The translations under genes and the position numbers were made by a program. DNA of 64,000 nt. Origin: a virus. Its lineage: Duplodnaviria > Heunggongvirae > Uroviricota > Caudoviricetes. Positions 1 to 64,000 of this stretch are shown one piece after another. The stretch lies in the IMG/VR virus record IMGVR_UViG_3300008259_000020, positions 34,991 to 98,990 of that record, one strand, 5' to 3'. The first letter of the stretch is position 1; the number at the start of each line of letters is the position of its first letter. The notes below the pieces were generated by a model that saw only the letters and a list, made by a program, of their open reading frames with translations, ran no database searches and was not told the DNA's origin.

Positions 1-1358
1 TTACAGATGTATTTTGTTAGATAATGTCCCCAACCATAATAATACATTAGGATAGAGATCCAACTAAACATATGCCCAGCAAGCATGGTTTCATAATCTA
101 CAGTTCTTGTGCTGCAAACAGCGTCAGTGTATTCAACAATATAGTCTTTTAAGTCCTTGGTACTTAGATAATATGTATCAAGAGGAACAGTTTTAGTTTT
201 TATGCCCCAGCGTTGTTGATATTTAGGATCTCCCATTGTGGCATTATTGGTAATAACCAGTGGATGTATCATTAAGAAACTATCCTGCCCTAGGTCGATT
301 AACTTTTGTATGCCTGTTTTAAGAGATTCGTAAGTTTCTTCAGGCATTGGCCATATAAGTTCGCTGTACGTTGGAATGTTTTCTTCTTTATAACGTTCTA
401 AGTAATGCTTTACTTCGTTTTCTTTTATATTAAAACGTTCACTGGCTTCAAGAGTAGGGTCGTTAAAACTTTGCATAGCAAACGTAACACCTTTGAATAT
501 GTCAACGCCGTTTGCTTTATTCATCATTGCTATTTCAAAGTTGCGATCGACATTGTTTTTAGCCCAAGTAGCATCCCACCAACGTGGATAACCGTACTTC
601 TTTTTAGTGTCAATAACATATTGTGTTATTTCAACGTCTCTTTCTAGTAATCCCCAATTGCTATCGCATACACTGACATATTCTATTCTATTGCGACCCA
701 TCCAGTCAATTTCTGCTTTGACACGATTTATATCAAACAGTGTTAGTTTATTCCAGTAACCGTCGCCGATATCACAGAACGCACAATGATAAGGACAGCC
801 TCTTAGTGTTTCAAATGTGACTTGCCACATAGTATCTTCAGGATAATTGGCCATAATAGGTTCATAAAACCCTTCTAGTATAGGACTTGGTATGTCTGAT
901 ATATCTAGAACTCTAGCAGCCATTTTTGGCATGTGAGTGCGAGTTTGCACATGAGGAATGTCGTTGTAGTTGTCCTCTCTTGCTAATATTTCTTTAAAGG
1001 CACGTTCTCCTTCTCCGTGAACTGCTAGATCAAACATAGGATATCGGTCAAAAAACTCAGGATCACGTTTGTGAATTTGTGGTCCGCCTACAACAATCTT
1101 ACAATTGGGCCATAATTTTTTAATTTCACGTGCCAGTGTTTGATTATATTCCCAATTCCATACGTAACTACTCATAGCAACCATCGAAGGATTGTCCATA
1201 GTTTTTACATAATCAGTAGGAGGTATTTTTTCAATAAGTGTGTCTTTGAGATTCCAGTTTTCATTGCGAGCGTATAGCCATTGATAAGCAATTGCCAATG
1301 GTAAAAACTTATTAGGTCCGTAAGCATCAACAACTTGTACTAGATAAATGTTTTTCAT
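1..1358 (-). CDS. B12-binding radical SAM protein, partial (start at 1358, C-terminus runs off the left edge)
   Basis: Translating the minus strand from the ATG at 1358 gives MKNIYLVQVVDAYGPNKF... with a Rossmann-like N-terminal region and a canonical CPYHCAFCD (CxxxCxxC) radical-SAM cluster motif. The ORF track lists no complete ORF here, so the frame must continue past position 1. The start overlaps the upstream stop (ATGA). Confidence 0.6.
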   Translation of the reverse strand, partial: MKNIYLVQVVDAYGPNKFLPLAIAYQWLYARNENWNLKDTLIEKIPPTDYVKTMDNPSMVAMSSYVWNWEYNQTLAREIKKLWPNCKIVVGGPQIHKRDPEFFDRYPMFDLAVHGEGERAFKEILAREDNYNDIPHVQTRTHMPKMAARVLDISDIPSPILEGFYEPIMANYPEDTMWQVTFETLRGCPYHCAFCDIGDGYWNKLTLFDINRVKAEIDWMGRNRIEYVSVCDSNWGLLERDVEITQYVIDTKKKYGYPRWWDATWAKNNVDRNFEIAMMNKANGVDIFKGVTFAMQSFNDPTLEASERFNIKENEVKHYLERYKEENIPTYSELIWPMPEETYESLKTGIQKLIDLGQDSFLMIHPLVITNNATMGDPKYQQRWGIKTKTVPLDTYYLSTKDLKDYIVEYTDAVCSTRTVDYETMLAGHMFSWISILMYYYGWGHYLTKYIC

Positions 1359-1876
1359 CTTAAGAATTCACGCCAATCTAACTCGTACTTTATCGAATCA
1401 ATCTTATGTATACCAATAAGATAAAGAACGTAAGAAGCAACACTACTACCACGACCGACTCCCCAAACAATATTGTTTTCTCGCATAAAATCCACAAGAT
1501 AGATCATGTACCTAAGTAGATTTTCTAAATCACGATCTAAGTAGGCAGATAATTCTTCTGCCATACGCTGAACTTGTACGTGATTGTCGCAGCGTTTATA
1601 AAGATATTCTAGTACGTCTATATCTTTATAGTTATCTGGCATATACCAGTCTTTTTGACAAAGATTGTCAAATTCAGATTTATTCACGTCTAACGGTACA
1701 TAGGCAGTTAACGTTGGCAACCCTAGTTCTTCCGATGCTTGATTAAATTTTTCTACATCGTCACTGGGATCGCAAAGTACAACATGACACATGTCCTGTC
1801 GACCCGAATATATCATATCAATTAAGTCGCGATTACTGAATCGCGGAATACCGAGATTGTCTGTTTTCAAAAGCAT
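1355..1876 (-). CDS. DnaE-like (C-family DNA polymerase III alpha) internal fragment, 173 aa
   Basis: C-terminal ...YMIYLVDFMRENNIVWGVGRGSSVASYVLYLIGIHKIDSIKYELDWREFLR matches the DnaE segment ...[49 protein letters not shown]. The protein ends just before where the palm PDFDIDF motif would be. Confidence 0.5.
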   Translation of the reverse strand: MLLKTDNLGIPRFSNRDLIDMIYSGRQDMCHVVLCDPSDDVEKFNQASEELGLPTLTAYVPLDVNKSEFDNLCQKDWYMPDNYKDIDVLEYLYKRCDNHVQVQRMAEELSAYLDRDLENLLRYMIYLVDFMRENNIVWGVGRGSSVASYVLYLIGIHKIDSIKYELDWREFLR

Positions 1877-1884
1877 ACCTTATT

Positions 1885-2115
1885 TTAGTTGATTTTGATT
1901 AAATCGTCAAGATCATCTTTGCCTTGTTCTTGCTGTTTACGTTTTGCAGCAACACGGCGTTCTTCTAAATCTAATTTATATGTATCCATCAACAAAATCA
2001 TTTGTTGTCTCACGGCGTCATTGTCAGTCATAAAGTATATAGAATTCAATCTCAACAACTTTTGCTCAATCTGAGACTCAGTTAGTTTCGATAAGTCTTC
2101 TGACATAGGGTGCAT
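1885..2115 (-). CDS. hypothetical protein (76 aa, charged, coiled-coil-like)
   Basis: Codon-consistent ORF tightly packed against its neighbours. Confidence 0.4.
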   Translation of the reverse strand: MHPMSEDLSKLTESQIEQKLLRLNSIYFMTDNDAVRQQMILLMDTYKLDLEERRVAAKRKQQEQGKDDLDDLIKIN

Positions 2116-2678
2116 TATGCAAACATTCCAAGATATCTTACAAATGCAGTTACGCCGCCGTCAAATGTACTAACTTCAATTAATTTTGGTTCAGTTGACG
2201 ATGTTGCAGTAAGAGGGGATGGATAGCCAGTAGCATACTTAACAGTTCCGCCTTCTGATGTTAGTGTAACATTCCATACATTGTCGTCACTGTATAAGAA
2301 CAGTCTCATAACCGAATAGTTTTCTGCGGCAAAGTCAGTGAATCTTAGTGTAACATCCGATTCTACTTTTATAACATGAACGTGTCCAGTTCCCCAAGAA
2401 ATATCTACGTTTGTAGTACTGCTCAATCCAGTAGCATAAGTTTCATTGGTAAGTTGTGTGGTTGCTAATAATGCTGCTTCGATGATTTGATTTCCACCAA
2501 AGTTATTGTTTTGATCTACTCTTGCAACACCGTCCTGCAGATCACCTATTTCATTTCTTGCTGTATTTAACGCAGTCTTGATAATATTAAAATTATCACG
2601 GAACCCCTGACTATCGTTGTCAACCCCGGCTACTGGGAAGTTTTCATCTATTGTACTTGCTATAATTGTACTTGCCAT
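2115..2678 (-). CDS. tail-fibre associated protein with a degenerate form of the shared N-terminal fibre domain
   Basis: N-terminus ...DNDSQGFRDNFNIIKTALNTARNEIGDLQDG resembles the NDGTGDxLRxAFxKxNxNF motif of the downstream fibre paralogs. A TATTTATCG late-promoter-like motif lies upstream. Confidence 0.45.
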   Translation of the reverse strand: MASTIIASTIDENFPVAGVDNDSQGFRDNFNIIKTALNTARNEIGDLQDGVARVDQNNNFGGNQIIEAALLATTQLTNETYATGLSSTTNVDISWGTGHVHVIKVESDVTLRFTDFAAENYSVMRLFLYSDDNVWNVTLTSEGGTVKYATGYPSPLTATSSTEPKLIEVSTFDGGVTAFVRYLGMFA

Positions 2679-2711
2679 TTTAAATTCCTTAATTTGTAAT
2701 ATTTATCGTTG

Positions 2712-5700
2712 TTATACGTTAAATTGATAATTTGCGAACAATATATACTGTTCTGTGCTGTTGCTGGTTGTTGCATCTATGATATATCTGTCAACTTCAA
2801 AGTTCAGTAAACTAAAGTCAAACCCAGAATTTGTGATATTATTTTTTATAGTGCTGCTGTAACCAGGCTTTGTATATACCAACGGTAATGCTAATACATA
2901 GTCGATTTCCGATAAACTGCCATTTTGTGCAGTACGCATCCACAGTGGTAAAAAGTCTCTAGAACTTTCTCCAGTTTCTTTTATATTTGCTCTCATATTA
3001 TCAATATTTGATATGTATTTTTTAACATCGTTTTGCTGTGATGATTTTATTGCGTTACTGTCTGCTGTAATAGTGTTTGTAGTTGGTTTATATCTAAATC
3101 TCCACGGAGCACCGGCATCTCCCGAAGGCTGAACAATAGTAGCATTGAACACAATATTTGTACCATCTCTTGTTAGAACTCTCAGTGCGCCGTTTGCGTT
3201 GTAAATAACTTCACTGCCGTCTCTTACAATAATAATCAAGTCCTCAGACACAAGTGGTATTGCAATTCCACCGTCTCTACCGCCAAGGTCTATAGTAATA
3301 GAACCATCACGTCCGCCAAATATGTCGTCTAATGGTTCGTACTTAACACTGTCTACTGTAATTTTTCCAGATCTATTTACAGTTTGGAAGAATTGTTTTG
3401 CTTTTCCAGACCTCGGTTTAGCCGGGTCTATTAGATCAACATATACAACTTCGTAGATTACTTCGTTGCTGCCTGGGTTTTTAGCAACCGCAGTTTTCAA
3501 TTCTCCAAACAAGAAACGTTTCTTTTTGTGATTTTTTGCTGTTGCACTAACAAAAGTTGCAATATCGTTTGTTTCAATTCCTGCATATATCAACGCACGT
3601 AATTTTTTCTGTATACCAAAATTAGAATCGCTGGGTCTGTAAACACTTCTAGGATCGAAAATCCGTGAGTCATTGATAAATTCGTCAAAAGATTGTTTTT
3701 GAGCAGGTATCAAAAATGGCTGAACAAAAATATTACTGTAAGTAAGATTGTCTTTGTCGTTTATTGATAGAGTAAATGTTCTAGAAACAGCACTAAATCC
3801 AAATCGATCTCTTGCCAATACTGTAAATGTATAGTCTCTGTCCAGTGAAGTAGTACTGCCGTCAAAAGTAGTAGTGCCGCCATCAAAGAAAGTAAGTCCA
3901 GGGTTTTCTACTGTGCCCGATATCGGAACTTTACCTACAATTTCTCCATCTAGTTTCAGTGTTAATCCTGGTGGCAATCTGCCTGAAACTAGATTATATT
4001 TCATATTTGCATCAGGGACTGTACTTTCTGCTTGAACAGACAGTGTGCTAATTCTGTTGGCCGGTAAAACACCAAGATTGCTGTCAGTGATCCATGTAAT
4101 TGTACTGTCAATTTCTCCAAGCAGTTTCAGTGTAAATGTTTTGCTTTTTGATGCAGTATCGACTTCTGCACGTGGAAACGATTTACTAAATCCAGCACCA
4201 ACATAGGTAGCCAAACTCAATTGTCTGCCAACGTCAAATGTTCTAGTCAGTGGTTGATCTAATAGTATTCTATCATTTAATCCAATTTGTGTTAGAACAA
4301 TGGCAGTGCTATCGGAAGTATGAAATAGGCTATTAATGTAACTGGTATTTCTATTTTGTGCAGTTGCAGGAATAACCAATCTTATTTCAGTAATATTAGA
4401 TCCGCCTGTTATAGTAACATAAGCAGGATTACCGTTGGAAGTTAACAGTTCATTTAATTTATTTGCAATTGTAGTAGTAACTGGTCCGGTTACACCTTCG
4501 TTAAGTTCGATATATGATGTAAGACTGTTGGTTGAAATTTTCCATTCAACATAAGGATAGATACTTCCGATTCTATAAACTTCGGAATCACTGAACTTTA
4601 AATTCTTTCCAGAGTAAAATAATTTATCCGACTCGCTGAGTGTAGTAACAAAGAAATAGTCTGTTCCTGTTGCAGTTTTTGTAACATTTAGTGGTGTTGC
4701 TGCTGGAGTAGGCTGCAATGTTTCAGTAAGAGTAATTGTGTCATACAATACGTTACTACCGTCAACACTTTCTACAGTATACGATCTTTGTTCTATAGCA
4801 ATTTCTTTGCCCACCAACGACTGCAAATCGTCTAAGCCATCGACGAGAGTTCTTGGTAGTTTTGCAACTCGGAATGTGCTTGTTCCAGAAAAGGCATCTT
4901 CGTAAAAACTAGCAAATACAGTAACCACACCTTGTTCTGCATTAAATCGTGTAGCAGTAATAGTAAACTTATATTCTTTGGTAATTGCTGGTTGGTATGG
5001 AACAATACCGGCAATTTCTCCAGTTTCGGAATCTAGAGTCATACCTGGCGGCAGTTCGCTCTTAGAATTGTCGTCGTTAATAGTTTCTAAAAAGTAAAGT
5101 ATATCGCCTTCGACGTTTGTAGGATCTAATACGTCAAGGTATACTGTTATAAAATTGTTTGCTCTTCTAACACCCAGATCTGCTGGTGTTAACCATACCG
5201 GAGTTCTAAAGTATGTAATGTCGGCTGTAAATACTCCATCGGCAGCCTTCATAATTGTGTTGTCTGCTCTTGTAAAGTCGTCGCCTACAACATAAATTTC
5301 AAATCGACGTTTTGCAAATGACACATTATCTGCAACTGTTACATAAAACTCGTATACTCTGTTTAATTTTTTAGGTGCTCTTGTAGGTATGTTATAGTCA
5401 TAGCCTTTGGTGTCATAGTAGTATGTGTCTAAACCGTTATCACTTGGAATAGTATAATCAAAAGGATACTTTCCGTATTCTACAACGTCGTACCCTGCAT
5501 TTAGTGCATTTACATCTAACGCTAAAAGTGGATCAACTACGCCAACAAGTCTGCCATCTCTTGTTAACTCAATGCCAGGTGGTAATTCACCTGCGCCGTC
5601 GGCAACAAAAAATTCTAAGTTGTCGCCTGCTGGTAAGTCTGTATCAGTAGCAAGAAGTTGAAAATCAATAAAACTGCTGTCTAAAATAAACAGTACGTTA

Positions 5701-6290
5701 TTTGGACCAACTGGTAGTCTGCCCTCAGGAGTTAACCACTGTGGATTATCCGGACCTTTGGTAACAATAGTAAATGTTCTATCTAATTCGCTTGATGACG
5801 TTTTTGCTCTAATTACAAAAGTACTTTGTGTAGTTCTTGCAACTTCAAATAGAGTACCTACAATTGAGTTATTTTCTAGTCTTAGTCCTGCAGGCAATTC
5901 CCCGCTGATCACTTCAGTTGTTATATCAGAGGTTTCTTCTAGTGGAAGTGCAATATTAACAGTTGTTCTTTCTTCAAAATTACCTAGTTCTGTATTATTT
6001 GGTACTGTCCATCTTGGATAATTTTCAACTATTAATCTAAAAGTTCTATCTAGTACTCCGGCAGGTGTTTGTGCTCTTATTACAAAAGAAAAGTTTGTGT
6101 TGTAAACAACTGTAGGAGCAGTGCCTACTATTGCATTTCTTTCTATTGCTAGACCAGTTGGCAAACTACCACTTAAAAAAAAGGTATTGAGTTCTGGCAT
6201 TTGCACTACCGGCAAAGGAATGTAAACTTCAGAATTTTCTGGTAATCTTCCTAGTTCTGTATTATTTGGTACTGTCCATTGTGGTAGCAT
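2712..6290 (-). CDS. large tail-fibre/structural protein (1192 aa) with N-terminal Ig-like (He_PIG / dystroglycan-type cadherin-like) repeats
   Basis: Repeated ~95-aa units WTVPNNTELG...LPxGLxLxxNxIVGT...FVIRAxT...LDRTF. Identical DNA repeats at 5984-6016 and 6250-6281. Gly/Thr/Asn-rich beta-type composition. Confidence 0.6.
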   Translation of the reverse strand: MLPQWTVPNNTELGRLPENSEVYIPLPVVQMPELNTFFLSGSLPTGLAIERNAIVGTAPTVVYNTNFSFVIRAQTPAGVLDRTFRLIVENYPRWTVPNNTELGNFEERTTVNIALPLEETSDITTEVISGELPAGLRLENNSIVGTLFEVARTTQSTFVIRAKTSSSELDRTFTIVTKGPDNPQWLTPEGRLPVGPNNVLFILDSSFIDFQLLATDTDLPAGDNLEFFVADGAGELPPGIELTRDGRLVGVVDPLLALDVNALNAGYDVVEYGKYPFDYTIPSDNGLDTYYYDTKGYDYNIPTRAPKKLNRVYEFYVTVADNVSFAKRRFEIYVVGDDFTRADNTIMKAADGVFTADITYFRTPVWLTPADLGVRRANNFITVYLDVLDPTNVEGDILYFLETINDDNSKSELPPGMTLDSETGEIAGIVPYQPAITKEYKFTITATRFNAEQGVVTVFASFYEDAFSGTSTFRVAKLPRTLVDGLDDLQSLVGKEIAIEQRSYTVESVDGSNVLYDTITLTETLQPTPAATPLNVTKTATGTDYFFVTTLSESDKLFYSGKNLKFSDSEVYRIGSIYPYVEWKISTNSLTSYIELNEGVTGPVTTTIANKLNELLTSNGNPAYVTITGGSNITEIRLVIPATAQNRNTSYINSLFHTSDSTAIVLTQIGLNDRILLDQPLTRTFDVGRQLSLATYVGAGFSKSFPRAEVDTASKSKTFTLKLLGEIDSTITWITDSNLGVLPANRISTLSVQAESTVPDANMKYNLVSGRLPPGLTLKLDGEIVGKVPISGTVENPGLTFFDGGTTTFDGSTTSLDRDYTFTVLARDRFGFSAVSRTFTLSINDKDNLTYSNIFVQPFLIPAQKQSFDEFINDSRIFDPRSVYRPSDSNFGIQKKLRALIYAGIETNDIATFVSATAKNHKKKRFLFGELKTAVAKNPGSNEVIYEVVYVDLIDPAKPRSGKAKQFFQTVNRSGKITVDSVKYEPLDDIFGGRDGSITIDLGGRDGGIAIPLVSEDLIIIVRDGSEVIYNANGALRVLTRDGTNIVFNATIVQPSGDAGAPWRFRYKPTTNTITADSNAIKSSQQNDVKKYISNIDNMRANIKETGESSRDFLPLWMRTAQNGSLSEIDYVLALPLVYTKPGYSSTIKNNITNSGFDFSLLNFEVDRYIIDATTSNSTEQYILFANYQFNV

Positions 6291-6299
6291 TTTTAGTCC

Positions 6300-7034
6300 T
6301 TATACAACTGTACCTAGATCAACTGTTCCTGCTGTAGGTGAAACAAATGATCCAAAATCTACTCCAACTTGGTTGATTACCCAACTTAAAATACTGTTGC
6401 TAGTAATACTTGAAAATTCTCCAAAATCAAAACTCTCAATATAACGTCCTATAGAGTCGTAGTAATTTACTGTTTCGCTTCCTGTTTCTGAACTTTGTAT
6501 ATCAGTCAGTGTCACTTTTGTTGCAACGACACTAGGTGTTACAATACTTTGTGTAGCAATATAATTAACATTTGTAATTTGTTTATTATTAGCATTAAGG
6601 TTTCCACCAAGTACTGGTGTTGTTTCATTAACCAAGGCACCGTTGATTGTAATAGTTTTATTATTTTCGTTAATTCCTACAACAATTCCGCTGGCACCAA
6701 AGATATTGTAGTTTAAGCCAGGACCTGCAATCAAACTTCCAGCATCGCCTGTGATAATAAAGTTACCAGTAGGGGATATGGTATCAATAACAATAGTATT
6801 GTCAAGTTCTTGTAATGTTACACTGTTTCCAGCAACTAAACGTCTAAAATTTAAAACGTTGTCAACTGTGTTAGCGTACACTCTAGCACCAGCAGAACCT
6901 AAGTTTGCTGCACTTTGAAATGCAATCAGTTCAATCTCTTGAAAGTTTTGATTTATCTTGATAAAGGCTTCTCGAAGATCATCACCTGTTCCGTCGTTAG
7001 CCGAGTTGCCCACATTGATATTTTGAATAGCCAT
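6300..7034 (-). CDS. tail-fibre protein paralog (244 aa) with the conserved N-terminal domain
   Basis: N-terminus MAIQNINVGNSANDGTGDDLREAFIKINQNFQEIE, shared with 8393-9256 and 9256-14844. Confidence 0.6.
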   Translation of the reverse strand: MAIQNINVGNSANDGTGDDLREAFIKINQNFQEIELIAFQSAANLGSAGARVYANTVDNVLNFRRLVAGNSVTLQELDNTIVIDTISPTGNFIITGDAGSLIAGPGLNYNIFGASGIVVGINENNKTITINGALVNETTPVLGGNLNANNKQITNVNYIATQSIVTPSVVATKVTLTDIQSSETGSETVNYYDSIGRYIESFDFGEFSSITSNSILSWVINQVGVDFGSFVSPTAGTVDLGTVV

Positions 7035-7064
7035 TTTAATCCCCGTTTTAAGTATTTATCGATA

Positions 7065-8360
7065 TTACGGAGCCGCAGGAGGGTTGTACAAGTTAACCCA
7101 TCCTGCTGTAGGTACAAAACTAACATAGGACGCTATACCAACGTATACTTGAACTTGACTTGTAGTTTCATTGTAAATTATGTCACCCAATTGCGGGGTT
7201 AATGCATTTCTTTGTGTAGTAGTTAATACTGGCAACTGAAACACACCTGCAAATATGCTAACTCTACTTGTTGCAGTTCCTGGAGTAATATTAATACTAC
7301 CAGCCGCGCCAATAGTTACATTAGACTTTCCAGGAATACCTTGTAGATCACCGTAGTAAACTGTATTTTGAACATACGAATTACTAAAATATCTCGAGTC
7401 TGACCCTAGGTCATAGACATTGGTTGTATCGGGTATGATACTGTTATAAAATGAAATTGCACTTTGACTTTTTATCTGTAGTGTGCTAGTGCCGCCGATG
7501 ATCAATATTCCAGCGTTTGAATCAACAGTTATTGTTTCATTGGTGTCAAACAATAGATTTCCTGTACTTCTTAGTGATGTACCGGAAACTTGCCCATTTG
7601 CAGTCAACCCTCCTACTGTAATACTATTTGTAGTTGCGTTACTGCGATCTGTAATAGCATCTAGTGTATCTGCTTCGGCAGTTAGATAATTGTTTGGGTT
7701 AGTAAGACCGTTATAAGGAGTATACCCTAGAGCATCTATAACATCTCCTGATGTTAAAGTAAAACTTGTTGTTGAAAATTGAATGCCATTTTCTGATCCA
7801 TTAATTTGTAAAAACTTACCAGCCTGACCTGAATAGGTGTTGGGTGTATCAGTTAAACCAGTTAATGAAAGTTCACTTATGTATCCTTCGGGGTTAAAAT
7901 CATCGTAAGGAGTATATCCTAGAGCATTAATAATATCGCTGCTAGATAGTACGGGCTTATTGTTTAAGTCGTTGTAATTTCCAGTTGTTGCAACAGTTGC
8001 TAGTACGGGCTTATTGTTTAAGTCGTTATAATTTCCAGTTGTTGCAACATTAGCAAATGCAGGAACATTATTTAAATCGTCCCAGTCTACTAGTTCTAAG
8101 ATGTTAGTATCGTTTATTCTAACCACACCTGTGACATTTAAGTTAGCGTTAGTAGAAATACTACCTGTAACAGTAACAGATCCACCTATAGTTGCGTTGC
8201 CCGATGTTTGAACAGTTGCAGAACTTATACTGTTAATCACTGATAAACTAGTAACGCCTACTAATCCGTTGCCAGTTAAATTAAGATTATCTCCAGACGG
8301 CAATTCTTTAATTTGGTTACCCGAACTAGTGTCAACAATAAGTGGAAATCTATTTGCCAT
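7065..8360 (-). CDS. tail-fibre protein (431 aa) with internal tandem repeats
   Basis: Tandem 18-aa repeat NNKPVLATVATTGNYNDL encoded by a 2x54-bp DNA tandem at about 7945-8052. Repeated ALGYTPY motif. Gly/Thr/Asn-rich. Confidence 0.55.
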   Translation of the reverse strand: MANRFPLIVDTSSGNQIKELPSGDNLNLTGNGLVGVTSLSVINSISSATVQTSGNATIGGSVTVTGSISTNANLNVTGVVRINDTNILELVDWDDLNNVPAFANVATTGNYNDLNNKPVLATVATTGNYNDLNNKPVLSSSDIINALGYTPYDDFNPEGYISELSLTGLTDTPNTYSGQAGKFLQINGSENGIQFSTTSFTLTSGDVIDALGYTPYNGLTNPNNYLTAEADTLDAITDRSNATTNSITVGGLTANGQVSGTSLRSTGNLLFDTNETITVDSNAGILIIGGTSTLQIKSQSAISFYNSIIPDTTNVYDLGSDSRYFSNSYVQNTVYYGDLQGIPGKSNVTIGAAGSINITPGTATSRVSIFAGVFQLPVLTTTQRNALTPQLGDIIYNETTSQVQVYVGIASYVSFVPTAGWVNLYNPPAAP

Positions 8361-8392
8361 TTTTTATTCCTATTTTATGTATTTATCGTATC

Positions 8393-9256
8393 TTACCAAG
8401 TGTCGCCCGACCAAGCAACTCGTTTCCAAATGTTAGTGACACCGTCATGGTTTTGTGTGCAGTAGTACATATATGTACTGTCAAATGCTACTGATCCCAC
8501 GTAATCATCGCTAACACCTATACTTGTAGATGGCACCGCGGAAAGTATTCTTACATATTCCGTAATAAGAACAACGGTTTTACCACCGCTAGTATTTCCA
8601 TCTCCGATTTGTACTTGCGATATTCCATCTTGGGAAACTATAAAGTTTGTATAGACGTTGTTATTATCAACTTCCCCGACAATCTTACCTGCCACACCAT
8701 CTACCAGTAGTGTGCTGTCGTCAGCGAATACACTACCAGTGACATCACCATCTAGTGAAGTTTGTGGTCCTGTATAGGCAGTAATCTGTACCGTGGCATC
8801 TGGAAATGTCAACGCTCCTGCACTATCAAATTTCCAGATTCGACTTCCGCCGACATACGTAACTTCGATTCCGGCTCCGTAGCCATCCTCCACCCAAATG
8901 TAAGTACCGTCTGTACTTTGTAACTGAGCGAGCGGTGCTTGGATATCAATAATTTCGCCTGTAGGGTTAGTTATACCATTGGCATCAAAAACAATATTAC
9001 CCAAACTGGGTATAGTCGGTTTATTGGTTAAATCATTGTAACTGCCACTGAATGTGGAATATTGACTAAGACTAACGCTGTTGCCACCACTTATAGCTAA
9101 TGTGTTTCCTACTAAAGTCAATGTTTGAGCATCAGTGTTTACTGCACGATCATACAATTCAGTAAAGTTGCTGTTGATCTTAGTAAAGGCTGTACGTAGC
9201 GGATCGCCATCGCCTTTGTTTGCACTCGACCCTATGTTAATGTTCTGCTTTGCCAT
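8393..9256 (-). CDS. tail-fibre protein paralog (287 aa) with the conserved N-terminal domain
   Basis: N-terminus MAKQNINIGSSANKGDGDPLRTAFTKINSNFTELY. Its start overlaps the stop of the upstream gene at 9256. Confidence 0.6.
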   Translation of the reverse strand: MAKQNINIGSSANKGDGDPLRTAFTKINSNFTELYDRAVNTDAQTLTLVGNTLAISGGNSVSLSQYSTFSGSYNDLTNKPTIPSLGNIVFDANGITNPTGEIIDIQAPLAQLQSTDGTYIWVEDGYGAGIEVTYVGGSRIWKFDSAGALTFPDATVQITAYTGPQTSLDGDVTGSVFADDSTLLVDGVAGKIVGEVDNNNVYTNFIVSQDGISQVQIGDGNTSGGKTVVLITEYVRILSAVPSTSIGVSDDYVGSVAFDSTYMYYCTQNHDGVTNIWKRVAWSGDTW

Positions 9257-12200
9257 TATACTCTTCCTACTACTACTTCAACAACGCCTCTAACATCGTC
9301 TAACTTGTTAGAAACTGCTTTACCTATTACAGTACCAACACGAGGATCATTGTCAACTATGCCGTATCCTGGTATTGCACTTGTAACAATCAAGTCACCT
9401 TTTTGTACCTTGCCAAGAACCTTAACTGGTACACGCCCTTGCAGTGCAACCCCAGTTACAAAATCGCCTTCTAATGCACTGTTCATCAAGTGCGCTGGAT
9501 TGGTTGTAACAACACCTGCTACACGTCGATCGCCCTTAACATTGGTTACAGTAACTTCTTGTTCGCCACCAAACACCAGTACAGTACCGGGTTCGTATGC
9601 TACGTCAGAAAGATAGTTTTCTGCCAAGTCAGCATACAATGCTTCTGTAGCAGTACCGTTGAATGTTGTAGCATAAACAGTATTCCAACGTCTTGTACTT
9701 AGACCCAGCATCTGTCCGCTGTCTGTTGGACTGTTTAACCCAGGTATAATATTACCACCCATAGTAAGTATACCAGCAACAGTAACGTTATTAGGAAGAC
9801 CTATAGTAACTGTTCCACCTGCTTGTGCTACTGTGGTTTCGTTTGCAGTTGCAGCAAATGTCAGTGTTCCTCCTAGAGCGATACTACTTGCTGTAGTGCC
9901 ATCTGTTACAGAAATGCTGCTGTTTGCAAGTTTGCTATTTGCAATTCCGCTTGTTAGTATTGATATCCATCCACTGCTAGCAGTAAATTCTGCACTGTTA
10001 AAACTAGCAAGACCTCTATCGCCTTGTGTGATTCCAGTTGCGTTTGCTCTAGTTGTGGCAGCGTTCATACTCAATTTACTTTGAGCAATTGCTGCTGATG
10101 CACTTACATCAGCATTAACAATAGATCCTGAGTTGTATTGTGCGCTTAATACACCTGCAGAATAAGTAAATGTAACGTCGCTAACCAACGGATCTGAAGA
10201 AAATGCTTCGTTGGTCCACTTGCTAGTAGATCCGTTATAAACTAAAATCTCAGCATTTGCAGGAGTTACAATTGCAACATCGTCTAGTTCTGACAATTCA
10301 TCTTGTGCTGCTAGTAATCCATCAACATAATTTTTATTAACAGCATCTGTTCCAGCAGTCGGGGATCCTAGGTTAGTAATTTGATTACCACCCATACTTA
10401 GATTGCCAGTCATAGTATCGCCGGCTTTTCTAATAGCGCCGCCGCCGATGATGTCTCCTAATAGTAGTGCATCACCGTCTCTGTCCCATCCTAAACGTTT
10501 GTTAATGTAACCTTCGACTGCGGTTTCAGTAGGTACACTATCGCCAGTTGCGTTAGTAAATGTAGTATCTGGTGAAAACTCGTTAACTCTAACACCACGT
10601 TTGAAACCAATACCGTCGATGTTTGTTAGAACAAGTGCAGCGTTAAATGTAACACGACCGGTGCCTTGGTCAACTGTAAAGAATCTACCTACACGGAAGA
10701 AACCGTCTTGGTCAGTACTTGCAAAGAACACACGTCCTCTTACACGTTCTTGTACCTGTGCTTTGGTATTGAATCCGTTGCTATCCACTGCTTGTTCGTC
10801 AGTTACTGCGGCTTCAATTGGTGCACCGTAAATTCTATCAGGATAGTTAGAAGTGTTGTATCCACCAGTACCGATATCCAGGAAGTCATGACTTGTTGCA
10901 CGAGTAGTACTGATATTAACAGTGATATTGGCAGTTGCCCCAGTATCTAAACCTGCTTTGAGTGTGATATTGTCACCTATTGAACTGTCTGCTCTTACAG
11001 CAATACCTGTTCCAACATACGTAGGGTGAATACTGTACACATCAGTAAATGTAATAATACCTAGAGTATCACCGTTTAATCCAGATGTTCCGCTGGTATC
11101 AACAATTTCAGAATAACCTGTAATTTCAAACTGTTTGCCGCCCCAAGTAAATACCATTCCTAGTATTCTTGTTTTATCAACAGTATCGAGTCTTGCAATT
11201 ACAATATTAAGATCTCCTACTGTTCTTCCAAGTGTAGTTCCACCTGTAGGAGCAGTTCCTATAGTGCTGCTAACTGTGTAGTTTACACCTAAGTTGTAAC
11301 TGGCTCTATCATTGTCCACATTCAAGTCAATGTAAGAAAAGTTATCATCAACACCAACAACTGCCTGTGTACCAACAACCGGAATACCACTAACAATTGT
11401 ATTTTCAAATGCAATTGTTCTGTATGTATAAACTGGATACTCGTTAAATATAAAAGCAGTACTAGGTCTTGTTAGAACGTCTGAAGTGATTCCGTTTACA
11501 TAGAAGTTTTGTTTTGCACGATAAACTGCCAACGTGCCAAACCCAGTAAGTTCTTGGATACCAGTGTCTGCGGTTGCAACACCACTGGTTAGATCAAGTC
11601 TCCATATTTTTGCACGAATAGTACTTGTACTGTCGCACAATGAACTTACAAGGTTTGATGGAATTTCTAATCCTGTATCGGTAACGCTTACAACTTCGTA
11701 AGGTTGATACAATCCAGTGGTATGAAGAATTTCAATTTCGCTGGCATTTAGCGGATAGTCGGTTAAGTCGTAAACATAAACAGCAACATCGTTTTCATTT
11801 GCAGTAAAGTTTCTATTTACAACTGTATATGGTGCAGTTCCTAGAGCAGTGCTGCCGCCTTCAACTATTTGATCACTAGCATTAAAACTACCACCGGTTA
11901 TGTTTTCAATATACAGTATGGTATTGCCGCCCACTACATCAAAAAATGCCAATTGACCTGTAACTGTTCCAGTTACTTGATCTTGCTTGATATTTTCGCC
12001 AGCAGTGAGCAATGCACTTACATCGCCTGTTACTGTTACTTCTTGTTCAACTACATATATTTTTGCAGGCTGTACAAGAGGCTGTACAAGACTTGCTACT
12101 CTTGAAACTTCGTCAGGATCGCTGCCTTCTGCAACCATACCAAACGTACCGTAACTGTTGTTACCAGTTAGTGATCGTATCTGCGAACCGTTGCGTGAAT

Positions 12201-14844
12201 AATAACCTGTGTGACAATAATAAGTAAACACACTTACAAGTTCTGATAATGCGTTGTTTGTTGCAATTACACCATAACCTAAATCATTGATTTGTGTGTA
12301 GTCGTTTGCAAGCATACTCTTGTTACCAGAACCCTGGAGAACAGTATCTATTTCCCCAAGAGCACTATCAACCATGTTGTCTAAACCAATGCCGTTGTTG
12401 CTGGTTTCATCAAGGATAAGTGTCGCTGTAGCAAGACCAGCACCGTCGTTGGGCACATAATTGGCAATTGCATTAACTTGATATCTTGCACCATTAATAA
12501 AGAACGAACACGGAGTTCTAGGTTTTCTAATACCAAGTCCACTTGTTGCAGGTGCTTCGATTTGTAGTGTAAAGTTGTCGTCTTTGTCTACAATAGTAAT
12601 TGGCATGTTGTAAACATAACCGTCAATAAACATACCACCGCGGAATGCCTTGCGATTCAAACTTCCGCTAAAACTAGTACAAGTTTGTGCATATGGTGAT
12701 CTAGTTAAAATACTACCAGTTGGATCCAACGCCATCATAAATCCACCATGACGTTGACCAGTAATATTACGTAACAGTGTGGCGTCGTTCATTAAGAAGA
12801 CATCCATTTCGTTGTTGTTCTTTGGCGTACTATTTGGGTTACTTGGATCTGTTAGATAGTGATAACCATAATAACCAATTGTTGAACTGTCACTAGGATC
12901 AACATGCATATCGCCGCCTGTTGCAGTAGTTAACCCGTCGATTGTAGCATCTCTATAGAAATAAGTTCTAGCATGTATCGAAGTCGACACACCTGCTGCT
13001 GGACGAATAATCACACGACGGAATTCATCACCCTTGATAGATACGTTTTCAGGAACACGTATTGGTAGTTGTTCATCGTAAATTCCAGATTCGACTCTGA
13101 TTGCAATTTGATCTCTTTTTACAAAGTTTGCATATTCAAGTTCTTCATTGGCAACAAATTCTTTGGTGTCAACTAATTGAAGTTGCACAGTATCATATGT
13201 TGGTGCACCAACAGTATCGGCACCTCTTTGATAAGTTACAACCTGTCCAACTGCACCAGATGTTTTACCTCTAATTAACTTTCCTGGAATAATGTCGACA
13301 TTTGGGTTAGCAATACTTGGATTTCCTGACTGTGTGGTGTACTTGTCAGGACCACTGAATACAAAGATAGTATAATAGTTTGATGATTCAACTAAACTTG
13401 GGTCAGCAACTGCTGGGTTAATCATTGCAAGAACATCATCAAATCTGTTTGATGCTGCTGTATACCAAGGATTTGATATAGTTCCTAGTGCAGTTGCAAT
13501 TTCAGCAAGCATTCTTGTTTTCGCTCTTTGTATTGCATATGCAGTTTCAGTATATTGACCTTGACTGCTAATTGCAAATTCAGCACTTGGATTCGAAAAG
13601 TATCTTAAACCTGCGTAGCGTGATAGATAATTATGTTTTATCAATCCTGTGCTTGCACCAATATCGAGTTTGATAGAATCTAAAATTAAACCTAGATCTC
13701 TGCGGCAAATAGACTCTGTATAGATAAATGTAGGATATTCATCGGCAATATCAGCAATTACATCATCAATAATACCAGACTTTTCCAGTGCAATAGTATC
13801 GTAAACTGTTTCCTGATCGCCACTGATTGAATATCCAAACGGATTACCAGATGTGTCTGTAGCAACAATATACGAAGTTGGTTCATCTAAACCATCTGTG
13901 TATGTAATATCCATAACATATGGTCCAAGGTCGACTGGCGATGCTTCTTGAATTCTTTCTGCTTTAGCACAAGCCGCAGCAATACTTGCAAATGAGTATG
14001 CTTCACTTCTGCCTTGTTTTCCGGGCGGGGTAGTTAATTGGTCATCACTGCCATTTTTAGTAACAAACAAATTAACAGTTGACGAATACGATGTACTGTC
14101 TACATAAAACTTTGTTGCTGCTTGGAGATCTGCGGTACTGTTTGGAGTACCAAAACCCTGGAATGGAAATGGATGGTCCGAAAGTGTTAGAGCACCGGTC
14201 ATAGTGTCCCCAGACTTCTTTACCACTTCTTGTACACGAGGTACTTGTGTACCACTTGCGCCTGCAGGAACATTTAATGCTCCGGTCATAGTATCGCCGG
14301 TAACATTTATATATTTGTTATCTGCATATCCTTTGGTTATTACTAGATTTGCGGTAGTAATAGGATCTCCAGGATGTGCAGCGTTCCAGTCTGTTACAAG
14401 AGTGCCAATTGTGGCATCGTTTGTTAACAAGTTTTGTGTTGTATTATTATATGCTGCTACAGAACCTAATTGTAATGGATTGGTAGTTTCTGGTGACGGA
14501 TCGTCTGCAAGTTTGGTATTAACTGCACGGACAACAAGTTTATTGTCAACAACGTTAAATGCTATGGTGTTGGCGGTATCCAACGGATTGTTTGTTCCTG
14601 CATCAGAAACTAAATCATAAAAGTCAACTCCTGTGCCATCTTGTTTAACTAAAACAACTTTGCCTTCGTTACCCAAGTAGGTATCTGGTGTATCGTTTAG
14701 TGTTGTAAATCCAATTTGACCACCTAGACCAAAAACTGCATAAAGTTCGCCGAAGTTTTCATTTACTTTGCGAAACGACTCACGAATACTGTCGCCTGTG
14801 CCGTCATTGCCCTCTACGCCGATATTGACTTCTTGTTTTGCCAT
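9256..14844 (-). CDS. giant tail-fibre/tailspike protein (1862 aa), beta-helix-like
   Basis: N-terminus MAKQEVNIGVEGNDGTGDSIRESFRKVNENFGELY. Duplicated GDTMTGAL fibre motif. Long Gly/Asn/Thr-rich parallel-beta-like middle. Distinct C-terminal ~120 aa (LYADLAENY...) that may be a chaperone-like module; I could not confirm that. Confidence 0.6.
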   Translation of the reverse strand: MAKQEVNIGVEGNDGTGDSIRESFRKVNENFGELYAVFGLGGQIGFTTLNDTPDTYLGNEGKVVLVKQDGTGVDFYDLVSDAGTNNPLDTANTIAFNVVDNKLVVRAVNTKLADDPSPETTNPLQLGSVAAYNNTTQNLLTNDATIGTLVTDWNAAHPGDPITTANLVITKGYADNKYINVTGDTMTGALNVPAGASGTQVPRVQEVVKKSGDTMTGALTLSDHPFPFQGFGTPNSTADLQAATKFYVDSTSYSSTVNLFVTKNGSDDQLTTPPGKQGRSEAYSFASIAAACAKAERIQEASPVDLGPYVMDITYTDGLDEPTSYIVATDTSGNPFGYSISGDQETVYDTIALEKSGIIDDVIADIADEYPTFIYTESICRRDLGLILDSIKLDIGASTGLIKHNYLSRYAGLRYFSNPSAEFAISSQGQYTETAYAIQRAKTRMLAEIATALGTISNPWYTAASNRFDDVLAMINPAVADPSLVESSNYYTIFVFSGPDKYTTQSGNPSIANPNVDIIPGKLIRGKTSGAVGQVVTYQRGADTVGAPTYDTVQLQLVDTKEFVANEELEYANFVKRDQIAIRVESGIYDEQLPIRVPENVSIKGDEFRRVIIRPAAGVSTSIHARTYFYRDATIDGLTTATGGDMHVDPSDSSTIGYYGYHYLTDPSNPNSTPKNNNEMDVFLMNDATLLRNITGQRHGGFMMALDPTGSILTRSPYAQTCTSFSGSLNRKAFRGGMFIDGYVYNMPITIVDKDDNFTLQIEAPATSGLGIRKPRTPCSFFINGARYQVNAIANYVPNDGAGLATATLILDETSNNGIGLDNMVDSALGEIDTVLQGSGNKSMLANDYTQINDLGYGVIATNNALSELVSVFTYYCHTGYYSRNGSQIRSLTGNNSYGTFGMVAEGSDPDEVSRVASLVQPLVQPAKIYVVEQEVTVTGDVSALLTAGENIKQDQVTGTVTGQLAFFDVVGGNTILYIENITGGSFNASDQIVEGGSTALGTAPYTVVNRNFTANENDVAVYVYDLTDYPLNASEIEILHTTGLYQPYEVVSVTDTGLEIPSNLVSSLCDSTSTIRAKIWRLDLTSGVATADTGIQELTGFGTLAVYRAKQNFYVNGITSDVLTRPSTAFIFNEYPVYTYRTIAFENTIVSGIPVVGTQAVVGVDDNFSYIDLNVDNDRASYNLGVNYTVSSTIGTAPTGGTTLGRTVGDLNIVIARLDTVDKTRILGMVFTWGGKQFEITGYSEIVDTSGTSGLNGDTLGIITFTDVYSIHPTYVGTGIAVRADSSIGDNITLKAGLDTGATANITVNISTTRATSHDFLDIGTGGYNTSNYPDRIYGAPIEAAVTDEQAVDSNGFNTKAQVQERVRGRVFFASTDQDGFFRVGRFFTVDQGTGRVTFNAALVLTNIDGIGFKRGVRVNEFSPDTTFTNATGDSVPTETAVEGYINKRLGWDRDGDALLLGDIIGGGAIRKAGDTMTGNLSMGGNQITNLGSPTAGTDAVNKNYVDGLLAAQDELSELDDVAIVTPANAEILVYNGSTSKWTNEAFSSDPLVSDVTFTYSAGVLSAQYNSGSIVNADVSASAAIAQSKLSMNAATTRANATGITQGDRGLASFNSAEFTASSGWISILTSGIANSKLANSSISVTDGTTASSIALGGTLTFAATANETTVAQAGGTVTIGLPNNVTVAGILTMGGNIIPGLNSPTDSGQMLGLSTRRWNTVYATTFNGTATEALYADLAENYLSDVAYEPGTVLVFGGEQEVTVTNVKGDRRVAGVVTTNPAHLMNSALEGDFVTGVALQGRVPVKVLGKVQKGDLIVTSAIPGYGIVDNDPRVGTVIGKAVSNKLDDVRGVVEVVVGRV

Positions 14845-14856
14845 ATTTCTACTCCA

Positions 14857-15222
14857 TTAAATAGCAGGTACTGCTAATTTATCCATATCAAAATTTACAC
14901 TCACACCACAACCACAACTGCTCTTGGCATTTGGATTGCGAATTTCAAAATTGCTGCCTACTAGACTGCGAATGTAATCTACTTCAGTTCCTATTAAAAA
15001 CATAAGGCTGTGTGAGCCTACTACAAATCTACCAGCGTTATCTGTGTGTATAACAACGTCGTTGGGTTCTAGATCTGACGGATGTGCTACAGTTCCCCAA
15101 TCATATTCAAACCCTGCACAGCCACCACCACGTAGATTCAAACTAATTGCATAGCAATTGTTTTCCTTGCATAGCATATCGATTTGTTTTTTAGCAGATT
15201 CTGTAAGAGTGCAAACTTCCAT
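14857..15222 (-). CDS. IscA/HesB-type iron-sulfur cluster insertion protein
   Basis: ...LRGGGCAGFEYDW...SCGCG... matches the HesB/IscA family signature. Confidence 0.7.
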   Translation of the reverse strand: MEVCTLTESAKKQIDMLCKENNCYAISLNLRGGGCAGFEYDWGTVAHPSDLEPNDVVIHTDNAGRFVVGSHSLMFLIGTEVDYIRSLVGSNFEIRNPNAKSSCGCGVSVNFDMDKLAVPAI

Positions 15223-15283
15223 AACATTCCCTTTCTAATATTTATAGGTATTTTTTATAATCTTAATGTAACTAAATACATAT

Positions 15284-15571
15284 ATGTTTATCAAACAAAG
15301 CATAGTCGAAACCTCACACGTGAGAAAAAGCAAGTCCGGTGTTGAACATACCTACACACGCAAGAAAACTGTTGTTCACTTTAGATGTGATAACTGCGGT
15401 GAAGAATTCACACGTGAAAGAGGATCTATGGATCCCAAGCGATTAAGCAATAATTATTTTCACGTATGTTCTGAGTGCGATATAAAAAAATTCGCCCAAC
15501 GCAAGGGCGTTGAGCGTAAACGTGTATGGACATTAAATGCCAGTTCAGATTTGCCTATTAGCAAACTTTAA
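15284..15571 (+). CDS. zinc-ribbon protein (95 aa)
   Basis: CDNCG...CSECD pairs. One of the few plus-strand genes. An AT-rich TATAAT-containing region lies upstream. Confidence 0.45.
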   Translation: MFIKQSIVETSHVRKSKSGVEHTYTRKKTVVHFRCDNCGEEFTRERGSMDPKRLSNNYFHVCSECDIKKFAQRKGVERKRVWTLNASSDLPISKL

Positions 15572-15894
15572 TCAGAACGTCTATTAAATGCTTGTATTGC
15601 TGTTTTGCGTTCGTTGCTTTCAATTCGTAGTTTACGTTCTAATGTGGCTAGTCTAGCATCTTGCTCTCTAACCTTCTGTTCAAGACTTTGAACATACTTT
15701 TGTGTAGGCACACTACGTTCGACACCATCTTCGCCGAGTATAGAATAGTGGTCAGCGCCTTGTCCGCGCAAACCACCTAGTACACGATTGGTGTTTTTTG
15801 TTTCCTGTGACGGTCTGTTGCCGCCATACATGCGATTTAAATAACTCATACAGTATTTATTTTTTAGACTGTTCAAACAACTCAATAGAGGCAA
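15568..15894 (-). CDS. hypothetical protein (108 aa)
   Basis: ORF flanked by neighbouring genes. Confidence 0.35.
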   Translation of the reverse strand: MPLLSCLNSLKNKYCMSYLNRMYGGNRPSQETKNTNRVLGGLRGQGADHYSILGEDGVERSVPTQKYVQSLEQKVREQDARLATLERKLRIESNERKTAIQAFNRRSD

Positions 15895-16927
15895 GATTTT
15901 TGCACTTTGCCTCTACCATAATGTCTGCCCACGTCCAATGACTCAATGCCCAATCATTACATGCTGTATTCCAACAATAATCACTGTGTGCTCTTAGTTT
16001 GGCTTTTTTGTATCCACTTTCGAGCAGTGTTGCCATGTCTGGTCGTACACTTGTATCAAAATTCTGTAATACATCTTCACGGCTAATGCTATAATGCATA
16101 GCAGGACGTACACCGCGCCAACTATCAACAATGCGTTCAATACGACTGTCATCGGGCTCGATGTATTCACCTGTCTTGACCCAATGGTGATGAATGTCCA
16201 GCACCAATGCTACATGATCAGCAAGTTCTAGGCTTGCGTCGAGTCCCCAGGAGTTTTCGTCGTTTTCGATAGTAATACAGTTTCTTGCCTCTGGAGACAG
16301 TCTTGGAAGTACGTCGATGATACCGGCTGGACCTTTTCTACCGGAGATGTGGACGTTACACTTGAAGTCTTGCCAACTCTTACCGTAGCCCATCCACCTG
16401 ATGAGATTCGCATGATATTCAAACTCCTCAATACTACGTTCTACAATTTCCGGATTCTCACTGGCCAACACAGTAAACTGACCAGGATGCATACTGACTC
16501 TTACATCCAATGCTCTAGCAGTTTCGCCAACCATTCCGTAGTGTTTTTCGCAGTATGCAACTACGTCTGGCTTGCCCCAAAAATAACTCCAACTGGCCTC
16601 AGTAGCACAAGGAAGTTGATTACTACCCAGTCGCACCATTCTAAGTTCAGGAGCCAAACTGCCTACATATTCCACTAGCCGTTTTGCTGCGTCAGCGTTA
16701 TGTTCCATGATGTCCCAAAGACGTTGTTCAGCAACATCACGAGTTTGTCTGTTGAGCCATGCAACAGTTGTGCATTTTTCTGTTAAAGGACGTTGTAATT
16801 CTTCAAGCAATTTAGGCTTGAGTGTTTGATCCTCATGAAGATATTTACAAGCAAATCCTATACGTTTGTGCATTCTAGTTCCTCTCGCCAAACAATAATG
16901 TTGGCAGTATACTCTGTTACATTCCAA
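15857..16927 (-). CDS. uvdE: UV-damage endonuclease (UvdE family, TIM barrel)
   Basis: RIGFACKYL (UvdE N-terminal box), ITIENDENSW (ENDE/ENDD box) and VLDIHHHWV (DxHHH box). The true start may be the internal MHKRIG. Confidence 0.6.
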   Translation of the reverse strand: MECNRVYCQHYCLARGTRMHKRIGFACKYLHEDQTLKPKLLEELQRPLTEKCTTVAWLNRQTRDVAEQRLWDIMEHNADAAKRLVEYVGSLAPELRMVRLGSNQLPCATEASWSYFWGKPDVVAYCEKHYGMVGETARALDVRVSMHPGQFTVLASENPEIVERSIEEFEYHANLIRWMGYGKSWQDFKCNVHISGRKGPAGIIDVLPRLSPEARNCITIENDENSWGLDASLELADHVALVLDIHHHWVKTGEYIEPDDSRIERIVDSWRGVRPAMHYSISREDVLQNFDTSVRPDMATLLESGYKKAKLRAHSDYCWNTACNDWALSHWTWADIMVEAKCKNLASIELFEQSKK

Positions 16928-17071
16928 TTGTTAGGATCGCCAAATTTTGAACGAGTTCTAATCAATACTTCATCTTTGGTCTCGCCGTACTCGTAGCCGA
17001 GGAACGTAAGACCTGCATATATCATGTATGTTCTTATCATGCTTTCACTATATGCGACTTCTCTAGTTTTG

Positions 17072-17959
17072 TCAATACCAATTTGATCTAGGCCAGTTAT
17101 CAACGCAATCAGGTATGTTTGGTTCTCCGTGAAATACTGCAATATTTGTATTTTGTGAAATATTAGGAGTTCCGGATTTTGTAAAATTACGTTTACCGTT
17201 TACAAACCCTAATTCTTTACGACCGCGCATTTCCCATTTATAACTTTGTATCCAATCGTCCGGCCAAAACACATGGTCTGTAATAGATTTAAACATCCAG
17301 TCTTGATCACCTTGATATCTTGCAACATTTCTTTGTGTATTTTGTTTGAATTCTTGATAAGCCGCGTTGTAATGTCCTATTTTAAATCTAAAAACACTAC
17401 TGTTCATTCTGTCCCAGTTAGGACGTATTTGTCTATTAAAGTCTCTTATAATTACAAATGACTTTTCTGAACGATAAGCAAACAAATTATCAATGTTTCT
17501 AAAAACAATCAAGTCTAAATCTAAAAACAATGCTGTACCGTGTATGCCCAATTCATTGCTCAAAAACCAAGGCTTATACCACCAGCCACTAACTGGCAAC
17601 ACGGGCAACGGCATTGTTTTAATATGACTATCTATACCTTTGGAATTTTCAGTATAACATACAAATTCGTAGTCTATTGTAAGATTACGTTTAACCATGT
17701 TGTAAAGTTTGTTTACGTATTCAGGTCCGTATTTGTTACCCCATTTTAAACAAACCACATAGTTCTTGTTTGTAGATTGTTTGTATGCTTCGAGATAGCC
17801 TCTTACATAATCGGTTCGCTCAACAGTAGAAAGGCCCTGTTTTTCTAGGGCCTTTCTTGCTTTTCTTTCACTTTTGGATTCAGTCCACTGTTTCATCAAA
17901 CGACATCTTCTGTGTTGTGTAGGGTGTATAGATTGCACTGTTAGCACCGTGCTCTGCAC
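17072..17959 (-). CDS. putative GT-A fold glycosyltransferase (DxD)
   Basis: Nucleotide-sugar transferase-like segment YVVCLKWGNKYGPEYVNKLYNMVKRN and a LDLDLIV DxD motif. Start uncertain (overlaps 17880-18368). Confidence 0.4.
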   Translation of the reverse strand: MQSTVLTVQSIHPTQHRRCRLMKQWTESKSERKARKALEKQGLSTVERTDYVRGYLEAYKQSTNKNYVVCLKWGNKYGPEYVNKLYNMVKRNLTIDYEFVCYTENSKGIDSHIKTMPLPVLPVSGWWYKPWFLSNELGIHGTALFLDLDLIVFRNIDNLFAYRSEKSFVIIRDFNRQIRPNWDRMNSSVFRFKIGHYNAAYQEFKQNTQRNVARYQGDQDWMFKSITDHVFWPDDWIQSYKWEMRGRKELGFVNGKRNFTKSGTPNISQNTNIAVFHGEPNIPDCVDNWPRSNWY

Positions 17960-18368
17960 ATTCTACACTTTCACACCAGCAGCGTCCGTTGGTTTTTGCA
18001 CGAACTAGTTCGTCAGCAAACTTCCACGCATGATATGCAAAACGTTCTGCACCTACACCGTCAAACACACGGATCTCTGCTAGATCCAATGCTTCAAGTT
18101 CACGGAACTTCTCAATATGAGGATCGTCGACATCCAGTGCTACTTTATGATCAAAGTTGTCTTCAAGCCATGCTTTAAGCGGTTTAAGTCCACCAAAGTC
18201 TACTGCCCAGTTTTTGTTGTCTAGTTCACTGCATCCAAATGTAAATTTAAACTGTAAACTATAACCATGCAGCAAATGGCAATGTGAATGATCTGCGTTA
18301 GGTTGACGGAACACTGCACTCAAACCAATGTTGTGTCCGTATGTTTTTGTACTATAATATTTTCCCAT
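17880..18368 (-). CDS. queD: 6-pyruvoyl-tetrahydropterin synthase / QueD-like protein
   Basis: HSHCHLLHGYS (CxxxHGH-type zinc motif) and DFGGLKPLKAWLEDNFDHKVAL align with E. coli QueD. Start chosen at MGKYYS, which has an upstream GAGGAAAAATT Shine-Dalgarno; the ORF track extends to 18446. Confidence 0.65.
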   Translation of the reverse strand: MGKYYSTKTYGHNIGLSAVFRQPNADHSHCHLLHGYSLQFKFTFGCSELDNKNWAVDFGGLKPLKAWLEDNFDHKVALDVDDPHIEKFRELEALDLAEIRVFDGVGAERFAYHAWKFADELVRAKTNGRCWCESVECAEHGANSAIYTPYTTQKMSFDETVD

Positions 18369-18435
18369 AATTTTTCCTCGTTGGGTGAGGGGGCGGAATG
18401 TTTTAAGTGGGTCGATCCCTATATAGTCCACTGTA

Positions 18436-18753
18436 TTACTTATCATCGACTGATGTTAGTTGTTGAGAATCTAAAATAGCTCTACGCATGTCTTTGACTT
18501 CTTGAATAACTATTTCGATTTCATTAGTTGACTTGGTTAACACTTTTGCAAGATATATGATGTTTTTCATTGTCCACCACCACCAAGTAATTGCAGTTAC
18601 AATGTATAAACTCAATGCAATATAAAATAGAATCTGAAGTTCAACAACATCTAATCTATAAAATAATAGCAAAATTGCAGTCGAAACTATAGGAAGCATT
18701 ACGGCTGCACGATTCCACCAAATAATTTCTTTTTCAATTTTTTCTAAATCCAT
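18436..18753 (-). CDS. small membrane protein (105 aa, about 2 TM)
   Basis: Hydrophobic stretches AVMLPIVSTAILLLFY and YIALSLYIVTAITWWWW. Confidence 0.4.
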   Translation of the reverse strand: MDLEKIEKEIIWWNRAAVMLPIVSTAILLLFYRLDVVELQILFYIALSLYIVTAITWWWWTMKNIIYLAKVLTKSTNEIEIVIQEVKDMRRAILDSQQLTSVDDK

Positions 18754-18771
18754 TGTACAATATTTATTTTA

Positions 18772-19080
18772 CTACTGTTTCTCTAAATAGTCTACGTTTA
18801 TTACACGTTCATATACAAACGATCTCCAGCCGTTGGCATTAACGTCCCACACTGTAATAGTGCCAGGTTTGCCATCTTTTACACCCTTAGGATGATTTAC
18901 TTCAGGAATGTGCAATAGATTTTTTGTACAGGTCATTACACGTTCGTCACCATCTAATTTTTTGAAGGTGACTACAACTGTGTTTTCTTGTAAAACTTCA
19001 ACCAACTTTTCCTCTGTTGGAATATTTTTAATTTTTGCTATTGTATCTTTTACTATATTCGTCATAGAACATTTTTCCAA
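18772..19080 (-). CDS. hypothetical protein (102 aa)
   Basis: ORF with compact spacing. Confidence 0.35.
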   Translation of the reverse strand: MEKCSMTNIVKDTIAKIKNIPTEEKLVEVLQENTVVVTFKKLDGDERVMTCTKNLLHIPEVNHPKGVKDGKPGTITVWDVNANGWRSFVYERVINVDYLEKQ

Positions 19081-19753
19081 TTAACTTGTGTGTTTCGATT
19101 CCTGGGTGGCTTAGATCTCTAGCACTTTTGCAGTTACAAACTTCATAGTTATCTTCAAAATCAAGGTCAACAATTTCTATATTGTTTTCATAACAGATAT
19201 GTTTTATTGCTAACATATGCACTTGACGAAATTTATCAAGAGATTCATCGTTTAACAGATATTTTTTAATATTGTTAGAGTGGTCTGTCCACCATGCTAC
19301 CGGTGTCCATATAGACTCAACAGTATTGTAAACTTCGTATCTTTCTTTTGAAGGTATAAACATAAAAATTCTTTTTACTTTCATACCTTCGTTTAAAAGT
19401 CCAGTTAAAGATCTATAGCACCCTCCTAAACTGCCACCAGGTATACCTGCATTATAAAATGGTTCAGAGAAGTGCTTTTTTAAATGATTGTACCAAACAT
19501 CTTGTTCGTTAACTCCAATTCCAAACGTATTACTACAACCTAACGCCAAATTGTAGTAATCATCGGAGAAGTCTGCGTCATTTCTAAAACCATACTTGTC
19601 AGTTTTATACATTATATTCTTACCAGTCCATCCCAACTTTTTTAAAAGTTCAGGGTTTAATTTTAAGTTTTTTTTAAAATTTTCTCGTGAGTCGGACGGC
19701 AGCCAATCCGACTCGAAATTTGTAGGTAATTTATTGTTAAAATTTGTATTCAT
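19028..19753 (-). CDS. SGNH/GDSL-like hydrolase paralog 1
   Basis: GCSNTFG (nucleophile block) and DLSHPG (Asp-His block). Paralog of 26379-27092. Confidence 0.4.
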   Translation of the reverse strand: MNTNFNNKLPTNFESDWLPSDSRENFKKNLKLNPELLKKLGWTGKNIMYKTDKYGFRNDADFSDDYYNLALGCSNTFGIGVNEQDVWYNHLKKHFSEPFYNAGIPGGSLGGCYRSLTGLLNEGMKVKRIFMFIPSKERYEVYNTVESIWTPVAWWTDHSNNIKKYLLNDESLDKFRQVHMLAIKHICYENNIEIVDLDFEDNYEVCNCKSARDLSHPGIETHKLIGKMFYDEYSKRYNSKN

Positions 19754-20370
19754 TATCTTTTTTCAACAACCTTATCGGCCAACCCATATTCTACTGCTTC
19801 TTCTGCTGATAGGAATGTGTCAAACTTCATGGTGTCGAACATGTCTCCGTAGGTCTTGCCTTTTGCATTGTGTTTTACATACAGTTCTGTAAGACGCTGG
19901 TTAATGCGTTGGCTCTCTTCAAAACTACGACGAGCATCTTCAAACTGTAGTTCTTGCACGTGAACACTACCGCGTGTTCCTGGTGTACCCGAACTTACAC
20001 GGTGAATCATTGTACGTGATTGAGGCAATACATAACGCTTGCCTGCTGCACCTGCTTGTGCAAGAAAACTGCCCATGCTAGCGGCTTGACCCATAACAAT
20101 AGTGCTAACGTCTGGTTTGATAAACTGCATGGTATCGTAGATAGCAAGACCAGCAGTAACCAGTCCGCCTGGGCTATTGATGTAAAGATTGATGTCTTTT
20201 TCAGCATCTACACTTTCAAGAAACAGCATTTGTGCTACAACAAGATTGGCCATGTTGTCTTCAACTGGTCCGTTGAGCATGATAATGCGATCTTTAAGCA
20301 AACGGCTATAGATGTCGTAAGAACGTTCGCCGCGTGATTCTTGTTCGATTACGATAGGTACTAGTGGCAT
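19753..20370 (-). CDS. clpP: ATP-dependent Clp protease proteolytic subunit ClpP
   Basis: [61 protein letters not shown] carries the canonical Ser-His-Asp context and full-length similarity to bacterial ClpP. Confidence 0.9.
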
Positions 20371-20384
20371 TGTATTTCCTTTTA

Positions 20385-21572
20385 TTATAGTGCTTTTAGT
20401 AGAATAGTGTCTTCGTTGATACGTCCGCTGAGTTTAGTGTCAGTGGTTTTAATTTCGTCTAAGAAACGACGCAACTTGATCTTGCCTGCTGCCTTAAATT
20501 CTTTCAGTGTTTCTTCGGGCTTGCGAAGTGTCTTTTGCACACTTTTTTCTTCGTCGTAACCAATAAGAGCACTGCCCTTAACAGTCATTACGCTAGCATC
20601 TTCAGCAGCAACATACTTGCCAAGTTTGCGTGTCTTGATGTTGAATACCCAGATTTCTGCGGCTCCAATCAAGTCCAGCGGGTTAACACTTGCAAGTTGA
20701 TACTTTTCGTCCATTGCTTTGAATTTCAACTTAGCAACGATCTTGTCCTTGCTAGGTGCTTTCTTCACACGCGGCTTACGAGTTGCTTTACTGGTGTCAA
20801 TAACCAGCATACAAGCGCCTACAAGCGTCTCTAGTGCAGTTAGGTATGCTTGTGCATCTTTTTTACTAAGGTGGCTGTAGCCTTCGCGCAATTGCTGTGC
20901 CATATCCTTTTCACGCTCGTCTTTGATCTTGGCAATGGTTTGCGGAGTAGGCAAGTTCTGAATCAAACGTACTTCTTCAAGTTCGCTTTGATAGTTAGAC
21001 ATGATCTTACGTGCATGAGCCTGCGTCACTTTATACTTTGCAAAGTGAGCAGTAAAGTCAAATCCTTTAGGATCAAAGGTTGTCTTATCCGTAACAAAAC
21101 CTTCCAGCCACGCTTCGATGTCTTCCATTGCTTCTGCGGCTTGATCAGCAATACGTTCTTGAATTGTAGGCACAGGTGCAGAGGATTTAGCCGTCTTTTC
21201 TGCTGCACGATCCTTTTTAGCAACCTCTTTGCCTTCTTCGATAAGACCGTCAAGATAACGTTTAAAACCGTTAACATAATCTGTAGGAGGAGCAAGATTA
21301 TTCAGCAGCCAGTGTGCAGTGATTGCCCAATGACTGTAATTAGCCGTCTTCCATTCTGGCAAACGGTTAATGTGTGCAGCATCAGTCTTAGGAAGAAATC
21401 TCTTCACGTATTCTTTGATCTTATTGCTCCATTCGCGGCTTTCAATTTCGTAATGAACGAAATGCTTTGCCTTCCAGAATGTGTCAGTTGGAGCAAGTGC
21501 AAAGCCACTAAGACGACGAGTTGCACGAACAGTTGCTTTTTTCTTGGGTTTAAGAGCGGTAGTACGAGCCAT
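20385..21572 (-). CDS. hypothetical basic protein (395 aa) immediately upstream of clpP
   Basis: Long Lys/Ala/Glu-rich ORF with no recognisable motif. Confidence 0.4.
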
Positions 21573-21620
21573 GTAGATCTCCTCTGTGTTTATAAAATAT
21601 ACGACACTATACAGTAAATG

Positions 21621-21881
21621 TCAACCGCCGTATTTAATCCTATAGAAGGTTTCATACTTGCCATCAAGTTCAAATCCTACTACATATGTAGTCATGAATG
21701 TTGCAGCATTGGCATAATTTTCTAACACTTTTACTTCCGTTGCGTGATCTGCTAGATACTTGAACCATTCCATGGTTCTGTATGCGTTGTCTAGTGTTTT
21801 GTCAAGTTCGACACTGTTTAATATTTGTCCACGCATACTCGAGCCGTGATAGCCTTCTACATCAAACGGCACTTTAATCAT
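21621..21881 (-). CDS. hypothetical protein (86 aa)
   Basis: ORF. Confidence 0.35.
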   Translation of the reverse strand: MIKVPFDVEGYHGSSMRGQILNSVELDKTLDNAYRTMEWFKYLADHATEVKVLENYANAATFMTTYVVGFELDGKYETFYRIKYGG

Positions 21882-22251
21882 ACTGACTATCTACTAATTT
21901 TAATAGCATTTGATACCTTTCGTAAGCAATTTTTGCTGCGGGATTGTTGTTACGAATACGTAATTCTTTTTCGTGACCGTCAACAATCGATTTAGCATAA
22001 CCAGAATAATGATGAGTATCTCTCCAGTTTAGTTGTTCCTCCCAGTATTTTTCCATGCCAATCAGTGTTTCGAAGTCACGCTTGGGCATGTCAATTTGAA
22101 CACTGGGTTCGTATTCGAAGTCGAGATCAAACGGTTCGTAATTAGGGGTTAGAGAGTCCATGCTCATACGCTTGGGCACAGCATAGCGTCTATGCCCAGG
22201 TTGTACGTGAGCACGGTACTTTTTCTTAAAATGTTCTACTTCATCTGTCAT
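21874..22251 (-). CDS. hypothetical protein (125 aa)
   Basis: ORF overlapping its neighbours by a few nucleotides. Confidence 0.35.
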   Translation of the reverse strand: MTDEVEHFKKKYRAHVQPGHRRYAVPKRMSMDSLTPNYEPFDLDFEYEPSVQIDMPKRDFETLIGMEKYWEEQLNWRDTHHYSGYAKSIVDGHEKELRIRNNNPAAKIAYERYQMLLKLVDSQYD

Positions 22252-22513
22252 TAACTAATGTTCCGTATTTCATAGCAAATATGCTGCCGTATTTGGTGTT
22301 GTTAGGCACAAAGAAAACATTGTGGTAAGTTTCGTAAGAATCAACTGCACGGCCAAATTTATCCACTACTGGTACTTCTTCAAAGTAGAGTTTTTGTACT
22401 GCTTTACGAGCAAGTGCAGTGTCAATACCCAATACTGCGACGGCAGCAAATGGACTAGACTCCGGCGGAGGATGCCCAATATGTCCCATAATTCTACCAA
22501 GTTTGTAGATCAC
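22241..22513 (-). CDS. hypothetical protein (90 aa)
   Basis: ORF. Confidence 0.35.
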   Translation of the reverse strand: MIYKLGRIMGHIGHPPPESSPFAAVAVLGIDTALARKAVQKLYFEEVPVVDKFGRAVDSYETYHNVFFVPNNTKYGSIFAMKYGTLVNDR

Positions 22514-23835
22514 AGTTTTTCTCCAGGTGCAAATCCACGGAATGTTTTGAAACGTGGAAAACGTAGGCTGTAGGTGCCATCTTGATTCTGTGTTACTGCA
22601 TCAGCCCTAACTTCCACAAGAGATCCAGCAAGACTATCACGGTCAGCCCAAAAAGCAATACGCTGCTCGTCTGTGAGACCGCTACCAACATTGACCCTAA
22701 TATCTTTCCCGTCATCCTGCCCAGCGCATACCAAAGCCCCGAGTCTTCCTGTGTTTTTTCCTGTGCCTTCTTCATAGCCAACAATCTCCAGTGTTACTTC
22801 GATAAACGGTTTTGCTTTAAGCCAACTTGCACTGCGCTTGCACTCGTAAGGTGCATCAACGTCTTTGATCATCACACCTTCATACCCACCGTCTACAGCC
22901 GCCTTATTAAGTGCTACAAAGCGTAGGTAGCCTTCTGCGGTATCCAGGTCTACAGTTTCCCAACCCAGTGCTGTAACGTGCTGTAGCGTGTTTGCGTGGT
23001 CTTCAACCCAATGACTGACCATTTCACTGCGAACACTTTGGTTAAAACTATAAACTTTGTTCTTAAAATTACCCAGCGGAATAATGTCAAACAAGTTCAA
23101 CACTGCATCCTTTGCATCGACATCTTTCTTACGCTGCACTTGACGCATAAGATCTTGAAAACTAGCACTCATAATTTCGCCATCAAGTACCAACGGATAC
23201 GGTGCAGGATGATCTTTCAACACAGCACGAATTTCTTCAATGATGTGATCAAAGTTATGAAACTGTTTGCCATTACGACTAAACATTTCAATGCTTTTAC
23301 CGTGTACATCATTGATAACAACGAGCACACGAACGCCGTCTAGTTTAACTTCAATCTGTTTCTTGCCACGCATTTTATCTTCGTGGTTAGCACTGTCGTG
23401 AGCAAGTTGGCATTCAAATACCGGCACTTGATACTCAGGGTGTTTTTTACACACTTTGTTAACAGTTTTTTCGCTCATGCCACAACGCAGGTCTTTGATA
23501 AGAATACGACGATACCAATCATTCCACTGTCGCTGTGTAGCAACGTTCATTGCTAGTTCGATAGCATCACGTGCAGCATGACCTGTTAAGTTTCGATACT
23601 GCAAATCTTGGGCAAGTTTCAGGAAAACAGTCCACGGTAGCCCTTGGCCTGCATCCGCGTTTTTAAATGGCACCTGCTTGACACCGTATGTGATCAATGG
23701 GTCCAGTGCCATTCTAACACCTTCAAAAAACTCGTCAAGACCTTCTGCAACTGCTGCCGCTAGAATTGCTTCTTTGTCCAGTCGGCTGTTGTGATTTTCA
23801 AGGTTGCGAATAATCACGTCTGGTTGTGTACGCAT
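22510..23835 (-). CDS. ATP-dependent DNA ligase
   Basis: Motif I KLDGVRVLVV (KxDG), EGVMIKD (motif IV) and an OB-fold-like C-terminus. Typical length of 441 aa. Confidence 0.8.
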   Translation of the reverse strand: MRTQPDVIIRNLENHNSRLDKEAILAAAVAEGLDEFFEGVRMALDPLITYGVKQVPFKNADAGQGLPWTVFLKLAQDLQYRNLTGHAARDAIELAMNVATQRQWNDWYRRILIKDLRCGMSEKTVNKVCKKHPEYQVPVFECQLAHDSANHEDKMRGKKQIEVKLDGVRVLVVINDVHGKSIEMFSRNGKQFHNFDHIIEEIRAVLKDHPAPYPLVLDGEIMSASFQDLMRQVQRKKDVDAKDAVLNLFDIIPLGNFKNKVYSFNQSVRSEMVSHWVEDHANTLQHVTALGWETVDLDTAEGYLRFVALNKAAVDGGYEGVMIKDVDAPYECKRSASWLKAKPFIEVTLEIVGYEEGTGKNTGRLGALVCAGQDDGKDIRVNVGSGLTDEQRIAFWADRDSLAGSLVEVRADAVTQNQDGTYSLRFPRFKTFRGFAPGEKL

Positions 23836-23888
23836 GGAAACTCCTTTGGTTAGTTTGATTATAACTTAAACGATATTTTAGTCAAGAG

Positions 23889-23914
23889 AAAAGGCACCCT
23901 AGGGTGCCTTTTGT
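23889..23914. terminator. bidirectional intrinsic terminator hairpin
   Basis: aaaaGGCACCCTAGGGTGCCtttt: a perfect GC-rich stem flanked by A and T runs. Confidence 0.6.
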
Positions 23915-23925
23915 ATCTGTTGCGT

Positions 23926-24010
23926 TGGTGCCCACTGCCGGACTCGAACCGGCACTCCAGAGGAAGCAAATTTTAAGTCTGCCGCGGCTACCAATTTCAC
24001 CAAGCGGGCA
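23926..24010 (-). tRNA. tRNA-Leu (UAA), type II, CCA encoded
   Basis: Minus-strand cloverleaf: acceptor TGCCCGC/GTGGGCA, anticodon loop CTTAAAA, long variable arm, T-arm GCCGGTTCGAGTCCGGC, 3' CCA. Confidence 0.75.
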
Positions 24011-24012
24011 TT

Positions 24013-24408
24013 TTATTTTTTATACTTATCACCGGTAACTTGACCGGCACTCATTATAATAACTGGAATACGTTTAATATTCATTTCACGAAATGCAAAG
24101 TAACGATGATGTCCATCAATTACTTGATAAGTGTTTTCTCGTGGAATTCTTCTTACTAGTATTGGAGGTATCTTGCTGATATCTCGTTTTATCTGTTTTT
24201 TAATACTGTTTATATTTGCTCTAGCATCAACATCTTTAGTATCACCTTTACCGTCTCCTTCGAATCTAGATCGGATCTGATTCATAGGCATTACAACAAC
24301 TCGGTTGTATTCGTTTTTAAAATCAGTTACATTGGCACCGACAGTACTGTCACCAGTTTCAGGATCAACGTCTTTGGTTATTTTTGCTACTACTTCAAAT
24401 ATTTTCAT
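24013..24408 (-). CDS. ParB-like nuclease domain protein
   Basis: YQVIDGHHRYFAFRE is the ParB/Srx DGHHR box. Start set at MKIFEVV because the longer ORF would overlap tRNA-Leu(CAA). Confidence 0.55.
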   Translation of the reverse strand: MKIFEVVAKITKDVDPETGDSTVGANVTDFKNEYNRVVVMPMNQIRSRFEGDGKGDTKDVDARANINSIKKQIKRDISKIPPILVRRIPRENTYQVIDGHHRYFAFREMNIKRIPVIIMSAGQVTGDKYKK

Positions 24409-24423
24409 ATAGTATTTATTATT

Positions 24424-24507
24424 TGGTGCCCCAGGAGGGACTTGAACCCCCACGCCTTGCGGCAAAAGATTTTGAATCTTCCGTGGCTACCATTACACCA
24501 CTAGGGC
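24424..24507 (-). tRNA. tRNA-Leu (CAA), type II, CCA encoded
   Basis: Acceptor GCCCTAG/CTGGGGC, anticodon loop TTCAAAA, long variable arm, T-arm GGGGGTTCAAGTCCCTC. Confidence 0.7.
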
Positions 24508-24732
24508 AAAGTGTTGTTTAAAGGTGGCATCAGCACTTGTCTAGTACAAATTTATCGGGCCCAGCTGCGTTCAAACAACTATGTGTCTGTTTTTACACCT
24601 ACGTAAGGACTAGAATGTTTTTTATCCTTACTCCTTTAAACAATATAGTAATTAGCCTAGCAATAACCTATAGCATATCGCCGGGTCGCGGTCGACTCAC
24701 TTCCCTTACACCCCCAAGGTGCAGGCTAAAAT

Positions 24733-24808
24733 TGGTTGCGGTGGGCAGGACTCGAACCTGCGATTTACTGGTTATGAGCCAGTCGAGATGCCGCTTCTCT
24801 ACCCCGCA
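24733..24808 (-). tRNA. tRNA with CAU anticodon (Met, fMet or Ile2), imperfect acceptor/T junction
   Basis: D-arm GAGAAGCGGCATCTC, anticodon arm ACTGG-CTCATAA-CCAGT, T-arm GCAGGTTCGAGTCCTGC. The acceptor pairing has a mismatch or an extra C, so the boundaries are approximate. Confidence 0.5.
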
Positions 24809-24959
24809 ATATTCTGTTTACACATACACCCCAGCGCATTGCGTGTTTCAGTAAAGTTTGGGTGGCCGACCCTCATCTACGGGATGTATGTGTAAACAGA
24901 CTTAACTAGTTGAACAGTCTCGGAAATGGAGTAGTCGCCTACAGCCAAGTGGGTCGGAA

Positions 24960-26095
24960 CTCGAAAACTGTTCAACAAGTTAAGTTAAAAGATATGCCAA
25001 TCCTCTTATCACTTTCCACAAACGGTACCGGTTTTTGAACTAACATATCGTCAAACTTAATTTTTGCATAGGCTGAGATTATGCCTTGCTGTAGGAGCCT
25101 TTGACCATTACCGTTAGCCTTGCGAGCCACGTTCTGTCGTTATCCACAAGAGCCTTTTACGGTCATCTTGTATCTCCCAGTGGTGCCTTTTTTGGAGAGT
25201 GGCGTTTCTCTCGTCGCACGTTGCTACTCGTCCTTCTATCTTTCGTCTGCCTTGCGAGCAGTTCACAGTCGCTAAACCGTTACGCTATCTTTCCGAACAA
25301 CTACATCAGCCTTGCGAGCATCCGTAGACCACATTCTCTTGCGAGTGTGGCATTAACCACCTTTCACAACGTACCGGGACAGTCTTTCGCTTTTGTTTAT
25401 CAAAGAAGGGATTGAACCTTCGCCGATTCCGTTCAATGGAATTGCTCTACCGCTGAGCTATTTGCGAACCTACTTCGATGTGCTGTCCCAGTTGCTTCAC
25501 GTCTTGTTAGACGCAAAATACAACACACCGACTGTCTTTTGCCTTGCGGGCTACTCAACGTCTTTTTAAGTATCCGGGGCCTAACCCTTCCACTCTCAAG
25601 ATGCTAACTTGCCTTTGCTTGCGGGCTCAGACTAGTTAACTACCTGTTAACTTTCGGCATTCGTTAGTTTGGCTGAACAGTGTTTGGGCGCCAACCCTCT
25701 TATCGCTCACCGACCGGCTCTGCGACTATCCTTTCGGACACTATTCCTAACTTACTGCCTACCGCCTTTCTACGGACGGGAGTTGCTTTCGGTACCCGAG
25801 TCAACTCTAGTTCAGGCTTGCTTAGATGGACCATTGCTGGCGCAAGTTTATAGGAAACCTTGCTTTGGGTGCATTACTGCACTTACCCTTACGTGGACGC
25901 TAAGCCGCCCATCTTACTGTGTTTACAACGATATATTGTTTATCTTATCGTCAGTCGATAGACATAGTGGTTAGCATTGCCATTTCAACTTATTGTCAGT
26001 AGCGTGTGGCCCTGTTGTTTCGCTAGGAACCACCCTAGTTACTTGACAGTGCTACTACCCAATATACCTGTGTAAACACAGTGTTTACCAAATTA
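24960..26095. other. ~1.1-kb ORF-poor region inside the tRNA array carrying an iterated 11-13-mer (A)GCCTTGCG(A/G)GC(A)
   Basis: Copies at about 25111, 25251 and 25311 (identical AGCCTTGCGAGCA) and variants at 25341, 25533 and 25616. Only short plus-strand ORFs that look spurious. Confidence 0.4.
25400..25470 (-). ncRNA. degenerate tRNA-like element (D-, anticodon- and T-arms present, acceptor stem unpaired)
   Basis: TAGCTCAGCGGTAGAGC D-arm, ATTCC-ATTGAAC-GGAAT anticodon arm (UGA anticodon with a short variable arm) and GAAGGTTCAATCCCTTC T-arm, but the 5' and 3' ends pair at only 5 of 7 positions. Confidence 0.35.
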
Positions 26096-26200
26096 TCAAA
26101 GAGCGTGTAAACAACTTCTTGCTTACTTGTTTAATATAGTGCATGTTGCACCAAAGGTCAACCACTTTTTTATCTTTTTTTATTTTTTTTTGGAGCGGGT
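26096..26200. repeat. copy A of a ~100-bp dispersed repeat (TCAAAGAGCGTGTAA...TTTTTT...GGAGC)
   Basis: Shares an identical 15-mer TCAAAGAGCGTGTAA and a conserved downstream CTTGC-TTACT-TGTTTA-ATAG-G segment and T-runs with copy B at 28940-29037. Confidence 0.6.
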
Positions 26201-26266
26201 AACGGGATTCGAACCCGTGACCTGGTGCTTGGCAAGCAGCCGCTCTACCCCTGAGCTACACCCGCA
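26191..26266 (-). tRNA. tRNA-Gly (GCC), CCA encoded
   Basis: Acceptor GCGGGTG/TACCCGC, D-arm GCTCAGGGGTAGAGC, anticodon loop TTGCCAA (one C:C mismatch in the stem), T-arm ACGGGTTCGAATCCCGT. Confidence 0.65.
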
Positions 26267-26312
26267 TTTTAAGTTTGTAGTGATTATTAAATTCACTATG
26301 TAGACAATTTAA

Positions 26313-26388
26313 TGGTGCCGGTAGAGAGATTCGAACTCCCCACCTGATGATTACTAATCAACTGCTCTACCAAATGAGCTATACCGGC
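26313..26388 (-). tRNA. tRNA, anticodon ambiguous (loop TTAGTAA, formally AGU; self-complementary TGATTA/TAATCA)
   Basis: Acceptor GCCGGTA/TACCGGC, D-arm GCTCATTTGGTAGAGC, T-arm GGGAGTTCGAATCTCTC and CCA. The anticodon arm GTTGA-TTAGTAA-TCATC has a T:T mismatch. Confidence 0.55.
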
Positions 26389-27092
26389 AAATTATTATAA
26401 AATGGAATAACCACATTTTCAGCAAATGCTTCGTGTTGTTTTCCTGAAGGATGATCATCTCCCGGTGTAGGAAAGTCGTTGGGCATGTTATCTCTAGACC
26501 ATTCGTAGCAACCCTTAACTGGTACAAATCTTGTCCAGTCTACCATTTCTTTTAAATATTCTGTTTGCATAGTATTGACATTACTCTCATCAAATGTGCT
26601 TTGATTCATATTACTAAAAAAGTATTTTATATTATTTACTTTCAAGTAATTTTGCAATCTTAGAATATTTTCATAGGTTCTGATTAAATCAAATGTGTTG
26701 TTTGTATAAATCTTATAATGATTCGTTGAAAATCGACTAGGAAAACTTGCATTAATCAATACCCATTTGCCTGCAGGATCATTTTTTGGCCACGCTAGGT
26801 GACTGGCTTCGGATATGTTTGGCTTTGATAATTGATTTAATACAAATGAGTTTTCTACATAAAATGATGCTCTGTTGGCAGCACTCCACATAACCCCAAC
26901 TACTATATCTTTCGATTCTACATTGTTTTTGAATAAATCATTAACTTGATAAATTGCACGTCTAGCGATATGCTCATTTCCATTACTGCCCAATCCCATT
27001 GGGTAATGGGCATATTTCATTTTTTTTGCAAAATGAAAGGGCCAAGTATGATTGTCGTATGTAAATGAGCATCCGCTTGATACAAAGTGCAT
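26379..27092 (-). CDS. SGNH/GDSL-like hydrolase paralog 2
   Basis: SGCSFTY near the N-terminus and DDHPSG near the C-terminus. Homologous in layout to 19028-19753. Confidence 0.4.
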   Translation of the reverse strand: MHFVSSGCSFTYDNHTWPFHFAKKMKYAHYPMGLGSNGNEHIARRAIYQVNDLFKNNVESKDIVVGVMWSAANRASFYVENSFVLNQLSKPNISEASHLAWPKNDPAGKWVLINASFPSRFSTNHYKIYTNNTFDLIRTYENILRLQNYLKVNNIKYFFSNMNQSTFDESNVNTMQTEYLKEMVDWTRFVPVKGCYEWSRDNMPNDFPTPGDDHPSGKQHEAFAENVVIPFYNNLPV

Positions 27093-27183
27093 ATTTTATT
27101 TATCCCTCATATAGATCTTCGTAATCAATATCGTCATCGTCTTCTAACCAATCGGTATCGGACGAAGTTTGATCAACAGTTTA

Positions 27184-27260
27184 ATGGTCGGAGTGACAGG
27201 ATTTGAACCCACGACATCTTGGTCCCAAACCAAGCGCTCTACCAAACTGAGCTACACTCC
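27184..27260 (-). tRNA. tRNA-Pro (UGG)
   Basis: Acceptor CGGAGTG/CACTCCG, loop TTTGGGA, T-loop TTCAAAT, CCA. Confidence 0.75.
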
Positions 27261-27266
27261 GATATA

Positions 27267-27342
27267 CTGGCTGGGAAGGGTGGATTCGAACCACCAACCA
27301 ACGGATTCAAAGTCCGGTACTCTACCAATTGAGCTACTTCCC
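27267..27342 (-). tRNA. tRNA-Gln (UUG)
   Basis: Acceptor TGGGAAG/CTTCCCA, anticodon arm CCGGA-CTTTGAA-TCCGT, T-arm GGTGGTTCGAATCCACC, CCA. Confidence 0.8.
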
Positions 27343-27348
27343 AACATT

Positions 27349-27431
27349 TTGGTGCGGATAGAGGGACTCGAACCCCCACGCTTACGCACTAGTTCCTAAG
27401 ACTAGCGTGGCTACCATTACACCATATCCGC
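27349..27431 (-). tRNA. tRNA-Leu (UAG), type II
   Basis: Acceptor GCGGATA/TATCCGC, anticodon arm CTAGT-CTTAGGA-ACTAG, long variable arm, T-arm GGGGGTTCGAGTCCCTC, CCA. Confidence 0.8.
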
Positions 27432-27435
27432 ATTA

Positions 27436-27511
27436 ATGGTGCCCCCAGCAGGACTTGAACCCGCGACCCCCTGATTACAAATCAGGTGCTCTACCAGCTG
27501 AGCTATAAGGG
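27436..27511 (-). tRNA. tRNA-Thr (UGU)
   Basis: Acceptor GCCCTTA/TGGGGGC, anticodon arm CCTGA-TTTGTAA-TCAGG, T-arm GCGGGTTCAAGTCCTGC, CCA. Confidence 0.8.
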
Positions 27512-27521
27512 CAAAAACTTT

Positions 27522-27595
27522 TTGGAGCGGGTAACGAGATTCGAACTCGTGACAAGAGCTTGGAAGGCTCGCATGTTACCGCTACACCATACCCG
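27522..27595 (-). tRNA. tRNA-Gly (UCC)
   Basis: Acceptor GCGGGTA/TACCCGC, loop CTTCCAA, T-arm ACGAGTTCGAATCTCGT, CCA. Confidence 0.75.
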
Positions 27596-27602
27596 CATTA
27601 TA

Positions 27603-27678
27603 TTGGCGACCTGTACCGGGATCGAACCGGTGTTCTTCTGCGTGACAGGCAGACGTATTAACCACTTTACCAACAGGC
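27603..27678 (-). tRNA. tRNA-Asp (GUC)
   Basis: Perfect acceptor GGCCTGT/ACAGGTC, anticodon arm TCTGC-CTGTCAC-GCAGA, T-arm ACCGGTTCGATCCCGGT, CCA. Confidence 0.85.
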
Positions 27679-27869
27679 CAAAAGCATCACACACGGCTTA
27701 CAAGTTCCGTCCCACCACTATGTGAAAGGTGTGATGCAACACTGTATACTACGCCGTTCCAAACCAACATCTAGTGTTGATATGCTATTTAAAGCCACGC
27801 ACTGCTATTTCAAACAGTTACTCACGATGCTATGCTTACGCTACTAGGAGGTTCACAGTGTGTTTATTA

Positions 27870-27957
27870 TGGCGGAAGCGGTGAGATTCGAACTCACGGT
27901 ACCTTGCGGTACGCTGGTTTTCAAGACCAGAGCCATCAACCACTCGGCCACACTTCC
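27870..27957 (-). tRNA. tRNA-Ser (UGA), type II
   Basis: Acceptor GGAAGTG/CGCTTCC, anticodon arm CTGGT-CTTGAAA-ACCAG, long variable arm CGTACCGCAAGGTACC, T-arm GTGAGTTCGAATCTCAC, CCA. Confidence 0.85.
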
Positions 27958-27964
27958 GTATATT

Positions 27965-28040
27965 TGGCACAGGAGCAAGGACTTGAACCCTGGACATTCG
28001 GTTTTGGAGACCGACGCTCTACCAACTGAGCTACACCTGC
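27965..28040 (-). tRNA. tRNA-Trp (CCA)
   Basis: D-arm GCTCAGTTGGTAGAGC, anticodon arm TCGGT-CTCCAAA-ACCGA, T-arm CAGGGTTCAAGTCCTTG. The acceptor has one T:T mismatch. Confidence 0.7.
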
Positions 28041-28046
28041 ATATAT

Positions 28047-28121
28047 TGGTGCGGAATGAGAGGGTCGAACTCCCGACAACCTCGGTGTAAACGAGGGGCT
28101 CTACCACTGAGCTAATTCCGC
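28047..28121 (-). tRNA. tRNA-Val (UAC)
   Basis: Acceptor GCGGAAT/ATTCCGC, anticodon arm CCTCG-TTTACAC-CGAGG, T-arm GGGAGTTCGACCCTCTC, CCA. Confidence 0.85.
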
Positions 28122-28124
28122 ATA

Positions 28125-28340
28125 TCACTGTTTACCGCGTGACTAGAAAACTTGCCATCAAAGCGGGATTTGTTAATTGCTTGTTAATCTCTGGGCTTCC
28201 CCGTTAATCTTCAAGTTCTTAACTGGTCTCGGACTGCAACTTTGATACCGTGTTTACTGATTGTGCAGTACTGTTCAAGTTAAACAACTTACACAATGTT
28301 CAACGCGGCTTTTCTAGCCCCTCGGAAAACAGTGATTATA
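28125..28340. mobile_element. ~215-bp insertion-like element bounded by 12-bp terminal inverted repeats inside the tRNA array (MITE-like, or a structured RNA)
   Basis: ATATCACTGTTT at 28129-28140 pairs with AAACAGTGAT(T)ATAT at 28327-28341. Inner arms CTAGAAAAC and GCTTTTCTAG. No ORF, and it occupies the only long gap between tRNA-Val and tRNA-Ala. Confidence 0.35.
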
Positions 28341-28344
28341 TTAA

Positions 28345-28420
28345 TGGTGGACCCTGCCGGGATCGAACCGGCGACATTATGCTTGCAAAGCATACGCTCT
28401 CCCAACTGAGCTAAGAGCCC
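28345..28420 (-). tRNA. tRNA-Ala (UGC)
   Basis: Acceptor GGGCTCT/AGGGTCC, anticodon arm TATGC-TTTGCAA-GCATA, T-arm GCCGGTTCGATCCCGGC, CCA. Confidence 0.85.
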
Positions 28421-28436
28421 GTATATTGGCGGAGCG

Positions 28437-28524
28437 TCTGGGAGTCGAACCCAGTCTACCCTTGCGGGTAGTGCAGATTAGCAATCTGGTGCCTTACCGT
28501 CCGGCCCACGCTCCGTATATTTGG
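28437..28524 (-). tRNA. tRNA-Ser (GCU), type II
   Basis: Acceptor GGAGCGT/ACGCTCC, anticodon arm CAGAT-TGCTAAT-ATCTG, long variable arm, T-arm CTGGGTTCGACTCCCAG, CCA. Confidence 0.8.
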
Positions 28525-28531
28525 CTCCTCG

Positions 28532-28607
28532 TGCTGGGCTCGAACCAGCGACACTTTGATTAACAGTCAAATACTCTACCAACTGAGCTAACGAGGAACA
28601 CTAACTC
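28532..28607 (-). tRNA. tRNA-Asn (GUU)
   Basis: Acceptor TCCTCGT/ACGAGGA, anticodon arm TTTGA-CTGTTAA-TCAAA, T-arm GCTGGTTCGAGCCCAGC, CCA. Confidence 0.85.
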
Positions 28608-28939
28608 TACTTACAGCTACACAGAAACTTAGCATAACGACCTCCGGACGGCCCTCTGCGAGTATATCTGTGTATGTGTAAATAAACTCTACTTACAACT
28701 GCTAACGTGTAGGATTTGCACCTACAAGCGGACCGCCGTCCTATTTGCTACACCGCGTAGTTAAGCTGACTCGAACAGCACACCGCAACCCAACGGACCA
28801 CGGACTCGAACCGTGTTTACTTCTATTCATTAGCATGTGTAAGTAGAGTCATTCTCTACTTACCCCACAATTATCGACTTTCGTCTATGTAGGTGTTGTT
28901 TGAAGTTTCTAAACGAAACAAAACAACTGATCTAAATTT

Positions 28940-29037
28940 TCAAAGAGCGTGTAACTTGCGTTACTGTTTGTTTAGTTAACATAGCGTATATTTTTTACTG
29001 TGTCAACTGTTTTTTTCTTTTTTATTTTCGGAGCATC
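28940..29037. repeat. copy B of the ~100-bp dispersed repeat
   Basis: TTTCAAAGAGCGTGTAACTTGCGTTACTGTTTGTTTAGTTAACATAGCG...TTTTTTTCTTTTTTATTTTCGGAGC aligns with copy A. Confidence 0.6.
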
Positions 29038-29119
29038 TAAACTGTTGTTCTTTGCGTCCTATGTATGTGTTATATAGTGTGTGCCTGTACTTGTCAACCG
29101 TCTTTTTGAACTACTAATG

Positions 29120-29160
29120 AAAAAACCCTCCCAGTTTTGCTAGGAGGGTTTTGAAACTTT
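29120..29160. terminator. bidirectional intrinsic terminator
   Basis: aaaaaaCCCTCCcagttttgctaGGAGGGttttg. Confidence 0.6.
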
Positions 29161-29328
29161 GCGAACTCGGTTTGTTCTTAGTCTCGTACCCCTCCAGAGC
29201 ATAGGTCAACGCCTGGATTACTTGATCCGGCTGTCCATAACTGCACTGTTGTGGTCGAGAGTTTCATTGAACTTCTTTGTCCTTTGTTGTATTATATTTA
29301 TCTCTTTGAGACAAAAACTCAAATTTGG

Positions 29329-29712
29329 TTAACGCTTGTCTAGAGACTTTTGTACCAGTTGTTGATAGATAGCATGTAACACATCACTGTTGTCTTTGAT
29401 TTCATCTTTGTTTTGATAATCAACTAATTGGCGTTCTGCTAAGATATGTGTTGTATATTGGTACGGAAAACTTTTATCAGAATCTTCGCCCCAGTAACTG
29501 TGTTTATCTGCTTCGTTCAACAGGACATGTGCAGAAGCATAAATGCCGTCTTTACTGATGTCATATGCTATAGCAATATCACCAGTTGCTGATCCTGTTA
29601 TTTTTTTCTTTCTTCCTAAGACACCAATTGCAACACTTACGTTGTGCAGATTTTCTGACTCAACTGTGTTGTGGTCGTATGTAAAAGCGTAAAGTTTAAT
29701 ATTTGCAGGCAT
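29329..29712 (-). CDS. hypothetical protein (127 aa)
   Basis: ORF; first gene downstream of the intergenic region and terminator. Confidence 0.4.
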   Translation of the reverse strand: MPANIKLYAFTYDHNTVESENLHNVSVAIGVLGRKKKITGSATGDIAIAYDISKDGIYASAHVLLNEADKHSYWGEDSDKSFPYQYTTHILAERQLVDYQNKDEIKDNSDVLHAIYQQLVQKSLDKR

Positions 29713-29767
29713 AGTGTTCCCCTTTAAACTACTTATCCAAGTAAGTCAACAATATTAATAAATTTGA

Positions 29768-30148
29768 TCAACTATAGTTGTAGTGGAAAGAACCAGTCCA
29801 ATGAAATCCTGGAGGATTATCATTGCCTTCTGGATCAGTGAGTTTGTAAAGTACTTCTGGTACAAATTTTCCAGCACGGTCAAAAAACTCTACACGATCT
29901 AGTACCTCTGCGCCCATAGCATAATAGTCTCCAAAGTGTTCTTTGAACTCGTTAAGGGCACGTTCCTCCGGTGTGTTTTTAGTAGTTTTGTCAAATTGCC
30001 AACGCCCGTTTTCGTCAATATAACTCTTGTTTACATAGTCGTCCTGACGCGGGCTAGCACGAGTCACCATTGTCATTACAGTGCGACCTTCACCAGTAGC
30101 ACCATAATCACAGAGTACGTATACGTTTGGATCTGTTTTTTCTTGCAT
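29768..30148 (-). CDS. hypothetical protein (126 aa)
   Basis: ORF. Confidence 0.4.
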   Translation of the reverse strand: MQEKTDPNVYVLCDYGATGEGRTVMTMVTRASPRQDDYVNKSYIDENGRWQFDKTTKNTPEERALNEFKEHFGDYYAMGAEVLDRVEFFDRAGKFVPEVLYKLTDPEGNDNPPGFHWTGSFHYNYS

Positions 30149-30149
30149 G

Positions 30150-30479
30150 TTATCCTCCAGTAGATGATCCTGTGCTTGGATTGTCGAAGTGTTGTACGCT
30201 GGTTAGTTTGGTTTTCCAATAGCCAAAGCCTGTGCCGGTTGTGCCATCGTCCCAGGTTTCTAGGGCATAGTAGTGTTCTAGCCAAACAGTGTGTCCGTCG
30301 TTTAGTTCAGTAGGACAAAATGCAAAGTACTTTACTACACGTCTGTCGCCTGTTTTTTGTTTGTCAGTTTTCCAACGCATCATCTTCATCCAATGTAACC
30401 CATTTGGTTTCTTCATAGTAAGACATAAAGAAAGTATCGTTGTGATCAGGTTTTCCGTAAACCATAATCGCAGGGCCAT
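30150..30479 (-). CDS. hypothetical protein (109 aa)
   Basis: ORF abutting its neighbours; overlaps 30364-30630 in another frame, so one of the two may be wrong. Confidence 0.3.
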   Translation of the reverse strand: MALRLWFTENLITTILSLCLTMKKPNGLHWMKMMRWKTDKQKTGDRRVVKYFAFCPTELNDGHTVWLEHYYALETWDDGTTGTGFGYWKTKLTSVQHFDNPSTGSSTGG

Positions 30480-30630
30480 CTGTATCTTCAGTAAGCCAGA
30501 TGTGATGGAAGATTAGGTCACTGGGCTGATCCAATTCTTCTGTTAGATGAGCAAGTTCTTGAGCGATCTTTTTACGCTGATTTTCTGTGAACTCAGGGTG
30601 TTCACTTTCCCATTCAATGTTGTGTGTCAT
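30364..30630 (-). CDS. hypothetical acidic protein (88 aa)
   Basis: ORF with ATGA-type coupling to 30627-30836. Confidence 0.3.
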   Translation of the reverse strand: MTHNIEWESEHPEFTENQRKKIAQELAHLTEELDQPSDLIFHHIWLTEDTDGPAIMVYGKPDHNDTFFMSYYEETKWVTLDEDDALEN

Positions 30631-30825
30631 TGTGAATTCTCTGCGGCTTCCATAATAAAGTCAATTGCATCGTTGATTACAAACTCGTTAAAGATGCCGT
30701 GATAGTTGTTCCAAATCTCAGCAGCAACCCAGTCCCATACTACAGCACCATCTTTCATGTAATGTGCTTGATTTTTACCAATAGTGCTGATAATCCAAAC
30801 TGCAAGACGGTGTACGTTTTCAAAA

Positions 30826-31155
30826 TCACTCATTGATATTCTCCACAGTGTGTTCTCCAATTTCAATACGCACAATCTGATCAGGTGCATACCAAGTTTT
30901 ATCAATTGTAATGCCTTTAGTAGCACGTTTGTCAAGCCACTCTCGAACGTCATCTTCGAGATGAACTCGCATCATAAAATTGCCAAAACTCGCATCATCA
31001 AATTCGATAACGCGATTAAACGGCGTGTCCACGCCTTTGATGTAAATACGGAAGTTTTGTGTATAACGACGCAGTGGATCAGTTTCGTAACGTTTCTGAT
31101 CCTCAGTACGAGGATCCCACATCCATTTCAAAGTATCAAGCAGTTTCATCAGCAT
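30826..31155 (-). CDS. hypothetical protein (109 aa)
   Basis: ORF. The overlapping 30627-30953 ORF probably starts at its internal MSDFENV, so the real overlap is small. Confidence 0.4.
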   Translation of the reverse strand: MLMKLLDTLKWMWDPRTEDQKRYETDPLRRYTQNFRIYIKGVDTPFNRVIEFDDASFGNFMMRVHLEDDVREWLDKRATKGITIDKTWYAPDQIVRIEIGEHTVENINE

Positions 31156-31262
31156 TGCTCCTTGTATGTGTTTAATATACAGTATTTGTGTTAGTTGTCA
31201 ATTAGATTAAAACGTGTAAGAACAAACATTTGCAATTTTGTTCTACAACCGGTCAAGAGAAA

Positions 31263-31290
31263 AGGGCCCTAAGGCCCTGATCTTTTTATT
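31263..31290. terminator. intrinsic terminator
   Basis: GGGCCCTAAGGCCC hairpin followed by a T-run; its loop resembles the 23889 terminator. Confidence 0.5.
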
Positions 31291-32698
31291 GCTTTACAGG
31301 AGTAGCAGCAACAGTTGGATCCACTTGCAGATCTTTGGCAGTCTTGATCATCAACATCTGCATAAAAGTATCTACAGTGCCCAGTGCATTACCTGCCGTT
31401 CCACCTTCGCCGCCAATCACAGTGGCAGGAACATTGATCTTGCTGGCAGCGTCTGCCCAAACTTTTTGTGCTTCTGTCCATGCAGCCAGTTTTTGTGCAA
31501 GAGCACCGTCAGCAAGTAGAATTGCTTCTTTGGCGTAGGCTTCAGCATCGGCAGCAACAGTTACGGCTTCGGCATCGATTCGCGCTCGGTCTAGATTGAT
31601 TGCAGCCGTTTGCTTGGCAATTTCTGCTTCTTCACGAACACGTTCTGCTTCAATCAGTGCCAATTTCTTGGTAGTTTCGGCATTAGTGGTCTTTTCAATT
31701 TGCTCAACTTTTGCTTCTGCTTGACGCTTGGCAATATCAGTTTCACCTTGTTGGATAGCAAGCAAACGCTGTTCTTCCTGTTCAAGACGCTGTTCACGTG
31801 CTACAACTCGACGACTTGCTGCCTTCTTACGCTCGCCAATTTGACGTTCATATTCGTCATCAGGATCAATGTTTTCAAGAATAGCACTTGCTACAGTAAC
31901 ACCAATTTCAGTAAAGTCGTGCGGTGTGCGAACATCATTACCAGCAGTGTCTGTAATTTTTTCCATCAACACTTTACGAACTTCAGTATCGCCTACGTCG
32001 CTGGTATCCTGTGCTACATCACTGTCACTAGCAGCAGCACGACTACGAATCACACCACCTGCTTGGTTAAGACTGATTTGACGAACTTGGGCACGACCTT
32101 TTTCAATTGCATCTTTGAATTCGCTCTTAAACTGGTCACGCTTACCGCCGCTGTAGTATTCTTCCATGGTAAACATGTTAGACACACTGTCAAGACTTGC
32201 AGTAACAGCAGGCTTTAGAGTAGTGTTAATCAGACGCTCGGGTGTACGGAAGGTACGTGCCATTTCAAGAAACTGTGCAGAGTCTTGCGGAATACCAAAG
32301 CGAGTAGTTTGAGTTACATCACCGGTCCAGTTGTCTGCTAGACGAACACGGTAGGGCTCTGCAATCGAACCTTGGAACACAGTGCCTGCATTTTCACCAG
32401 TTGCATCAAGAGTATGTGCTACAGTAATGTAATGCGGCCACGCAGTGCTAGTACCCCATCCTGCAAAATACCAACCGGTTTCGCAAGTTGAAGTTTCGTT
32501 ACCAAAAATAGTTCGAGTGTGCTGGCAAAAACCAGCGTCGTTATAACCAACAGATCCGCCAAGGCTAAACACACCAGCCAAAGCAAACATTACAACAGAT
32601 CCAAGCGTTTTTACTTTGCGTAGCATAGGATCGACTGGAACAAACAGAACTGCAAAAGCACCAAGCAAGAACAGAACTCCAACAAAAATACCGAACAT
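31286..32698 (-). CDS. SPFH/band-7 (HflK/flotillin-like) membrane protein with a long coiled-coil tail
   Basis: N-terminal TM segment, an SPFH-like core (TRFGIPQDSAQFLEMARTF...) and then about 200 aa of A/E/K/Q-rich coiled coil. Confidence 0.5.
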   Translation of the reverse strand: MFGIFVGVLFLLGAFAVLFVPVDPMLRKVKTLGSVVMFALAGVFSLGGSVGYNDAGFCQHTRTIFGNETSTCETGWYFAGWGTSTAWPHYITVAHTLDATGENAGTVFQGSIAEPYRVRLADNWTGDVTQTTRFGIPQDSAQFLEMARTFRTPERLINTTLKPAVTASLDSVSNMFTMEEYYSGGKRDQFKSEFKDAIEKGRAQVRQISLNQAGGVIRSRAAASDSDVAQDTSDVGDTEVRKVLMEKITDTAGNDVRTPHDFTEIGVTVASAILENIDPDDEYERQIGERKKAASRRVVAREQRLEQEEQRLLAIQQGETDIAKRQAEAKVEQIEKTTNAETTKKLALIEAERVREEAEIAKQTAAINLDRARIDAEAVTVAADAEAYAKEAILLADGALAQKLAAWTEAQKVWADAASKINVPATVIGGEGGTAGNALGTVDTFMQMLMIKTAKDLQVDPTVAATPVKQ

Positions 32699-32899
32699 GT
32701 ATATCTCCTTTTGTTACGGTGTCGTTTAAGTGTTTTATGTATACTTTAGTTTCTTCTTGAAGTCAAGAAGTTTTTGTTGATATTTGTCATAGTTGTCGAT
32801 ATGATCTTGAACAGCATTTTCAACAACTCGGCAAACAACATAGATGCCACCAAACAGTGCAATGTTAGGCAACACATACCATAGAACGATTTCCAGCAT

Positions 32900-33448
32900 T
32901 TACTTAATCCTCAATTCTTCAATGTTAACGGGCGTGTAGTCAACGGCTTCTACACTCATATTGCGATATGGTCCTTCTGGACTAGGGTTTTGATGGATAT
33001 GTCCGTGGACATTAAGGAATGTCTTTTGAACTGTTCCTACATCACCTTCTGCAACAAAAACCCGTAAGTTGCTAGGATGAACAGGAACGTGTGTTAGTAG
33101 CAAGCCAAATTCAGAGAACATACGCCACATGTGAACTTTGGAGAAGAATCCGCCGCTGCTCAAATACTTGATGTCATCGTGATTGCCCACAATCAGCCGC
33201 TTTTGGCCATGCAGTTTAGGCCACAACTTTTGAAAGTATTCACGGTCGCCAAACATCACGTCACCCAAGTGATATACTTTGTCACCGGGTTTCACACGGC
33301 TGTTCCACTGTTCAACCATGTAGTCATCCATTTCCTTTACAGAGGAGAATCTAGCACCACGGACGAGTTTGCCAGTGGTGCTGTCTGTAAACGTTAGAAT
33401 ATTTGCGTGATTGAAGTGTGTATCACTGATTACCCAAATATCACTCAT
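32900..33448 (-). CDS. calcineurin-like metallophosphoesterase 1
   Basis: MPP motifs ISDTHFNH, HLGDVMFGD, VGNHD and VHGHIH. Confidence 0.7.
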   Translation of the reverse strand: MSDIWVISDTHFNHANILTFTDSTTGKLVRGARFSSVKEMDDYMVEQWNSRVKPGDKVYHLGDVMFGDREYFQKLWPKLHGQKRLIVGNHDDIKYLSSGGFFSKVHMWRMFSEFGLLLTHVPVHPSNLRVFVAEGDVGTVQKTFLNVHGHIHQNPSPEGPYRNMSVEAVDYTPVNIEELRIK

Positions 33449-33449
33449 G

Positions 33450-33938
33450 TTAATCTCCTTTTAGTTTGAACACACCAAGTACCAGTCTGCTTTCCGGTTG
33501 ACGAATACCAGCACGAACTACCATTTCGTTGTTTTCGTTGTAGCGAATCAACCAGTTCAAGTAGTCAGTGCTCCACAGAGGAATGTTGGTAATACGCTGC
33601 AACATATCCTTAGGATAGTCATGCATTGCATATTGATCACCCAGATACTTTTTGTTCTTAAGATAAAAGAAAGTTTTTCTACGCTCAAAGTAATCTTTGG
33701 TAAGAGGCTTGAATGAGATCTCGTAATCTTTGCGAATGTCAGCAGGCAACTTTTTAATAGCACTCTCACGAATGATATAGTGCTTCTTGAGTTTGCCTTT
33801 GGCACGGCTTTTGAGATCACTCTTATGAGTCTGTTGCTGTTGATAGGTTAACATAGCAAACTCCTTTCTAATAAAATCTGCTTCTAGTTTCTCGTATTCT
33901 TCTTCTAGCATACTTTCGATATCTTTAAATGTCAACAT
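33450..33938 (-). CDS. hypothetical basic protein (162 aa)
   Basis: ORF; ATGA coupling with the upstream metallophosphoesterase. Confidence 0.4.
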   Translation of the reverse strand: MLTFKDIESMLEEEYEKLEADFIRKEFAMLTYQQQQTHKSDLKSRAKGKLKKHYIIRESAIKKLPADIRKDYEISFKPLTKDYFERRKTFFYLKNKKYLGDQYAMHDYPKDMLQRITNIPLWSTDYLNWLIRYNENNEMVVRAGIRQPESRLVLGVFKLKGD

Positions 33939-34611
33939 CTTTGTACTTTCCTTCTCGACTCCATTCGTCTAATACATCTGCAATTTCTAACATTGCTGCG
34001 GCTACTGCATGATTATCACCCCAATAACTGTAAACGTGAATGTTAATTCCCATAAGTATACCTCTCTATGATTCAACATACAACTCAATCACAGTTCTGT
34101 CAAGTCAGAACTTGCCTTAAATCCATTTTGAATTATTATAGTGTGATCAACGTAGTTGATCAGTTAAGTCTTTCGCAGGCTCAATCCTTAACATATTATT
34201 CTTTTAGAGAGATTCTATCTAGATTTGGATTCACACTTAGCCTTCTTACAGGCTAAGGCAAGTAAGACTCTATCTGAGTTCTTTCATCACACTCATATTC
34301 AAAAACCTACTGTGTAAGGAAAAGGCGGTTGTGCTGTACCTTTTTACTTTGTGCTTAATTACAACGCGGATTCGCAAAACAATAATATGAGCAATTGTTT
34401 TGCTGTCTGTAGGTTCCAAACGTCAGGAGAGCCTACTCATTTTCTCCAGTCACGGAGACACGAATTACGGACTTACAAGGCGTGCGAGAACCACGCCAGG
34501 AACACCACCAGATCCAACCGCATCTGCGGGCTCAAGGTGACCTTACGGCTAAACTGTGCTGTATATAGCCTTTGCTTGCCTAGTTGTGCCTAATACTAAG
34601 ACCGGACAATC

Positions 34612-34974
34612 TTAGTCGTTTCTTTTTGCCTTACAACGGTTGATGTATTCTTCTGCTTCATCTTTTGTATAGAACCAATGTTCTAGATGATGTTCGTCCT
34701 CGCCCGCCCACTCATCATAGATCTGTCCATCTGGATAGCGGAAATGGTATTCGGTGATACGATCTTCATCAAAACGAACATCGCCTTCTTCGATGTGTGT
34801 TACCTTGCCGCAATATTCGATAACGATGATGTTATATTCCCAATGATCTCGATCATACCGAAACCATTCAACACCATCAATTACAGTTTTGATTTTATTT
34901 TTTGTAAATGCATTGTTTTTTTCGTCGGCAATATAAACTTTATCGCCAAACTTTAAAGTGTTAAATTTGATCAT
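34612..34974 (-). CDS. hypothetical protein (120 aa)
   Basis: ORF. Confidence 0.4.
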   Translation of the reverse strand: MIKFNTLKFGDKVYIADEKNNAFTKNKIKTVIDGVEWFRYDRDHWEYNIIVIEYCGKVTHIEEGDVRFDEDRITEYHFRYPDGQIYDEWAGEDEHHLEHWFYTKDEAEEYINRCKAKRND

Positions 34975-34985
34975 TTTAACTCCTA

Positions 34986-35399
34986 CTACTTTGTTTCCTT
35001 GGCAATCATTTTGTATCCGTTTCCTGTTGGATGTACACCGTCCTTGCTCATTGGATATGCCCTAGTATCTACGACACTGTCACCAAACTGTTTAGCAATG
35101 ACAAGTGCAGCATACCTAGATTCTTCGTTGTTTGCACTGAGAATCCAAATAACGTCACCCGAGATAAGTTCACGCAAGGCCAGCATTGGCCCATAGGACT
35201 CTACGTAGCCATCATTGGAACCTAGACTAATAATGGTCTTTTTGGATTCAGTTAACACAAAATGTCTATACAAGCCGTTGGCATAATCCTCGGAATTGAT
35301 ACCCGATTTAGCCTGCACAACACATTCTGGCCGCATCTGGCCGATGCCAACTGCAATACTATCGCCTAAAATCAAACATTCAATCATTGTTATCTCCAA
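34986..35399 (-). CDS. SGNH/GDSL hydrolase
   Basis: ILGDSIAVG (block I), GSNDG (block III) and DGVHPT (block V). Confidence 0.6.
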   Translation of the reverse strand: MEITMIECLILGDSIAVGIGQMRPECVVQAKSGINSEDYANGLYRHFVLTESKKTIISLGSNDGYVESYGPMLALRELISGDVIWILSANNEESRYAALVIAKQFGDSVVDTRAYPMSKDGVHPTGNGYKMIAKETK

Positions 35400-35727
35400 T
35401 TAAATTAGACTCTTTGACCGTCTTAAATCGTTCATGATATTCTCGGTCATCAAACGTTTTCTTGTATTGCTCTGCACCAAGGTTGATCAAGTATTCAACG
35501 TGAGCAAGATCACAGTTGGCAGAGGGTTCCTTCAAGTAAGCCAAGTTCCAGCCGTGCCGGTGAACGCAACGACCATAGTAGAGAGCATACCCGTCGCCAT
35601 GCAGTTCGATGGTGTATTGCGGTTCACAAGCACAAGGCTTCAACAGTGTTTCCCAGTCAGTCATAGCATTACTCCTAATACGATTCCAAAAGCAAACACA
35701 AGACCTATAGCACTGATCACATACCAA
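35380..35727 (-). CDS. Cys-rich hypothetical protein (115 aa)
   Basis: ORF with several CxxC-like pairs. Confidence 0.35.
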   Translation of the reverse strand: MVCDQCYRSCVCFWNRIRSNAMTDWETLLKPCACEPQYTIELHGDGYALYYGRCVHRHGWNLAYLKEPSANCDLAHVEYLINLGAEQYKKTFDDREYHERFKTVKESNLIGDNND

Positions 35728-35790
35728 AATGCTGGACCTAAAATCATACCAGCAGCATAGAAAACAAAGTAAGGAAACTCAATAATTTTT

Positions 35791-36213
35791 TTAATCATGG
35801 TCATAAGCCTTCAAAAAGTTTTCCATATACTTGCGAATGTTCTCTGCTCCTACGGGATTCATACTATGAACATGATATCCAAATCCCACAGGCAACCGTA
35901 GTTTGTTATCCATCACATGGTCACAAAACCATTTGGCAAAGGTGTAGCCAGTTTTCTCGCCTGTGTCTTTTTCGTAATGTTCGTCTGCCAAGTCATGGTC
36001 AAAACTGATCATAGTGGGCAAGCCATACTTTTCCACACACCAAACAGCATCATCCATGCTGCGGCAGATCACTACGTTTTTGTAAGGTCCGTAGTTGTAA
36101 CGCACATCACCGGGGAAGCGAATGTCATCTAAAAACAGTGTCCAGGTCATTTTACATTCCCATCCAAGCAGCACATTCATCCCAACGAACGTTGGTAGTG
36201 ATTGACTTTTCAA
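35791..36213 (-). CDS. hypothetical protein (140 aa)
   Basis: ORF immediately downstream of the RNA ligase. Confidence 0.35.
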   Translation of the reverse strand: MKSQSLPTFVGMNVLLGWECKMTWTLFLDDIRFPGDVRYNYGPYKNVVICRSMDDAVWCVEKYGLPTMISFDHDLADEHYEKDTGEKTGYTFAKWFCDHVMDNKLRLPVGFGYHVHSMNPVGAENIRKYMENFLKAYDHD

Positions 36214-37190
36214 TGTGATCCAATATCATAGCACGACCGTCACGATCACCAAAACGACCAAACACATACACAGCCGCAAACGGATCGCGGTTCTTGATCG
36301 TAGGCATCCACTCCTGTGCATAACGCTTGCGATCAAGTCCTGACGCAACAACAGTGTTCCAGTAACGATCATACTTTTCCACAGTGTTGTGCAAACGTTC
36401 TGCAAATCTGCGTTCAAAGTCACGCACACGATCTGCCTGCACTTTAGGCAACATAGGAACAACATCATCAACTTCTTCGTTGAGGATCAAGTTCACAATG
36501 TTACGATCAAACACAATACGATCCACAGTCTTGTGAATACGCACGTACCAGTCGTTCTTGATTTTGCACATGTGACCATCTGCAAAGCGGATGATGTCGC
36601 CTTCACGACCTTCTGCACCACGCTGACGAGCAATGTAGTCAACAAGATTGCCTGCTACACTACCATACTGCGTAACAGTGTTGAACGGACAAGAGATATC
36701 CATTGCATATTCGCCAGTCAAGTTGTCACGAGTACCAAGATACACAAGGTCTGCTGCCTCATAAGCCAGCACAATCTGGTTAAATGGGCTTACCCACTCA
36801 AACAGCGGAGTTAATCCAAGATCAACCATAGTGCGAAGCCATTCCTTCAATCTGCGGTCCTGAGCAGCAAGCCACGCCTCGGCATCCATAGCAACCGACG
36901 TCACTCCCATTTTGGTAGCCAGTCGCAGGTGCCCATCAACCAAGATCGGACGTAAGAGCACCATCAGGACCAAAGATAAGACCACGGCATTCACGACGAA
37001 TCGCACCGCCCAAGTCGTCTGGGCCAGTCATGTCAAAGGTATCGGCCATAGCCACCACATAGTTGACCACAGTATAGCCTTCACGTTCGGCTACGACAAA
37101 TTCGTCACGGCCTTCTACGTGCGGCAGCACATCACTGATGTGACGGATCAGAGGAAAACGGTAGTTCATGATTTTATCCTTGTGTATCAC
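36152..37190 (-). pseudogene. rnlA: RNA ligase 1 (T4 RnlA/gp63 family), apparently interrupted by a frameshift near 36936-37006
   Basis: The N-terminal frame (37190-36936) gives ...YTVVNYVVAMADTFDMTGPDDLGGAIRRECRGLIFGPDG, which matches T4 Rnl1 YRIFSYNYASY...ECRGIMFEMDG. The second frame (from 37006) gives VDGHLRLATKMGVTS...FEWVSPFNQIVLAYEAADLVYLGTRDNLTGEY...DGHMCKIKNDWYVRIH, which matches T4 ...VDYILTKEDGSL...FEFVAPTNRIVLAY...ENETGEY...DGSHFKIKSDWYVSLH. The two frames overlap by about 70 nt. Motif I reads TKMG, not the canonical KxDG. Confidence 0.6.
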
Positions 37191-37225
37191 CTACCCTAGT
37201 GTTATAGCACAAGGATAGGCAGTTG

Positions 37226-37744
37226 TCAATCACTGATTCTGTTGCCATACATGTCGTAGCAGCGAACAGCATCGAATCCTTCGTCAACAGTAGGGCGAAC
37301 AAAACTATCCATCATTGATTCAATTACATGATCAGGAATAGTTTTGCCTGGACGGCTAGCCATACGGTGCTGCCAATCTTCCCACTGGCTATCACCCGCT
37401 GGCAAGAGGATGCACTCGCACTCAACACGATAGCCAGCGTTACGCATACGATTAATGATCTTACGACGCTTGCCAACACCAAGGTTGGTCTGATCCCAGA
37501 TGACATCCTTACGAAGAGTAACTATCGAGTTCAACTTCCGTTCGTTGAACTCCGTCGCAGCCTTAATGTTTAAAGAAAACGCCTCGTTATAAGTGATGCC
37601 GTTGTCTTCAGCAACCGTATCGATATACATATCGGTGCTGTAGATCCAAGTGTCTTCAGAGATCATTCTCTGAATGAGAGTGCTCTTACCGGTAGCAGGC
37701 AACCCAACCATCACAGTACAAGTAGGCATGTTTTCTCCAATCAA
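37226..37744 (-). CDS. polynucleotide 5'-kinase (T4 Pnk N-terminal kinase-domain homolog, stand-alone)
   Basis: P-loop VMVGLPATGKSTL and DQTNLGVGKRRKIINRMRNAGYRV align with the T4 PseT kinase domain (GCPGSGKST ... SDTNLNPERR...). Confidence 0.65.
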   Translation of the reverse strand: MIGENMPTCTVMVGLPATGKSTLIQRMISEDTWIYSTDMYIDTVAEDNGITYNEAFSLNIKAATEFNERKLNSIVTLRKDVIWDQTNLGVGKRRKIINRMRNAGYRVECECILLPAGDSQWEDWQHRMASRPGKTIPDHVIESMMDSFVRPTVDEGFDAVRCYDMYGNRISD

Positions 37745-37950
37745 TACTTAAAGTTTCCACTCGCTTCGTTATCTTTGAAACCAGTCATATATGCTTCGAT
37801 TTCATTAGGAGTCATACGATCCTCAGGAATTAATTCGCTGGATCCGGTGCCACCAACGTAGTAGTGAGGAACACATGGACGACGGTAGTAACTATCAGCA
37901 CCACCGCGATCGTAGGGTCCACCATGACGTCTATCGTTAGATTGAGACAT
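37741..37950 (-). CDS. small Gly/Tyr/Arg-rich protein (69 aa)
   Basis: ORF between the kinase and phosphatase genes. Confidence 0.35.
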   Translation of the reverse strand: MSQSNDRRHGGPYDRGGADSYYRRPCVPHYYVGGTGSSELIPEDRMTPNEIEAYMTGFKDNEASGNFKY

Positions 37951-37976
37951 TAGGTTATTCCTTTTCTATTTATGTA

Positions 37977-38207
37977 TCAGTGACGAACGAGATGAACGCG
38001 GCCAAGGAGCGTAGCAAGAGCGTATTCGATCGCCTCCATCGCCTGCGCCTTGGTAATGTTATTCGAGTCGTACTGTGACTCTGCGAGTTTAATCAGCTGA
38101 GCGAGTTCTTCATTAGTCATACCGCAGATTGCAGTTTTGACTTCTTCGAGGCTATTAAAGGTAGTCATTGTCGTGTTCCTTTTGTTTCCTACAGATATAG
38201 AATACAC
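37977..38207 (-). CDS. small hypothetical protein (76 aa)
   Basis: ORF. Confidence 0.35.
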   Translation of the reverse strand: MYSISVGNKRNTTMTTFNSLEEVKTAICGMTNEELAQLIKLAESQYDSNNITKAQAMEAIEYALATLLGRVHLVRH

Positions 38208-38239
38208 TGATTCTAAACGAATGTAAATAGAAAAGTTGT

Positions 38240-38701
38240 TTAGAAGTCCTCATCACCTTGGTATACGTTGAAAACAAAGATACCTTCTTCACGCCACATA
38301 CGAACAACTCGCGGACGATCGTCAAACACCATGTCAGGCTTACGGCCGTAGTCAGCAATGATCTCGTCAAGGATTTCACGCTTGACAATATCGTCACCAC
38401 GGAAGTCGTCTGCCTTACGCATGTACAGTTTGGCAGTGTAGTTCCAAAAGCGGTTGTCCTGCAACCACTTCATAGTAGCATCACGACTACGCTCGTTGCG
38501 TCCGCTTGCAAAGATGATTTCGTTACCAGCAGCCTTCAGCGAGTGAAATGCTTCTGCAACATATGGATTCACAGCATCGTTTGGAATACCAGCATCAAAT
38601 GCCTTCCAGTTCTTTGGCTTGCTACGAACGTAGTCCAGCCGGTGTTCGATGTTAGCCAGTGTGCCGTCGATATCAAAAACAACTAGCATTTTATCCCTCA
38701 T
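38240..38701 (-). CDS. polynucleotide 3'-phosphatase (HAD family; T4 Pnk C-terminal domain homolog, stand-alone)
   Basis: VVFDIDGTLA (DxDGT nucleophile motif) and FDDRPRVVRMWREEGIFVFNVYQGD align with T4 PseT VIFDVDGTLA ... [24 protein letters not shown]. Confidence 0.7.
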   Translation of the reverse strand: MRDKMLVVFDIDGTLANIEHRLDYVRSKPKNWKAFDAGIPNDAVNPYVAEAFHSLKAAGNEIIFASGRNERSRDATMKWLQDNRFWNYTAKLYMRKADDFRGDDIVKREILDEIIADYGRKPDMVFDDRPRVVRMWREEGIFVFNVYQGDEDF

Positions 38702-38848
38702 TTTATTACCCTATGTGTGTTTATAGCATAAGGTAAACAGTGTGTCAACCTCAATGCCGATTCTTATCTTTGTTTTGGTGGATTATTTCTTTAACTATCC
38801 ACCAAAACAGTGGAATGTAAGCAACTATCATGGCAATACCGAGTGCCA

Positions 38849-39163
38849 TTATTCTACACGAACCTTGTTTTCGTTGGTAGGAACAAAGTCAAAAGTTTCC
38901 GGAGAACTCCAACGACCCATACCAAACAGGCCTGCAACGCTACCCCATTGGCCTACAAAGCCAGTGTACTTGCCTGATTCATCGCGGCAAAGCAAATCTA
39001 CCTGATTGATAGTAGAGTCACCATTGCCCGAACTAAATTCCCAAGACACAATCTCTTTGCAGGGCTTCGCTGGGTAATAAATGGTTTCTGCTGAAACACC
39101 CGAATACATTAGAATCAGTGCCAGCGTAACAGCAACACGGTGAAGTTTGGTTTTCAGTTTCAT
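38849..39163 (-). CDS. small secreted protein with a signal peptide
   Basis: MKLKTKLHRVAVTLALILMYSGVSA signal-like N-terminus. Confidence 0.4.
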   Translation of the reverse strand: MKLKTKLHRVAVTLALILMYSGVSAETIYYPAKPCKEIVSWEFSSGNGDSTINQVDLLCRDESGKYTGFVGQWGSVAGLFGMGRWSSPETFDFVPTNENKVRVE

Positions 39164-39222
39164 GTTAGTGCCTTTCTATTGCCTATGTATTAATATACGA
39201 CAGTTTAGGATTTTGTCAACTT

Positions 39223-39597
39223 CTATTTGTGCAGTGCAAATTGACGCATGTATTCCAGTTCTTCTTCTTTATAAACAAACACCCACATGCAGGTAACTTC
39301 ACTACGAGTAAACACATCACCGTAGTAGTTGCGGTATGGATATGTAGGATCTGTAGTAAATCCCCAGTGTGCAACATTCATTGAGATCTTGCTCATGACA
39401 TCCATGGGCTCGTGCAAAACTAGTGTAGTACCGAAGTTGCGATCTTCACGCCATGCTATTACAGCATCACGAAATTCAAAAACGTCGGGAATCTGTGAGT
39501 CGAAGTCTGCCTGAGCATGGGCAGCCTGTGCCATAGCCTTACCTGGGTTCATATCCCACAGGTCGCGACGCATAACGATGTAAAATCTTGGTTCCAT
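39223..39597 (-). CDS. peptidyl-tRNA hydrolase, PTH2 family
   Basis: YIVMRRDLWDMNPGKAMAQAAHAQ matches the PTH2 signature (V.R.DL.M..GK.AAQ..HA). Confidence 0.6.
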   Translation of the reverse strand: MEPRFYIVMRRDLWDMNPGKAMAQAAHAQADFDSQIPDVFEFRDAVIAWREDRNFGTTLVLHEPMDVMSKISMNVAHWGFTTDPTYPYRNYYGDVFTRSEVTCMWVFVYKEEELEYMRQFALHK

Positions 39598-39656
39598 TTT
39601 GTCCTCAATAAAAAACCTACACTAACAATATACTGCTAGTGTAGGTGTTTGTCAAG

Positions 39657-40307
39657 TTAAAGTTCTACATCCACATAGTCAAGAATGCCAATACAATGGA
39701 AATGGGTACGTCCGTACTTGTACTGCATGGTTTTGTGCCAATGTCCAAAGTACCATTCTTCAGGCTGATGAATAGCCAACATACGTGTAAATGCAGCACT
39801 GGTACGGTTAGGATATTCGGGTCCTTTGAGCAAACCACTGTTGAAGAACATTTCTCGACTGACAGTGTTTGGACAATCGTGTGTGATCATCACACGTGGC
39901 CGAACAGTGCTGTAAATGTCAATCATACGCTCTAGTTCTTCTTGGCTGAGTTCTTCCTCAGGCCACCAATCATAACCAGCAGTACGCTTGTACCAACCAG
40001 GAGGTGCATCGGGGTTATCAATGCTCCAAGCACCACCGATGAACATTACATCGTTTTCAACAGTACCGTCTTTGATCCAACCGCTCATCTCCTTACACTT
40101 AGAAGGATTGTCGTGGTTGCCACGGATAAAGCGATGATTGCCAGCAGTGTGATAGTCGTTGATGCTTTCGTGCCAGTAGTCACTTTGACCAAAACCTACA
40201 CCGAAGTCGCCGATTTGGATTGTAGGACCTTCGAACCGGTCGATGGCATAGGTTTTATAATCGTTAACCAGTCCATGAATGTCGCCAATTAGTCTTGTCA
40301 GTGTCAT
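39657..40307 (-). CDS. calcineurin-like metallophosphoesterase 2
   Basis: IGDIHG, GDFGVG, GNHD and GHWH motifs. Confidence 0.7.
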   Translation of the reverse strand: MTLTRLIGDIHGLVNDYKTYAIDRFEGPTIQIGDFGVGFGQSDYWHESINDYHTAGNHRFIRGNHDNPSKCKEMSGWIKDGTVENDVMFIGGAWSIDNPDAPPGWYKRTAGYDWWPEEELSQEELERMIDIYSTVRPRVMITHDCPNTVSREMFFNSGLLKGPEYPNRTSAAFTRMLAIHQPEEWYFGHWHKTMQYKYGRTHFHCIGILDYVDVEL

Positions 40308-40317
40308 TTTTATGCCC

Positions 40318-40536
40318 TTATGCGGCTTTGCGTATTTTTTTTGATTTTGTTTCTTTTTTTACAAAATCGTCTCGTGTGATTAGTTCTGCATCAAGTTCAG
40401 GCAATGAAAAAATCATTGCTCTTGCAGTTTTATAATCAAATGCAGTATATGTTCCTCCACCACCAGTTTCGGCCTTTTCGCGCCACGAAACTAGAATTCG
40501 AGTAGGAATAGGTTTTAGATACTCTGACTTTTTCAT
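40318..40536 (-). CDS. hypothetical protein (72 aa)
   Basis: ORF. Confidence 0.35.
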   Translation of the reverse strand: MKKSEYLKPIPTRILVSWREKAETGGGGTYTAFDYKTARAMIFSLPELDAELITRDDFVKKETKSKKIRKAA

Positions 40537-40551
40537 TTCTTTCCTCTTGTA

Positions 40552-40627
40552 TGGAGCTCCCGGAAGGATTCGAACCCTCGACCACCACGTTCGAAGCGTG
40601 GCACTCTGACCGCTGAGTTACGGAAGC
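40552..40627 (-). tRNA. tRNA-Arg (UCG)
   Basis: Acceptor GCTTCCG/CGGGAGC, anticodon arm CCACG-CTTCGAA-CGTGG, T-arm GAGGGTTCGAATCCTTC, CCA. Confidence 0.8.
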
Positions 40628-40639
40628 GTAGTATTTATT

Positions 40640-40715
40640 TGGTGCCCCCGGCAGGAGTCGAACCCACAACCTAGGGAGTAGAAATCCCTTGCTCTTCCAG
40701 TTGAGCTACGAAGGC
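40640..40715 (-). tRNA. tRNA-Arg (UCU)
   Basis: Acceptor GCCTTCG/CGGGGGC, anticodon arm AGGGA-TTTCTAC-TCCCT, T-loop TTCGACT, CCA. Confidence 0.8.
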
Positions 40716-40736
40716 TAAATTTCTGACAACTGACAA

Positions 40737-40806
40737 AGTGCAAAGGGACTCGAACCCTTGTCTCCGACTCCACGCCGGCGTCCTATCCTCTAGACGATAC
40801 ACACGA
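40737..40806 (-). ncRNA. degenerate tRNA-like element (Glu-type D-arm, good T-arm, no acceptor pairing, no CCA)
   Basis: TCGTCTAGAGGATAGGACG D-arm (compare E. coli tRNA-Glu), T-arm AAGGGTTCGAGTCCCTT, no foldable anticodon stem and no 3' complement. Confidence 0.3.
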
Positions 40807-41081
40807 TCATTGCAGCACTTTTCTATATCTCGACAACGACATCGAAGTTACTGCAACAAAAGGTCAGTTGCCACGGTGGTTGCCGCCACCTATTCTTTAT
40901 CTCTTATTTATTTCTTGTGTATACTATACATGATCTTTTCACGCATGTCAACGCATATACAGCACCAGCAGCTTATATGTTTAGTTTTCTTGCCACGCAT
41001 GTTGACGTTTGCCGAGGCGGCGCGGTGGGGCGGGCCGATGATCTGCTGGAACAGTTTATCTCGAGAAACACTGAACTCAGC

Positions 41082-41600
41082 CTATTCTAATTCGTCTTCG
41101 AATGGGTATCTTCTCACTGCTAGCAATTTTCTAACAGGATATGCACTAAAGTTAACACTGTTATCTTGATTTCCACCAAGCACCAAATAGTATTCTTGAC
41201 CATTGTGATAGGTTGAAGTTACAAAGAATCCAACATGACCTTTCCAATTGGCATTGCCACGCTTAAACACAACAACATCACCTGATTCTGGTTCGTCTAC
41301 TTCTACGCCCCAATCAAGAAAACTTCTTGCCAGTAGAGGATGTTCTGCATATTCATCAGACCCAGGTAATCCAGTTTCTGCAAGCACTGCATTTACAAAT
41401 GCAGCACACCATTCAGTGGCAACTGGATCAACACCGATAAAATCTTTTATTTCTGCTCTATGACTCTTTTCACTCCACCCTAGTTTTTCTGTTGCAGCAA
41501 CCAATGGTTCTGGCGGTGTCGGTGAAGTAGTAAACAATTGAATTTTTGCACAAGCAGATACTGATAGTAACAGTACTGTTAGTAACATAGCCCTCATCAT
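41082..41600 (-). CDS. secreted CHAP/NlpC-P60-type cysteine peptidase (candidate endolysin or cell-wall hydrolase)
   Basis: Signal peptide MMRAMLLTVLLLSVSACA. Catalytic-type Cys in TEWCAAFVNAVL and His in GHVGFF. A TATAAATA late-promoter-like motif sits just upstream. Confidence 0.5.
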   Translation of the reverse strand: MMRAMLLTVLLLSVSACAKIQLFTTSPTPPEPLVAATEKLGWSEKSHRAEIKDFIGVDPVATEWCAAFVNAVLAETGLPGSDEYAEHPLLARSFLDWGVEVDEPESGDVVVFKRGNANWKGHVGFFVTSTYHNGQEYYLVLGGNQDNSVNFSAYPVRKLLAVRRYPFEDELE

Positions 41601-41648
41601 AAAAATATTTATAGAATAGGTCTAGATAGAAATAGTACAGTTTAACTT

Positions 41649-41724
41649 TGGCACTCCCGGCAGGACTCGAACCTGCAACAATCACCTTCGTAGGGTGGCG
41701 CTCTTCCAGTTGAGCTACGGAAGT
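41649..41724 (-). tRNA. tRNA-Arg (ACG)
   Basis: Acceptor ACTTCCG/CGGGAGT, loop CTACGAA, T-arm GCAGGTTCGAGTCCTGC, CCA. Confidence 0.75.
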
Positions 41725-41730
41725 ATCGTT

Positions 41731-41805
41731 TGGTACCGTGTATAGGATTTGAACCTATTCCGACGCAGTCACAGTGCGGTATGCTACCCTTACACCAAGC
41801 ACGGC
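41731..41805 (-). tRNA. tRNA-His (GUG)
   Basis: Loop CTGTGAC, T-arm ATAGGTTCAAATCCTAT, CCA. The acceptor has one terminal mismatch. Confidence 0.65.
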
Positions 41806-41812
41806 ATTATTC

Positions 41813-41887
41813 TGGTTGCCCCTACTAGATTTGAACTAGTGACCTATCCCTTATCAGGGGATTGCTCTACCACTGAGCTAAGAGGCA
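41813..41887 (-). tRNA. tRNA-Ile (GAU)
   Basis: Acceptor TGCCTCT/AGGGGCA, anticodon arm ATCCC-CTGATAA-GGGAT, T-arm ACTAGTTCAAATCTAGT, CCA. Confidence 0.8.
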
Positions 41888-41988
41888 ATATTCATTGTTT
41901 AGAAGATACACTGACCAATACCATTTCTGGTCCGATAGGTTTATTTTATGTGGCGGCCTAAATGCCACTCAGTGTATCATCAAACCAA

Positions 41989-42064
41989 TGGTGAACCGGG
42001 TGGGATTCGAACCCACGTACTCCGATTAAAAGTCGGGTGCTAAAACCACCTCAGCTACCGGTCC
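41989..42064 (-). tRNA. tRNA-Lys (UUU)
   Basis: Acceptor GGACCGG/CCGGTTC, loop CTTTTAA, T-arm GTGGGTTCGAATCCCAC, CCA. Confidence 0.75.
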
Positions 42065-42123
42065 ACGTTTCGTTTGTCGCTTTCTTCTTTGTTACGTTTT
42101 CGTTTCATTTTTGTTCCTTGAAT

Positions 42124-42201
42124 TGGTGTACCGGGTGGGAGTTGAACCCACGACCTTCGGATTAAGAGTCCGCGGCTCTAACCTGGCTGAGCTACCGGTG
42201 C
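42124..42201 (-). tRNA. tRNA-Lys (CUU)
   Basis: Anticodon arm GCGGA-CTCTTAA-TCCGA, T-arm GTGGGTTCAACTCCCAC, CCA, long D-loop. Confidence 0.75.
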
Positions 42202-42220
42202 ATTAATAGTTGTATGTTTG

Positions 42221-42664
42221 TTAGTTACACCACGACTGCTTTTTGTCGCCGTAGTATTCTCTAGCATAACCTTGTTCAATAAGCATCTGTGTTAGGCTCT
42301 TACCGTCGATAAGAACATCACCTAGCACTCTGCCGCCGAACTTGTCCCACTCATAAAATACAATTTGAGTAGTCTTGGCTTTTGCAACTAAATCTTTTGT
42401 AAATTTACTTGCAGCATCACCCATGTCGCCTTCTTTTTTACATTCTGCTCTGCCACCTTTTTCAGGTGTATCTACGCCCCATACACGAAGTGATAGTTTC
42501 TTCGGAAGTGGATCTAGCAAGAACTTTGCTTCAAATTCAACTGTATCACCATCTACTACACGTAGAATTTTTAAGTCGTGTGCTACACCAGTTGGCTTTT
42601 TTACTTCAGCAAATGCAGTGGATGCAGCAACAATCAGTGCTACAGTTAAAAGTATTTTTTTCAT
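42221..42664 (-). CDS. secreted staphylococcal-nuclease (SNase/thermonuclease) homolog
   Basis: Signal peptide MKKILLTVALIVAASTAFA. ILRVVDGDTVEF and RVWGVDTPEK match the SNase Ca-site and active-site boxes. Confidence 0.7.
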   Translation of the reverse strand: MKKILLTVALIVAASTAFAEVKKPTGVAHDLKILRVVDGDTVEFEAKFLLDPLPKKLSLRVWGVDTPEKGGRAECKKEGDMGDAASKFTKDLVAKAKTTQIVFYEWDKFGGRVLGDVLIDGKSLTQMLIEQGYAREYYGDKKQSWCN

Positions 42665-42709
42665 TATGTTCTCCTAAATACTAGAATATTTATAACAAAA
42701 AAACAATTA

Positions 42710-42785
<76 letters not shown>

Positions 42786-42791
42786 ATATTT

Positions 42792-42876
42792 TGGTGGGAG
42801 AGGAGGGAATCGAACCCGTCCGTGCGTTGCCGCGATGGAGTTACAGTCCACTGCCTCACCTTGAGGCGTCTCTCCC
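42792..42876 (-). tRNA. tRNA-Tyr (GUA), type II (bacterial-type long variable arm)
   Basis: Acceptor GGGAGAG/CTCTCCC, loop CTGTAAC, long variable arm, T-loop TTCGATT, CCA. Confidence 0.8.
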
Positions 42877-42882
42877 TTATTT

Positions 42883-42959
42883 TGGTAGGACATACGGGTT
42901 TCGAACCCGTTTCTCCGCCTTGAAAGGGCGGCGACCTTCGCCAAGAAGTCCAATGTCCC
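42883..42959 (-). tRNA. tRNA-Glu (UUC)
   Basis: Acceptor GGGACAT/ATGTCCT, anticodon arm CCGCC-CTTTCAA-GGCGG, T-arm ACGGGTTCGAAACCCGT, CCA. Confidence 0.8.
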
Positions 42960-42965
42960 ATAGTT

Positions 42966-43040
42966 TGGTGATGTAGGCTGGATTCGAACCAGCAACCTAC
43001 GGCGTATGAGACCGTTGCACTACCGTTGTGCTACCACATC
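42966..43040 (-). tRNA. tRNA with CAU anticodon (Met or Ile2/lysidine)
   Basis: Acceptor GATGTGG/CTACATC, anticodon arm ACGGT-CTCATAC-GCCGT, T-arm GCTGGTTCGAATCCAGC, CCA. Confidence 0.8.
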
Positions 43041-43046
43041 ATTGTT

Positions 43047-43130
43047 TGGAGGTCGGTATGTGAATCGAACACATTACTTTGCAGTGCTATGGAGTTGCAG
43101 TCCATCCCCTTACCATCCGGGCCACCGACC
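43047..43130 (-). tRNA. tRNA-Cys (GCA)-like with an atypical 14-nt extra (variable) region
   Basis: Perfect acceptor GGTCGGT/ACCGACC, anticodon arm ATGGA-CTGCAAC-TCCAT, then AGCACTGCAAAGTA before T-arm ATGTGTTCGATTCACAT, CCA. A long variable arm is not expected for Cys. Confidence 0.55.
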
Positions 43131-43359
43131 AATTCTATTTTCAACTCCACAACCCCAAGTTAGGAGACCCACCACGTAAGTGAGATCCGAGCCGGATTTA
43201 CACCAATTCTGCTTGTGCATGTGAAAATAGAATTTGCTACGCTAGATTTTTACTCCGCCGTTACCACCAGTCGTTTCATCCTCAAGCACGCCCATTTGAG
43301 TTTGTTTATAGTGGTTACTCGCAGTCTCGTTCCGCATTTCCACTTTGATCATTAAAAAA

Positions 43360-43396
43360 CCCTCCTACCTTTTGGGTGGAGGGTGTTTCGGAAACT
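43360..43396. terminator. intrinsic terminator
   Basis: aaaaaaCCCTCCtaccttttgGGtGGAGGGtgttt, same CCCTCC/GGAGGG stem as the 29120 terminator. Confidence 0.5.
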
Positions 43397-43624
43397 TGTG
43401 TATATACTACACGTTAGTTTCGCAAACCCTCCGAGACGCCAAAGCGATACTCGCGGCATTTTTCAATGCTTCTAATCTCAAACATATGTTTAATAACGAG
43501 TTTCATAGTTCAGTGTCTTTCTTGTTTGTTTAACTTATATTGTAGTTATACTAGTTTATTTATCTCTTGTCAACAACTTTTTTTCAGTTTTGAACAATTT
43601 TATTTATCTTTTTGTTTCAACAAC

Positions 43625-43849
43625 TTAGGGTGTAAACGGTTGATTGTCTTTCCACTTTTTGTAAAGTGAGTAAGCAAACCACACCGGGCCGCCGAGTACA
43701 AAAACAACAAAATTTAGTACAAATTCGATAATAAAGTTACCAGTTGAAAGAACATCTTTTGCTTCTCGCAAACTGTCTTCGCCTTTGAACCAATCATACA
43801 CAAAATGTCCTACACCCGTAAGTGCCCACAACCAAATTAAAACTTCCAT
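43625..43849 (-). CDS. small membrane protein (74 aa)
   Basis: Two hydrophobic segments; ATGA coupling to the decarboxylase gene. Confidence 0.4.
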   Translation of the reverse strand: MEVLIWLWALTGVGHFVYDWFKGEDSLREAKDVLSTGNFIIEFVLNFVVFVLGGPVWFAYSLYKKWKDNQPFTP

Positions 43850-44977
43850 TTATACTACCTTTACTTCTAGAGGCGGAAAGCCGTTAAATGCTATAGTGCT
43901 GTATGTGCTTGTGTAAGCACCGCAACTGTTAATTACTAACACATCTCCACTCTCAATGTCAATTGGTAATTGTACTTTGTTTCTTTCATACATTACATCG
44001 GCACTATCACAGGTTGGACCAGCAAGTATACAAGGACCTGTTGGAGAATTTTCTTTGCCTAGCACAGTAAATTGATACTTGATTGCTTCGCCTTCTGTTT
44101 CTGCAAGACCACTAAATCTACCTACGTTTAGGTATACCCAACGAACCACATCCATTGATGACTTCTTACTTGCCAACAATACTTCTGAGGCAATGCAACC
44201 TGCGCTGCCTACTAAGCCGCGACCAGGTTCTACCATAATGTAGTTGGCTCCTGGAAACTGCTTACGAACACGATCCATTAGTTTTTTGCCGTATTCTTCA
44301 GGAGGTGTAATTTCTACACCGTAGTAGGCAGGAAAGCCTCCGCCGATGTTTACCAGTGTAAGTTCGTAACCGCACTGAGAGATTTCGTCCCAAAGATTAC
44401 CCATCAACTCTAGTGTGTCATACCACATCTCAGGATGTTTGGTTTGCGAACCAATGTGCCAACTGATACCAACTGGTTCAAGTCCTAGTTCTTTTGCATA
44501 GCCCATAAGGCCTAATGCCATAGCAGGATCACAACCGAACTTGCGTGACAGTGGCCATTCTGCTTCGGTTTGCCCAATCAGCACACGAATAAACACACGT
44601 GAGTTGGGTGCATGACGTGCAATTTTTTCCAGTTCTTCTTCAGCATCTGCAGAAAACAATGTAATATCGTTTCTGTATGCGTATTCGATATCTTGCCAAC
44701 GTTTTACAGTATTACCAAAACTAATGTGTTCTGGTTCTGCACCGGCAGCAAGACACATTTCAATCTCACCCATACTAGCAGCATCAAATCTACAACCTAG
44801 TTCGACAAGACGTTGTAGAATAGCAGGATGCGGATTGCTCTTTACTGCATAATGCACATGAGCATCTGGCATACCTGCTTTTAGGTTTAGATAATTTTCT
44901 TCTACAAGATCAATGTCAAGAATCAGTGTCGGACGTTCGAATGTATTGTTGCGAATGTACTGATAAATTGCGTCCAC
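43850..44977 (-). CDS. PLP-dependent Orn/Lys/Arg/DAP decarboxylase (alanine-racemase fold, group IV)
   Basis: HYAVKSNPHPAILQRLVELGCRFDAASMGEI (PLP-lysine box), EPGR in VEPGRGLVGSAG and GPTCDSADV (substrate-Cys box). Confidence 0.7.
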   Translation of the reverse strand: MDAIYQYIRNNTFERPTLILDIDLVEENYLNLKAGMPDAHVHYAVKSNPHPAILQRLVELGCRFDAASMGEIEMCLAAGAEPEHISFGNTVKRWQDIEYAYRNDITLFSADAEEELEKIARHAPNSRVFIRVLIGQTEAEWPLSRKFGCDPAMALGLMGYAKELGLEPVGISWHIGSQTKHPEMWYDTLELMGNLWDEISQCGYELTLVNIGGGFPAYYGVEITPPEEYGKKLMDRVRKQFPGANYIMVEPGRGLVGSAGCIASEVLLASKKSSMDVVRWVYLNVGRFSGLAETEGEAIKYQFTVLGKENSPTGPCILAGPTCDSADVMYERNKVQLPIDIESGDVLVINSCGAYTSTYSTIAFNGFPPLEVKVV

Positions 44978-45171
44978 TAATCTCTCCTAAAATCTACTAC
45001 GTTTTCGTCTTTGGTTTTTACAATAGAAAGTGCTGGTTTTTCTACCTGCTTGATCGGTTCAACGCCGGAAAAAAACTTTACATCTTCTCCCGACAGTTTA
45101 CGTTCTATACGATCGAGGCGCATTAAAACTTCGTCCATCATGGCGATCAGTGTATCGACTTTGTAACTCAT
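44977..45171 (-). CDS. small hypothetical protein (64 aa)
   Basis: ORF. Confidence 0.3.
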   Translation of the reverse strand: MSYKVDTLIAMMDEVLMRLDRIERKLSGEDVKFFSGVEPIKQVEKPALSIVKTKDENVVDFRRD

Positions 45172-45186
45172 AATTTTGAGACCTTG

Positions 45187-45678
45187 TTAGCGGAAAGTAA
45201 TTTGAATACGTTGACCAACTTTGTAACGACGATCTGTCATTACAGAGCCAACATGATCGCCGTAGCGATAATAAACAATGTAGCCATCTACTACCTGTTC
45301 ATCCTGATACTCGGTATGATACTTGCACTGAACTTCGGTACGATATCCTACCACTGCTTGACGATTGCCTTGGCGACCTGCTACATCAGCACCAACAATA
45401 GCGCCAAGTACAGTCATAGCATCTTTACCAGAACCGCCGCCAAATTGATTACCAATTGCACCGCCAATTAGCGCACCAGCAAGAACGTCACCAGTGCTTC
45501 CACCTTGTACACGACCATATACCGGCACTTCCACATCGTAGCAGTATTCTACTTCGACAGGATGCGAAATATAGGTATAGTTTGTAATGACTTCGGTAAC
45601 ACGAGCATTAACTGTTTCAGCAGTTGCTGAAGATGCAGTGGCAATAAGAGCAGCAGAAAGAAGTAGTGTTTTCATGAT
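45187..45678 (-). CDS. glycine-zipper (SlyB / 17-kDa-antigen-like) outer-membrane lipoprotein-like protein
   Basis: Signal peptide MKTLLLSAALIATASSATA and GALIGGAIGNQFGGGSGK...LGAIVGADVAG glycine zipper. Start set at MKTLLL, which is preceded by GAGG and a TATAAATA late-promoter motif. Confidence 0.5.
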   Translation of the reverse strand: MMKTLLLSAALIATASSATAETVNARVTEVITNYTYISHPVEVEYCYDVEVPVYGRVQGGSTGDVLAGALIGGAIGNQFGGGSGKDAMTVLGAIVGADVAGRQGNRQAVVGYRTEVQCKYHTEYQDEQVVDGYIVYYRYGDHVGSVMTDRRYKVGQRIQITFR

Positions 45679-45731
45679 AGCCTCGCTTTCGATATATTTA
45701 TACAGCAAGTCTAAAGCATTGTCAAGAGAAA

Positions 45732-46238
45732 TTATCTCTTGGTTCCAGTAAGTTGAATAGCGTATCTATCGTGCATACTTAGATTGTAAACAGCATGTGG
45801 ATCATCGCTGTCCCACTGTATCCAATCACCTGCACACCACTCGCCAAATGTTTTTCCGCAGGCCTGCGATACCTGTCCCGGCTGGCTGTCTTCAAGCATG
45901 ATGATAATACGAGTAACTTCTTCGTTGTTGAGTTTGTTGACTTGCTTGTATCTGCCAAACAAATCAACGTGCATAGGAAGATACTGTCCGGGCTTGAACA
46001 AGTTAATTGCTATTGCAATATGATCCAAATGATCAAATGCAGGAATGATATAATTGTCAACAGACTCGGGCATAGGATTTGGTTGGAAATAGTTCCACAG
46101 AGTCATATACATTTTGCTATGCCCGTGGCTGGCATACTCATTGAGTAATCTGTCGTCCTTGTGTGTATCGAACTTGTAATTGAGAGTTTTAAAGTCCTCA
46201 ATATTCCAATTTGGTTCGATATGTCCGGTGTTAAGCAT
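45732..46238 (-). CDS. hypothetical protein, possible cupin/2OG-Fe(II)-oxygenase-like
   Basis: HVDLF...H pattern. Strong upstream TATAAATA + AAGGAG; that upstream promoter/SD signal is the only solid evidence here. Confidence 0.3.
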   Translation of the reverse strand: MLNTGHIEPNWNIEDFKTLNYKFDTHKDDRLLNEYASHGHSKMYMTLWNYFQPNPMPESVDNYIIPAFDHLDHIAIAINLFKPGQYLPMHVDLFGRYKQVNKLNNEEVTRIIIMLEDSQPGQVSQACGKTFGEWCAGDWIQWDSDDPHAVYNLSMHDRYAIQLTGTKR

Positions 46239-46254
46239 TTCAATCTCCTTCGGT

Positions 46255-46665
46255 TTATTTATAAGTTAATTCCGCTAGGAGTTTGTAATTTTCCCATGCT
46301 TTTTTAGCAGCTAGGTTTGTTTCTAGATTCTCAGGTGTTAACATTACATCATACCAGTAGTGATTCATACGAGGCGGATGAGCACCATACTGTCGCGGTT
46401 GATGCATCTTCCCTTCGTTTTTCAAACTAATACAAATATCACGAACAGCCTGTTCATCCTCTGCAGGAATGTTGCTCCATTCGGGCTGACTGTACATACT
46501 TCCAAGACCATTACCGCCAGCATAACCTTCCCAAATACCAGTCCATTGTTTGTCGTCTTCTGGATCAAAATCTGTACGGGCGATGACTACTAATACTTCA
46601 TCAATGTGTACAGTGTCTTCGTAAATATCCTTTACGCAACGGCTAAGACTGGTTCCGATTTTCAT
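46255..46665 (-). CDS. hypothetical protein (136 aa)
   Basis: ORF. Confidence 0.35.
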   Translation of the reverse strand: MKIGTSLSRCVKDIYEDTVHIDEVLVVIARTDFDPEDDKQWTGIWEGYAGGNGLGSMYSQPEWSNIPAEDEQAVRDICISLKNEGKMHQPRQYGAHPPRMNHYWYDVMLTPENLETNLAAKKAWENYKLLAELTYK

Positions 46666-46904
46666 TTACGTTTCTCCAATTGATAGTTAAGGACAAAGTT
46701 TTCTACAAGTAGTTTTGTAATAGTTGCCATAGCAACAGTCAGCATGTCGCTGTCGTTGATGTCGTTAAACTGCTCTACAACACTGTTAGCCATCAAGCGA
46801 TAAGCCGCAGACTCTTCAATTGGCAACATACCCCAATCAATAGGGTCTTTGAATTCTGCTTCTTGTGCTAGATCTGCAAGTTGTTCAACTGTTAATTTTG
46901 ACAA
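46662..46904 (-). CDS. hypothetical protein (80 aa)
   Basis: ORF, ATGA-coupled. Confidence 0.35.
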   Translation of the reverse strand: MSKLTVEQLADLAQEAEFKDPIDWGMLPIEESAAYRLMANSVVEQFNDINDSDMLTVAMATITKLLVENFVLNYQLEKRK

Positions 46905-47607
46905 TTTTATAATCCGGTGTTAATCTATAATGTAATGCGTCGTGAGCAGGATGCTTGTTATACGCAACAGTGGCTTCGATCTCGATACTACGTCCAGCAG
47001 CAATCAAGTAGTCCCACACAGGAATTGCTGGACTATAAGACTCCAAGTTTAGTACCATAAGGTGATTGTGACGATCTTTAAAGTAGTAACGCCACATGTT
47101 TTCACGCTTTGCAGTTCTGTGTACTTTACCTACAAACTCAATTTCGCCGGCAAAGTAACCAGGGATACTATGCGGATTGATTGATTGTACATTTTTAAAA
47201 ATCTCAACAGTAGCAACACTCTCGTCATGAAAGCCAGGAAGTGTGATCAGCGGAGCCAGCCATTCTTTTTTGATCTTACGTGGCGAGTACAGTGCTTGAT
47301 CAACAGTTTTCATCCACTCGCTCATGTGTTGATTTTTAAGTCTACGTAACATGAAATTGTTTTGAAAGTGTTTACGAACTTGATCAGCACGTTCATATGA
47401 TTCTGAAGAAATTTCAAAATTTGCTGGGTAATTTCCACTCAAGATGTTTGTGTAAATTTCAGTGCCGTATGTGGTTTTTGAAAGTTGAACAACAGCCGCA
47501 AGAGTATCGTACGGAGTATCCACAGGGTCTGTTTCAATTTTTTTGACAGTCTCAAAGTCGTCAACGGAAAATACCACGTTAAAGGGTTGTGCTATATTCA
47601 TGTCCAA
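46885..47607 (-). CDS. hypothetical protein (240 aa)
   Basis: ORF. Confidence 0.4.
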   Translation of the reverse strand: MDMNIAQPFNVVFSVDDFETVKKIETDPVDTPYDTLAAVVQLSKTTYGTEIYTNILSGNYPANFEISSESYERADQVRKHFQNNFMLRRLKNQHMSEWMKTVDQALYSPRKIKKEWLAPLITLPGFHDESVATVEIFKNVQSINPHSIPGYFAGEIEFVGKVHRTAKRENMWRYYFKDRHNHLMVLNLESYSPAIPVWDYLIAAGRSIEIEATVAYNKHPAHDALHYRLTPDYKIVKINS

Positions 47608-48407
47608 AGACTCGCTCTAATTTTAATAAGACGGATCAGCATTTCGGTATCTTCGTCCTCGTAAGCCTTTTCCATTTCACGCATCGTGTCGTGCATTTTT
47701 GCAGTATCCCACTTGTCTGCTTCGGGATCTTCGTCGAGTAGGTCGATGCCACGTTCACGCTGATTGTCACAGTAGTTGCTCCAACCGCTTGCATCCATAG
47801 GTTCGGGACGATTAGGATATACTTCAGTCCACCAACGGTAAAGTGCAACAATCTCTTGTGCAGTTTCTGCTTGGTAAGTGGGTTTTGCTTGGCTTTTATC
47901 GTCAATCCATTCTTCGTCAGTAAGAGTCATTTCCCACGCAAGATGAGCAAGTCCTGCTTCGGCACTGCGCCAAGTTCTAGTGCGCCAACGACCTACTTGC
48001 CACCAACGCATATCTTTGGATTTTTCTTCACTCCAGCGATAGCCGCTATATGCTTTTTCGATTTCAACAAAGTCTACAAGTTCATCAAACAGGCAGTAAA
48101 GTATACGTGTATCCATATCACGATACTCACCAGGCTTAATGTGCTTAGGATGAGCAACAAGTGCGTGAGTTTGATCAATCCAACGATTTACAATGTAATA
48201 CTTTACACTGTATAAACGATCGGTAGGCCAGCAAACAAAGTTTTGCAGTTTATCCAGACCTTCTTCGGCAATCCAATAACGGATAGGATGTGATGCACGA
48301 GCAAGATTTTTCCACTGCTTCCAACCCGGGCTGGTTTCGAAGTTGGGTTTAGCAGTGCCGCGAAGCCAATCGGCAAAACGGCTGCAACTCCAGTAATTAG
48401 ATCTCAT
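47598..48407 (-). CDS. hypothetical Trp-rich protein (269 aa)
   Basis: ORF. Confidence 0.4.
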   Translation of the reverse strand: MRSNYWSCSRFADWLRGTAKPNFETSPGWKQWKNLARASHPIRYWIAEEGLDKLQNFVCWPTDRLYSVKYYIVNRWIDQTHALVAHPKHIKPGEYRDMDTRILYCLFDELVDFVEIEKAYSGYRWSEEKSKDMRWWQVGRWRTRTWRSAEAGLAHLAWEMTLTDEEWIDDKSQAKPTYQAETAQEIVALYRWWTEVYPNRPEPMDASGWSNYCDNQRERGIDLLDEDPEADKWDTAKMHDTMREMEKAYEDEDTEMLIRLIKIRASLWT

Positions 48408-48633
48408 CTTCTTTGTACTCTTTTCGATTTTTGCTATAGTTTACAGTTGCGTTCCAGAACCCGATCAATCCATGACACGCAATAGCAAGGAAAGTTGAAA
48501 AAATTTGAACTGCTCCAATGATCAGAACAGCAATAAGTGCAGTCATAATCAAGTCAACTTCGTGTGCAGTATTATAATACGCTAGACCGAATATAATAGC
48601 GTAGAATCCCAAATCCCAGAGATGCTTTTTCAT
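48397..48633 (-). CDS. small membrane protein (78 aa, 2 TM)
   Basis: Hydrophobic helices. Confidence 0.4.
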   Translation of the reverse strand: MKKHLWDLGFYAIIFGLAYYNTAHEVDLIMTALIAVLIIGAVQIFSTFLAIACHGLIGFWNATVNYSKNRKEYKEDEI

Positions 48634-48983
48634 TTTGCTTCCTTTTTAGCACGATAGTCGGCTTTGAACTGTTTTACGTCAGTGACTGCACTGGTAAGTG
48701 CGGCTGCATAGTTAATTGCAGTCTGCTCATCCAGCACAATAGTAGTATCCATTTCGGCATAGCCTTTGATGAGAATTTGCCAAATTTGCTGCCAGCGGTT
48801 CATTTTCCACCATTTAGTATGGTTCTTTGCATAGATATGAACACTAACATCAACTTCGTCTGCTTCTACATTCAGTTCATGTGAGCAATCATCATTGCCG
48901 CAACTGCAACGAATATGATACCATTTGCTATCACCCCACTCGCTGGTTTTTAAAATACCCTGTGCAGGTTGTTGTGCGTTCAT
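48630..48983 (-). CDS. zinc-finger-like hypothetical protein
   Basis: HIRCSCGNDDCSHE. Start probably the internal MNAQQP, because the longer ORF overlaps 48994-49200. Confidence 0.35.
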   Translation of the reverse strand: MNAQQPAQGILKTSEWGDSKWYHIRCSCGNDDCSHELNVEADEVDVSVHIYAKNHTKWWKMNRWQQIWQILIKGYAEMDTTIVLDEQTAINYAAALTSAVTDVKQFKADYRAKKEAK

Positions 48984-48993
48984 AATCTTCTCC

Positions 48994-49200
48994 TCAATGA
49001 ATTGTATTATAGTTGGATTCGTCGTTAGGGTCAAGTCCAAAATACTCAATACACATTCTTGCAATAGTGTTTGGTACTTCTTTTAAATGTTCTTCGCCGC
49101 GTGGAACCCATATACCTTTGAGACTGCCGTCTTTGCCAACAACCAACCCATAGTCATCGTCTTCTAGTGTTTCGCTCAGTTCTAAATAATCATGCCTCAT
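48994..49200 (-). CDS. small hypothetical protein (68 aa)
   Basis: ORF. Confidence 0.3.
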   Translation of the reverse strand: MRHDYLELSETLEDDDYGLVVGKDGSLKGIWVPRGEEHLKEVPNTIARMCIEYFGLDPNDESNYNTIH

Positions 49201-49684
49201 TGCTCTCGCCTTTTAGAGTCTCTAACATACGGTATTTGTCCAGTTGACAATGATACTCGTCTGCCGCAGATTTTAGTTTAGGATATTTGGTTTCTAGATC
49301 AAAGTCTCTGTTGATTACAACTTTTAGACTCTTGCTTATTTCGTCAAGAGATTTTTGATACTGAAGAATAGGATCTAGTTTTTCACGCTCAATGTCATCG
49401 ATCTTAACATAGTGTTGGCTTTGACTAGGATGATAACTATCCTTAGGAACAACGCCGGCATCAATCCAGTTGGCTCGGGCCTTTTCTATGCCTTCGTGAT
49501 CGACGTGTATATAGGGTCTGTCGTCACTAAACTTGCGTTCGCCACAGTTGCATTTGTAAAACCGTATCTGCCAATGCTTGGTTTTTTTGGTATCAGTATA
49601 AGTTGTATGATACTTGTCGTTGACTGCTACTAGTTCCCAATCATGCTCGTGCCGCGGAGCAAAAAGTCGTGCAATAAAGTTCAT
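49190..49684 (-). CDS. hypothetical protein (164 aa)
   Basis: ORF with a CNCGERKF zinc-ribbon-like pair. Confidence 0.35.
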   Translation of the reverse strand: MNFIARLFAPRHEHDWELVAVNDKYHTTYTDTKKTKHWQIRFYKCNCGERKFSDDRPYIHVDHEGIEKARANWIDAGVVPKDSYHPSQSQHYVKIDDIEREKLDPILQYQKSLDEISKSLKVVINRDFDLETKYPKLKSAADEYHCQLDKYRMLETLKGESNEA

Positions 49685-49935
49685 CGTTTACCCTGATAAC
49701 GTAGATCAAAAATTTTATCTCTTACACGATTATTATACCAATTACGGTCTTGCTTGTCAAGCAGTGTAAGTAGATATTCAAGATCTTCGTCGCTTAACGC
49801 CACATCAACTGCGGATTCTGCTAACACAGTATAACCTCGGTTTTTTAATTCTTCCACTATTTCGTTGTCGTCGAACTCATCGAGATCTACGTCAACGTCT
49901 ACATATGTTTCAATTGTTTTAACAGCCATTTTCAA
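49681..49935 (-). CDS. small acidic protein (84 aa)
   Basis: ORF. Confidence 0.35.
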   Translation of the reverse strand: MKMAVKTIETYVDVDVDLDEFDDNEIVEELKNRGYTVLAESAVDVALSDEDLEYLLTLLDKQDRNWYNNRVRDKIFDLRYQGKR

Positions 49936-50554
49936 TTACCTTCTTTTTGATGGTTTTGTATAATCCTGGGTTTACTTTTAATGCGTGTGGCATTAGTTCA
50001 TGTCTAATATAGTTTCTTGTGTACTTGATATCCGCATTGCTAGGATCTTCAACATACGGTACCGTGTGCATATTAGACCACAAGGCAATATCACGTTTCA
50101 TATTTAATCTAAACGGACGGATAACGTTCTTTCTACGATACGGTACAATTTTACCAGTACCGTGCAGCGAACTAAAGATCCAAGTTTCCACGCAGTCATC
50201 CAAGTGATGTCCTGTAATCACAGGTGCGTCTGTAAATAGGTCCAAGAACTCGTAGCGTTTTTCTCGCCAAAATTCTTCATGACTCATATCTTTTGGCTTG
50301 TCTTCACGAATCTTACCGCCGATAAATTTGATATCGTTTTTAATACAGTAGTCATCAACAAAGTCTAGAGTGTACATAGAATTGCTGGTTCTATGATCAA
50401 AATGTAATACAGTTACATCATGATTGTTTTGTAGAAAATTTAAAATTGCCATACTATCAATGCCGCCGGAGCAGGCAAGATATACTTTGCGGGGGAGTTT
50501 GCCTTGGATCTTAATCATATTTTTTATTATAAGGCATAGACCGCAATTGGACAA
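49919..50554 (-). CDS. tilS: tRNA(Ile)-lysidine synthetase (TilS) catalytic-domain homolog (PP-loop ATPase)
   Basis: PP-loop LACSGGIDSMAIL, HHLDDCVETWIF (compare TilS HHxDDQAET), RPFRLNMKRDI and EDPSNADIKYTRNYIRHELMP (compare TilS D.SN.d....RN.IR..llP). Confidence 0.65.
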   Translation of the reverse strand: MSNCGLCLIIKNMIKIQGKLPRKVYLACSGGIDSMAILNFLQNNHDVTVLHFDHRTSNSMYTLDFVDDYCIKNDIKFIGGKIREDKPKDMSHEEFWREKRYEFLDLFTDAPVITGHHLDDCVETWIFSSLHGTGKIVPYRRKNVIRPFRLNMKRDIALWSNMHTVPYVEDPSNADIKYTRNYIRHELMPHALKVNPGLYKTIKKKVIENGC

Positions 50555-50655
50555 GAAAAAACTATTTCATATCCACTGGAGTCATTGTGCCTGTTTCCCT
50601 ATGTTTAGTAAATGATACTGTACCGTCTGACTTTAGTCGCTAAAACGGCTCTAAC

Positions 50656-50868
50656 TCAAGTGGCTTGGTCATCTTTGTCATCGTGTTTAAGAATAATCAT
50701 ATTGTCACCGCTGCCAACTGTTTTAAGATAGCCATCTTTAGCAAGGCTATCAATGGTAGTAGAAACAGACTGTTCAACCAGATCGTAGTTTGCTTTTGTA
50801 CGACCCACTGAATATCCAAACAGTGTAAACACAACTGCGGTACCGAAGATGAAAGATTCAACAACCAT
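50656..50868 (-). CDS. small membrane protein (70 aa)
   Basis: N-terminal TM segment. Confidence 0.35.
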   Translation of the reverse strand: MVVESFIFGTAVVFTLFGYSVGRTKANYDLVEQSVSTTIDSLAKDGYLKTVGSGDNMIILKHDDKDDQAT

Positions 50869-51572
50869 TATTTTTCCTCAATATATGAAAGTTTAACGTA
50901 ATTCAATTTAGTCATCGGCAACCGAGTGTCATACTCGATCTCATGCTTTTTGGCTTTTGCCCTTATACTATATTTACTGCCGATTTCGTATTTTTTGTCT
51001 TTGTTAAAATGCACAAGATTGCCGCCAACACCAGCAATATAACTGTAAAGATTGTAGTCTTTGAGATAAAACGAACGAAGGATTTCCAGTTCGCCTGAGA
51101 TTGAACTGTCAACGTTATAATGCACAGAATCAACAAAATCAGTTTTGAGACGACGACGGTAAGCAAGATCGTGCAGTTCTCGTTGAATCATTGCAGGAAC
51201 ATAAGCAACAAAGCCTACATTCTTAGGTGTACATTCTTCGCTGCTAAACGCAGCAAACGTATCACGCTGAAACTGACTGAGATCGTTGCCAATCATAAGA
51301 AACGTGTAACGCTTGAAATGACTGCGGGCAGATTCTAGAGCAGCAACATCTTCATTCGTAACTTCAACAGGCTCGAACTGTTCAGGAACCCAGTGATTCT
51401 TGCTGCCTTCGCTGATGGCCTTGAGAGCAAACATAAACTTGATAGCATCCTTGTTGCCCCAAAAGGAAACATTGCCATCCTTATCGTATACAGTTTCTTT
51501 GTAGTAGTTTTTGTTGATACGATAGATAGCAAATGATAGTTTAAGTGCTTCATCAGTTGAAAACGTATCCAT
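50868..51572 (-). CDS. hypothetical protein (234 aa)
   Basis: ORF. Confidence 0.4.
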   Translation of the reverse strand: MDTFSTDEALKLSFAIYRINKNYYKETVYDKDGNVSFWGNKDAIKFMFALKAISEGSKNHWVPEQFEPVEVTNEDVAALESARSHFKRYTFLMIGNDLSQFQRDTFAAFSSEECTPKNVGFVAYVPAMIQRELHDLAYRRRLKTDFVDSVHYNVDSSISGELEILRSFYLKDYNLYSYIAGVGGNLVHFNKDKKYEIGSKYSIRAKAKKHEIEYDTRLPMTKLNYVKLSYIEEK

Positions 51573-51632
51573 AGCCGCCTCGTTGTGTGCCTACATGTTC
51601 AACATACAACAAGACGCACGGGTTGTCAATCT

Positions 51633-52517
51633 TTATTTTTTTTTGTTAACTTCGAACAATTTAGGATCTAGTTCTTTTTTCTTTTTTCTGTCTTTGCGCC
51701 AGCCTTCGCGCATTTTTTCTCTCTTGGCAAGTTCTTCTGCTTCTGGACTCTTTGGAGTAGGATCTGGCAAAGCCTTGACTGAGTCCAGTGTAGGAACAAA
51801 TGCATCATAGGCATTTTTATTCATCTCAAACCCAACAAATTTTCTTCCATAGCGTAGTGCGGTTCTGGCTGTGGTAAATCCTCCGCAGAACGGATCCATC
51901 ACAACATCGCCTCTGTTGCTGCTGTAAAGAACAAATTTTTCAATAAACGATTCGTTGAGTTGATTCTTGTTTTTCAATTGTCCAGGATTATGAGCCCGAG
52001 GCATGTCCTGCACTGTAAGACGGTCGTGATAACTGTCTTTTTGATCTGTGAAATAAACATTACTGTTGAATGTTCTTGTTTGCTTGCCCTTATCGGGCTT
52101 TTGCCAAAACAGAATGTGATAGTGACTGCTGACCCACTTGTTTTTTGTACTCACACCAAAACTGTATTTTGCAATGATATGATTGACTTCTTTCAAGTCA
52201 GTGCTGTGCAATGCATTTAGAATATGATGAAGGTTTGTATAACCACTTACAATATAGATACTGCCGCCCGGACGTAGTACTCTAGCACATTCGCCGATCC
52301 AGTCTTTGCTAAACTGTGCATAGGTTTCTAAAGGAACGTCCACATACCCAGGTACAACAAAACTTTCGTCACGATGATAGTGAGCGTCCAGTTTGTCGCC
52401 GTCAATACCGTAAGGCGGATCTGTAAAAATAAGATCCACGTTGCCATCGGCAACGTGGTCTTTGATTCCTGTAATGCAGTCTTGATTATAGACCTGGAAT
52501 GTCATTGCGAATTGCAT
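51633..52517 (-). CDS. DNA methyltransferase, beta-class (N6-adenine or N4-cytosine)
   Basis: Motif IV DLIFTDPPYG comes before motif I VMDPFCGGFTTARTALRYGRKFVGFE, the permuted order typical of M.PvuII/ParB-MTase-type enzymes. Confidence 0.7.
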   Translation of the reverse strand: MQFAMTFQVYNQDCITGIKDHVADGNVDLIFTDPPYGIDGDKLDAHYHRDESFVVPGYVDVPLETYAQFSKDWIGECARVLRPGGSIYIVSGYTNLHHILNALHSTDLKEVNHIIAKYSFGVSTKNKWVSSHYHILFWQKPDKGKQTRTFNSNVYFTDQKDSYHDRLTVQDMPRAHNPGQLKNKNQLNESFIEKFVLYSSNRGDVVMDPFCGGFTTARTALRYGRKFVGFEMNKNAYDAFVPTLDSVKALPDPTPKSPEAEELAKREKMREGWRKDRKKKKELDPKLFEVNKKK

Positions 52518-53046
52518 CCATAATTAGTTGCTTTAGATTATTATTATACGTGTTTTCACAAAGGATACGACCAGAAACTTCCGTAATTGCTGCTTTGGGT
52601 ACTTTAACAACAACACCGTCGCCTTGAACTTTGGCATGTTTCAACACTGTCTTTTTGTCGAGAACAAAAGCACCGTCGTTGCGTACTACAATCACACAAT
52701 CTGCTACATGTGATTCGGGCAAGGTTTTGTTCTTGTTGGTGCCATTTGTGTTGCTTAGTTTTACTTCGTAGTTTTTACGTAGACTACCATCTTTTTTGTA
52801 CATATTATCGCTGAGTTGACTTTTTAATTCAACGTCGATGTTGTGTTTTGGCCAAACGTAATCTCTGTGATCTTCACCGACATATTTTAGATTATTGTTT
52901 GAGTGTGTTTCTACTGTTAGTTCTGCAATCAGACCTTTGAGAAATCTCCATTGTGCATCATTAAAGTCTTCAAGAGAGTTTCCATATTCAACAATTCCTT
53001 GCCAATTAAACGCCTTTAGATCTGTTAGGATTTCTGTGTTTAGCAT
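52486..53046 (-). CDS. hypothetical protein overlapping the MTase start by 32 nt
   Basis: ORF; no clear nuclease motif. Confidence 0.35.
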   Translation of the reverse strand: MLNTEILTDLKAFNWQGIVEYGNSLEDFNDAQWRFLKGLIAELTVETHSNNNLKYVGEDHRDYVWPKHNIDVELKSQLSDNMYKKDGSLRKNYEVKLSNTNGTNKNKTLPESHVADCVIVVRNDGAFVLDKKTVLKHAKVQGDGVVVKVPKAAITEVSGRILCENTYNNNLKQLIMDAIRNDIPGL

Positions 53047-53095
53047 TGTATGTTCCTTTAAATTTTAATAAGTATAACATCAATTTATCATGGTG

Positions 53096-53641
53096 TCAAG
53101 ACAAAAACAACCTAAAGTGATCTGCTAGGGTCATAGTTGTGTCTACTGATACACCGTCGTGAGTTACAAACAGATTTGCTGTATCAAAGCAATACTGATA
53201 GCGGCACCAAAAGTTATAGATATCTGGTGTGCGGCTAGCCCAACCCTTTTCACGTAGCAGTGTGTCTTTTTCTACGCTGATACGTGCTGTGGGCATATTG
53301 CAAGCCTGTGTAGGAGTAATTACACCAGCCAACAATAGATCTCGAACGGTGCTGTTAGGAACCATGTGTTCAAAAATTCCGTTGCCTTCGAGCCCTACTT
53401 CAACGTAGTGTGCGCCAAAGTTTTCTTTGATGCAGTAGCCATGATAACGCCGCAGTGCATTGTCGATATCATCACGAATCAAACGATAAGTCTGTTCATC
53501 GTTTTTGGTATTATGATACAGGTAAACAAGACGAGTAAGATTGTTAGTAACGTATGCTGCCGTAGCAGCATACGATTCTAGGTTACGTTTAGTGCGAACA
53601 TATACAGGTTCGCGAAAACGTTCAATTGCTTCTTTGAGCAT
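53096..53641 (-). CDS. hypothetical protein (181 aa)
   Basis: ORF. Confidence 0.35.
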   Translation of the reverse strand: MLKEAIERFREPVYVRTKRNLESYAATAAYVTNNLTRLVYLYHNTKNDEQTYRLIRDDIDNALRRYHGYCIKENFGAHYVEVGLEGNGIFEHMVPNSTVRDLLLAGVITPTQACNMPTARISVEKDTLLREKGWASRTPDIYNFWCRYQYCFDTANLFVTHDGVSVDTTMTLADHFRLFLS

Positions 53642-54700
53642 TTAAGCAGCCTTTTTAGGAAACAGTCCAGGAGCAGGATTTTCAGCAAGTTGAAGTTTTG
53701 CACCGTCGCCGTGGTAAGGAAGGTTGAGTTTGCCGCCGTTGATTATGTACAGTTCACGAATGAAGTTAGACATAATGTTTGGTGCATCCCAACCGCGACC
53801 CGGCGAAACATAACTCACTTGCAGTTTTGCTTTTTCTTTGAACAAAGAACCATTAACCGAAGTACTGCGATTGAATGTTTGTGCAATGGTTTGCAGAACT
53901 TCTAGCATCCAACCATCAGGCAGTTCCTGACGACTATCAAGACGGCTCAGTTCATATAGCCCGATGTACAAGTCTTGGTTAACTTCTTCGTCGTGTTTGT
54001 ACACAGTTACAATTGCATTGAGAATACTGTCAAGGGTTTTGCCGCTCTTGTCAACGTCGATGCCTTTGTAGGCATATGCAAAGTGTGAAAAGAAGTAATC
54101 GTTGGATCCGCGCAATTTAACACTACGACGAGTGCCTTTGTCTTCAAGATCAATTCCGTTCTCATCAAATTGATCCTGCATAGTACGAGCCTTGAAGTTC
54201 TTTTCTTCGGTACTGCCAAGTTTGTAACGAGTAAGAGCGTTACGATGCAGATCGCCGGGGCTCAGTTTCTTAACACCAGACTCGTTGAGTTCTTCAAATG
54301 CATAACTAGGAAATGCAGGGTCGTCGGTGTTTACAACAGTGCAAGGAACATGTTCGTAGCCAAGCAATGCAGTTGCAATAGTACGGTGTTGCCCGTCATA
54401 GGTTAGAATTTGTTTTGCACCATTCACACGGCAAGCAGATGCAGGTGTGCAAAGACGAGGATCATATTTTTTAAGAATGGTAATGATGTGTTTGATGATT
54501 ACATCACGTTGAACTTCGTAGTCAATCCAAAGTTCGTTGATTGGAACAAGTTTTCCACCTTCGGGAAATTTATGTCCGTTGACATCTACACGATTACGAA
54601 AGATCGCAAGATTTTCATCTTTGATAGCAAAATTGGCAGCAAGATCGACTTTGACGTCGGCAATTATATCCGTAAGTTTACGGGTCGCACGTTTGTTCAT
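53642..54700 (-). CDS. DGQHR-domain protein (DndB/DpdB-like, ParB-fold)
   Basis: ILTYDGQHRTIATALLG contains the literal DGQHR hallmark of the DndB/DpdB ParB-like family. Confidence 0.55.
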   Translation of the reverse strand: MNKRATRKLTDIIADVKVDLAANFAIKDENLAIFRNRVDVNGHKFPEGGKLVPINELWIDYEVQRDVIIKHIITILKKYDPRLCTPASACRVNGAKQILTYDGQHRTIATALLGYEHVPCTVVNTDDPAFPSYAFEELNESGVKKLSPGDLHRNALTRYKLGSTEEKNFKARTMQDQFDENGIDLEDKGTRRSVKLRGSNDYFFSHFAYAYKGIDVDKSGKTLDSILNAIVTVYKHDEEVNQDLYIGLYELSRLDSRQELPDGWMLEVLQTIAQTFNRSTSVNGSLFKEKAKLQVSYVSPGRGWDAPNIMSNFIRELYIINGGKLNLPYHGDGAKLQLAENPAPGLFPKKAA

Positions 54701-54787
54701 TTATTTTCTCCATTGAACAATTCAACTGCTAGGAGCACAATGCCCTTCGCTTTAGTTAATATAAACGATGATTAGTCTGTTGTCAAG

Positions 54788-55003
54788 TTAAATTCTAAAC
54801 ATAATTCTGCCTTTGTCAAGATCGTATGGTGTCATTTCAATTTTAACACGATCACCTTGTACCAGGCGAATTTTGAACTGGCGCATTTTGCCTCCAGTAT
54901 AACAGGTTACTCTATGCCCGTTTTCTAATTCAACACGAAATGTTTGATTGGGCAGTACCTCTATGATACTGCCTTCTAATTCTAATATATCTTCTTTAGC
55001 CAT
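54788..55003 (-). CDS. infA: translation initiation factor IF-1
   Basis: [71 protein letters not shown] is collinear with E. coli IF-1 ([69 protein letters not shown]). Confidence 0.85.
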
Positions 55004-55178
55004 TCTCTACCTTGGATATAGCGACGCCACCTTCTTCTAACACTTCAATCTTTAAGACGTCGCCTGGTTTCCAGCCCAACTGTTCAGCAATTTCCTGAGG
55101 AATATTCATTAACACGTTCTCAGGGTCGCCGTTGATGTCTTGAAACACTTCTTCAACTGAATACGTTTTATTTACCAA
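54996..55178 (-). CDS. AbrB/MazE (SpoVT-AbrB) fold small protein
   Basis: [33 protein letters not shown] fits the swapped-hairpin antitoxin/AbrB consensus. Overlaps infA by 8 nt. Confidence 0.45.
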
Positions 55179-55350
55179 AACGTTCTCTCCATTTGCCTTG
55201 TAGAGTATCTACCAAGTTCTTTGGCATTAATTTAACACTTTTCAATGTACTGTTGTCTTTCTTTTTTTCTTTAACATGTGCAACAGCATTGCCGCTGCTG
55301 GTAGCACTAACTATATATCTATTTTTTTCTGTTACTATTTCCCAGCGCAT
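55168..55350 (-). CDS. small basic protein (60 aa)
   Basis: ORF overlapping the AbrB-like gene by 11 nt; first gene of a three-gene mini-operon. Confidence 0.3.
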   Translation of the reverse strand: MRWEIVTEKNRYIVSATSSGNAVAHVKEKKKDNSTLKSVKLMPKNLVDTLQGKWRERFGK

Positions 55351-55528
55351 TGTTCTTCCTTGTTTGGCGATCCGTTAGCCACACACTGTTGGACGAGTGC
55401 TTGTGACCCTTAACTAACTTTGAGATTCGTAGTCATAGATTTCGTTAGTTAAGATTTATGGTTTCGGCAGTAGGCCGCGACGGACCAAGCGCGGCACTCT
55501 ACTGCTGTTACTAGACTACGATAGATCT

Positions 55529-55547
55529 TAGCACTTGTCAAGTGCTA
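55529..55547. promoter_or_regulatory. perfect 9-1-9 palindrome TAGCACTTG-T-CAAGTGCTA in a divergent intergenic region (candidate operator)
   Basis: Lies between the minus-strand infA mini-operon and the plus-strand cassette at 55604. A TTGACT -35-like box sits at about 55556. Confidence 0.4.
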
Positions 55548-55603
55548 TTTTAAAAAGTCGTTGACTGCGCTAAATACAATACGCAAGGCGTGAGGGCGCA
55601 CTT

Positions 55604-55882
55604 ATGGATTTTTTATCACTTGTTGGCGAAGTAGGCTTTCCTATAGCCGGGGCATTAGCAGCCGGGGGATTTGTTTTCTTAACACTAAAGTTTATTCTAG
55701 CAGGAGTAACTGGAAGTGTTACAACTCTAAAGAATATTATTGCACAACTGGATAACCGTGTGCAAACTATGAATAATGATTTAGTTAAAATTGATGCATT
55801 ATTGAGTTATGCATTGAGTGTTAAGCCTAACATAGATCGTATTGCTGCAAACGAAGGTAAAAATGATGCGAGACGTGACTAA
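55604..55882 (+). CDS. single-pass membrane / coiled-coil protein, paralog A
   Basis: GFPIAGALAAGGFVFLTLKFILAGV TM segment, then a coiled coil. Paralog of the next gene (shared GFPI..A..G.FVF and L..RV..M.ND). Confidence 0.45.
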   Translation: MDFLSLVGEVGFPIAGALAAGGFVFLTLKFILAGVTGSVTTLKNIIAQLDNRVQTMNNDLVKIDALLSYALSVKPNIDRIAANEGKNDARRD

Positions 55883-56226
55883 TGGAATTTGACATAGCAG
55901 GTGCAATTAAAGACTTTGGATTTCCTATCATTGCAGCAATGGGCATGGGCTACTTTGTTTTCTTTATATGGAAATGGGTAACCGAAGAAATTGATCCAGT
56001 TGTTGGCGAAACAATGGGTACATTGATTAAACTTGTTGATCGTGTACGCATGTTAGACAACGACATGATACGTCTAAACAGCAAACTAACAATGGTATTA
56101 GAATATCGCCAGCACCTAGATATGTTACCACAGGATAAAAAAGATGATCTTGATGAAATAATCAACAAGTATCAAAGTCGAAGTCAAGTGTTCAACAGCA
56201 CTGGCAGAGAAGATAAAAAAAAATAA
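55882..56226 (+). CDS. single-pass membrane / coiled-coil protein, paralog B
   Basis: DFGFPIIAAMGMGYFVFFIWKWV TM segment, then LVDRVRMLDNDMIRLNSKL; ATGA-coupled to paralog A. Confidence 0.45.
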   Translation: MEFDIAGAIKDFGFPIIAAMGMGYFVFFIWKWVTEEIDPVVGETMGTLIKLVDRVRMLDNDMIRLNSKLTMVLEYRQHLDMLPQDKKDDLDEIINKYQSRSQVFNSTGREDKKK

Positions 56227-56243
56227 TAGAGGGAGAACCAGAA

Positions 56244-56579
56244 ATGGCAAGAACACCAAGAACACCAAAAACACTACAAGAAGACAGTCAGTTCAACAAG
56301 TTTGACACAGACGGCGACGGAGTTGTTTCCGACGACGAACTTGCAAAAGCAGAACGTATTGTTGACTTAGAAAACAAGGATCAAAAAGAAGACCAACTTA
56401 GAAGAATGGCATGGGTAGCCATGTTAAGTATGGTTGTCTTTACAGTACTATTGTTTTTACCTTTTATTGGAATTGAAAGATTGGCAGCATTGGATAATAT
56501 CCTAAGCATGTTCTACATTGCACAAGCAGGCGTAGTAGCATCATTCTTCGGATCCAGTGCTTATATGAGTCGTTCATAA
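56244..56579 (+). CDS. EF-hand calcium-binding membrane protein
   Basis: DTDGDGVVSDDE is a canonical 12-residue EF-hand loop (D1, D3, D5, G6, E12), followed by two TM segments. Confidence 0.5.
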   Translation: MARTPRTPKTLQEDSQFNKFDTDGDGVVSDDELAKAERIVDLENKDQKEDQLRRMAWVAMLSMVVFTVLLFLPFIGIERLAALDNILSMFYIAQAGVVASFFGSSAYMSRS

Positions 56580-56600
56580 CGAACGTTTTATTTGAATAAT

Positions 56601-56640
56601 AACAAGGAGCCTGTGGGCTCCTTGTCTGCTTTTTTATTTT
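56601..56640 (+). terminator. rho-independent terminator
   Basis: CAAGGAGCCtgtgGGCTCCTTG followed by tctgcttttttatttt. Confidence 0.7.
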
Positions 56641-56688
56641 GTATCTGATATATATGTATAAGACATAGAACAAAAAGGCAAAACTAGC

Positions 56689-56928
56689 ATGATTTGGATA
56701 GATTATAATATAACTCAAGCCGGCGGCAATTTTAGAGTCGAAGGTGAATGGCCTGGAGAAGTTATGGGGCTCGACAGACAGGGCAATCCCGGAAACAAGA
56801 AACGTCCGTTGTATCAACCCGGTGATGTTTTTATAGTTAACAAGGATGGGTGGCTTGTTAAACAAGAAGAATTGACATCACTGATGTTAACATATGAGAG
56901 TAAAAAATCTACTTTGTCAGGGCAATAA
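56689..56928 (+). CDS. hypothetical protein (79 aa)
   Basis: ORF after the terminator; its end overlaps the convergent cyclase gene. Confidence 0.3.
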   Translation: MIWIDYNITQAGGNFRVEGEWPGEVMGLDRQGNPGNKKRPLYQPGDVFIVNKDGWLVKQEELTSLMLTYESKKSTLSGQ

Positions 56929-58951
56929 ACACGCCATTCCAATCTGCTGGCAATGTTTGCGTTTTCATGTATTCACAACGTTCAATCCACATATCGTAGT
57001 ATTTTTCCATTTTGCCGTCAAATGCTCTGCGAATTAAATTACACTGTTCTATTGCTTCATCAAACTGTTTCATACGATATAGTTTGTGCATTTGATCATG
57101 ATGTTTTTTACTGGTTTTCCATGTTGGTTTAACATCGTCTAATACAGTATAGATAGCAACACCTACAGTTTTACCTTTAACTGCTAAGTCATCTACTTTG
57201 AGGAAGAAGAATTCGTCTTTGCACTGTTCTACTGTAGCGCCACCCACGAGTAATAAGCAGCCGTATTCTTTACATTTTGATTCGATTCTTGCGGCGGTGC
57301 TGACTGCGTCTCCAAGTACGTCGTAACTGTGACGTTTGGTTGACCCCATTTCTCCGATGTATCCGAGACCTGTGTTGATTCCGGCGCCCATGCCAACTGG
57401 TGGTCTTCCTTGGGGTATGATGACTGTTTCATTAAAATTCTCTACTGCTCGTAACATTTTTAAACCAGTAGCAACTGCTGTCTTTGCATGTTCAGGATCG
57501 TCTACTGGTGCATTGTGTATATGCATACTTGCATCACCGATATATTTAATAATCATACCGTTTGCATCTAGCACAGGCTGTGTGATAGCATCCATGTATC
57601 CATTCATTATTTTAGTAAGTCCTGCAACATCGTCGCCGAAACTTTCACCTAATGGTGTAAAGCCACGTAAATCGCTAAACAGTATGCTTACTTCTTTCTT
57701 CATGCCTTTCTTGACAAGATCTGGGTTTGTTTGCAATAACTTAACTACGGCAGGTGATGCATATCCTTCGAACTGTTTCTTGATTGCTTGCTTTTGTAAG
57801 AACTCACTTACAAATTTGATTACATAACGTATAATACCTACAAGCAATAGAAACGCCGCAGGTAAAAATCCATCAATCAAGAAGTTGTAGGTAGCAAAGG
57901 CATAGATGCTACCACCGATTGACCCACCTACAAGTATTACAAAAATGCCAATGCCCGCATAAGTCCAACGTGCAGCAACTATTAGTGCTAATCCGGCAAG
58001 TACAAATGCTAATAATTCGGCACCTGGTGACCATGCAGGGCGTTCTATGTTACTTGCATTAAACACTGTGCCTAACATCATAGCCTGTAGTTCATGTGGC
58101 CACACGCCGCCTTTGGCTGTTGCAATTGGTTGTGTAATGCCAGCCGCAGTAGGACCTACAAATACTATACCTCCGGCAAAGTCTGCAGGTAGTTCTGCTG
58201 CACTGTGACTGCTAAAGCCTTGACTCCAGTCTAACCATACTCTACCAAGTCCATCAGTTTGTAGTACACCGTATTGCGGAATTCGTAATTTGTCAACTCC
58301 CAACGGTGATAATTTGATTTGGAAACTAGGATCCCCTGCTAGAACTCTAAGCACTTCCATAGTAACGTTAGGGTATAGTATTCCTCCACTTTCTAGTACT
58401 AGCGGAGCACGTCTGACAACTCCATCAATTTCTGGAAAGGTATTGATAATTCCTGACCCAACTGCTGCATTTTCAATGGCAGGCACGTTTGCTGTGATGC
58501 CAGGCACGGCAGGGATAAGATCAATAAAGTCACTATTAATGATACTAGCACCAGGGTTGATTGGTTCATTTTTATTTTCCTCAGTTCCTAACATTGTAAC
58601 TACAACAGGATAATTACCCATAGTAGTTGATAGTATCCTGTCTTGTCCTGCTCTGTCTGTTTCGCTCATCAACACGTTAAACACAACTAGTCCTGCGCCA
58701 CGTGCATATAGATCCTCTATTAGTTTAGCATAATCGCCTCTTGGCCAAGGCCACTGACCGCGAGCAGTAATACTTGCTTCATCTATATTAACTGTATAAA
58801 TGTTATTTTCTACAGGTGCTTGATTTACTATCAACTGATCAAAATATCGTAAACGTAGACTTTCCAAAAAATCAGGGTTACTGAACTGTAACCAGCCCAA
58901 CAACCCTAAAATTACAATGCTCCAAACAGGTGATAATAACAGTTTTTTCAC
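56909..58951 (-). CDS. CHASE2 sensor-domain class III adenylate/guanylate cyclase
   Basis: N-terminal signal/TM, then a periplasmic CHASE2-like region, three TM segments, then the cyclase core ILFSDLRGFTPLGESFGDD...IKYIGDASM...GINTGLGYIGEMGS...VLGDAVSTAARIES (metal-binding Asp and transition-state residues in the canonical CHD arrangement). Confidence 0.7.
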   Translation of the reverse strand: MKKLLLSPVWSIVILGLLGWLQFSNPDFLESLRLRYFDQLIVNQAPVENNIYTVNIDEASITARGQWPWPRGDYAKLIEDLYARGAGLVVFNVLMSETDRAGQDRILSTTMGNYPVVVTMLGTEENKNEPINPGASIINSDFIDLIPAVPGITANVPAIENAAVGSGIINTFPEIDGVVRRAPLVLESGGILYPNVTMEVLRVLAGDPSFQIKLSPLGVDKLRIPQYGVLQTDGLGRVWLDWSQGFSSHSAAELPADFAGGIVFVGPTAAGITQPIATAKGGVWPHELQAMMLGTVFNASNIERPAWSPGAELLAFVLAGLALIVAARWTYAGIGIFVILVGGSIGGSIYAFATYNFLIDGFLPAAFLLLVGIIRYVIKFVSEFLQKQAIKKQFEGYASPAVVKLLQTNPDLVKKGMKKEVSILFSDLRGFTPLGESFGDDVAGLTKIMNGYMDAITQPVLDANGMIIKYIGDASMHIHNAPVDDPEHAKTAVATGLKMLRAVENFNETVIIPQGRPPVGMGAGINTGLGYIGEMGSTKRHSYDVLGDAVSTAARIESKCKEYGCLLLVGGATVEQCKDEFFFLKVDDLAVKGKTVGVAIYTVLDDVKPTWKTSKKHHDQMHKLYRMKQFDEAIEQCNLIRRAFDGKMEKYYDMWIERCEYMKTQTLPADWNGVFIALTK

Positions 58952-59199
58952 AATTTTTTTCCTAACAGTTTTGCTTTTAGTGCATCCATTTCTTGAGATT
59001 TATTTTTTACCGGGTGTTTTTCTTCCGCCACCACATACTGGGATTGTGCTTTAGAATTTTTATAGGGTTCTTGGTCCCATCCATTGCGGCTTCTAATAGC
59101 GGCGATGCGGGCCTGAATTTCAGCAACTCTAACAGAGATTTCTGATGCTCCGGGGTTTTCATTTGCTTCTTTCAAGAATAGATTTCTAAACCAGTTCAT
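58948..59199 (-). CDS. small hypothetical protein (83 aa)
   Basis: ATGA-coupled to the cyclase; TATAAA-rich late-promoter-like sequence upstream. Confidence 0.35.
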   Translation of the reverse strand: MNWFRNLFLKEANENPGASEISVRVAEIQARIAAIRSRNGWDQEPYKNSKAQSQYVVAEEKHPVKNKSQEMDALKAKLLGKKL

Positions 59200-59285
59200 T
59201 TAGTATATTTATTTTATAAACTCTATAATTTTAAATTATAGTTAGTTAGAAAGATAGGCTCCGAAGAGCCTATCTTGTTTTTACA

Positions 59286-61295
59286 TTAGAACTTTAGTGA
59301 AAGACCAGCACTGATTGATGTGCTGCTTGATGTTTCTGTTCCAAACTGTGTTGCTGAAACATTTACATTTGCTTTTCCTATGTCTTTGTTAACGCCAATC
59401 CCTAGCTTTGTGCTACCATCAGTGTTATAAATTGCACTCAAATTTACCAATCCTACATCTACGTCAGCACCAATAGTTGCATAGCCGTAGGTTTCTTCAG
59501 AACCGGTGTTGACCAGTTTGGCTTGTATGCTTCCTATTTCGCCATACCCATCAGTTGATTTTTTGCCAACAGTATACCCTAATATTGGATGTACAACATT
59601 TGTATTTGGACGTAGTTCAATGCTTGCCCAATTATCAGTTGCCGATGTTAATCCGTGTGCAGAAAAGTATGGACTAAAAAGTACACAGCAAGGACCAATA
59701 GTTCTACTGTACGCTAGATCAGTTGACGCAGTGTTAGCAGTACCGGTGATTGTAAATTTTTCCATTTCTTTGCCAACTGTTATACCAATTTTAGTTGTTC
59801 TTGACGCACCAGTTGAATTGTTACCTGACAACTCCGATGACATGCTAACAAGGCCGCCGCCTATTATTAAACCACTGTCAGTTGTGGTATTTACACCTAG
59901 TGAGAAGTACTGTGTATCAGCAGTGTATCCGGTGTCTGTTTCACTGCTGATGCGTCCGGCGTTAACACCAGAACCGAATCCAATGTTATGTGCTAGATTT
60001 AGGTCTAACATTGCATTTATTTGGTCCATACGTCCTATAAATGGTAGAGGGAAAGTAATTGCTGTAGTGATGTCATTGCGTAATACTGTTGTGACTGTTG
60101 GTGTTCCATCTGTTACAACAACACTGCTGTCACTGTAAGTATCTGTAGTACGCACAAATGATGTGGTAGTTACATCAACTGGTGTTGTTGTAGTTGTTGT
60201 GGTTTCACGAGCAATTGTTTGCACGCCATCTGCTACACTGCTGTCGTGTGTTGTAATACTTGCTGTTAGCACAGGAAGTGTTGTACTCGGTGCTTCGGTT
60301 GTTGAAGTTATTGTAGCAGTTGTAGTAGAAGTAATAGTAGGTGTGCCGCCACCGCTTGCTGCATCAGTTGCACTTCCCACGTCGGTTAGTGTCCATCCAG
60401 TTGGTAACACGCCGGGTGTTCCGCCGCCAGCACCACCGTCAATTGCAGAATCTGCTGCATCAAACGCACTTGGTCCAAATATATAAGCATAACTTGCTGT
60501 GAGAATATCGCCTGCGCTAACACTTAACCAATTCCACGAAAGACCAATTGTATCATCTGCATTACAATATAGTACGCCTGCGCCGCAAGATGCATCTGCA
60601 TTTATGTATGAATCTGCTTCTGAGCTCCAACTGTTGATGCCTGCTGCTACGTTTGTATCTGTTGAATATAAACCTAGTGCATAACGTGAAACAGTTGCTT
60701 CGCTGAATGCAACGTTAGTTGATGGGATACCTGAGTAACCTAATACGTTGTCTGTGCTTGAGCTATCGCCGGCCATACCTTGGCTATCCGGATCGATAAA
60801 TTTACCAAACCAAACACTTGATGCTGCACTACCAGCAACAATTGTTGTTGTCACATCAACAAATGATGCAGTTGTACCCAATGTAAATGTATTTGTAACA
60901 TTCCATGTTGAACTGCCAAATGCTCTATCGCCGCTCCATGTTAACGTGTTAGTACCGTCAGTTAATCCGTCTGCATCAACAAATGATGTAGAACCGGTAT
61001 TGTTGTTTGCAGCATTGACGCCGTCAACCTTAAGAGAGAATCCGTCAAACGGTGCTCCTGGTGTTAGATAATCAAAGCCAGCGTTGAATGTTCCTGTTCC
61101 AGTTGGATCGAATAGTAGGCCAGGACTGGTTCCGCCACCGCTTCCAAATGTACCGGAGTTTTTGTTTACACCAGCCTTAACCCAATTATTTTCAAGTACA
61201 CCCATGCTGGATGTGCCATTAATGCTACTGGTATCAGCAAATGCTGTTGTGCTTAGTAAAAGAGCCAGCACAGTGCCCCCTATTATTCGTCTCAT
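59286..61295 (-). CDS. large secreted Thr/Ser/Gly-rich protein with a C-terminal outer-membrane beta-barrel signature (terminal Phe)
   Basis: Signal peptide MRRIIGGTVLALLLSTTAFA, poly-Thr linker TTTTTTTPVDVTTT, C-terminal alternating hydrophobic pattern ending ...SAGLSLKF. Confidence 0.45.
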   Translation of the reverse strand: MRRIIGGTVLALLLSTTAFADTSSINGTSSMGVLENNWVKAGVNKNSGTFGSGGGTSPGLLFDPTGTGTFNAGFDYLTPGAPFDGFSLKVDGVNAANNNTGSTSFVDADGLTDGTNTLTWSGDRAFGSSTWNVTNTFTLGTTASFVDVTTTIVAGSAASSVWFGKFIDPDSQGMAGDSSSTDNVLGYSGIPSTNVAFSEATVSRYALGLYSTDTNVAAGINSWSSEADSYINADASCGAGVLYCNADDTIGLSWNWLSVSAGDILTASYAYIFGPSAFDAADSAIDGGAGGGTPGVLPTGWTLTDVGSATDAASGGGTPTITSTTTATITSTTEAPSTTLPVLTASITTHDSSVADGVQTIARETTTTTTTPVDVTTTSFVRTTDTYSDSSVVVTDGTPTVTTVLRNDITTAITFPLPFIGRMDQINAMLDLNLAHNIGFGSGVNAGRISSETDTGYTADTQYFSLGVNTTTDSGLIIGGGLVSMSSELSGNNSTGASRTTKIGITVGKEMEKFTITGTANTASTDLAYSRTIGPCCVLFSPYFSAHGLTSATDNWASIELRPNTNVVHPILGYTVGKKSTDGYGEIGSIQAKLVNTGSEETYGYATIGADVDVGLVNLSAIYNTDGSTKLGIGVNKDIGKANVNVSATQFGTETSSSTSISAGLSLKF

Positions 61296-61323
61296 TTTTT
61301 GCCCTCCATGAGATCTTGTTATG

Positions 61324-61674
61324 TTATTTAAGTTGTAGTTCTATTCCTAAAACCACGCCTATATTAGTTTCGTCGTTGTTTTTTTCAAAACCTGGCGCAA
61401 CAAAAAATCTTGCCTTTCCCATATCGTAAGTGCCTCTAGCATACGGAGTAATTGCACCAAGTTCTTCATAGCCTGTTGCTATAGTAAACTCGATACCTGT
61501 TTTTTCAGTTGGTTCTAGTCTATAACCTCCGTAAAGACTAATCCTTTCTTCGCTGTTGTAGTATGCGCCTGCGATAAAATTATTTTCTTGTAATCTTAAA
61601 TGCGGATGTAGACTATTGTAATCTCCCTCCATTCCTAAATGACTGCTTAATGCCATTGCCCATATTAAATCCAT
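61324..61674 (-). CDS. hypothetical protein (116 aa) in the curli-like cluster
   Basis: ORF between the FecR-like and large OM proteins; possible accessory factor. Confidence 0.3.
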   Translation of the reverse strand: MDLIWAMALSSHLGMEGDYNSLHPHLRLQENNFIAGAYYNSEERISLYGGYRLEPTEKTGIEFTIATGYEELGAITPYARGTYDMGKARFFVAPGFEKNNDETNIGVVLGIELQLK

Positions 61675-61677
61675 TTG

Positions 61678-62772
61678 TTACTCCTGTTGATTGATATTAA
61701 TTGTATTATTTCCTACACCTATCCTATATCCGTATATACTAAATCCATTTTGAACCACACCCAGTGTATACCCATATCCTTGACTTAACATTAAATCAAT
61801 CATATGAGAATTTTCGCTTCTTCTAAAAATATTATTAGGCGGAACCTCGTCATAAAATATTCCTGTTTCAGGATCCAATCCTAAAAACTTTTCTTCAAAA
61901 AACGCAGTATTTTGTGTGTCTAGTTCGCTTAATAACTTTTGCATCACTTCTTTCATCACTGCTGTCAGTTGATCTACAAACACTTCGTTGAGATATGTGT
62001 TTGTATCCAAGTCTGTTACCCATATATTTTTAATACCCTCCACAAGCGGATCCTTGTCTAATTCATCAAAAGCCAAAAAGTCTATGTCTAGTAAATCAAC
62101 TGCTGGCTGTGCATCTTCTGCTGCTTCGTCATAAGGATCAACTCGTCTAACAATCAGCATACTACGAAGCATGTCTTCGGGCAGTTCTAATATTACAGGT
62201 GGTTTAGGTACCATACCGTTATGAGCAACCACTGTGGTCTGAAAGGCTTGATTCATTATAACTATACCTTCGTCTGTTTCAACAGTTATTTCGCCAACCA
62301 CGCACATGCCAGCAGTGTTGCAACTTGGCAACAGTGTAACCATACTGCCGCCGATTTCGTCTACAATCATCATAAAGTCTGTTCCACGTACACCGATAGT
62401 TGCACTTGGTGTTTCGATATTAACATTTTGTCTGCTGTTCTTAGCAATAGCGCCACTGGCATAACGAACAGCACCTAGCGTTGCTCGCATACTCAATTCA
62501 CCAGTACCACTGTTAGGATCATACACAAACTCATCAATGACCATGCGGCTGTGTTCAGTAACATCAACACGAGTATCGTCCGCAAACTGTAATTGCATAC
62601 GACCGTTGGCAGTAGCAATTGTATCTTGCATTTCGAGTCCTACACCTTGTTCTCCGAGTATCTCTGTGGACTCACGCTTAACAATACCACTGCCATCGAT
62701 GGTTGCTATTTCGCCTACATTGGCATATGCGGTATTAGCTATCAACAGCAATGGTATAATATATTTCAGCAT
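61678..62772 (-). CDS. periplasmic FecR-domain protein with a C-terminal curlin-like motif
   Basis: Signal peptide MLKYIIPLLLIANTAYA. FecR-type beta-sandwich pattern GEIATIDGSGIVKRE...MQDTIATANGRMQLQFADDTRVDVTEHSRMVID. C-terminus VQNGFSIYGYRIGVGNNTININQQE. Confidence 0.4.
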   Translation of the reverse strand: MLKYIIPLLLIANTAYANVGEIATIDGSGIVKRESTEILGEQGVGLEMQDTIATANGRMQLQFADDTRVDVTEHSRMVIDEFVYDPNSGTGELSMRATLGAVRYASGAIAKNSRQNVNIETPSATIGVRGTDFMMIVDEIGGSMVTLLPSCNTAGMCVVGEITVETDEGIVIMNQAFQTTVVAHNGMVPKPPVILELPEDMLRSMLIVRRVDPYDEAAEDAQPAVDLLDIDFLAFDELDKDPLVEGIKNIWVTDLDTNTYLNEVFVDQLTAVMKEVMQKLLSELDTQNTAFFEEKFLGLDPETGIFYDEVPPNNIFRRSENSHMIDLMLSQGYGYTLGVVQNGFSIYGYRIGVGNNTININQQE

Positions 62773-63464
62773 TAATCAGTCTGTGTAATTGTTACAGTCC
62801 CGTCGTTGGCCGTTGATGTTACATTAACGGTCTTGTCCGTTAATCCGCTTTGTGTTATGTTGATATTATTTCCGCCACCTGTTAAATCATAGGTAATACT
62901 GTGTCCGTTTACACCGCCTGCATCATCTTGATCTATGGTAACAGTGTTGCCGCTGGCTGCTAAACTATTGTCAATGGTAAATGTAACATCAGCATTGGTT
63001 GCATCCAAGTTGGCTAAAATAACGTTGCCGTCGCCGTCGATGGTAAATTCTGCTACAAGGTTATCTGTAACTTTATTTTCACCAATATATACGCTAAAGT
63101 CGTTGCTGTTTCCATTAACTGTAATGTCAACTGTTACAATTTCGCAGTTTGCGCCGTTTGTTATATCGCAGGTTAAATCAACTGTGTTGCTGTCCCCGTT
63201 GAATATCCAGTCACCTGTATATGTATTGCCCTTAATAGTTGCTGCTATAACGTTATAATCGCCGTTTTGTGTAATATCAAATGTCATATCATCACCTGAA
63301 AGCAAGGCAGGTGCAGTTGTTGACAGGTCGCCGATCTTGTTGCCAGAACCGGTTTGACTAACAGTCAATGCAAGGTTGTCCCCTATTTGTTGTATGTAGA
63401 TTTCGTTAGCCAAGGCCGCAGAACTAACTAGTACAAACAAGGCCCCTATTATTATTTTTTTCAT
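62772..63464 (-). CDS. curlin-repeat (CsgA/CsgB-like) secreted beta-solenoid protein
   Basis: Signal peptide MKKIIIGALFVLVSSAALA. IQQIGDNLALTVSQTGSGNKIG fits the curlin repeat Q-x-G-x-x-N-x-A-x-x-x-Q-x-G-x-G-N, followed by many NG.(N/S)N..(I/V).(Q/D) repeats. Confidence 0.5.
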   Translation of the reverse strand: MKKIIIGALFVLVSSAALANEIYIQQIGDNLALTVSQTGSGNKIGDLSTTAPALLSGDDMTFDITQNGDYNVIAATIKGNTYTGDWIFNGDSNTVDLTCDITNGANCEIVTVDITVNGNSNDFSVYIGENKVTDNLVAEFTIDGDGNVILANLDATNADVTFTIDNSLAASGNTVTIDQDDAGGVNGHSITYDLTGGGNNINITQSGLTDKTVNVTSTANDGTVTITQTD

Positions 63465-63476
63465 TTTTTATTGCCC

Positions 63477-64000
63477 TCATTTAAAACTCCACAGCTCTCT
63501 ACGAGCTCCTTCGTATATTAGTTCTATTATTCCTGCCTCTATTGCTGCCCTCACAGCATAGTTGGTAGGTTCGTTGACACTAAATCCACTCTCGATTTCC
63601 AGTGCCTTGGTGCTCATGTCTAAGAACTTAAATACATCTGCACCAGTTTTGTGACTAGCTATAGTTTTCTCAGTAGCCACACTTATTAGCACTCTTCCTG
63701 TGCTAACACTTACTAAACGCATTGCAACTGTTACAGTATCTACTCTGTACTCCGATCCTGCGCCTATTCCAAAGTAACGTGCTCCGGTTCCTCCTGTTGC
63801 TACGTTACTGTCATATCCCACTATTCCGCCTTCTAGTATCAACCCTGCAAATTGCATAGGATTCAATGGATCAGGATTGTCTAAATAATTTTCTCTTGTT
63901 TGACGTATAAGTTGACGTTCTGCAATTACATTGTCCATGCCTACACGTTCTACAACTTCAAACCAACTGCCGTTGCCTACCTGCATCAGTGCATCTATTA
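63477..64000 (-). CDS. csgG: CsgG-family curli secretion channel lipoprotein, partial (N-terminus beyond the right edge)
   Basis: EGGIVGYDSNVATGGTGARYFGIGAGSEYRVDTVTVAMRLVSVSTGRVLISVATEKTI...NEPTNYAVRAAIEAGIIELIYEGARRELW is collinear with E. coli CsgG EGSIIGYESNVKSGGVGARYFGIGADTQYQLDQIAVNLRVVNVSTGEILSSVNTSKTI...NEPVMLCLMSAIETGVIFLINDGIDRGLW. Confidence 0.8.
   Translation of the reverse strand, partial: IDALMQVGNGSWFEVVERVGMDNVIAERQLIRQTRENYLDNPDPLNPMQFAGLILEGGIVGYDSNVATGGTGARYFGIGAGSEYRVDTVTVAMRLVSVSTGRVLISVATEKTIASHKTGADVFKFLDMSTKALEIESGFSVNEPTNYAVRAAIEAGIIELIYEGARRELWSFK

What the first reader, a model, noticed from the sequence alone, without database searches (positions are those of the whole stretch)
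1355..1876. Orphan 173-aa fragment of a C-family replicative polymerase (DnaE) wedged between the tail-fibre module and a radical SAM gene
The ORF reproduces the DnaE segment spanning the end of the PHP region through the GPGRGS...ERFLNPER box but stops before the catalytic palm. No continuation is seen in either flanking ORF. Possibilities are a split polymerase whose other parts lie outside the window, a domesticated fragment with a new role (for example a structural or assembly function within the fibre operon), or a gene remnant.
Basis: partly seen in the sequence, partly recalled or inferred. Interest (0 to 1): 0.55.

Follow-up and report, generated by a model that had tools for sequence, protein, structure and literature searches.

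The report
N-terminal half of split phage polymerase
The 173-aa ORF is a conserved phage gene for the nucleotide-binding half of a two-piece, stripped-down DNA polymerase III-like enzyme, a family already described in T4-related jumbo phages, so it is ordinary for this group although its activity has never been tested.

Summary
The ORF is real: 1355-1876, minus strand, 173 aa. Residues ~96-173 match the start of the bacterial Pol III alpha (DnaE) palm. The protein stops at EFLR, about six residues before the catalytic DxD strand.

It is not an orphan, a remnant or a fibre protein. It matches PHROG 11127 over its full length. Thousands of environmental homologues have the same length and the same end point, and cultured jumbo phages (PA5oct/Cassandra, 121Q/RaK2-like) carry it too. 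In all of them it sits in the same block: N-unit, small protein, GroES-like protein, clamp loader, PhoH. The radical SAM gene is a rare insertion (2 of 80 relatives).

Iyer et al. 2021 (PMC7824862) described this as the N-terminal, NTP-binding unit of a minimal Pol III alpha split into two distantly encoded proteins. I identified the partner C-unit (~190 aa, PHROG 11778). It carries the DxDxD and KxD motifs and a finger segment. It occurs in the same cultured phage genomes and on the same 357-kb contig as the N-unit of a relative with a 66%-identical N-unit.

The C-unit is absent from this window, and I could not recover this phage's own copy. The claimed PHP remnant is not supported. Verdict: new member of a known, biochemically untested family.

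The parts
1355..1876 (-). Complete gene for the N-terminal unit of the split minimal Pol III alpha-like enzyme (173 aa plus TGA stop)
   Evidence: The ORF is listed. PHROG 11127 matches it at E 4e-45, covering profile positions 12-171 of 171. Pfam PF07733 matches at E 8.5e-11. The gene is identical in six assemblies.
1361..1591 (-). [quoted passage not shown]
1433..1465 (-). WGVGRGSSVAS (residues 138-148): invariant GRGS(S) motif, equivalent to E. coli DnaE G361-R362-G363-S364 and presumed to bind the triphosphate
   Evidence: These columns are invariant in the family alignments A2 and A3. The alignment to E. coli [10 protein letters not shown] is. The role in NTP binding comes from published knowledge of Pol-beta-fold nucleotidyltransferases and Iyer et al. 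2021.
1592..1876 (-). Residues 1-95: family-specific N-terminal region of unknown role. It is conserved in the aquatic clade and divergent in PA5oct and 121Q. No PHP similarity is detectable.
   Evidence: Alignment A2, no Pfam hit, and AF2 pLDDT of 31-69 in this region.
1355..1358 (-). ATGA overlap: the TGA stop of the N-unit (1355-1357) overlaps the ATG of the downstream radical SAM gene (1356-1358)
   Evidence: Read directly from the sequence. Gene calls in L005-L010 show the same layout.
1..1358 (-). Context only, not part of the system: 5' part of a 631-aa B12-binding radical SAM gene. It is a lineage-specific insertion between the N-unit and its usual downstream neighbour.
   Evidence: Pfam B12-binding and Radical_SAM hits. 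The full gene is visible in L005/L006. It is adjacent to the N-unit in only 2 of 80 related loci.
1885..2678 (-). Context only: two conserved upstream neighbours (76 aa and 187 aa). They follow the 1192-aa fibre-like gene (2712-6290). The 76-aa ORF stops 8 nt before the N-unit ATG.
   Evidence: ORFs. Homologues lie upstream of the N-unit in 48/80, 78/80 and 79/80 related loci respectively.

Best explanation
ORF 1355-1876(-) encodes the N-terminal unit of a two-polypeptide, minimal C-family (Pol III alpha / DnaE-like, Pol-beta-fold) nucleotidyltransferase. This enzyme is characteristic of T4-related 'group 2.2' jumbo phages and their many aquatic relatives.

The N-unit supplies the first palm helices and the invariant GRGS loop that holds the incoming nucleotide's triphosphate. 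A separately encoded ~190-aa C-unit supplies the rest. It lies next to the helicase/primase/DnaB genes in relatives. It carries the DxDxD strand, the third catalytic Asp (KxD), and a shortened finger segment (IRPxK, YxFKKxH). It has no thumb.

The two chains are complementary. The N-unit ends at E. coli position ~393 and the C-unit begins at ~399-401. They are inferred to associate non-covalently and rebuild one active site, working beside the phage's family B replicase and its clamp and clamp loader.

Shown here: homology, family membership, conserved end point, synteny, purifying selection, and co-occurrence of the two units in other genomes.

Inferred: physical association, polymerase activity, and the presence of the C-unit in this particular genome.
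For: Family membership:
- PHROG 11127 matches the full length at E 4e-45.
- Pfam PF07733 matches at E 8.5e-11.

Size and shape of the family:
- About 8000 90%-identity clusters exist, and the top 120 are all 170-176 aa.
- At 50% identity there are 776 clusters with E<=1e-10. Nearly all of the best 150 are 150-190 aa and end where the query ends. None extends past that point.
- All members end in EFL[RK], and the GRGSS motif is invariant.

Orthology by synteny: the order is N-unit, p121, GroES-like p134, clamp loader (59% identical to Cassandra's), PhoH on the opposite strand, then two structural genes. This matches Cassandra gp87-95 and 121Q gp56-63.

The partner:
- Cassandra_0017 is a 200-aa protein with DVDIDV, KHxxGVYF, KIDxLN, IRPxK and YxFKKAH motifs.
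- It matches PHROG 11778 and also hits the full-length DnaE family PHROG 405.
- Its AF2 model has pLDDT 91, and the top 14 Foldseek hits are all Pol III alpha, best E 3.6e-4.

Co-occurrence:
- The N-unit is found in 99 phage records and the C-unit in 96, with near-identical genus counts. Many records appear in both tables, including PA5oct, 121Q, RaK2, GAP32, CBB, Xoo-sp13 and RsoM2USA.
- Both units lie on IMGVR_UViG_3300044701_000569 (357.6 kb), whose N-unit is 66% identical to this one.
- The C-unit family is equally abundant in metagenomes.

Selection: pN is 0.17-0.26 against saturated pS of 0.70-0.79.

Published description: Iyer et al. 2021, PMC7824862, sections 3.4.1 and 3.5.
Against: - No C-unit is present in the 64-kb window (tblastn; profile HMM on all six frames). 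None is in the fetched flanks, about 10 kb beyond each window end.
- I could not recover this phage's own C-unit. Four candidates came from other samples.
- No biochemical or genetic test of the family was found in the literature library.
- The enzyme would lack the thumb, PHP, beta-clamp-binding and OB domains, so processive polymerase activity is uncertain.
- The AF2 model of the N-unit alone is mediocre (pLDDT 64.5, and below 50 around the GS loop).
- Residues 1-95 remain unexplained.
- The gene is consistently adjacent to fibre-like structural genes (79/80 relatives).
Confidence: 0.75

Rival explanations
1. The N-unit is a standalone non-catalytic protein. For example, it could be a decoy or regulator that binds host Pol III holoenzyme parts, nucleotides or the phage clamp loader, and it would act independently of the C-unit.
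For: The protein lacks all catalytic Asp residues. It is encoded far from the C-unit and close to the clamp loader. It has a 95-residue N-terminal region with no DnaE counterpart. No experiment links the two units.
Against: The phyletic distributions of the N- and C-units are almost identical (99 versus 96 phage records with the same genera). The two chains abut exactly at the same DnaE position with no overlap. The most conserved residues are the NTP-binding GRGSS motif, which has no obvious use without the metal-binding half.
Confidence: 0.14
2. The protein has a structural or assembly role within the tail-fibre/baseplate operon, as a domesticated fragment.
For: The gene is co-directional with the fibre-like genes and only 8 nt downstream of their last ORF, with no terminator between them. 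This adjacency is conserved in 79/80 related loci. In 121Q and PA5oct a structural protein also lies just upstream.
Against: In the PA5oct record, virion proteins found by mass spectrometry carry an 'ESI-MS/MS' note. The orthologue EST35_0288 does not carry it, while its neighbour EST35_0285 does. The downstream conserved neighbours are replication and nucleotide-metabolism genes. The conservation pattern is that of an NTP-binding palm, and the protein co-occurs with the C-unit.
Confidence: 0.04
3. The ORF is one exon or extein of a normal DnaE that is joined to the rest by intron splicing, split-intein trans-splicing or recoding.
For: In Clostridium phage CS266P3, a compact DnaE is interrupted at exactly this junction (...FSRFM | DIDVDF...) by an I-HmuI-type HNH endonuclease gene, with a weak group I intron signal.
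Against: There is no intein or Hint domain in the N-unit or the C-unit. No Rfam intron match occurs within 1-8000 of the window. The next ORF is a radical SAM enzyme. In relatives the C-unit lies 5 to about 200 kb away with its own ATG. Both units have their own full-length PHROG families.
Confidence: 0.03
4. The ORF is a decaying gene remnant or an annotation or assembly artefact.
For: It is short and covers only part of a large enzyme.
Against: Thousands of same-length homologues exist. dN is far below dS. The sequence is identical in six assemblies. The motifs are invariant.
Confidence: 0.01

Closest known systems
Split minimal DNA polymerase III alpha of group 2.2 jumbo phages, N-terminal unit (Iyer, Anantharaman, Krishnan, Burroughs & Aravind 2021, Viruses 13:63; PHROG 11127). 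Examples: PA5oct EST35_0288, Cassandra gp87, 121Q gp56.
   Same: Same length (169-173 aa), same C-terminal end point (EFL[RK]), same invariant GRGSS motif, and the same gene neighbourhood (small protein, GroES-like protein, clamp loader, PhoH). Identity to the cultured-phage orthologues is 39-46%.
   Different: This copy comes from an uncultivated aquatic phage with 41% GC. Its neighbourhood includes heme oxygenase, bilin reductase and curli-secretion genes. A 631-aa radical SAM gene and other genes are inserted between the N-unit and the clamp loader. The N-terminal 95 residues differ strongly from those of PA5oct and 121Q.
Bacterial replicative Pol III alpha (DnaE, e.g. E. coli b0184; PDB 2HNH, 5FKU) and PolC
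   Same: Residues ~96-173 are homologous in sequence and fold to the first part of the palm, including GPGRGS...ERFL.
   Different: DnaE is a single chain of about 1160 aa with PHP, full palm, thumb, fingers, beta-binding and OB domains. This protein has none of the catalytic Asp residues and no detectable PHP domain. Even with its partner it would total only about 360 aa and lack a thumb.
Homing-endonuclease/intron-interrupted compact DnaE of Clostridium phage CS266P3 (OP172777.1)
   Same: The break in the coding sequence falls at the same position, between the ...RF[LM] helix and the DxDxD strand.
   Different: In CS266P3 the two parts are adjacent and separated only by an HNH endonuclease gene. 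The N-part keeps a full PHP domain and the C-part keeps full fingers and HhH domains, so the parts are probably rejoined by splicing.
Cyanobacterial split-intein DnaE (DnaE-n / DnaE-c; from general knowledge)
   Same: A C-family polymerase catalytic subunit is encoded by two distant genes.
   Different: The cyanobacterial halves carry split-intein fragments and are ligated into a full-length DnaE, and the split lies much further downstream. Here no intein sequence is present, and the two chains presumably stay separate.

Membership tests
Split minimal Pol III alpha, N-terminal unit (Iyer et al. 2021; PHROG 11127) | [quoted passage not shown] | tested here: met
   The protein is 173 aa. PF07733 profile positions 18-94 of 260 are matched. 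It ends at E. coli position ~393. Relatives share the end point.
Split minimal Pol III alpha, N-terminal unit (Iyer et al. 2021; PHROG 11127) | Full-length match to the family profile | tested here: met
   phrog_11127 matches at E 4.2e-45, with residues 8-173 aligned to profile positions 12-171 of 171.
Split minimal Pol III alpha, N-terminal unit (Iyer et al. 2021; PHROG 11127) | Conserved NTP-binding G-S motif (GRGS) | tested here: met
   W138, G139, G141, R142, G143, S144, S145 and S148 are invariant in 23- and 52-sequence alignments.
Split minimal Pol III alpha, N-terminal unit (Iyer et al. 2021; PHROG 11127) | A separately and distantly encoded C-terminal unit (DxD, third Asp, finger segment) in the same genome | tested here: inconclusive
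   The C-unit is absent from the window and from the fetched flanks about 10 kb beyond each end. It is present in the same genomes as the N-unit in cultured phages and on the same 357-kb contig in a relative. The rest of this phage's genome could not be read.
Split minimal Pol III alpha, N-terminal unit (Iyer et al. 2021; PHROG 11127) | Host genome is a T4-related (group 2) phage with RFC-like clamp loader and family B polymerase | tested here: inconclusive
   A clamp loader 59% identical to Cassandra's lies about 5 kb downstream. T4 gp9/10-like baseplate proteins match only below the Pfam cut-off. ATP-dependent DNA ligase and RNA ligase genes are present. No family B polymerase lies within the sequence available. 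Cassandra has one.
Split minimal Pol III alpha, N-terminal unit (Iyer et al. 2021; PHROG 11127) | The two units assemble into an active nucleotidyltransferase | not testable with these tools
   No multimer prediction or experiment was available, and no published assay was found.
Bacterial DnaE / Pol III alpha (C-family replicase) | N-terminal PHP domain | tested here: not met
   There is no PF02811 hit at E<=1. Profile alignment to a PHP-containing DnaE covers only residues 100-173.
Bacterial DnaE / Pol III alpha (C-family replicase) | Catalytic Asp triad (E. coli D401, D403, D555), fingers, beta-binding and OB domains in one chain | tested here: not met
   The protein stops before D401. tblastn with E. 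coli DnaE finds no other piece in the window.
Split-intein DnaE | Intein N-fragment at the C-terminus of the N-protein | tested here: not met
   There is no Hint or intein domain. The chain ends at the homology boundary with no spare residues.
Intron/HEG-interrupted DnaE (as in phage CS266P3) | Downstream exon nearby and an intron RNA or homing endonuclease at the junction | tested here: not met
   The next gene is a radical SAM enzyme. No Rfam match at E<=0.1 occurs in 1-8000. No C-unit is in the window.

The most novel reading that the evidence does not exclude
The N-unit and C-unit together (~360 aa in two chains) may form the smallest functional C-family DNA polymerase. It would have no PHP, thumb, clamp-binding or OB domains. 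It would act as a second, specialised polymerase in the T4-like replisome of a very abundant group of aquatic large phages, for instance in lagging-strand synthesis, repair or primer extension. The split itself may have arisen from a homing-endonuclease or intron insertion at the ...ERFL|DxDxD junction, as still seen in Clostridium phage CS266P3, followed by genomic separation of the halves. An even less conventional reading that the data do not exclude is a non-replicative nucleotidyltransferase activity.
Probability: 0.4. Interest if true: 0.65.

Novelty: new member of a known kind. Interest (0 to 1): 0.3.

Why it matters
For annotation, this ORF and its thousands of metagenomic homologues are often labelled 'DNA polymerase III alpha subunit' or 'hypothetical'. 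They should be read as one half of a two-gene enzyme. They are not a truncated replicase, and they are not a sign that the phage uses a DnaE replicase.

For biology, both halves are extremely common in aquatic viromes. Each protein search filled its 8000-candidate limit, with about 7900-8000 significant 90%-identity clusters. No function has been demonstrated for either half. A ~360-aa two-chain C-family polymerase would set the minimal requirements of this polymerase family and would bear on ideas about its origin (Iyer et al. 2021). The coincidence of the split point with a mobile-element insertion site in another phage's DnaE suggests a testable route by which the split arose.

Tried and rejected
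1. Looked for the rest of DnaE in the window. tblastn with E. coli DnaE, the CS266P3 C-part and the Cassandra C-unit found nothing. A C-unit profile HMM on all six frames also found nothing.

2. Ran Pfam on 30 of the larger window ORFs. No further DnaE domains appeared.

3. Tried to find this phage's own C-unit.
- The window sequence is not in IMG/VR.
- The 263-kb ENA contig could only be read +-10 kb around the gene.
- One hop upstream led only to accessory genes.
- Four candidate C-unit proteins came from other samples. They had been chosen by source pattern or by the GC content of the locus.

4. Sequence-only profile searches against the PDB were weak. The N-unit gave E 0.009 to 5LEW and the C-unit gave no hit. 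hhalign against single DnaE sequences was weak for the C-unit. Fold comparison was needed instead.

5. Tested the PHP-remnant idea for residues 1-95. It is not supported, and the AF2 confidence there is too low to judge the fold.

6. Promoter, terminator and T4 late-promoter (TATAAATA) scans were at chance level and uninformative.

7. The split-intein, intron and remnant readings were rejected, as set out under the rival explanations.
Full report
THE OBSERVATION

The ORF exists as described. It starts at an ATG at 1876 and ends at a TGA at 1355-1357 on the minus strand, giving 173 aa. Its stop overlaps the ATG of the next gene as ATGA. That next gene is a B12-binding radical SAM enzyme. The upstream 76-aa ORF ends 8 nt before the start codon. 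The same 522 nt are found without a single difference in six independent public assemblies: two from JGI, two from ENA and two from NCBI. The gene is therefore not an assembly artefact.

HOW MUCH OF IT IS DnaE

- Pfam PF07733 (the Pol III alpha NTPase domain) matches residues 96-172 to profile positions 18-94 of 260. The score is 42.4 bits against a cut-off of 23.9, with E 8.5e-11.
- A family profile aligns residues 100-173 to the N-part of a genuine phage DnaE, from Clostridium phage CS266P3, at 97.9% probability and E 6e-13.
- The same profile aligns residues 127-173 to E. coli DnaE 347-393.
- The AlphaFold2 model is mediocre overall (pLDDT 64.5), but residues ~80-135 are confident.
- Foldseek also ranks nine Pol III alpha chains first, but not significantly.

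The similarity is therefore specific to C-family polymerases.

The chain stops at ...LDWREFLR, which is equivalent to E. coli ...FERFLN393. This is about six residues before D401 and D403.

The claim that the ORF also covers 'the end of the PHP region' is not supported. There is no PHP hit, profile matches begin near residue 96-100, and the model has low confidence in residues 1-77.

IT IS A CONSERVED STANDALONE FAMILY

- A search of 5.8 billion proteins filled its 8000-candidate limit. The best 120 hits are all 170-176 aa.
- An exhaustive HMMER search of 50%-identity cluster representatives found 1160 clusters, 776 of them at E<=1e-10. Nearly all of the best 150 are 150-190 aa and end where the query ends. 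No fused form appears among them.
- All aligned members end in EFL[RK]. W138, G139, G141, R142, G143, S144, S145 and S148 are invariant.
- Against relatives, non-synonymous change is 0.17-0.26 per site while synonymous sites are saturated at 0.70-0.79.
- PHROGs has a dedicated 171-position family for this protein, phrog_11127, annotated 'DNA polymerase'. The ORF matches it end to end at E 4e-45.

CULTURED RELATIVES AND SYNTENY

tblastn finds the protein in 99 phage records. These are mainly PA5oct-like Pseudomonas phages (44% identity) and RaK2/121Q/GAP32-like enterobacterial jumbo phages, along with Xoo-sp13, RsoM2USA and a Vibrio phage. Every match runs to residue 173. The Cassandra copy is 169 aa and the 121Q copy is 172 aa.

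The neighbourhood is orthologous. In the window phage the N-unit is followed by these genes, read from the public contigs L005 and L006:
- the radical SAM gene;
- a 121-aa protein;
- a 134-aa GroES-like protein;
- MazG and an exonuclease;
- a clamp loader 59% identical to Cassandra's;
- DHFR and ThyA;
- PhoH on the opposite strand;
- two structural proteins.

Each of p121, p134, the clamp loader, PhoH and the two structural proteins has its counterpart in the same order in Cassandra. All but PhoH also have one in 121Q.

Among 80 related IMG/VR loci, the neighbours are distributed as follows.

| Neighbour | Position relative to the N-unit | Loci with it (of 80) |
|---|---|---|
| Fibre-like 1192-aa gene | upstream | 79 |
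| 187-aa gene | upstream | 78 |
| 76-aa gene | upstream | 48 |
| p121 | downstream | 79 |
| p134 (GroES-like) | downstream | 71 |
| Radical SAM gene | adjacent | 2 |

The gene is therefore not 'wedged' at random. It occupies a fixed position at the border between a structural block and a replication and nucleotide-metabolism block. The radical SAM gene is the newcomer.

WHAT IS ALREADY KNOWN

Iyer et al. [quoted passage not shown] Weinheimer and Aylward 2022 (PMC9123017) noted PF07733 as the one domain distinguishing their largest cluster of marine jumbo phages.

I found no experimental study of the proteins. A 2026 review of jumbo phages does not mention them.

THE PARTNER

In Cassandra, a 200-aa protein annotated 'DNA polymerase' (Cassandra_0017) lies between a helicase and the primase/DnaB genes. 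It carries these motifs:
- DVDIDV, compare E. coli D401-F-D403-V-D405;
- KHxSGVYF, compare KHAGGVVI at 509;
- GYMKIDLLN, compare GLVKFDFLG, which contains D555;
- IRPSK, compare FRPGP;
- YHFKKAHAISYAL, compare YGFNKSHSAAYAL.

The thumb region that lies between the DxD strand and KHAGGV in DnaE is missing.

This C-unit is PHROG 11778, and it also hits the full-length DnaE family phrog_405. Its AF2 model is confident at pLDDT 91. The top 14 Foldseek hits are all Pol III alpha chains, with a best E of 3.6e-4 and probability 1.00. D3, D5, D7, K63, D65, R132, P133, F161, K162 and H165 are invariant across 46 sequences.

The N-unit ends at about E. coli position 393, and the C-unit starts at about 399-401. 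The two chains are therefore complementary, with no overlap.

CO-OCCURRENCE OF THE TWO UNITS

The C-unit occurs in 96 phage records with the same genus distribution as the N-unit's 99. The four extra Clostridium records carry an unsplit, interrupted DnaE.

| Genus | N-unit records | C-unit records |
|---|---|---|
| Escherichia | 34 | 34 |
| Pseudomonas | 11 | 11 |
| Klebsiella | 10 | 11 |
| Salmonella | 8 | 8 |
| Erwinia | 8 | 8 |
| Xanthomonas | 4 | 4 |
| Yersinia | 4 | 4 |
| Clostridium | 4 | not among the genera listed |

Many individual records appear in both tables, with the two genes 5-45 kb apart.

In IMG/VR, contig IMGVR_UViG_3300044701_000569 (357.6 kb) carries an N-unit 66% identical to this one at about 244.5 kb. 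It also carries a C-unit at about 36.6 kb on the same strand.

The C-unit family is as abundant as the N-unit family, with 7901 clusters at E<=1e-20. Its context is conserved: helicase, Zn-finger protein, C-unit, primase, DnaB.

WHAT COULD NOT BE SHOWN

The C-unit is not in this window. It is not in the fetched sequence about 10 kb beyond each window end either.

The window's phage is not in IMG/VR. Its public contigs could only be read +-10 kb around a given gene. Four guessed C-unit candidates belonged to other samples.

That this particular genome encodes a C-unit is therefore a strong inference and has not been observed directly. Assembly of the two chains and polymerase activity are also inferred.

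MECHANISM PROPOSED

The N-unit contributes the first palm helices and the GRGS triphosphate-binding loop. The C-unit contributes the three metal-binding aspartates and a reduced finger element. The two would associate non-covalently to form a composite Pol-beta-fold active site.

The enzyme would work alongside the family B replicase. The N-unit's conserved position next to the clamp loader, and the C-unit's position next to the primase and helicase, are consistent with a replisome-associated role. Iyer et al. suggested synthesis of one strand, or repair.

I put about 0.75 on this overall picture. Family membership itself is near certain.

RIVALS

- An independent, non-catalytic role is disfavoured (~0.14). 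The phyletic profiles of the two units match, and the N-unit keeps an NTP-binding motif.
- A structural role has little support (~0.04). The PA5oct orthologue lacks the virion mass-spectrometry tag that its neighbour carries.
- Splicing, an intein or recoding is very unlikely (~0.03). There is no Hint domain, no intron RNA and no nearby exon.
- A gene remnant is excluded.

A SIDE OBSERVATION ON ORIGIN

In Clostridium phage CS266P3, a compact DnaE is interrupted at exactly this junction by an I-HmuI-type HNH endonuclease gene. The N-part has PHP plus palm and ends ...FSRFMRK. The C-part starts MDIDVDF. There is a weak, sub-threshold group I intron signal of 18.5 bits, E 0.053.

This suggests that the split may have begun as a mobile-element insertion at this highly conserved site. 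That is my speculation and is not shown.

VERDICT

This is a genuine and strongly conserved gene. It is a new, uncultivated-phage member of a family already described by comparative genomics and represented in PHROGs.

Of its three interpretations, the first, a split polymerase, is the supported one. Interest is modest for this instance. The family itself remains an untested and very abundant candidate minimal C-family polymerase.

Noticed in passing
window 1-1358 (-), continuing beyond the window start (L006 10519-12414): A 631-aa B12-binding radical SAM gene is translationally coupled (ATGA) to the N-unit. It occupies this position in only 2 of 80 related loci (L076 and L088, ~65% identity), so it looks like a recent insertion. 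Its function is unknown.
   Followed up: partly
L004 (Clostridium phage CS266P3, OP172777.1) 3068-6634: A compact DnaE is encoded as two ORFs of 402 aa and 508 aa. They are separated by an I-HmuI-like HNH endonuclease gene exactly at the ...RFM | DIDVDF junction where the jumbo-phage enzyme is split. There is a weak group I intron hit (18.5 bits, below the gathering score). Both ORFs are annotated 'hypothetical' in the record.
   Followed up: partly
window 56909-63986 (-), and upstream in L173/L174: An unusual accessory cluster sits here: a CHASE2-adenylate/guanylate cyclase (680 aa), a FecR-domain protein, and CsgG and CsgF curli-secretion components. Just beyond the window end lie heme oxygenase, a ferredoxin-dependent bilin reductase, ClpS, HSP20, IMPDH and ribosomal protein S21. 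The pigment genes hint at a cyanobacterial host.
   Followed up: no
window 43850-44977 (-), 49919-50554 (-), 51633-52517 (-): These ORFs encode an ornithine/DAP/arginine decarboxylase, a PP-loop (TilS-like) ATPase and an N6/N4 DNA methylase.
   Followed up: no
window 15857-16927 (-), 19753-20370 (-), 31286-32698 (-): These ORFs encode a UvdE UV-endonuclease, a ClpP protease and a 470-aa SPFH/Band 7 protein, all inside a phage genome segment.
   Followed up: no
window 22510-23835 (-), 36152-37006 (-): These ORFs encode an ATP-dependent DNA ligase and a T4 Rnl1-like RNA ligase. Both fit a T4-related replication and repair toolkit.
   Followed up: no
window 6300-7034 (-), 8393-9256 (-), 9256-14844 (-): Two proteins show weak, sub-threshold T4 gp9/gp10 N-terminal domain matches. 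They lie next to 1862-aa and 1192-aa fibre-like proteins. This suggests that the 'tail-fibre module' is a baseplate and fibre block.
   Followed up: partly
L012 (Cassandra) 23806-29032; L187 3909-6331: In Cassandra, the family B DNA polymerase is annotated as two CDSs separated by a homing-endonuclease CDS. In one environmental relative, the helicase next to the C-unit carries weak intein/Hint hits and is broken into pieces. Mobile elements frequently interrupt replication genes in this phage group.
   Followed up: no
L138 2505-3008; L186 17134-18291: In aquatic relatives, a peptide-deformylase-like ORF lies directly upstream of the C-unit (assigned by eye from its sequence, not scanned against a family library), and a serine hydroxymethyltransferase lies downstream of DnaB.
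   Followed up: no
H98/H99 (Alishewanella phages, ~141 kb): The C-unit also occurs in phages well below the 200-kb 'jumbo' threshold. The split enzyme is therefore not strictly a jumbo-phage trait.
   Followed up: no

What the first reader, a model, noticed from the sequence alone, without database searches (positions are those of the whole stretch)
36152..38701. T4-like RNA-repair operon with polynucleotide kinase/phosphatase split into two genes and Rnl1 co-located
In T4, Pnkp (PseT) is one polypeptide with kinase (N-terminal) and phosphatase (C-terminal) domains, and rnlA lies elsewhere. Here the HAD phosphatase domain (38240-38701, DxDGT and a collinear C-terminal match) and the P-loop kinase domain (37226-37744) are separate genes with two small ORFs inserted between them. 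The Rnl1 homolog follows immediately. Together with two flanking metallophosphoesterases, PTH2 and the two tRNA arrays, this forms a dedicated tRNA healing-and-sealing island. The most likely role is countering anticodon-nuclease defences. The split architecture and the two intervening small proteins (possible regulators, or inhibitors of a host nuclease) are unusual.
Basis: partly seen in the sequence, partly recalled or inferred. Interest (0 to 1): 0.7.

Follow-up and report, generated by a model that had tools for sequence, protein, structure and literature searches.

The report
Phage RNA-repair genes; ligase broken
This is an ordinary phage tRNA-repair gene cluster, with a separate 3'-phosphatase, 5'-kinase, RNA ligase 1 and cREC gene as in its whole phage clade, but in this sequence a 116-base deletion has removed the ligase's catalytic lysine.

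Summary
The HAD phosphatase (Pfam HAD_PNKP, 3e-31) and the P-loop kinase (AAA_33, 5e-17; family profile matches T4-type Pnkp kinase, hhalign 97.7%) are real, separate genes. Two real small genes lie between them.

The split is not unusual. About 45 related IMG/VR contigs carry one or both genes, always separately and in varying order. The top 120 HAD and top 150 kinase relatives in the protein libraries are also stand-alone. Cultured phages such as Roseobacter phage DSS3P8 have the same layout. Gene order here (phosphatase, then kinase) is opposite to T4 Pnkp domain order.

The two small genes are variable cargo. Their homologues also sit in unrelated contexts, so they are not conserved partners.

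Four metagenome contigs, 100% identical to the window on both sides across the Rnl1 region, encode an intact 377-aa Rnl1. The window lacks 116 bases between 36952 and 36953. This removes the FHKFFN…EKMDGS segment, including the adenylylated motif I lysine, and shifts the frame.

The module can probably heal RNA ends but cannot seal them with this gene. Jumbo-phage RNA-repair systems of this make-up were described by Iyer et al. 2021. Interest is low to moderate.

The parts
38722..38748 (-). Promoter-like element TTGACA-N17-TATAAA upstream of the HAD gene
   Evidence: The window has 14 TTGACA-N16-18-TATA matches, all on the minus strand, against 1.03 expected by chance.
38240..38689 (-). Stand-alone HAD-type polynucleotide 3'-phosphatase, 149 aa. 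The upstream ATG at 38701 is a possible alternative start.
   Evidence: Pfam HAD_PNKP 3e-31. T4 Pnkp 161-300 at E 1e-11, with Asp165/Asp167/Ser211/Lys258/Asp277-278 equivalents aligned (residue roles from PMC3592404). Best PHROG is phrog_415. The 120 best homologues are all 129-166 aa and stand-alone.
37977..38168 (-). Small gene sA, 63 aa, function unknown
   Evidence: 25 protein clusters of 63-64 aa at 70-95% identity, plus one 47-aa partial, with no Pfam or PHROG hit. Found elsewhere next to unrelated genes.
37741..37950 (-). Small gene sB, 69 aa, function unknown, with invariant motif RHGGPYDRGxADSYYxRxxxPHY
   Evidence: 77 clusters and alignment A2. Contexts elsewhere are near baseplate, DNA polymerase or DNA ligase genes. 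AF2 model pLDDT 85.6, with no PDB fold match.
37226..37729 (-). Stand-alone polynucleotide-kinase-family P-loop kinase, 167 aa
   Evidence: AAA_33 5e-17. Family profile against PDB: PSTK 4e-10, mammalian PNKP 7e-10, T4 Pnk 1e-8, CthPnk 1e-7. hhalign against T4-type Pnkp residues 4-~150: probability 97.7%, E 1.8e-12. P-loop K15/S16, D33 and R122/R126 are invariant. The top 150 cluster representatives are all stand-alone.
37203..37229 (-). Promoter-like element TTGACA-N17-TATAAC upstream of Rnl1, overlapping the kinase stop codon
36936..37169 (-). Rnl1 N-terminal fragment: 77 codons, then a stop created by the frameshift
   Evidence: It is 100% identical to the start of the intact 377-aa gene in L078-L081.
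36952..36953 (-). Deletion junction. 116 nt present in L078-L081 are missing here. They encode MSRPFHKFFNVNEREETQTHTVDMSQPHVIMEKMDGSMI, which includes motif I.
   Evidence: flanks are 100% identical (7611 nt) and 99.7% identical (6183 nt) to L078. Motif I aligns to T4 Rnl1.
36152..36951 (-). Rnl1 C-terminal remnant, out of frame with the N-terminal fragment. Motifs III-V and the C-terminal domain are intact.
   Evidence: RNA_lig_T4_1 6e-7, matching only profile positions 60-227. T4_Rnl1_C 3e-5. phrog_562 9e-46.
35791..36150 (-). cREC_REC (cyclic-phosphate processing receiver-like) gene. Its start codon lies one base after the Rnl1 stop codon.
   Evidence: PF20274 1.8e-20. Rnl1-cREC and cREC-HAD adjacency recur in relatives. 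The predicted role comes from PMC7824862.
39657..40307 (-). Metallophosphoesterase MPE1
   Evidence: phrog_1649 8e-34. Pfam Metallophos only 1.2e-3. Lies next to Rnl1, kinase or HAD in L049, L071 and L014.
39223..39597 (-). PTH2-like ORF (weak match)
   Evidence: PF01981 1e-4, 22.9 bits against a cut-off of 23. phrog_1866 2e-17, function unknown.
32900..33448 (-). Metallophosphoesterase MPE2
   Evidence: Metallophos 3e-8. phrog_547 1e-47. PDB 1xm7 3e-11. Adjacent to HAD in L013.
40552..43130 (-). tRNA array 2, with 12 ARAGORN tRNAs
23926..28597 (-). tRNA array 1, with 18 tRNAs and an embedded GOLLD RNA

Best explanation
The region is the RNA end-healing and sealing module that is standard in a large clade of uncultivated, mostly freshwater, large and jumbo phages.

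One promoter drives a stand-alone HAD 3'-phosphatase, two small cargo genes and a stand-alone polynucleotide 5'-kinase. A second promoter drives RNA ligase 1 and a cREC gene. Metallophosphoesterases, a PTH2-like gene and about 30 tRNA genes lie around them.

Inferred mechanism, by homology with T4 Pnkp and Rnl1:
- The HAD enzyme (possibly helped by cREC) converts 2',3'-cyclic or 3'-phosphate ends of cleaved tRNA to 3'-OH.
- The kinase phosphorylates the 5'-OH.
- Rnl1 seals the nick through a lysyl-AMP intermediate.

In this particular genome the last step is lost. A recent 116-nt deletion removes the motif I lysine and shifts the frame. What remains is a 77-aa N-terminal stub and an untranslated or poorly translated C-terminal remnant.

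Shown here: gene identities, family membership, active-site conservation, the split layout across relatives, and the deletion.
Inferred: substrates, the anti-anticodon-nuclease role, and loss of sealing in vivo.
For: Domain assignments.

Active-site residues are conserved in the HAD (roles from PMC3592404) and in the kinase.

The split layout holds in every relative examined:
- About 45 IMG/VR loci carrying one or both genes.
- 120 HAD homologues.
- 150 kinase representatives.
- Cultured phages DSS3P8 and Cr30.

Linkage of Rnl1, kinase, HAD, cREC and the MPEs recurs in varying order.

The deletion:
- L078-L081 are identical to the window but carry 116 extra nt and an intact 377-aa Rnl1.
- Motif I, EK[ML]DGS, is intact in nearly all of the roughly 85 contigs that cover it.

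Promoter-like elements.

Iyer et al. 2021 (PMC7824862) describe this combination in jumbo phages: tRNAs, ATP-grasp RNA ligases, PNK, HAD phosphatase and cREC.
Against: - No biochemical data exist for any member of these stand-alone families.
- The kinase is about equally distant from PSTK, mammalian PNKP and T4 Pnk, so its substrate is not pinned down.
- The deletion is seen only in this window. The exact N-fragment product is not on record elsewhere. The junction-sequence scans were uninformative because the intact-allele control also found nothing. An assembly artefact therefore cannot be excluded.
- The rest of the genome is not in the window and could carry another RNA ligase.
Confidence: 0.75

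Rival explanations
1. This is an intact, unusual T4-like operon in which Pnkp has recently been split into two genes. The two inserted small proteins act as regulators or nuclease inhibitors, and a functional Rnl1 follows.
For: - HAD and kinase hits to the two halves of the T4-type Pnkp PHROG: phrog_505 positions 161-294 and 1-142.
- The small ORFs are real conserved genes.
Against: - Both enzymes belong to large stand-alone families, and no fused form appears among the closest relatives.
- Gene order is the reverse of the T4 domain order.
- sA and sB are absent between HAD and kinase in most relatives and occur in unrelated contexts.
- Rnl1 lacks motif I and is frame-shifted.
Confidence: 0.07
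2. The 116-nt gap is an assembly or sequencing artefact. The real phage has the intact 377-aa Rnl1, and the module is fully functional.
For: - Four independent assemblies of the same strain have the intact gene.
- The flanks are 100% identical, so no decay has followed the lesion.
- The deletion allele was not found elsewhere.
Against: - There is no repeat long enough to collapse an assembly at this spot. Only a roughly 11-nt imperfect direct repeat, ATGAnCCGTCC, lies nearby.
- A related lineage (L009) carries an independent 27-nt deletion of the same motif, so natural motif-I deletion alleles exist.
- The database scans were uninformative.
Confidence: 0.2
3. The loss of motif I is selected rather than accidental. 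The deletions are escape lesions at the homing site of an intein-associated endonuclease, or at the target of some other sequence-specific attack. Alternatively, ligase-dead variants are favoured while the rest of the protein keeps a second role, as with the tail-fibre attachment activity of T4 gp63.
For: - Two independent deletions (window 116 nt, L009 27 nt) both span the exact codon boundary KMDG|S.
- A distant relative (L035/L070) carries a split intein plus an endonuclease-like ORF at that boundary.
- The right-hand breakpoints of the two deletions lie 6 nt apart.
- L009 keeps the reading frame.
Against: - No intein or endonuclease homologue is present in the window or in close relatives.
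- There are only two alleles, and the reasoning is post hoc.
- The window allele is frame-shifted, so a second function of the C-terminal part is doubtful.
- The T4 gp63 tail-fibre role comes from my own knowledge and was not tested here.
Confidence: 0.1
4. The HAD and kinase genes do not act on tRNA breaks. They act on DNA ends or nucleotides, for example as a 3'-phosphatase and 5'-kinase for DNA repair, or on seryl-tRNA-like substrates.
For: - The kinase profile hits PSTK and the mammalian DNA-repair PNKP as strongly as the T4 RNA-repair Pnk.
- A UvdE gene and an ATP-dependent DNA ligase gene lie in the same window.
Against: - Gene-neighbourhood linkage to Rnl1 and cREC persists across dozens of divergent contigs.
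- The genes lie between tRNA arrays.
- The HAD best matches the Pnkp-specific Pfam family.
Confidence: 0.08

Closest known systems
Bacteriophage T4 Pnkp (PseT) plus Rnl1 (gp63) tRNA repair pathway
   Same: - The HAD phosphatase is homologous to the T4 Pnkp C-terminal domain, with all catalytic residues aligned.
- The kinase family aligns to the T4-type Pnkp N-terminal domain, with the P-loop, catalytic Asp and RxxxR lid conserved.
- The intact allele of the ligase aligns to T4 Rnl1 at 6e-28, including motif I and the C-terminal domain.
   Different: - The two healing activities are on separate polypeptides, encoded in the opposite order.
- The kinase is no closer to T4 than to PSTK or mammalian PNKP.
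- Here the ligase gene lies next to the healing genes.
- A cREC gene is coupled to the ligase.
- In this window the ligase lacks motif I.
Jumbo-phage RNA-repair systems described by Iyer, Anantharaman, Krishnan, Burroughs and Aravind 2021 (Viruses 13:63, PMC7824862)
   Same: The component set is the same: many phage tRNAs, an ATP-grasp RNA ligase, a polynucleotide kinase, a HAD phosphatase, calcineurin-like phosphoesterases, and a cREC domain linked in an operon to the RNA ligase.
   Different: [quoted passage not shown] In this clade it is always stand-alone.
Roseobacter phage DSS3P8 gp099 / gp105 / gp106, and similar genes in Ruegeria, Rhodobacter, Caulobacter Cr30, Rhizobium, Xanthomonas and Synechococcus phages
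   Same: Cultured phages carry a stand-alone HAD 'polynucleotide kinase' (44% identity), an Rnl1 and a stand-alone AAA kinase (30-41% identity) within a few kb of each other.
   Different: - Identity is low.
- The order differs (HAD…Rnl1-kinase).
- Other genes lie in between.
- No cREC is annotated there.
- The ligase is intact.
Mammalian PNKP and Capnocytophaga Pnkp1
   Same: - Both the kinase profile and the HAD match these proteins.
- In the matched PNKP chains the kinase-domain match lies C-terminal, in line with the molecule name 'polynucleotide phosphatase/kinase'. This matches the gene order here.
   Different: Those are single fused polypeptides. Mammalian PNKP is, from my own knowledge, a DNA-repair enzyme.

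Membership tests
T4-type bifunctional Pnkp | One polypeptide with an N-terminal P-loop 5'-kinase and a C-terminal HAD 3'-phosphatase | tested here: not met
   The ORFs are separate, each with its own start and stop, and lie 510 nt apart in phosphatase-then-kinase order. No fused form occurs among the relatives.
T4-type bifunctional Pnkp | DxDxT acylphosphatase active site: Asp nucleophile, Asp acid-base, Ser, Lys and the Mg-binding DD pair | tested here: met
   DIDGT, SGR, K and DD align to T4 Asp165, Asp167, Ser211, Lys258 and Asp277/278. Residue roles are from PMC3592404.
T4-type bifunctional Pnkp | Kinase P-loop GxxxxGK[ST], catalytic Asp after the P-loop helix, and an RxxxR lid | tested here: met
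   G9-P11-G14-K15-S16-T17, D33 and R122/R126 are invariant or nearly so in 18 family members. They align to T4-type Pnkp.
T4-type bifunctional Pnkp | 5'-OH kinase and 2',3'>p / 3'-p phosphatase activity on RNA ends | not testable with these tools
   This needs enzyme assays.
Rnl1 (T4 RNA ligase 1 family) | Nucleotidyltransferase motif I, KxDG, with the lysine that becomes adenylylated | tested here: not met
   The motif is absent from the window in all three frames. It is deleted together with 116 nt that are present in the otherwise identical L078-L081 as EKMDGS.
Rnl1 (T4 RNA ligase 1 family) | Remaining nucleotidyltransferase motifs, and the Rnl1-specific C-terminal domain | tested here: met
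   RNA_lig_T4_1 positions 60-227 (6e-7), and T4_Rnl1_C 3e-5 at 24.6 bits, just under the cut-off of 27. FEWVSP, EGDIIRF and CKIKNDWY align to the T4 motifs.
Rnl1 (T4 RNA ligase 1 family) | A single uninterrupted reading frame of about 375 aa | tested here: not met
   The 77-codon N-terminal fragment ends at a stop at 36936-36938. The remainder is in another frame.
cREC (cyclic-phosphate processing receiver-like) domain proteins | Match to PF20274, and gene-neighbourhood linkage to RNA ligases | tested here: met
   PF20274 at 1.8e-20 and 73.8 bits against a cut-off of 27. The gene lies directly downstream of Rnl1 here and in L078-L081, and a second cREC precedes HAD in L079 and L086-L093.
Jumbo-phage RNA-repair system (Iyer et al. 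2021) | Co-occurrence of phage tRNAs, an ATP-grasp RNA ligase, PNK, a phosphoesterase and/or HAD, and cREC | tested here: met
   Related contigs reach 200-380 kb.

The most novel reading that the evidence does not exclude
The active-site (motif I) DNA of Rnl1 is a recurrent target in this phage clade. A split intein with an endonuclease-like gene sits exactly at KMDG|S in one lineage. Two other lineages, including this window, carry independent deletions that span that same point and end within 6 nt of each other. On this reading the deletions would be escape scars from a homing endonuclease or another sequence-specific attack. That would mean phages sacrifice their tRNA ligase to evade a selfish element or a host defence.
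Probability: 0.1. Interest if true: 0.55.

Novelty: new member of a known kind. Interest (0 to 1): 0.3.

Why it matters
It matters mainly as a correction.
- The 'split Pnkp' layout is the normal state of a large and abundant clade of environmental phages. It should not be read as a rare fission of the T4 enzyme.
- These stand-alone HAD and kinase families are abundant: 957 and more than 1200 cluster hits. No biochemical study of them turned up in two literature searches here. They would be reasonable targets for testing whether healing needs a fused enzyme.
- For annotating this genome, the ligase should be flagged as disrupted. Predicting a complete heal-and-seal counter-defence from gene presence alone would be wrong here.

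Tried and rejected
- **Near-identical DNA in cultured phages:** none found. The closest cultured Rnl1 is 31-34% identical.
- **Kinase, single-sequence PDB search:** no hit. A family profile was needed.
- **Hidden intron or frameshift joining HAD and kinase:** rejected.
  - No intron family in the Rfam scan of the whole window.
  - Both intervening ORFs are conserved protein families.
  - Relatives have HAD and kinase as separate genes even when directly adjacent (L013).
- **Programmed frameshift or bypass rescuing Rnl1:** rejected, because the motif I codons are absent from the DNA in every frame.
- **Function of sB:**
  - No Pfam or PHROG hit.
  - Confident AF2 model, but no PDB fold match better than E = 2.
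  - Its neighbourhoods elsewhere are unrelated to RNA repair.
- **Function of sA:** no family hit, and variable neighbours.
- **Deletion allele elsewhere:**
  - The exact N-fragment protein is not on record.
  - The junction 33-mer is absent from IMG/VR and JGI metagenome contigs.
  - The intact-allele control 33-mer was also absent from the metagenome collection, so these scans say nothing.
- **Second RNA ligase in the window:** none among the ORFs of 150 aa or more that were scanned, only an ATP-dependent DNA ligase at 22510-23835.
- **Intein or endonuclease homologues in the window:** none.
- **Link of the two metallophosphoesterases to CthPnkp or lambda phosphatase by sequence:** none.
- **L082:** its sequence diverges after FHKF. 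This is most likely a chimeric contig end, and I did not interpret it.
- **ORF-free gap at 34053-34612:** no Rfam match at E ≤ 1.
Full report
**What is in the sequence**

All genes in 32.9-43.2 kb are on the minus strand. Reading 5'->3' on that strand:
- A promoter-like TTGACA-N17-TATAAA at 38748-38722.
- A HAD phosphatase ORF at 38701/38689-38240.
- A 63-aa ORF, sA, at 38168-37977.
- A 69-aa ORF, sB, at 37950-37741.
- A P-loop kinase ORF at 37729-37226.
- A second promoter-like TTGACA-N17-TATAAC at 37229-37203.
- An RNA ligase 1 gene starting at 37169.
- A cREC_REC gene at 36150-35791, whose ATG lies one base after the ligase stop codon.

The window has fourteen TTGACA-N16-18-TATA matches, all on the minus strand, against 1.03 expected. 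The two elements are therefore probably real promoters. The region is at least two transcription units, not one operon. Thirty tRNA genes form two arrays, at 23926-28597 and 40552-43130.

**The healing enzymes**

The HAD protein:
- Matches Pfam HAD_PNKP at 3e-31.
- Aligns to residues 161-300 of T4 Pnkp at 1e-11.
- The DxDGT nucleophile and acid-base pair, the SGR serine, the lysine and the DD pair all align. Das and Shuman define these as the catalytic set in T4: Asp165, Asp167, Ser211, Lys258, Asp278 (PMC3592404).

The kinase:
- Matches AAA_33 at 5e-17.
- As a single sequence it has no PDB hit.
- A profile of 18 family members hits only polynucleotide or tRNA 5'-kinases at the top: PSTK 4e-10, mammalian PNKP 7e-10, T4 Pnk 1e-8, Capnocytophaga Pnkp1 3e-8, Clostridium thermocellum Pnk 1e-7.
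- hhalign against a T4-type Pnkp (phage PST) gives 97.7% probability over residues 4 to about 150.
- The P-loop Lys/Ser, the Asp corresponding to T4 Asp35 and the RxxxR lid are invariant in the family.

Both proteins are credible end-healing enzymes.

**Is the split unusual? No.**

A scan of IMG/VR with the ligase returned 75 related loci, many from contigs of 200-380 kb.
- About 45 of them also hold a HAD gene, a kinase gene or both.
- In every case these are separate genes of 145-159 aa (HAD) and about 155-207 aa (kinase).
- Their order varies: HAD-kinase-Rnl1, HAD-Rnl1-kinase, or kinase…Rnl1…HAD.
- In L013 the two genes abut with overlapping stop and start codons and are still separate.

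The wider libraries agree.
- In the 5.8-billion-protein library, the 120 best HAD relatives (74-95% identity) are all 129-166 aa with HAD_PNKP alone, out of 957 hits.
- In the 1.84-billion-representative library, the 150 best kinase relatives are 107-218 aa, out of 1238 with E ≤ 1e-10.
- PHROGs already holds a stand-alone HAD family, phrog_415, which is the best hit at 4e-38. The T4-type phrog_505 is matched by the HAD at positions 161-294 and by the kinase at positions 1-142.

Cultured phages show the same layout. Roseobacter phage DSS3P8 has gp099 (HAD), gp105 (RNA ligase) and gp106 (AAA kinase). Caulobacter phage Cr30 has the kinase directly next to Rnl1.

The gene order here is phosphatase then kinase, the reverse of the T4 domain order. 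These are two independent modules, not a recently fissioned pseT.

**The two small ORFs**

Both are real genes.
- sB belongs to a family of 77 clusters with an invariant RHGGPYDRGxADSYYxRxxxPHY motif.
- sA belongs to a family of 25 clusters of 63-64 aa, plus one 47-aa partial.

Neither has a Pfam or PHROG hit. They are not conserved partners of the enzymes.
- Among the IMG/VR loci they lie between HAD and kinase only in L022 and L024. Most relatives have other genes or nothing there.
- sB homologues elsewhere lie beside baseplate, DNA polymerase or DNA ligase genes.
- sA lies beside a methyltransferase and cREC in one contig, and beside RNase H-like and SNase genes in another.

A confident AF2 model of sB (pLDDT 85.6) has no PDB fold match. 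I treat both as mobile cargo of unknown function.

**The ligase is broken**

The true gene starts at 37169 and encodes 77 residues ending …RGLIFGPDGALTSDLG*. The rest of the ligase continues in another frame from …RPILVDGHLRLATKMG.

In all 75 IMG/VR relatives the two parts are in one frame. In all but three of them (L009, and L035/L070 with an intein, both described below) they are separated by about 38 codons that include FHKFFN…EK[ML]DGS.

A look-up of the exact kinase protein found contigs of the same strain.
- L078 (JGI 3300031857) matches the window at 100% over 7611 nt (window 29342-36952) and at 99.74% over 6183 nt (window 36953-43134).
- It has 116 extra nt exactly between those two blocks, and an intact 377-aa Rnl1.
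- L079, L080 and L081, from three ENA samples, agree.
- The intact protein aligns to T4 Rnl1 (2C5U) at 6e-28, with vimeKmDGSmirp opposite the T4 motif I.

From established knowledge of covalent nucleotidyltransferases, this lysine forms the ligase-AMP intermediate. Without it no sealing can occur. The flanks are identical, so the lesion is recent.

Nothing near the junction could collapse an assembly. Only an imperfect 11-nt repeat, ATGAnCCGTCC, lies nearby. I could not confirm the allele elsewhere.
- The N-fragment protein is not on record.
- The junction scans found nothing.
- My positive control also found nothing, so those scans are uninformative.

I give about 0.2 to an artefact.

**Context and linkage**

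cREC_REC (PF20274, 1.8e-20) follows Rnl1 here and in the sister contigs. A second cREC precedes the HAD gene in several recombinant relatives.

The two metallophosphoesterases and the PTH2-like ORF recur next to Rnl1, kinase or HAD in divergent contigs such as L013, L014, L049 and L071. By sequence they show no specific link to the CthPnkp or lambda phosphatases.

This combination was described for jumbo phages by Iyer et al. 2021 (PMC7824862): tRNAs, an ATP-grasp ligase, PNK, HAD, calcineurin-like esterases, and cREC linked to RNA ligases. That paper also introduced cREC as a predicted 2',3'-cyclic phosphate processing enzyme.

**Mechanism**

Inferred from homology:
1. The HAD enzyme, possibly helped by cREC, opens and removes the 2',3'-cyclic or 3'-phosphate.
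2. The kinase phosphorylates the 5'-OH.
3. Rnl1 seals the nick.

In this genome the third step is lost unless another ligase lies outside the window. The scanned ORFs of the window contain only an ATP-dependent DNA ligase.

**A lead, not a finding**

Motif I is intact in nearly all of the roughly 85 contigs that cover it. The exceptions cluster at one spot.
- L009 is 99.2% identical to L001. It has an in-frame 27-nt deletion of exactly KMDGSMIRP.
- L035 and L070 carry what looks like a split intein, Cys1 … HN|S, inserted at KMDG|S. An endonuclease-like ORF lies on the opposite strand between the two halves. The Intein_splicing hits, 1e-4 and 5e-4, are below the Pfam cut-off.
- The window's deletion and the L009 deletion both span that insertion point, and their right ends lie 6 nt apart.

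This could reflect attack on, and escape at, a homing site. However, no intein or endonuclease homologue is present in the window or in close relatives. I rate this reading at about 0.1.

**Verdict**

This is a new member of a known kind of phage RNA-repair module. The split layout is normal for its clade, and the ligase is defective in this sequence. Interest is 0.3.

Noticed in passing
window 25070-25531 (-): A full-length GOLLD RNA (Rfam RF02032, 191.7 bits against a gathering score of 150, model positions 1-416) lies inside tRNA array 1. The tRNA-Ser(tga) gene at 25395-25468 is embedded within it.
   Followed up: no
L035 4186-6816 (identical in L070): In this distant relative, Rnl1 is a 'fractured gene'. 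An N-extein plus a roughly 99-aa N-intein (CLDEDS…) ends at a stop. A 339-aa ORF with a DUF7487 match lies on the opposite strand. A roughly 46-aa C-intein (…NNILVHN|S) then precedes the C-extein. The insertion point is exactly KMDG|SMIRP of motif I. The Intein_splicing hits are weak, at 1e-4 and 5e-4.
   Followed up: partly
L009 about 5990-6001 (IMGVR_UViG_3300047510_001582): An in-frame 27-nt deletion removes exactly KMDGSMIRP (motif I) of Rnl1. The contig is otherwise 99.2% identical to L001 over 6.6 kb.
   Followed up: partly
L074 626-2468 and L075 5656-6694: Rnl1 is split into two ORFs after …ITGEYIRL. In L074 a SegE-like GIY-YIG endonuclease ORF on the opposite strand lies between the halves. 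In L075 the split is there without the endonuclease.
   Followed up: partly
window, 14 sites between 17049 and 54786, all (-): TTGACA-N16-18-TATA occurs 14 times, all on the minus strand, against 1.03 expected. This looks like a set of sigma-70-type phage promoters in front of many genes.
   Followed up: partly
window 56909-58951 (-): A 680-aa protein has a CHASE2 sensor domain (1.6e-37) and an adenylate/guanylate cyclase domain (1.1e-17). This is an unusual gene for a phage.
   Followed up: no
window 49919-50554 (-), 43850-44977 (-), 15857-16927 (-), 19753-20370 (-): Auxiliary genes: a PP-loop ATPase that may be TilS-like (3e-31), an ornithine/arginine decarboxylase (2e-52), the UV endonuclease UvdE (9e-37) and a ClpP protease (2e-65).
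   Followed up: no
window 42795-42876 (-): An extra tRNA-like Rfam hit (33.8 bits) lies between tRNA-Phe and tRNA-Glu. ARAGORN did not call it.
   Followed up: no
window 34053-34612: A gap of about 560 nt has no plausible minus-strand ORF, and no gene is called there in sister contig L078 either. There is no Rfam match at E ≤ 1.
   Followed up: partly
L082 2280-2445 (NCBI GCA_031546225.1, JAVQIP010076372.1): The sequence is identical to the window's Rnl1 start up to …FHKF. It then switches to unrelated AT-rich sequence that runs to the contig end. This could be a chimeric contig end or an insertion in the same part of the gene.
   Followed up: partly
L002 6731-7123 and L008 7376-7768: In some relatives, 1.3-2.1 kb of small ORFs are inserted between Rnl1 and cREC. 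By eye, the C-terminus of one 131-aa protein resembles ribosomal protein L7/L12. This was not tested.
   Followed up: no

Follow-up and report, generated by a model that had tools for sequence, protein, structure and literature searches.

RNA ligase 1 of bacteriophage T4 (Rnl1, gp63; PDB 2C5U, 5TT6) and Pnkp are conditionally dispensable and are needed only to reverse the damage inflicted by host anticodon nucleases. T4 gp63 has a dual function, its tail-fibre attachment activity being separable from ligation. Deletions between short direct repeats are known from T4-like phages as classical rII-type illegitimate recombination, and free-standing homing endonucleases give rise to genes in pieces, e.g., nrdA/mobE of Aeromonas phage Aeh1. 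The motif I lysine of the ligase is the residue that is covalently adenylylated in the enzyme-AMP intermediate. Motifs I, Ia, IV, and V are numbered here by the T4 Rnl1 positions of the Shuman-lab mutational work. The physiological role of Rnl1 is tRNA repair, and the roles of the motif I, K75, F77, and K119 residues of the T4 enzyme have been described, as has the motif Ia basic residue of nucleotidyltransferases; Arg54 and Lys75 touch the ATP gamma-phosphate and are essential (PMC6379707).

The locus analyzed here lies in a 64-kb stretch of DNA (the whole stretch, 64,000 nt, is called the window below). The window is phage DNA: it has a gene for an ATP-dependent DNA ligase, and many of its proteins match PHROG families of unknown function. 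Its nearest cultured relatives, at the protein level only, are Synechococcus phages B3 and B23 and Methylophilales phage Melnitz. Besides the rnl matches, the sole clue to these relatives is a 680-aa protein (56909-58951, minus strand) with 48.6% identity to the "adenylate/guanylate cyclase catalytic domain" protein of Melnitz and 34% to that of Pelagibacter phage HTVC008M.

As in T4, rnl is associated in the genome with polynucleotide kinase and phosphatase, and here it belongs to a minus-strand RNA-repair island. The island comprises two Metallophos genes, one of them sub-threshold (39657-40307; 19.7 bits against a cut-off of 21.5 bits), a weak PTH2-like ORF, a HAD_PNKP phosphatase (38240..38701; Pfam, 108.9 bits), two small ORFs (37977-38207, 76 aa; 37741-37950, 69 aa), an AAA_33 P-loop kinase directly upstream of rnl (37226..37744; Pfam, 62.9 bits), rnl itself, and a downstream cREC_REC gene (cyclic-phosphate processing receiver; 35791..36180; Pfam, 73.8 bits), which has 129 aa on relatives and overlaps the rnl 3' end. 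The kinase and phosphatase are likely the 5'-kinase and 3'-phosphatase halves of a split Pnkp and are separate genes here, whereas T4 Pnkp is one fused protein. The kinase length of 146 aa or 172 aa on different contigs reflects the gene caller's choice of start on the same DNA.

Two minus-strand tRNA arrays (23926-28597 and 40552-43130) bracket the island. ARAGORN predicted 30 tRNA genes and Rfam 31, the extra one at 42795-42876. The first array also holds a full-length match to GOLLD RNA (Rfam RF02032; 25070-25531, minus strand; 191.7 bits against a gathering threshold of 150, model positions 1-416), in which a tRNA-Ser(tga) call (25395-25468) is embedded. Two related contigs (L014 and L015) are longer than the window by 618 nt between tRNA-Gln and tRNA-Leu, the additional sequence following window position 27344, within a 228-aa ORF without Pfam match.

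Two reading frames and a missing block of 116 nt

The rnl gene is spread over two minus-strand frames which, as an earlier sequence-only reading had noticed, lie one nucleotide apart; their overlap, put there at about 70 nt, is 71 nt. ORF-A (36936..37169, minus strand) is the N-terminal remnant. It starts at a GTG at 37190 or an ATG at 37169 (MNYRF...) and holds native codons 1-72 (MNYRF...GPDGAL), followed by the out-of-frame residues T S D L G and a TGA at 36936-36938, the stop that had been named in that reading. The protein ends in ...ECRGLIFGPDGALTSDLG, the tail reading ...IRRECRGLIFGPDGALTSDLG up to the stop. On its own, ORF-A has no Pfam match.

ORF-B (37006..36152, minus strand; 284 aa from a GTG) reads MRFVVNAVVLSLVLMVLLRPILVDGHLRLATKMGVTS... 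and ...LRPILVDGHLRLATKMGVTS... Its first 18 codons (MRFVVNAVVLSLVLMVLL; 36953..37006, minus strand) form a spurious head, an out-of-frame reading of the ORF-A coding sequence without homology to anything; homology to relatives begins only at R19, and the best matches span 94% of the query. The remainder (36152..36952, minus strand) is the C-terminal remnant, codons 112-377 (RPILVDGHLRLATKMG...WMGM and stop), in the +1 frame relative to ORF-A. A Shine-Dalgarno-like AAGGA, read from the sequence, is located 7 nt upstream of the ATG at 37169 (37177..37181, minus strand) and serves ORF-A only. Upstream of the ORF-B GTG (37006) or the ATG at 36964 we found no comparable motif, and from this one feature we predict that ORF-B is probably untranslated.

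The same gene is a single 377-aa ORF on more than 25 metagenome contigs, and at least 23 contigs from freshwater metagenomes (JGI and ENA) encode the intact protein, here named P0003. Over residues 1-72, P0003 is the same as ORF-A; over residues 112-377, it is the same as the part of ORF-B that starts with RPILV. Compared with these intact relatives by DNA alignment and BLAST, the window is short of exactly 116 nt, the gap falling between positions 36953 and 36952 (minus strand; ...GCTCTTA joined to CGTCCGATC...). The missing block, TGAGCCGTCCGTTCCAC...GGTAGTATGATC in the intact allele, comprises codon 73 without its first base and all further codons through 111, so that GCTCTTA meets CGTCCG and the peptide encoded by codons 73-111, MSRPFHKFFNVNEREETQTHTVDMSQPHVIMEKMDGSMI, is lost. 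At the junction, the retained A of ATG-73 and the CG of CGT-112 make up an ACG (Thr) codon, and the TGA follows 15 nt downstream, five codons on. Since 116 is 3 × 38 + 2 (116 mod 3 = 2), the reading frame shifts (+1). Alignment to intact orthologs, the check proposed earlier for finding the exact indel, thus did locate it, as a deletion of 116 nt and not as the one-base offset that had been suspected; the region from the ECRG box to the lysine box, then thought to be about 20 aa shorter than in T4, lacks 39 codons compared to intact genes.

The intact alleles (P0003 and P0004; JGI 3300008107-8459 and ENA contigs of up to 297 kb) have the same neighbors and match the window nucleotide for nucleotide to the left and right of the junction, where either flank is 100% identical over as much as 3.8 kb (L006 and L009); they differ by 116 additional nt and by a single 377-aa protein with EKMDGS. 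In the intact allele, CTTATGAGCC and GTATGATCCGTCC stand in place of the deletion junction CTTA/CGTCCG. All 22 population loci that extend across the entire deleted block have the intact junctions, the left one included, and none has the deletion junction; in a 23rd (L034) the left intact junction is missing owing to a deletion of its own. The deletion junction was also absent from the contigs found via phosphatase and cREC look-ups, and the exact products of ORF-A (84 and 77 aa) and ORF-B (284 and 270 aa) were not on record in the look-ups. Exact-pattern scans of viral, metagenome, and genome collections for the deletion junction returned 0, but so did the intact-junction and shared-flank controls, so these scans are uninformative. 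We rejected relocation of the missing block within the window, in which only chance matches of ≤11 nt were found. Two shorter homologs, P0027 (268 aa, starting MIRP) and P0017 (339 aa), start ≤5 nt from a contig end and are assembly-cut, not parallel truncations.

At the nucleotide level, the locus had no match in BLASTN against 50,697 phage records. Protein-level matches in the phage collection were to Synechococcus phages B3 and B23 (55%) and to the RNA ligases of Caulobacter and Sinorhizobium phages. The protein search listed 120 homologs, the closest among them being single ORFs of 377 to 385 aa with 99% identity to ORF-B over the shared part. From its sequence, the locus is a T4-type RNA ligase 1 (rnlA-like) gene with an internal 116-bp loss.

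As to the possibility that the orthologs are two genuinely separate genes, raised in the earlier reading, rnl is a single ORF in 41 of 44 IMG/VR loci, and the other three (L072; L073:1501-3451, IMGVR_UViG_3300005611_000002; L076:36-2024, IMGVR_UViG_3300036944_000817) are split elsewhere, after residue ~193-196, and their C-terminal half has a new ATG of its own. In these relatives, where rnl is a true genes-in-pieces pair of the Aeh1 nrdA/mobE kind, the two ORFs surround an opposite-strand gene, GIY-YIG/SegE-like in L073 (23.4 bits) and HNH-like with an HTH in L076 (HNH, 19 bits, below the cut-off), and thus two different endonucleases occur at the same rnl site; Rfam detected no intron at these split genes. 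The split in the relatives keeps all motifs and adds DNA, whereas the window break (codons 73-111) removes DNA. We found no endonuclease gene at the window break and no Rfam match at the locus, and an endonuclease- or intron-split gene was rejected for the window, where the halves overlap and DNA is missing, not added.

Motifs lost and motifs kept

Comparison of P0003 with the T4 Rnl1 structure (PDB 2C5U) by phmmer aligned residues 59-333 (E = 6e-28). The intact protein has the ECRG Arg, KFF, KxDG, motif Ia, FE, EG, KxK, and a T4_Rnl1_C-like tail of the T4 enzyme, while the window copy is frame-broken and lacks the K75, F77, K99, and G102 equivalents; identity to T4 is ~27-30%. A first alignment with T4 Rnl1, Synechococcus phage B23 gp128, and a Caulobacter phage RNA ligase had indicated ~40 missing residues with the pattern S(R/K)P.HKFFN..E..ET....V..EK.DGS.I. 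Motif I, EKMDGS (P0003 residues 104-109, including the T4 Lys99 equivalent), lies inside the lost 116 nt and is absent from the window, and the same block covers the equivalents of Lys75 and Phe77 (HKFFN), Asp101, and Gly102 in the phmmer alignment.

The remaining motifs are distributed over both ORFs. ORF-A retains the ECRG box (36981..36992, minus strand), whose Arg is the equivalent of T4 Arg54 in the same alignment, so that of the N-terminal ATP-contact residues Arg54 has its counterpart and Lys75 and Phe77 do not. ORF-B retains motif Ia (36905..36916), motif III as FEWVS (36788..36802; T4 NFE159FV), and motifs IV and V as EGDIIRF (T4 E227-G228) and MCKIKND (T4 K240 and K242; both 36551..36604), all on the minus strand. 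The motif Ia sequence, TKMG, had been taken for a motif I without its Asp. This assignment was mistaken: TKMG aligns with Ser118-Lys119 of T4 (F-K-S-K119-G-S) and not with T-K99-E-D-G-S.

KxDGS is kept in all 115 full-length homologs, each of them a single ORF, and the deleted block is better conserved than the remaining protein (mean top-residue frequency, 0.88 versus 0.80). Intact P0003 scores 91.7 bits against Pfam RNA_lig_T4_1 (profile positions 1-227), ORF-B 30.0 bits (cut-off, 28.3; positions 60-227 only), and a hypothetical product in which the two window frames are joined 32 bits (positions 53-227). ORF-B also matches T4_Rnl1_C, the tRNA-specificity domain, over profile positions 2-113 of 122 with 24.6 bits (E = 3e-5), which is below the 27-bit cut-off. 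With motif I in the lost block and the score down from 91.7 to 32 bits, neither a one-base correction nor a +1 frameshift would yield a ligase. The locus, which has the Pfam match and motifs Ia, III, IV, and V but no KxDG of motif I, descends from a member of the T4 Rnl1 family and, as written, would be incapable of acting as a ligase.

Direct repeats and other deletions in the population

The intact gene contains three in-frame copies of TGA(T/G)CCGTC, at codons 7-9 (copy 0; 37142..37150 of the window, minus strand), 73-75 (copy 1), and 110-112 (copy 2), spaced 198 nt (copies 0 and 1) and 111 nt (copies 1 and 2) apart. The whole 64-kb window contains this motif 3 times, where 0.46 would be expected, whereas in the intact gene a span of 310 nt has 3. 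Copies 1 and 2, which extend to an imperfect 16-nt repeat with 14 of 16 positions matching, flank the 116-nt deletion and survive in the window only as a fused CGTCC at 36948-36952. The left end of the deletion coincides exactly with that of copy 1, and its right end lies 5 nt inside copy 2. In register, the loss would be 111 nt and the frame would be kept; the observed junction is 5 nt out of register and has zero microhomology.

A different deletion in rnl was found on an independent contig from another sample (L034; JGI 3300008113 Ga0114346_1000721, 27.8 kb; L034:1093-1130 corresponds to window 36953-37150). It spans 197 nt, breaks the frame, and removes codons 7-72, including ECRG. Its junction, ...CGTTTTCCTC/ATGAGCCGTCCG..., joins the left edge of copy 0 to a point 1 nt short of copy 1, i.e., out of register by -1 nt, and its right breakpoint is 1 nt from the left breakpoint of the window deletion. 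The four endpoints of the two deletions all lie -1 to +5 nt from a repeat copy. Evidently, the repeats guide both rnl deletions and the joins are imprecise. Like rII-type deletions, those in rnl have their endpoints on imperfect direct repeats of 9 to 16 nt; they differ in register, the offset at the junction being +5 nt in the window and -1 nt in L034. A neighboring deletion, in L006, is textbook precise, with 370 nt removed between 10-nt repeats and the kinase P-loop lost.

The 7 kb around rnl harbor at least eight other deletions of 5 to 370 nt among ten contigs, such as a 38-nt deletion at the kinase 3' end in L004. Frame-breaking deletions of this kind segregate in the island, and small deletions are thus normal in this population. 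Comparison of window positions 35263-39232 with L004, L005, L006, L008, and L011 gave deletions of 197, 125, 136, 370, 38, 25, 29, and 5 nt, none divisible by 3. The breakpoints 39035/6, 37960/1, and 35291/2 occur repeatedly, at places where contigs from other samples end.

About 750 nt upstream, in DNA otherwise 100% identical, the window carries a 150-nt patch (37697-37846) with 17 substitutions relative to every rnl-spanning contig. The patch takes in the last part of the 69-aa ORF and the first part of the kinase gene and looks like a short gene-conversion tract. Only L021, a contig that ends inside the patch, comes near this allele (3 mismatches). With an allele of its own, the window is an independent haplotype and not a corrupted copy of a known contig. 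By the contig counts (more than 25 with the intact allele versus 2), the intact allele is dominant in the population, and the window probably represents one haplotype of a large, tRNA-rich freshwater phage.

Origin and consequences of the deletion

We consider the 116-nt gap a genuine, very recent loss-of-function deletion in phage DNA, with a probability of roughly 0.78. Of the three explanations offered by the sequence-only reading, recent pseudogenisation is the one borne out by comparison with the intact alleles. The most likely origin of the deletion is an in vivo event, either imprecise illegitimate recombination or slippage, between the short in-frame direct repeats TGA(T/G)CCGTC; the zero microhomology and the 5-nt offset are atypical of simple slipped-strand deletion and count against this explanation. 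ORF-A would yield a 77-aa stub, and the product of ORF-B, even if translated or joined to ORF-A by a frameshift, would be unable to self-adenylylate. This would cost the genome the sealing step of tRNA heal-and-seal, a pathway made up of the split Pnkp (kinase and phosphatase) and Rnl1. Such a deletion, very recent and confined to one haplotype where the intact allele dominates, would be tolerated because the ligase is required only against host anticodon nucleases.

An origin in vitro or during assembly, i.e., an intact phage gene in which template switching in amplification, a chimeric read, or an assembler error produced the gap, is unlikely but carries some weight. The junction is unique to the window among everything retrievable, its breakpoints lie at short repeats, which favor template switching, and its flanks are otherwise perfectly identical to intact alleles. 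However, repeat collapse or a template switch gives an in-register 111-nt deletion with one TATGAKCCGTCCG copy kept, and the observed CTTA/CGTCCG, out of register and lacking microhomology, offers no k-mer shortcut, so that real junction-spanning molecules would be needed. A hairpin bringing the ends together was rejected as well, since the DNA fold was not significant (z = -1.4) and there were no inverted repeats. The second, different deletion at the same site in the independent L034 sample and the many other small deletions in the population further argue that such variants are biological.

The two rnl deletions could also mean that, in this jumbo-phage population, deletions recur at a hot spot in the 5' third of rnl, where the three in-frame TGA(T/G)CCGTC copies mark off modules (codons 7-72 and 73-111) that disappear independently of each other and never in frame. 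We regard this as very doubtful. If true, it could result from site-specific breakage, e.g., by a nuclease recognising the repeat, or from selection for switching off the ligase, for which escape from a host defence that senses the ligase would be one possible driver. Neutral decay is the alternative.

It is still harder to credit that the fragments are retained for a ligase-independent role, such as T4 gp63-like tail-fibre attachment or a tRNA or nuclease decoy, and that recurrent 5' deletions are selected. Such a role would accord with the shared breakpoint of two independent frame-breaking deletions in the same gene, with the finding that all nine island indels of ≥5 nt and the 197-nt rnl deletion of L034 are non-multiples of 3, and with the untouched putative C-terminal tRNA-specificity domain and motifs Ia to V. 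ORF-B, however, has no ribosome-binding site, and the flanks show 0 substitutions, so the deletions are extremely recent and selection has had no time to show. The dominance of the intact allele also speaks against it, and the other deletions of the island strike unrelated small genes too, which fits general accessory-gene decay.

A programmed +1 ribosomal frameshift or a single-base (homopolymer) sequencing error in an otherwise normal rnlA, the two remaining proposals of the earlier reading, can be dismissed as next to impossible: the overlapping frames one nucleotide apart with a 0-frame stop resemble prfB-type frameshifting in superficial layout only, any join in the overlap omits the 39 conserved codons with the catalytic lysine and therefore cannot be the point of the arrangement, the shift is not conserved in the uninterrupted relatives and leads to no product with all essential domains, the sole ATG that shares bases with the stop (TGATG) leads into a third frame, closed after 11 codons, and the identical flanks of the missing block show no one-base difference.

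For annotation, the locus should be given as an rnlA pseudogene with an internal 116-bp deletion; the labels "frameshifted" and "recoded" should be avoided, and so should any mention of TKMG as a motif I variant. The deletion pseudogene is a minor data point on accessory-gene turnover that involves no new mechanism. It indicates that a large phage with ~30 tRNA genes can spare its tRNA heal-and-seal cassette to the point that some circulating genomes lose it through small deletions. Such loss is unsurprising and fits what is known from T4, where Rnl1 and Pnkp are needed only conditionally.
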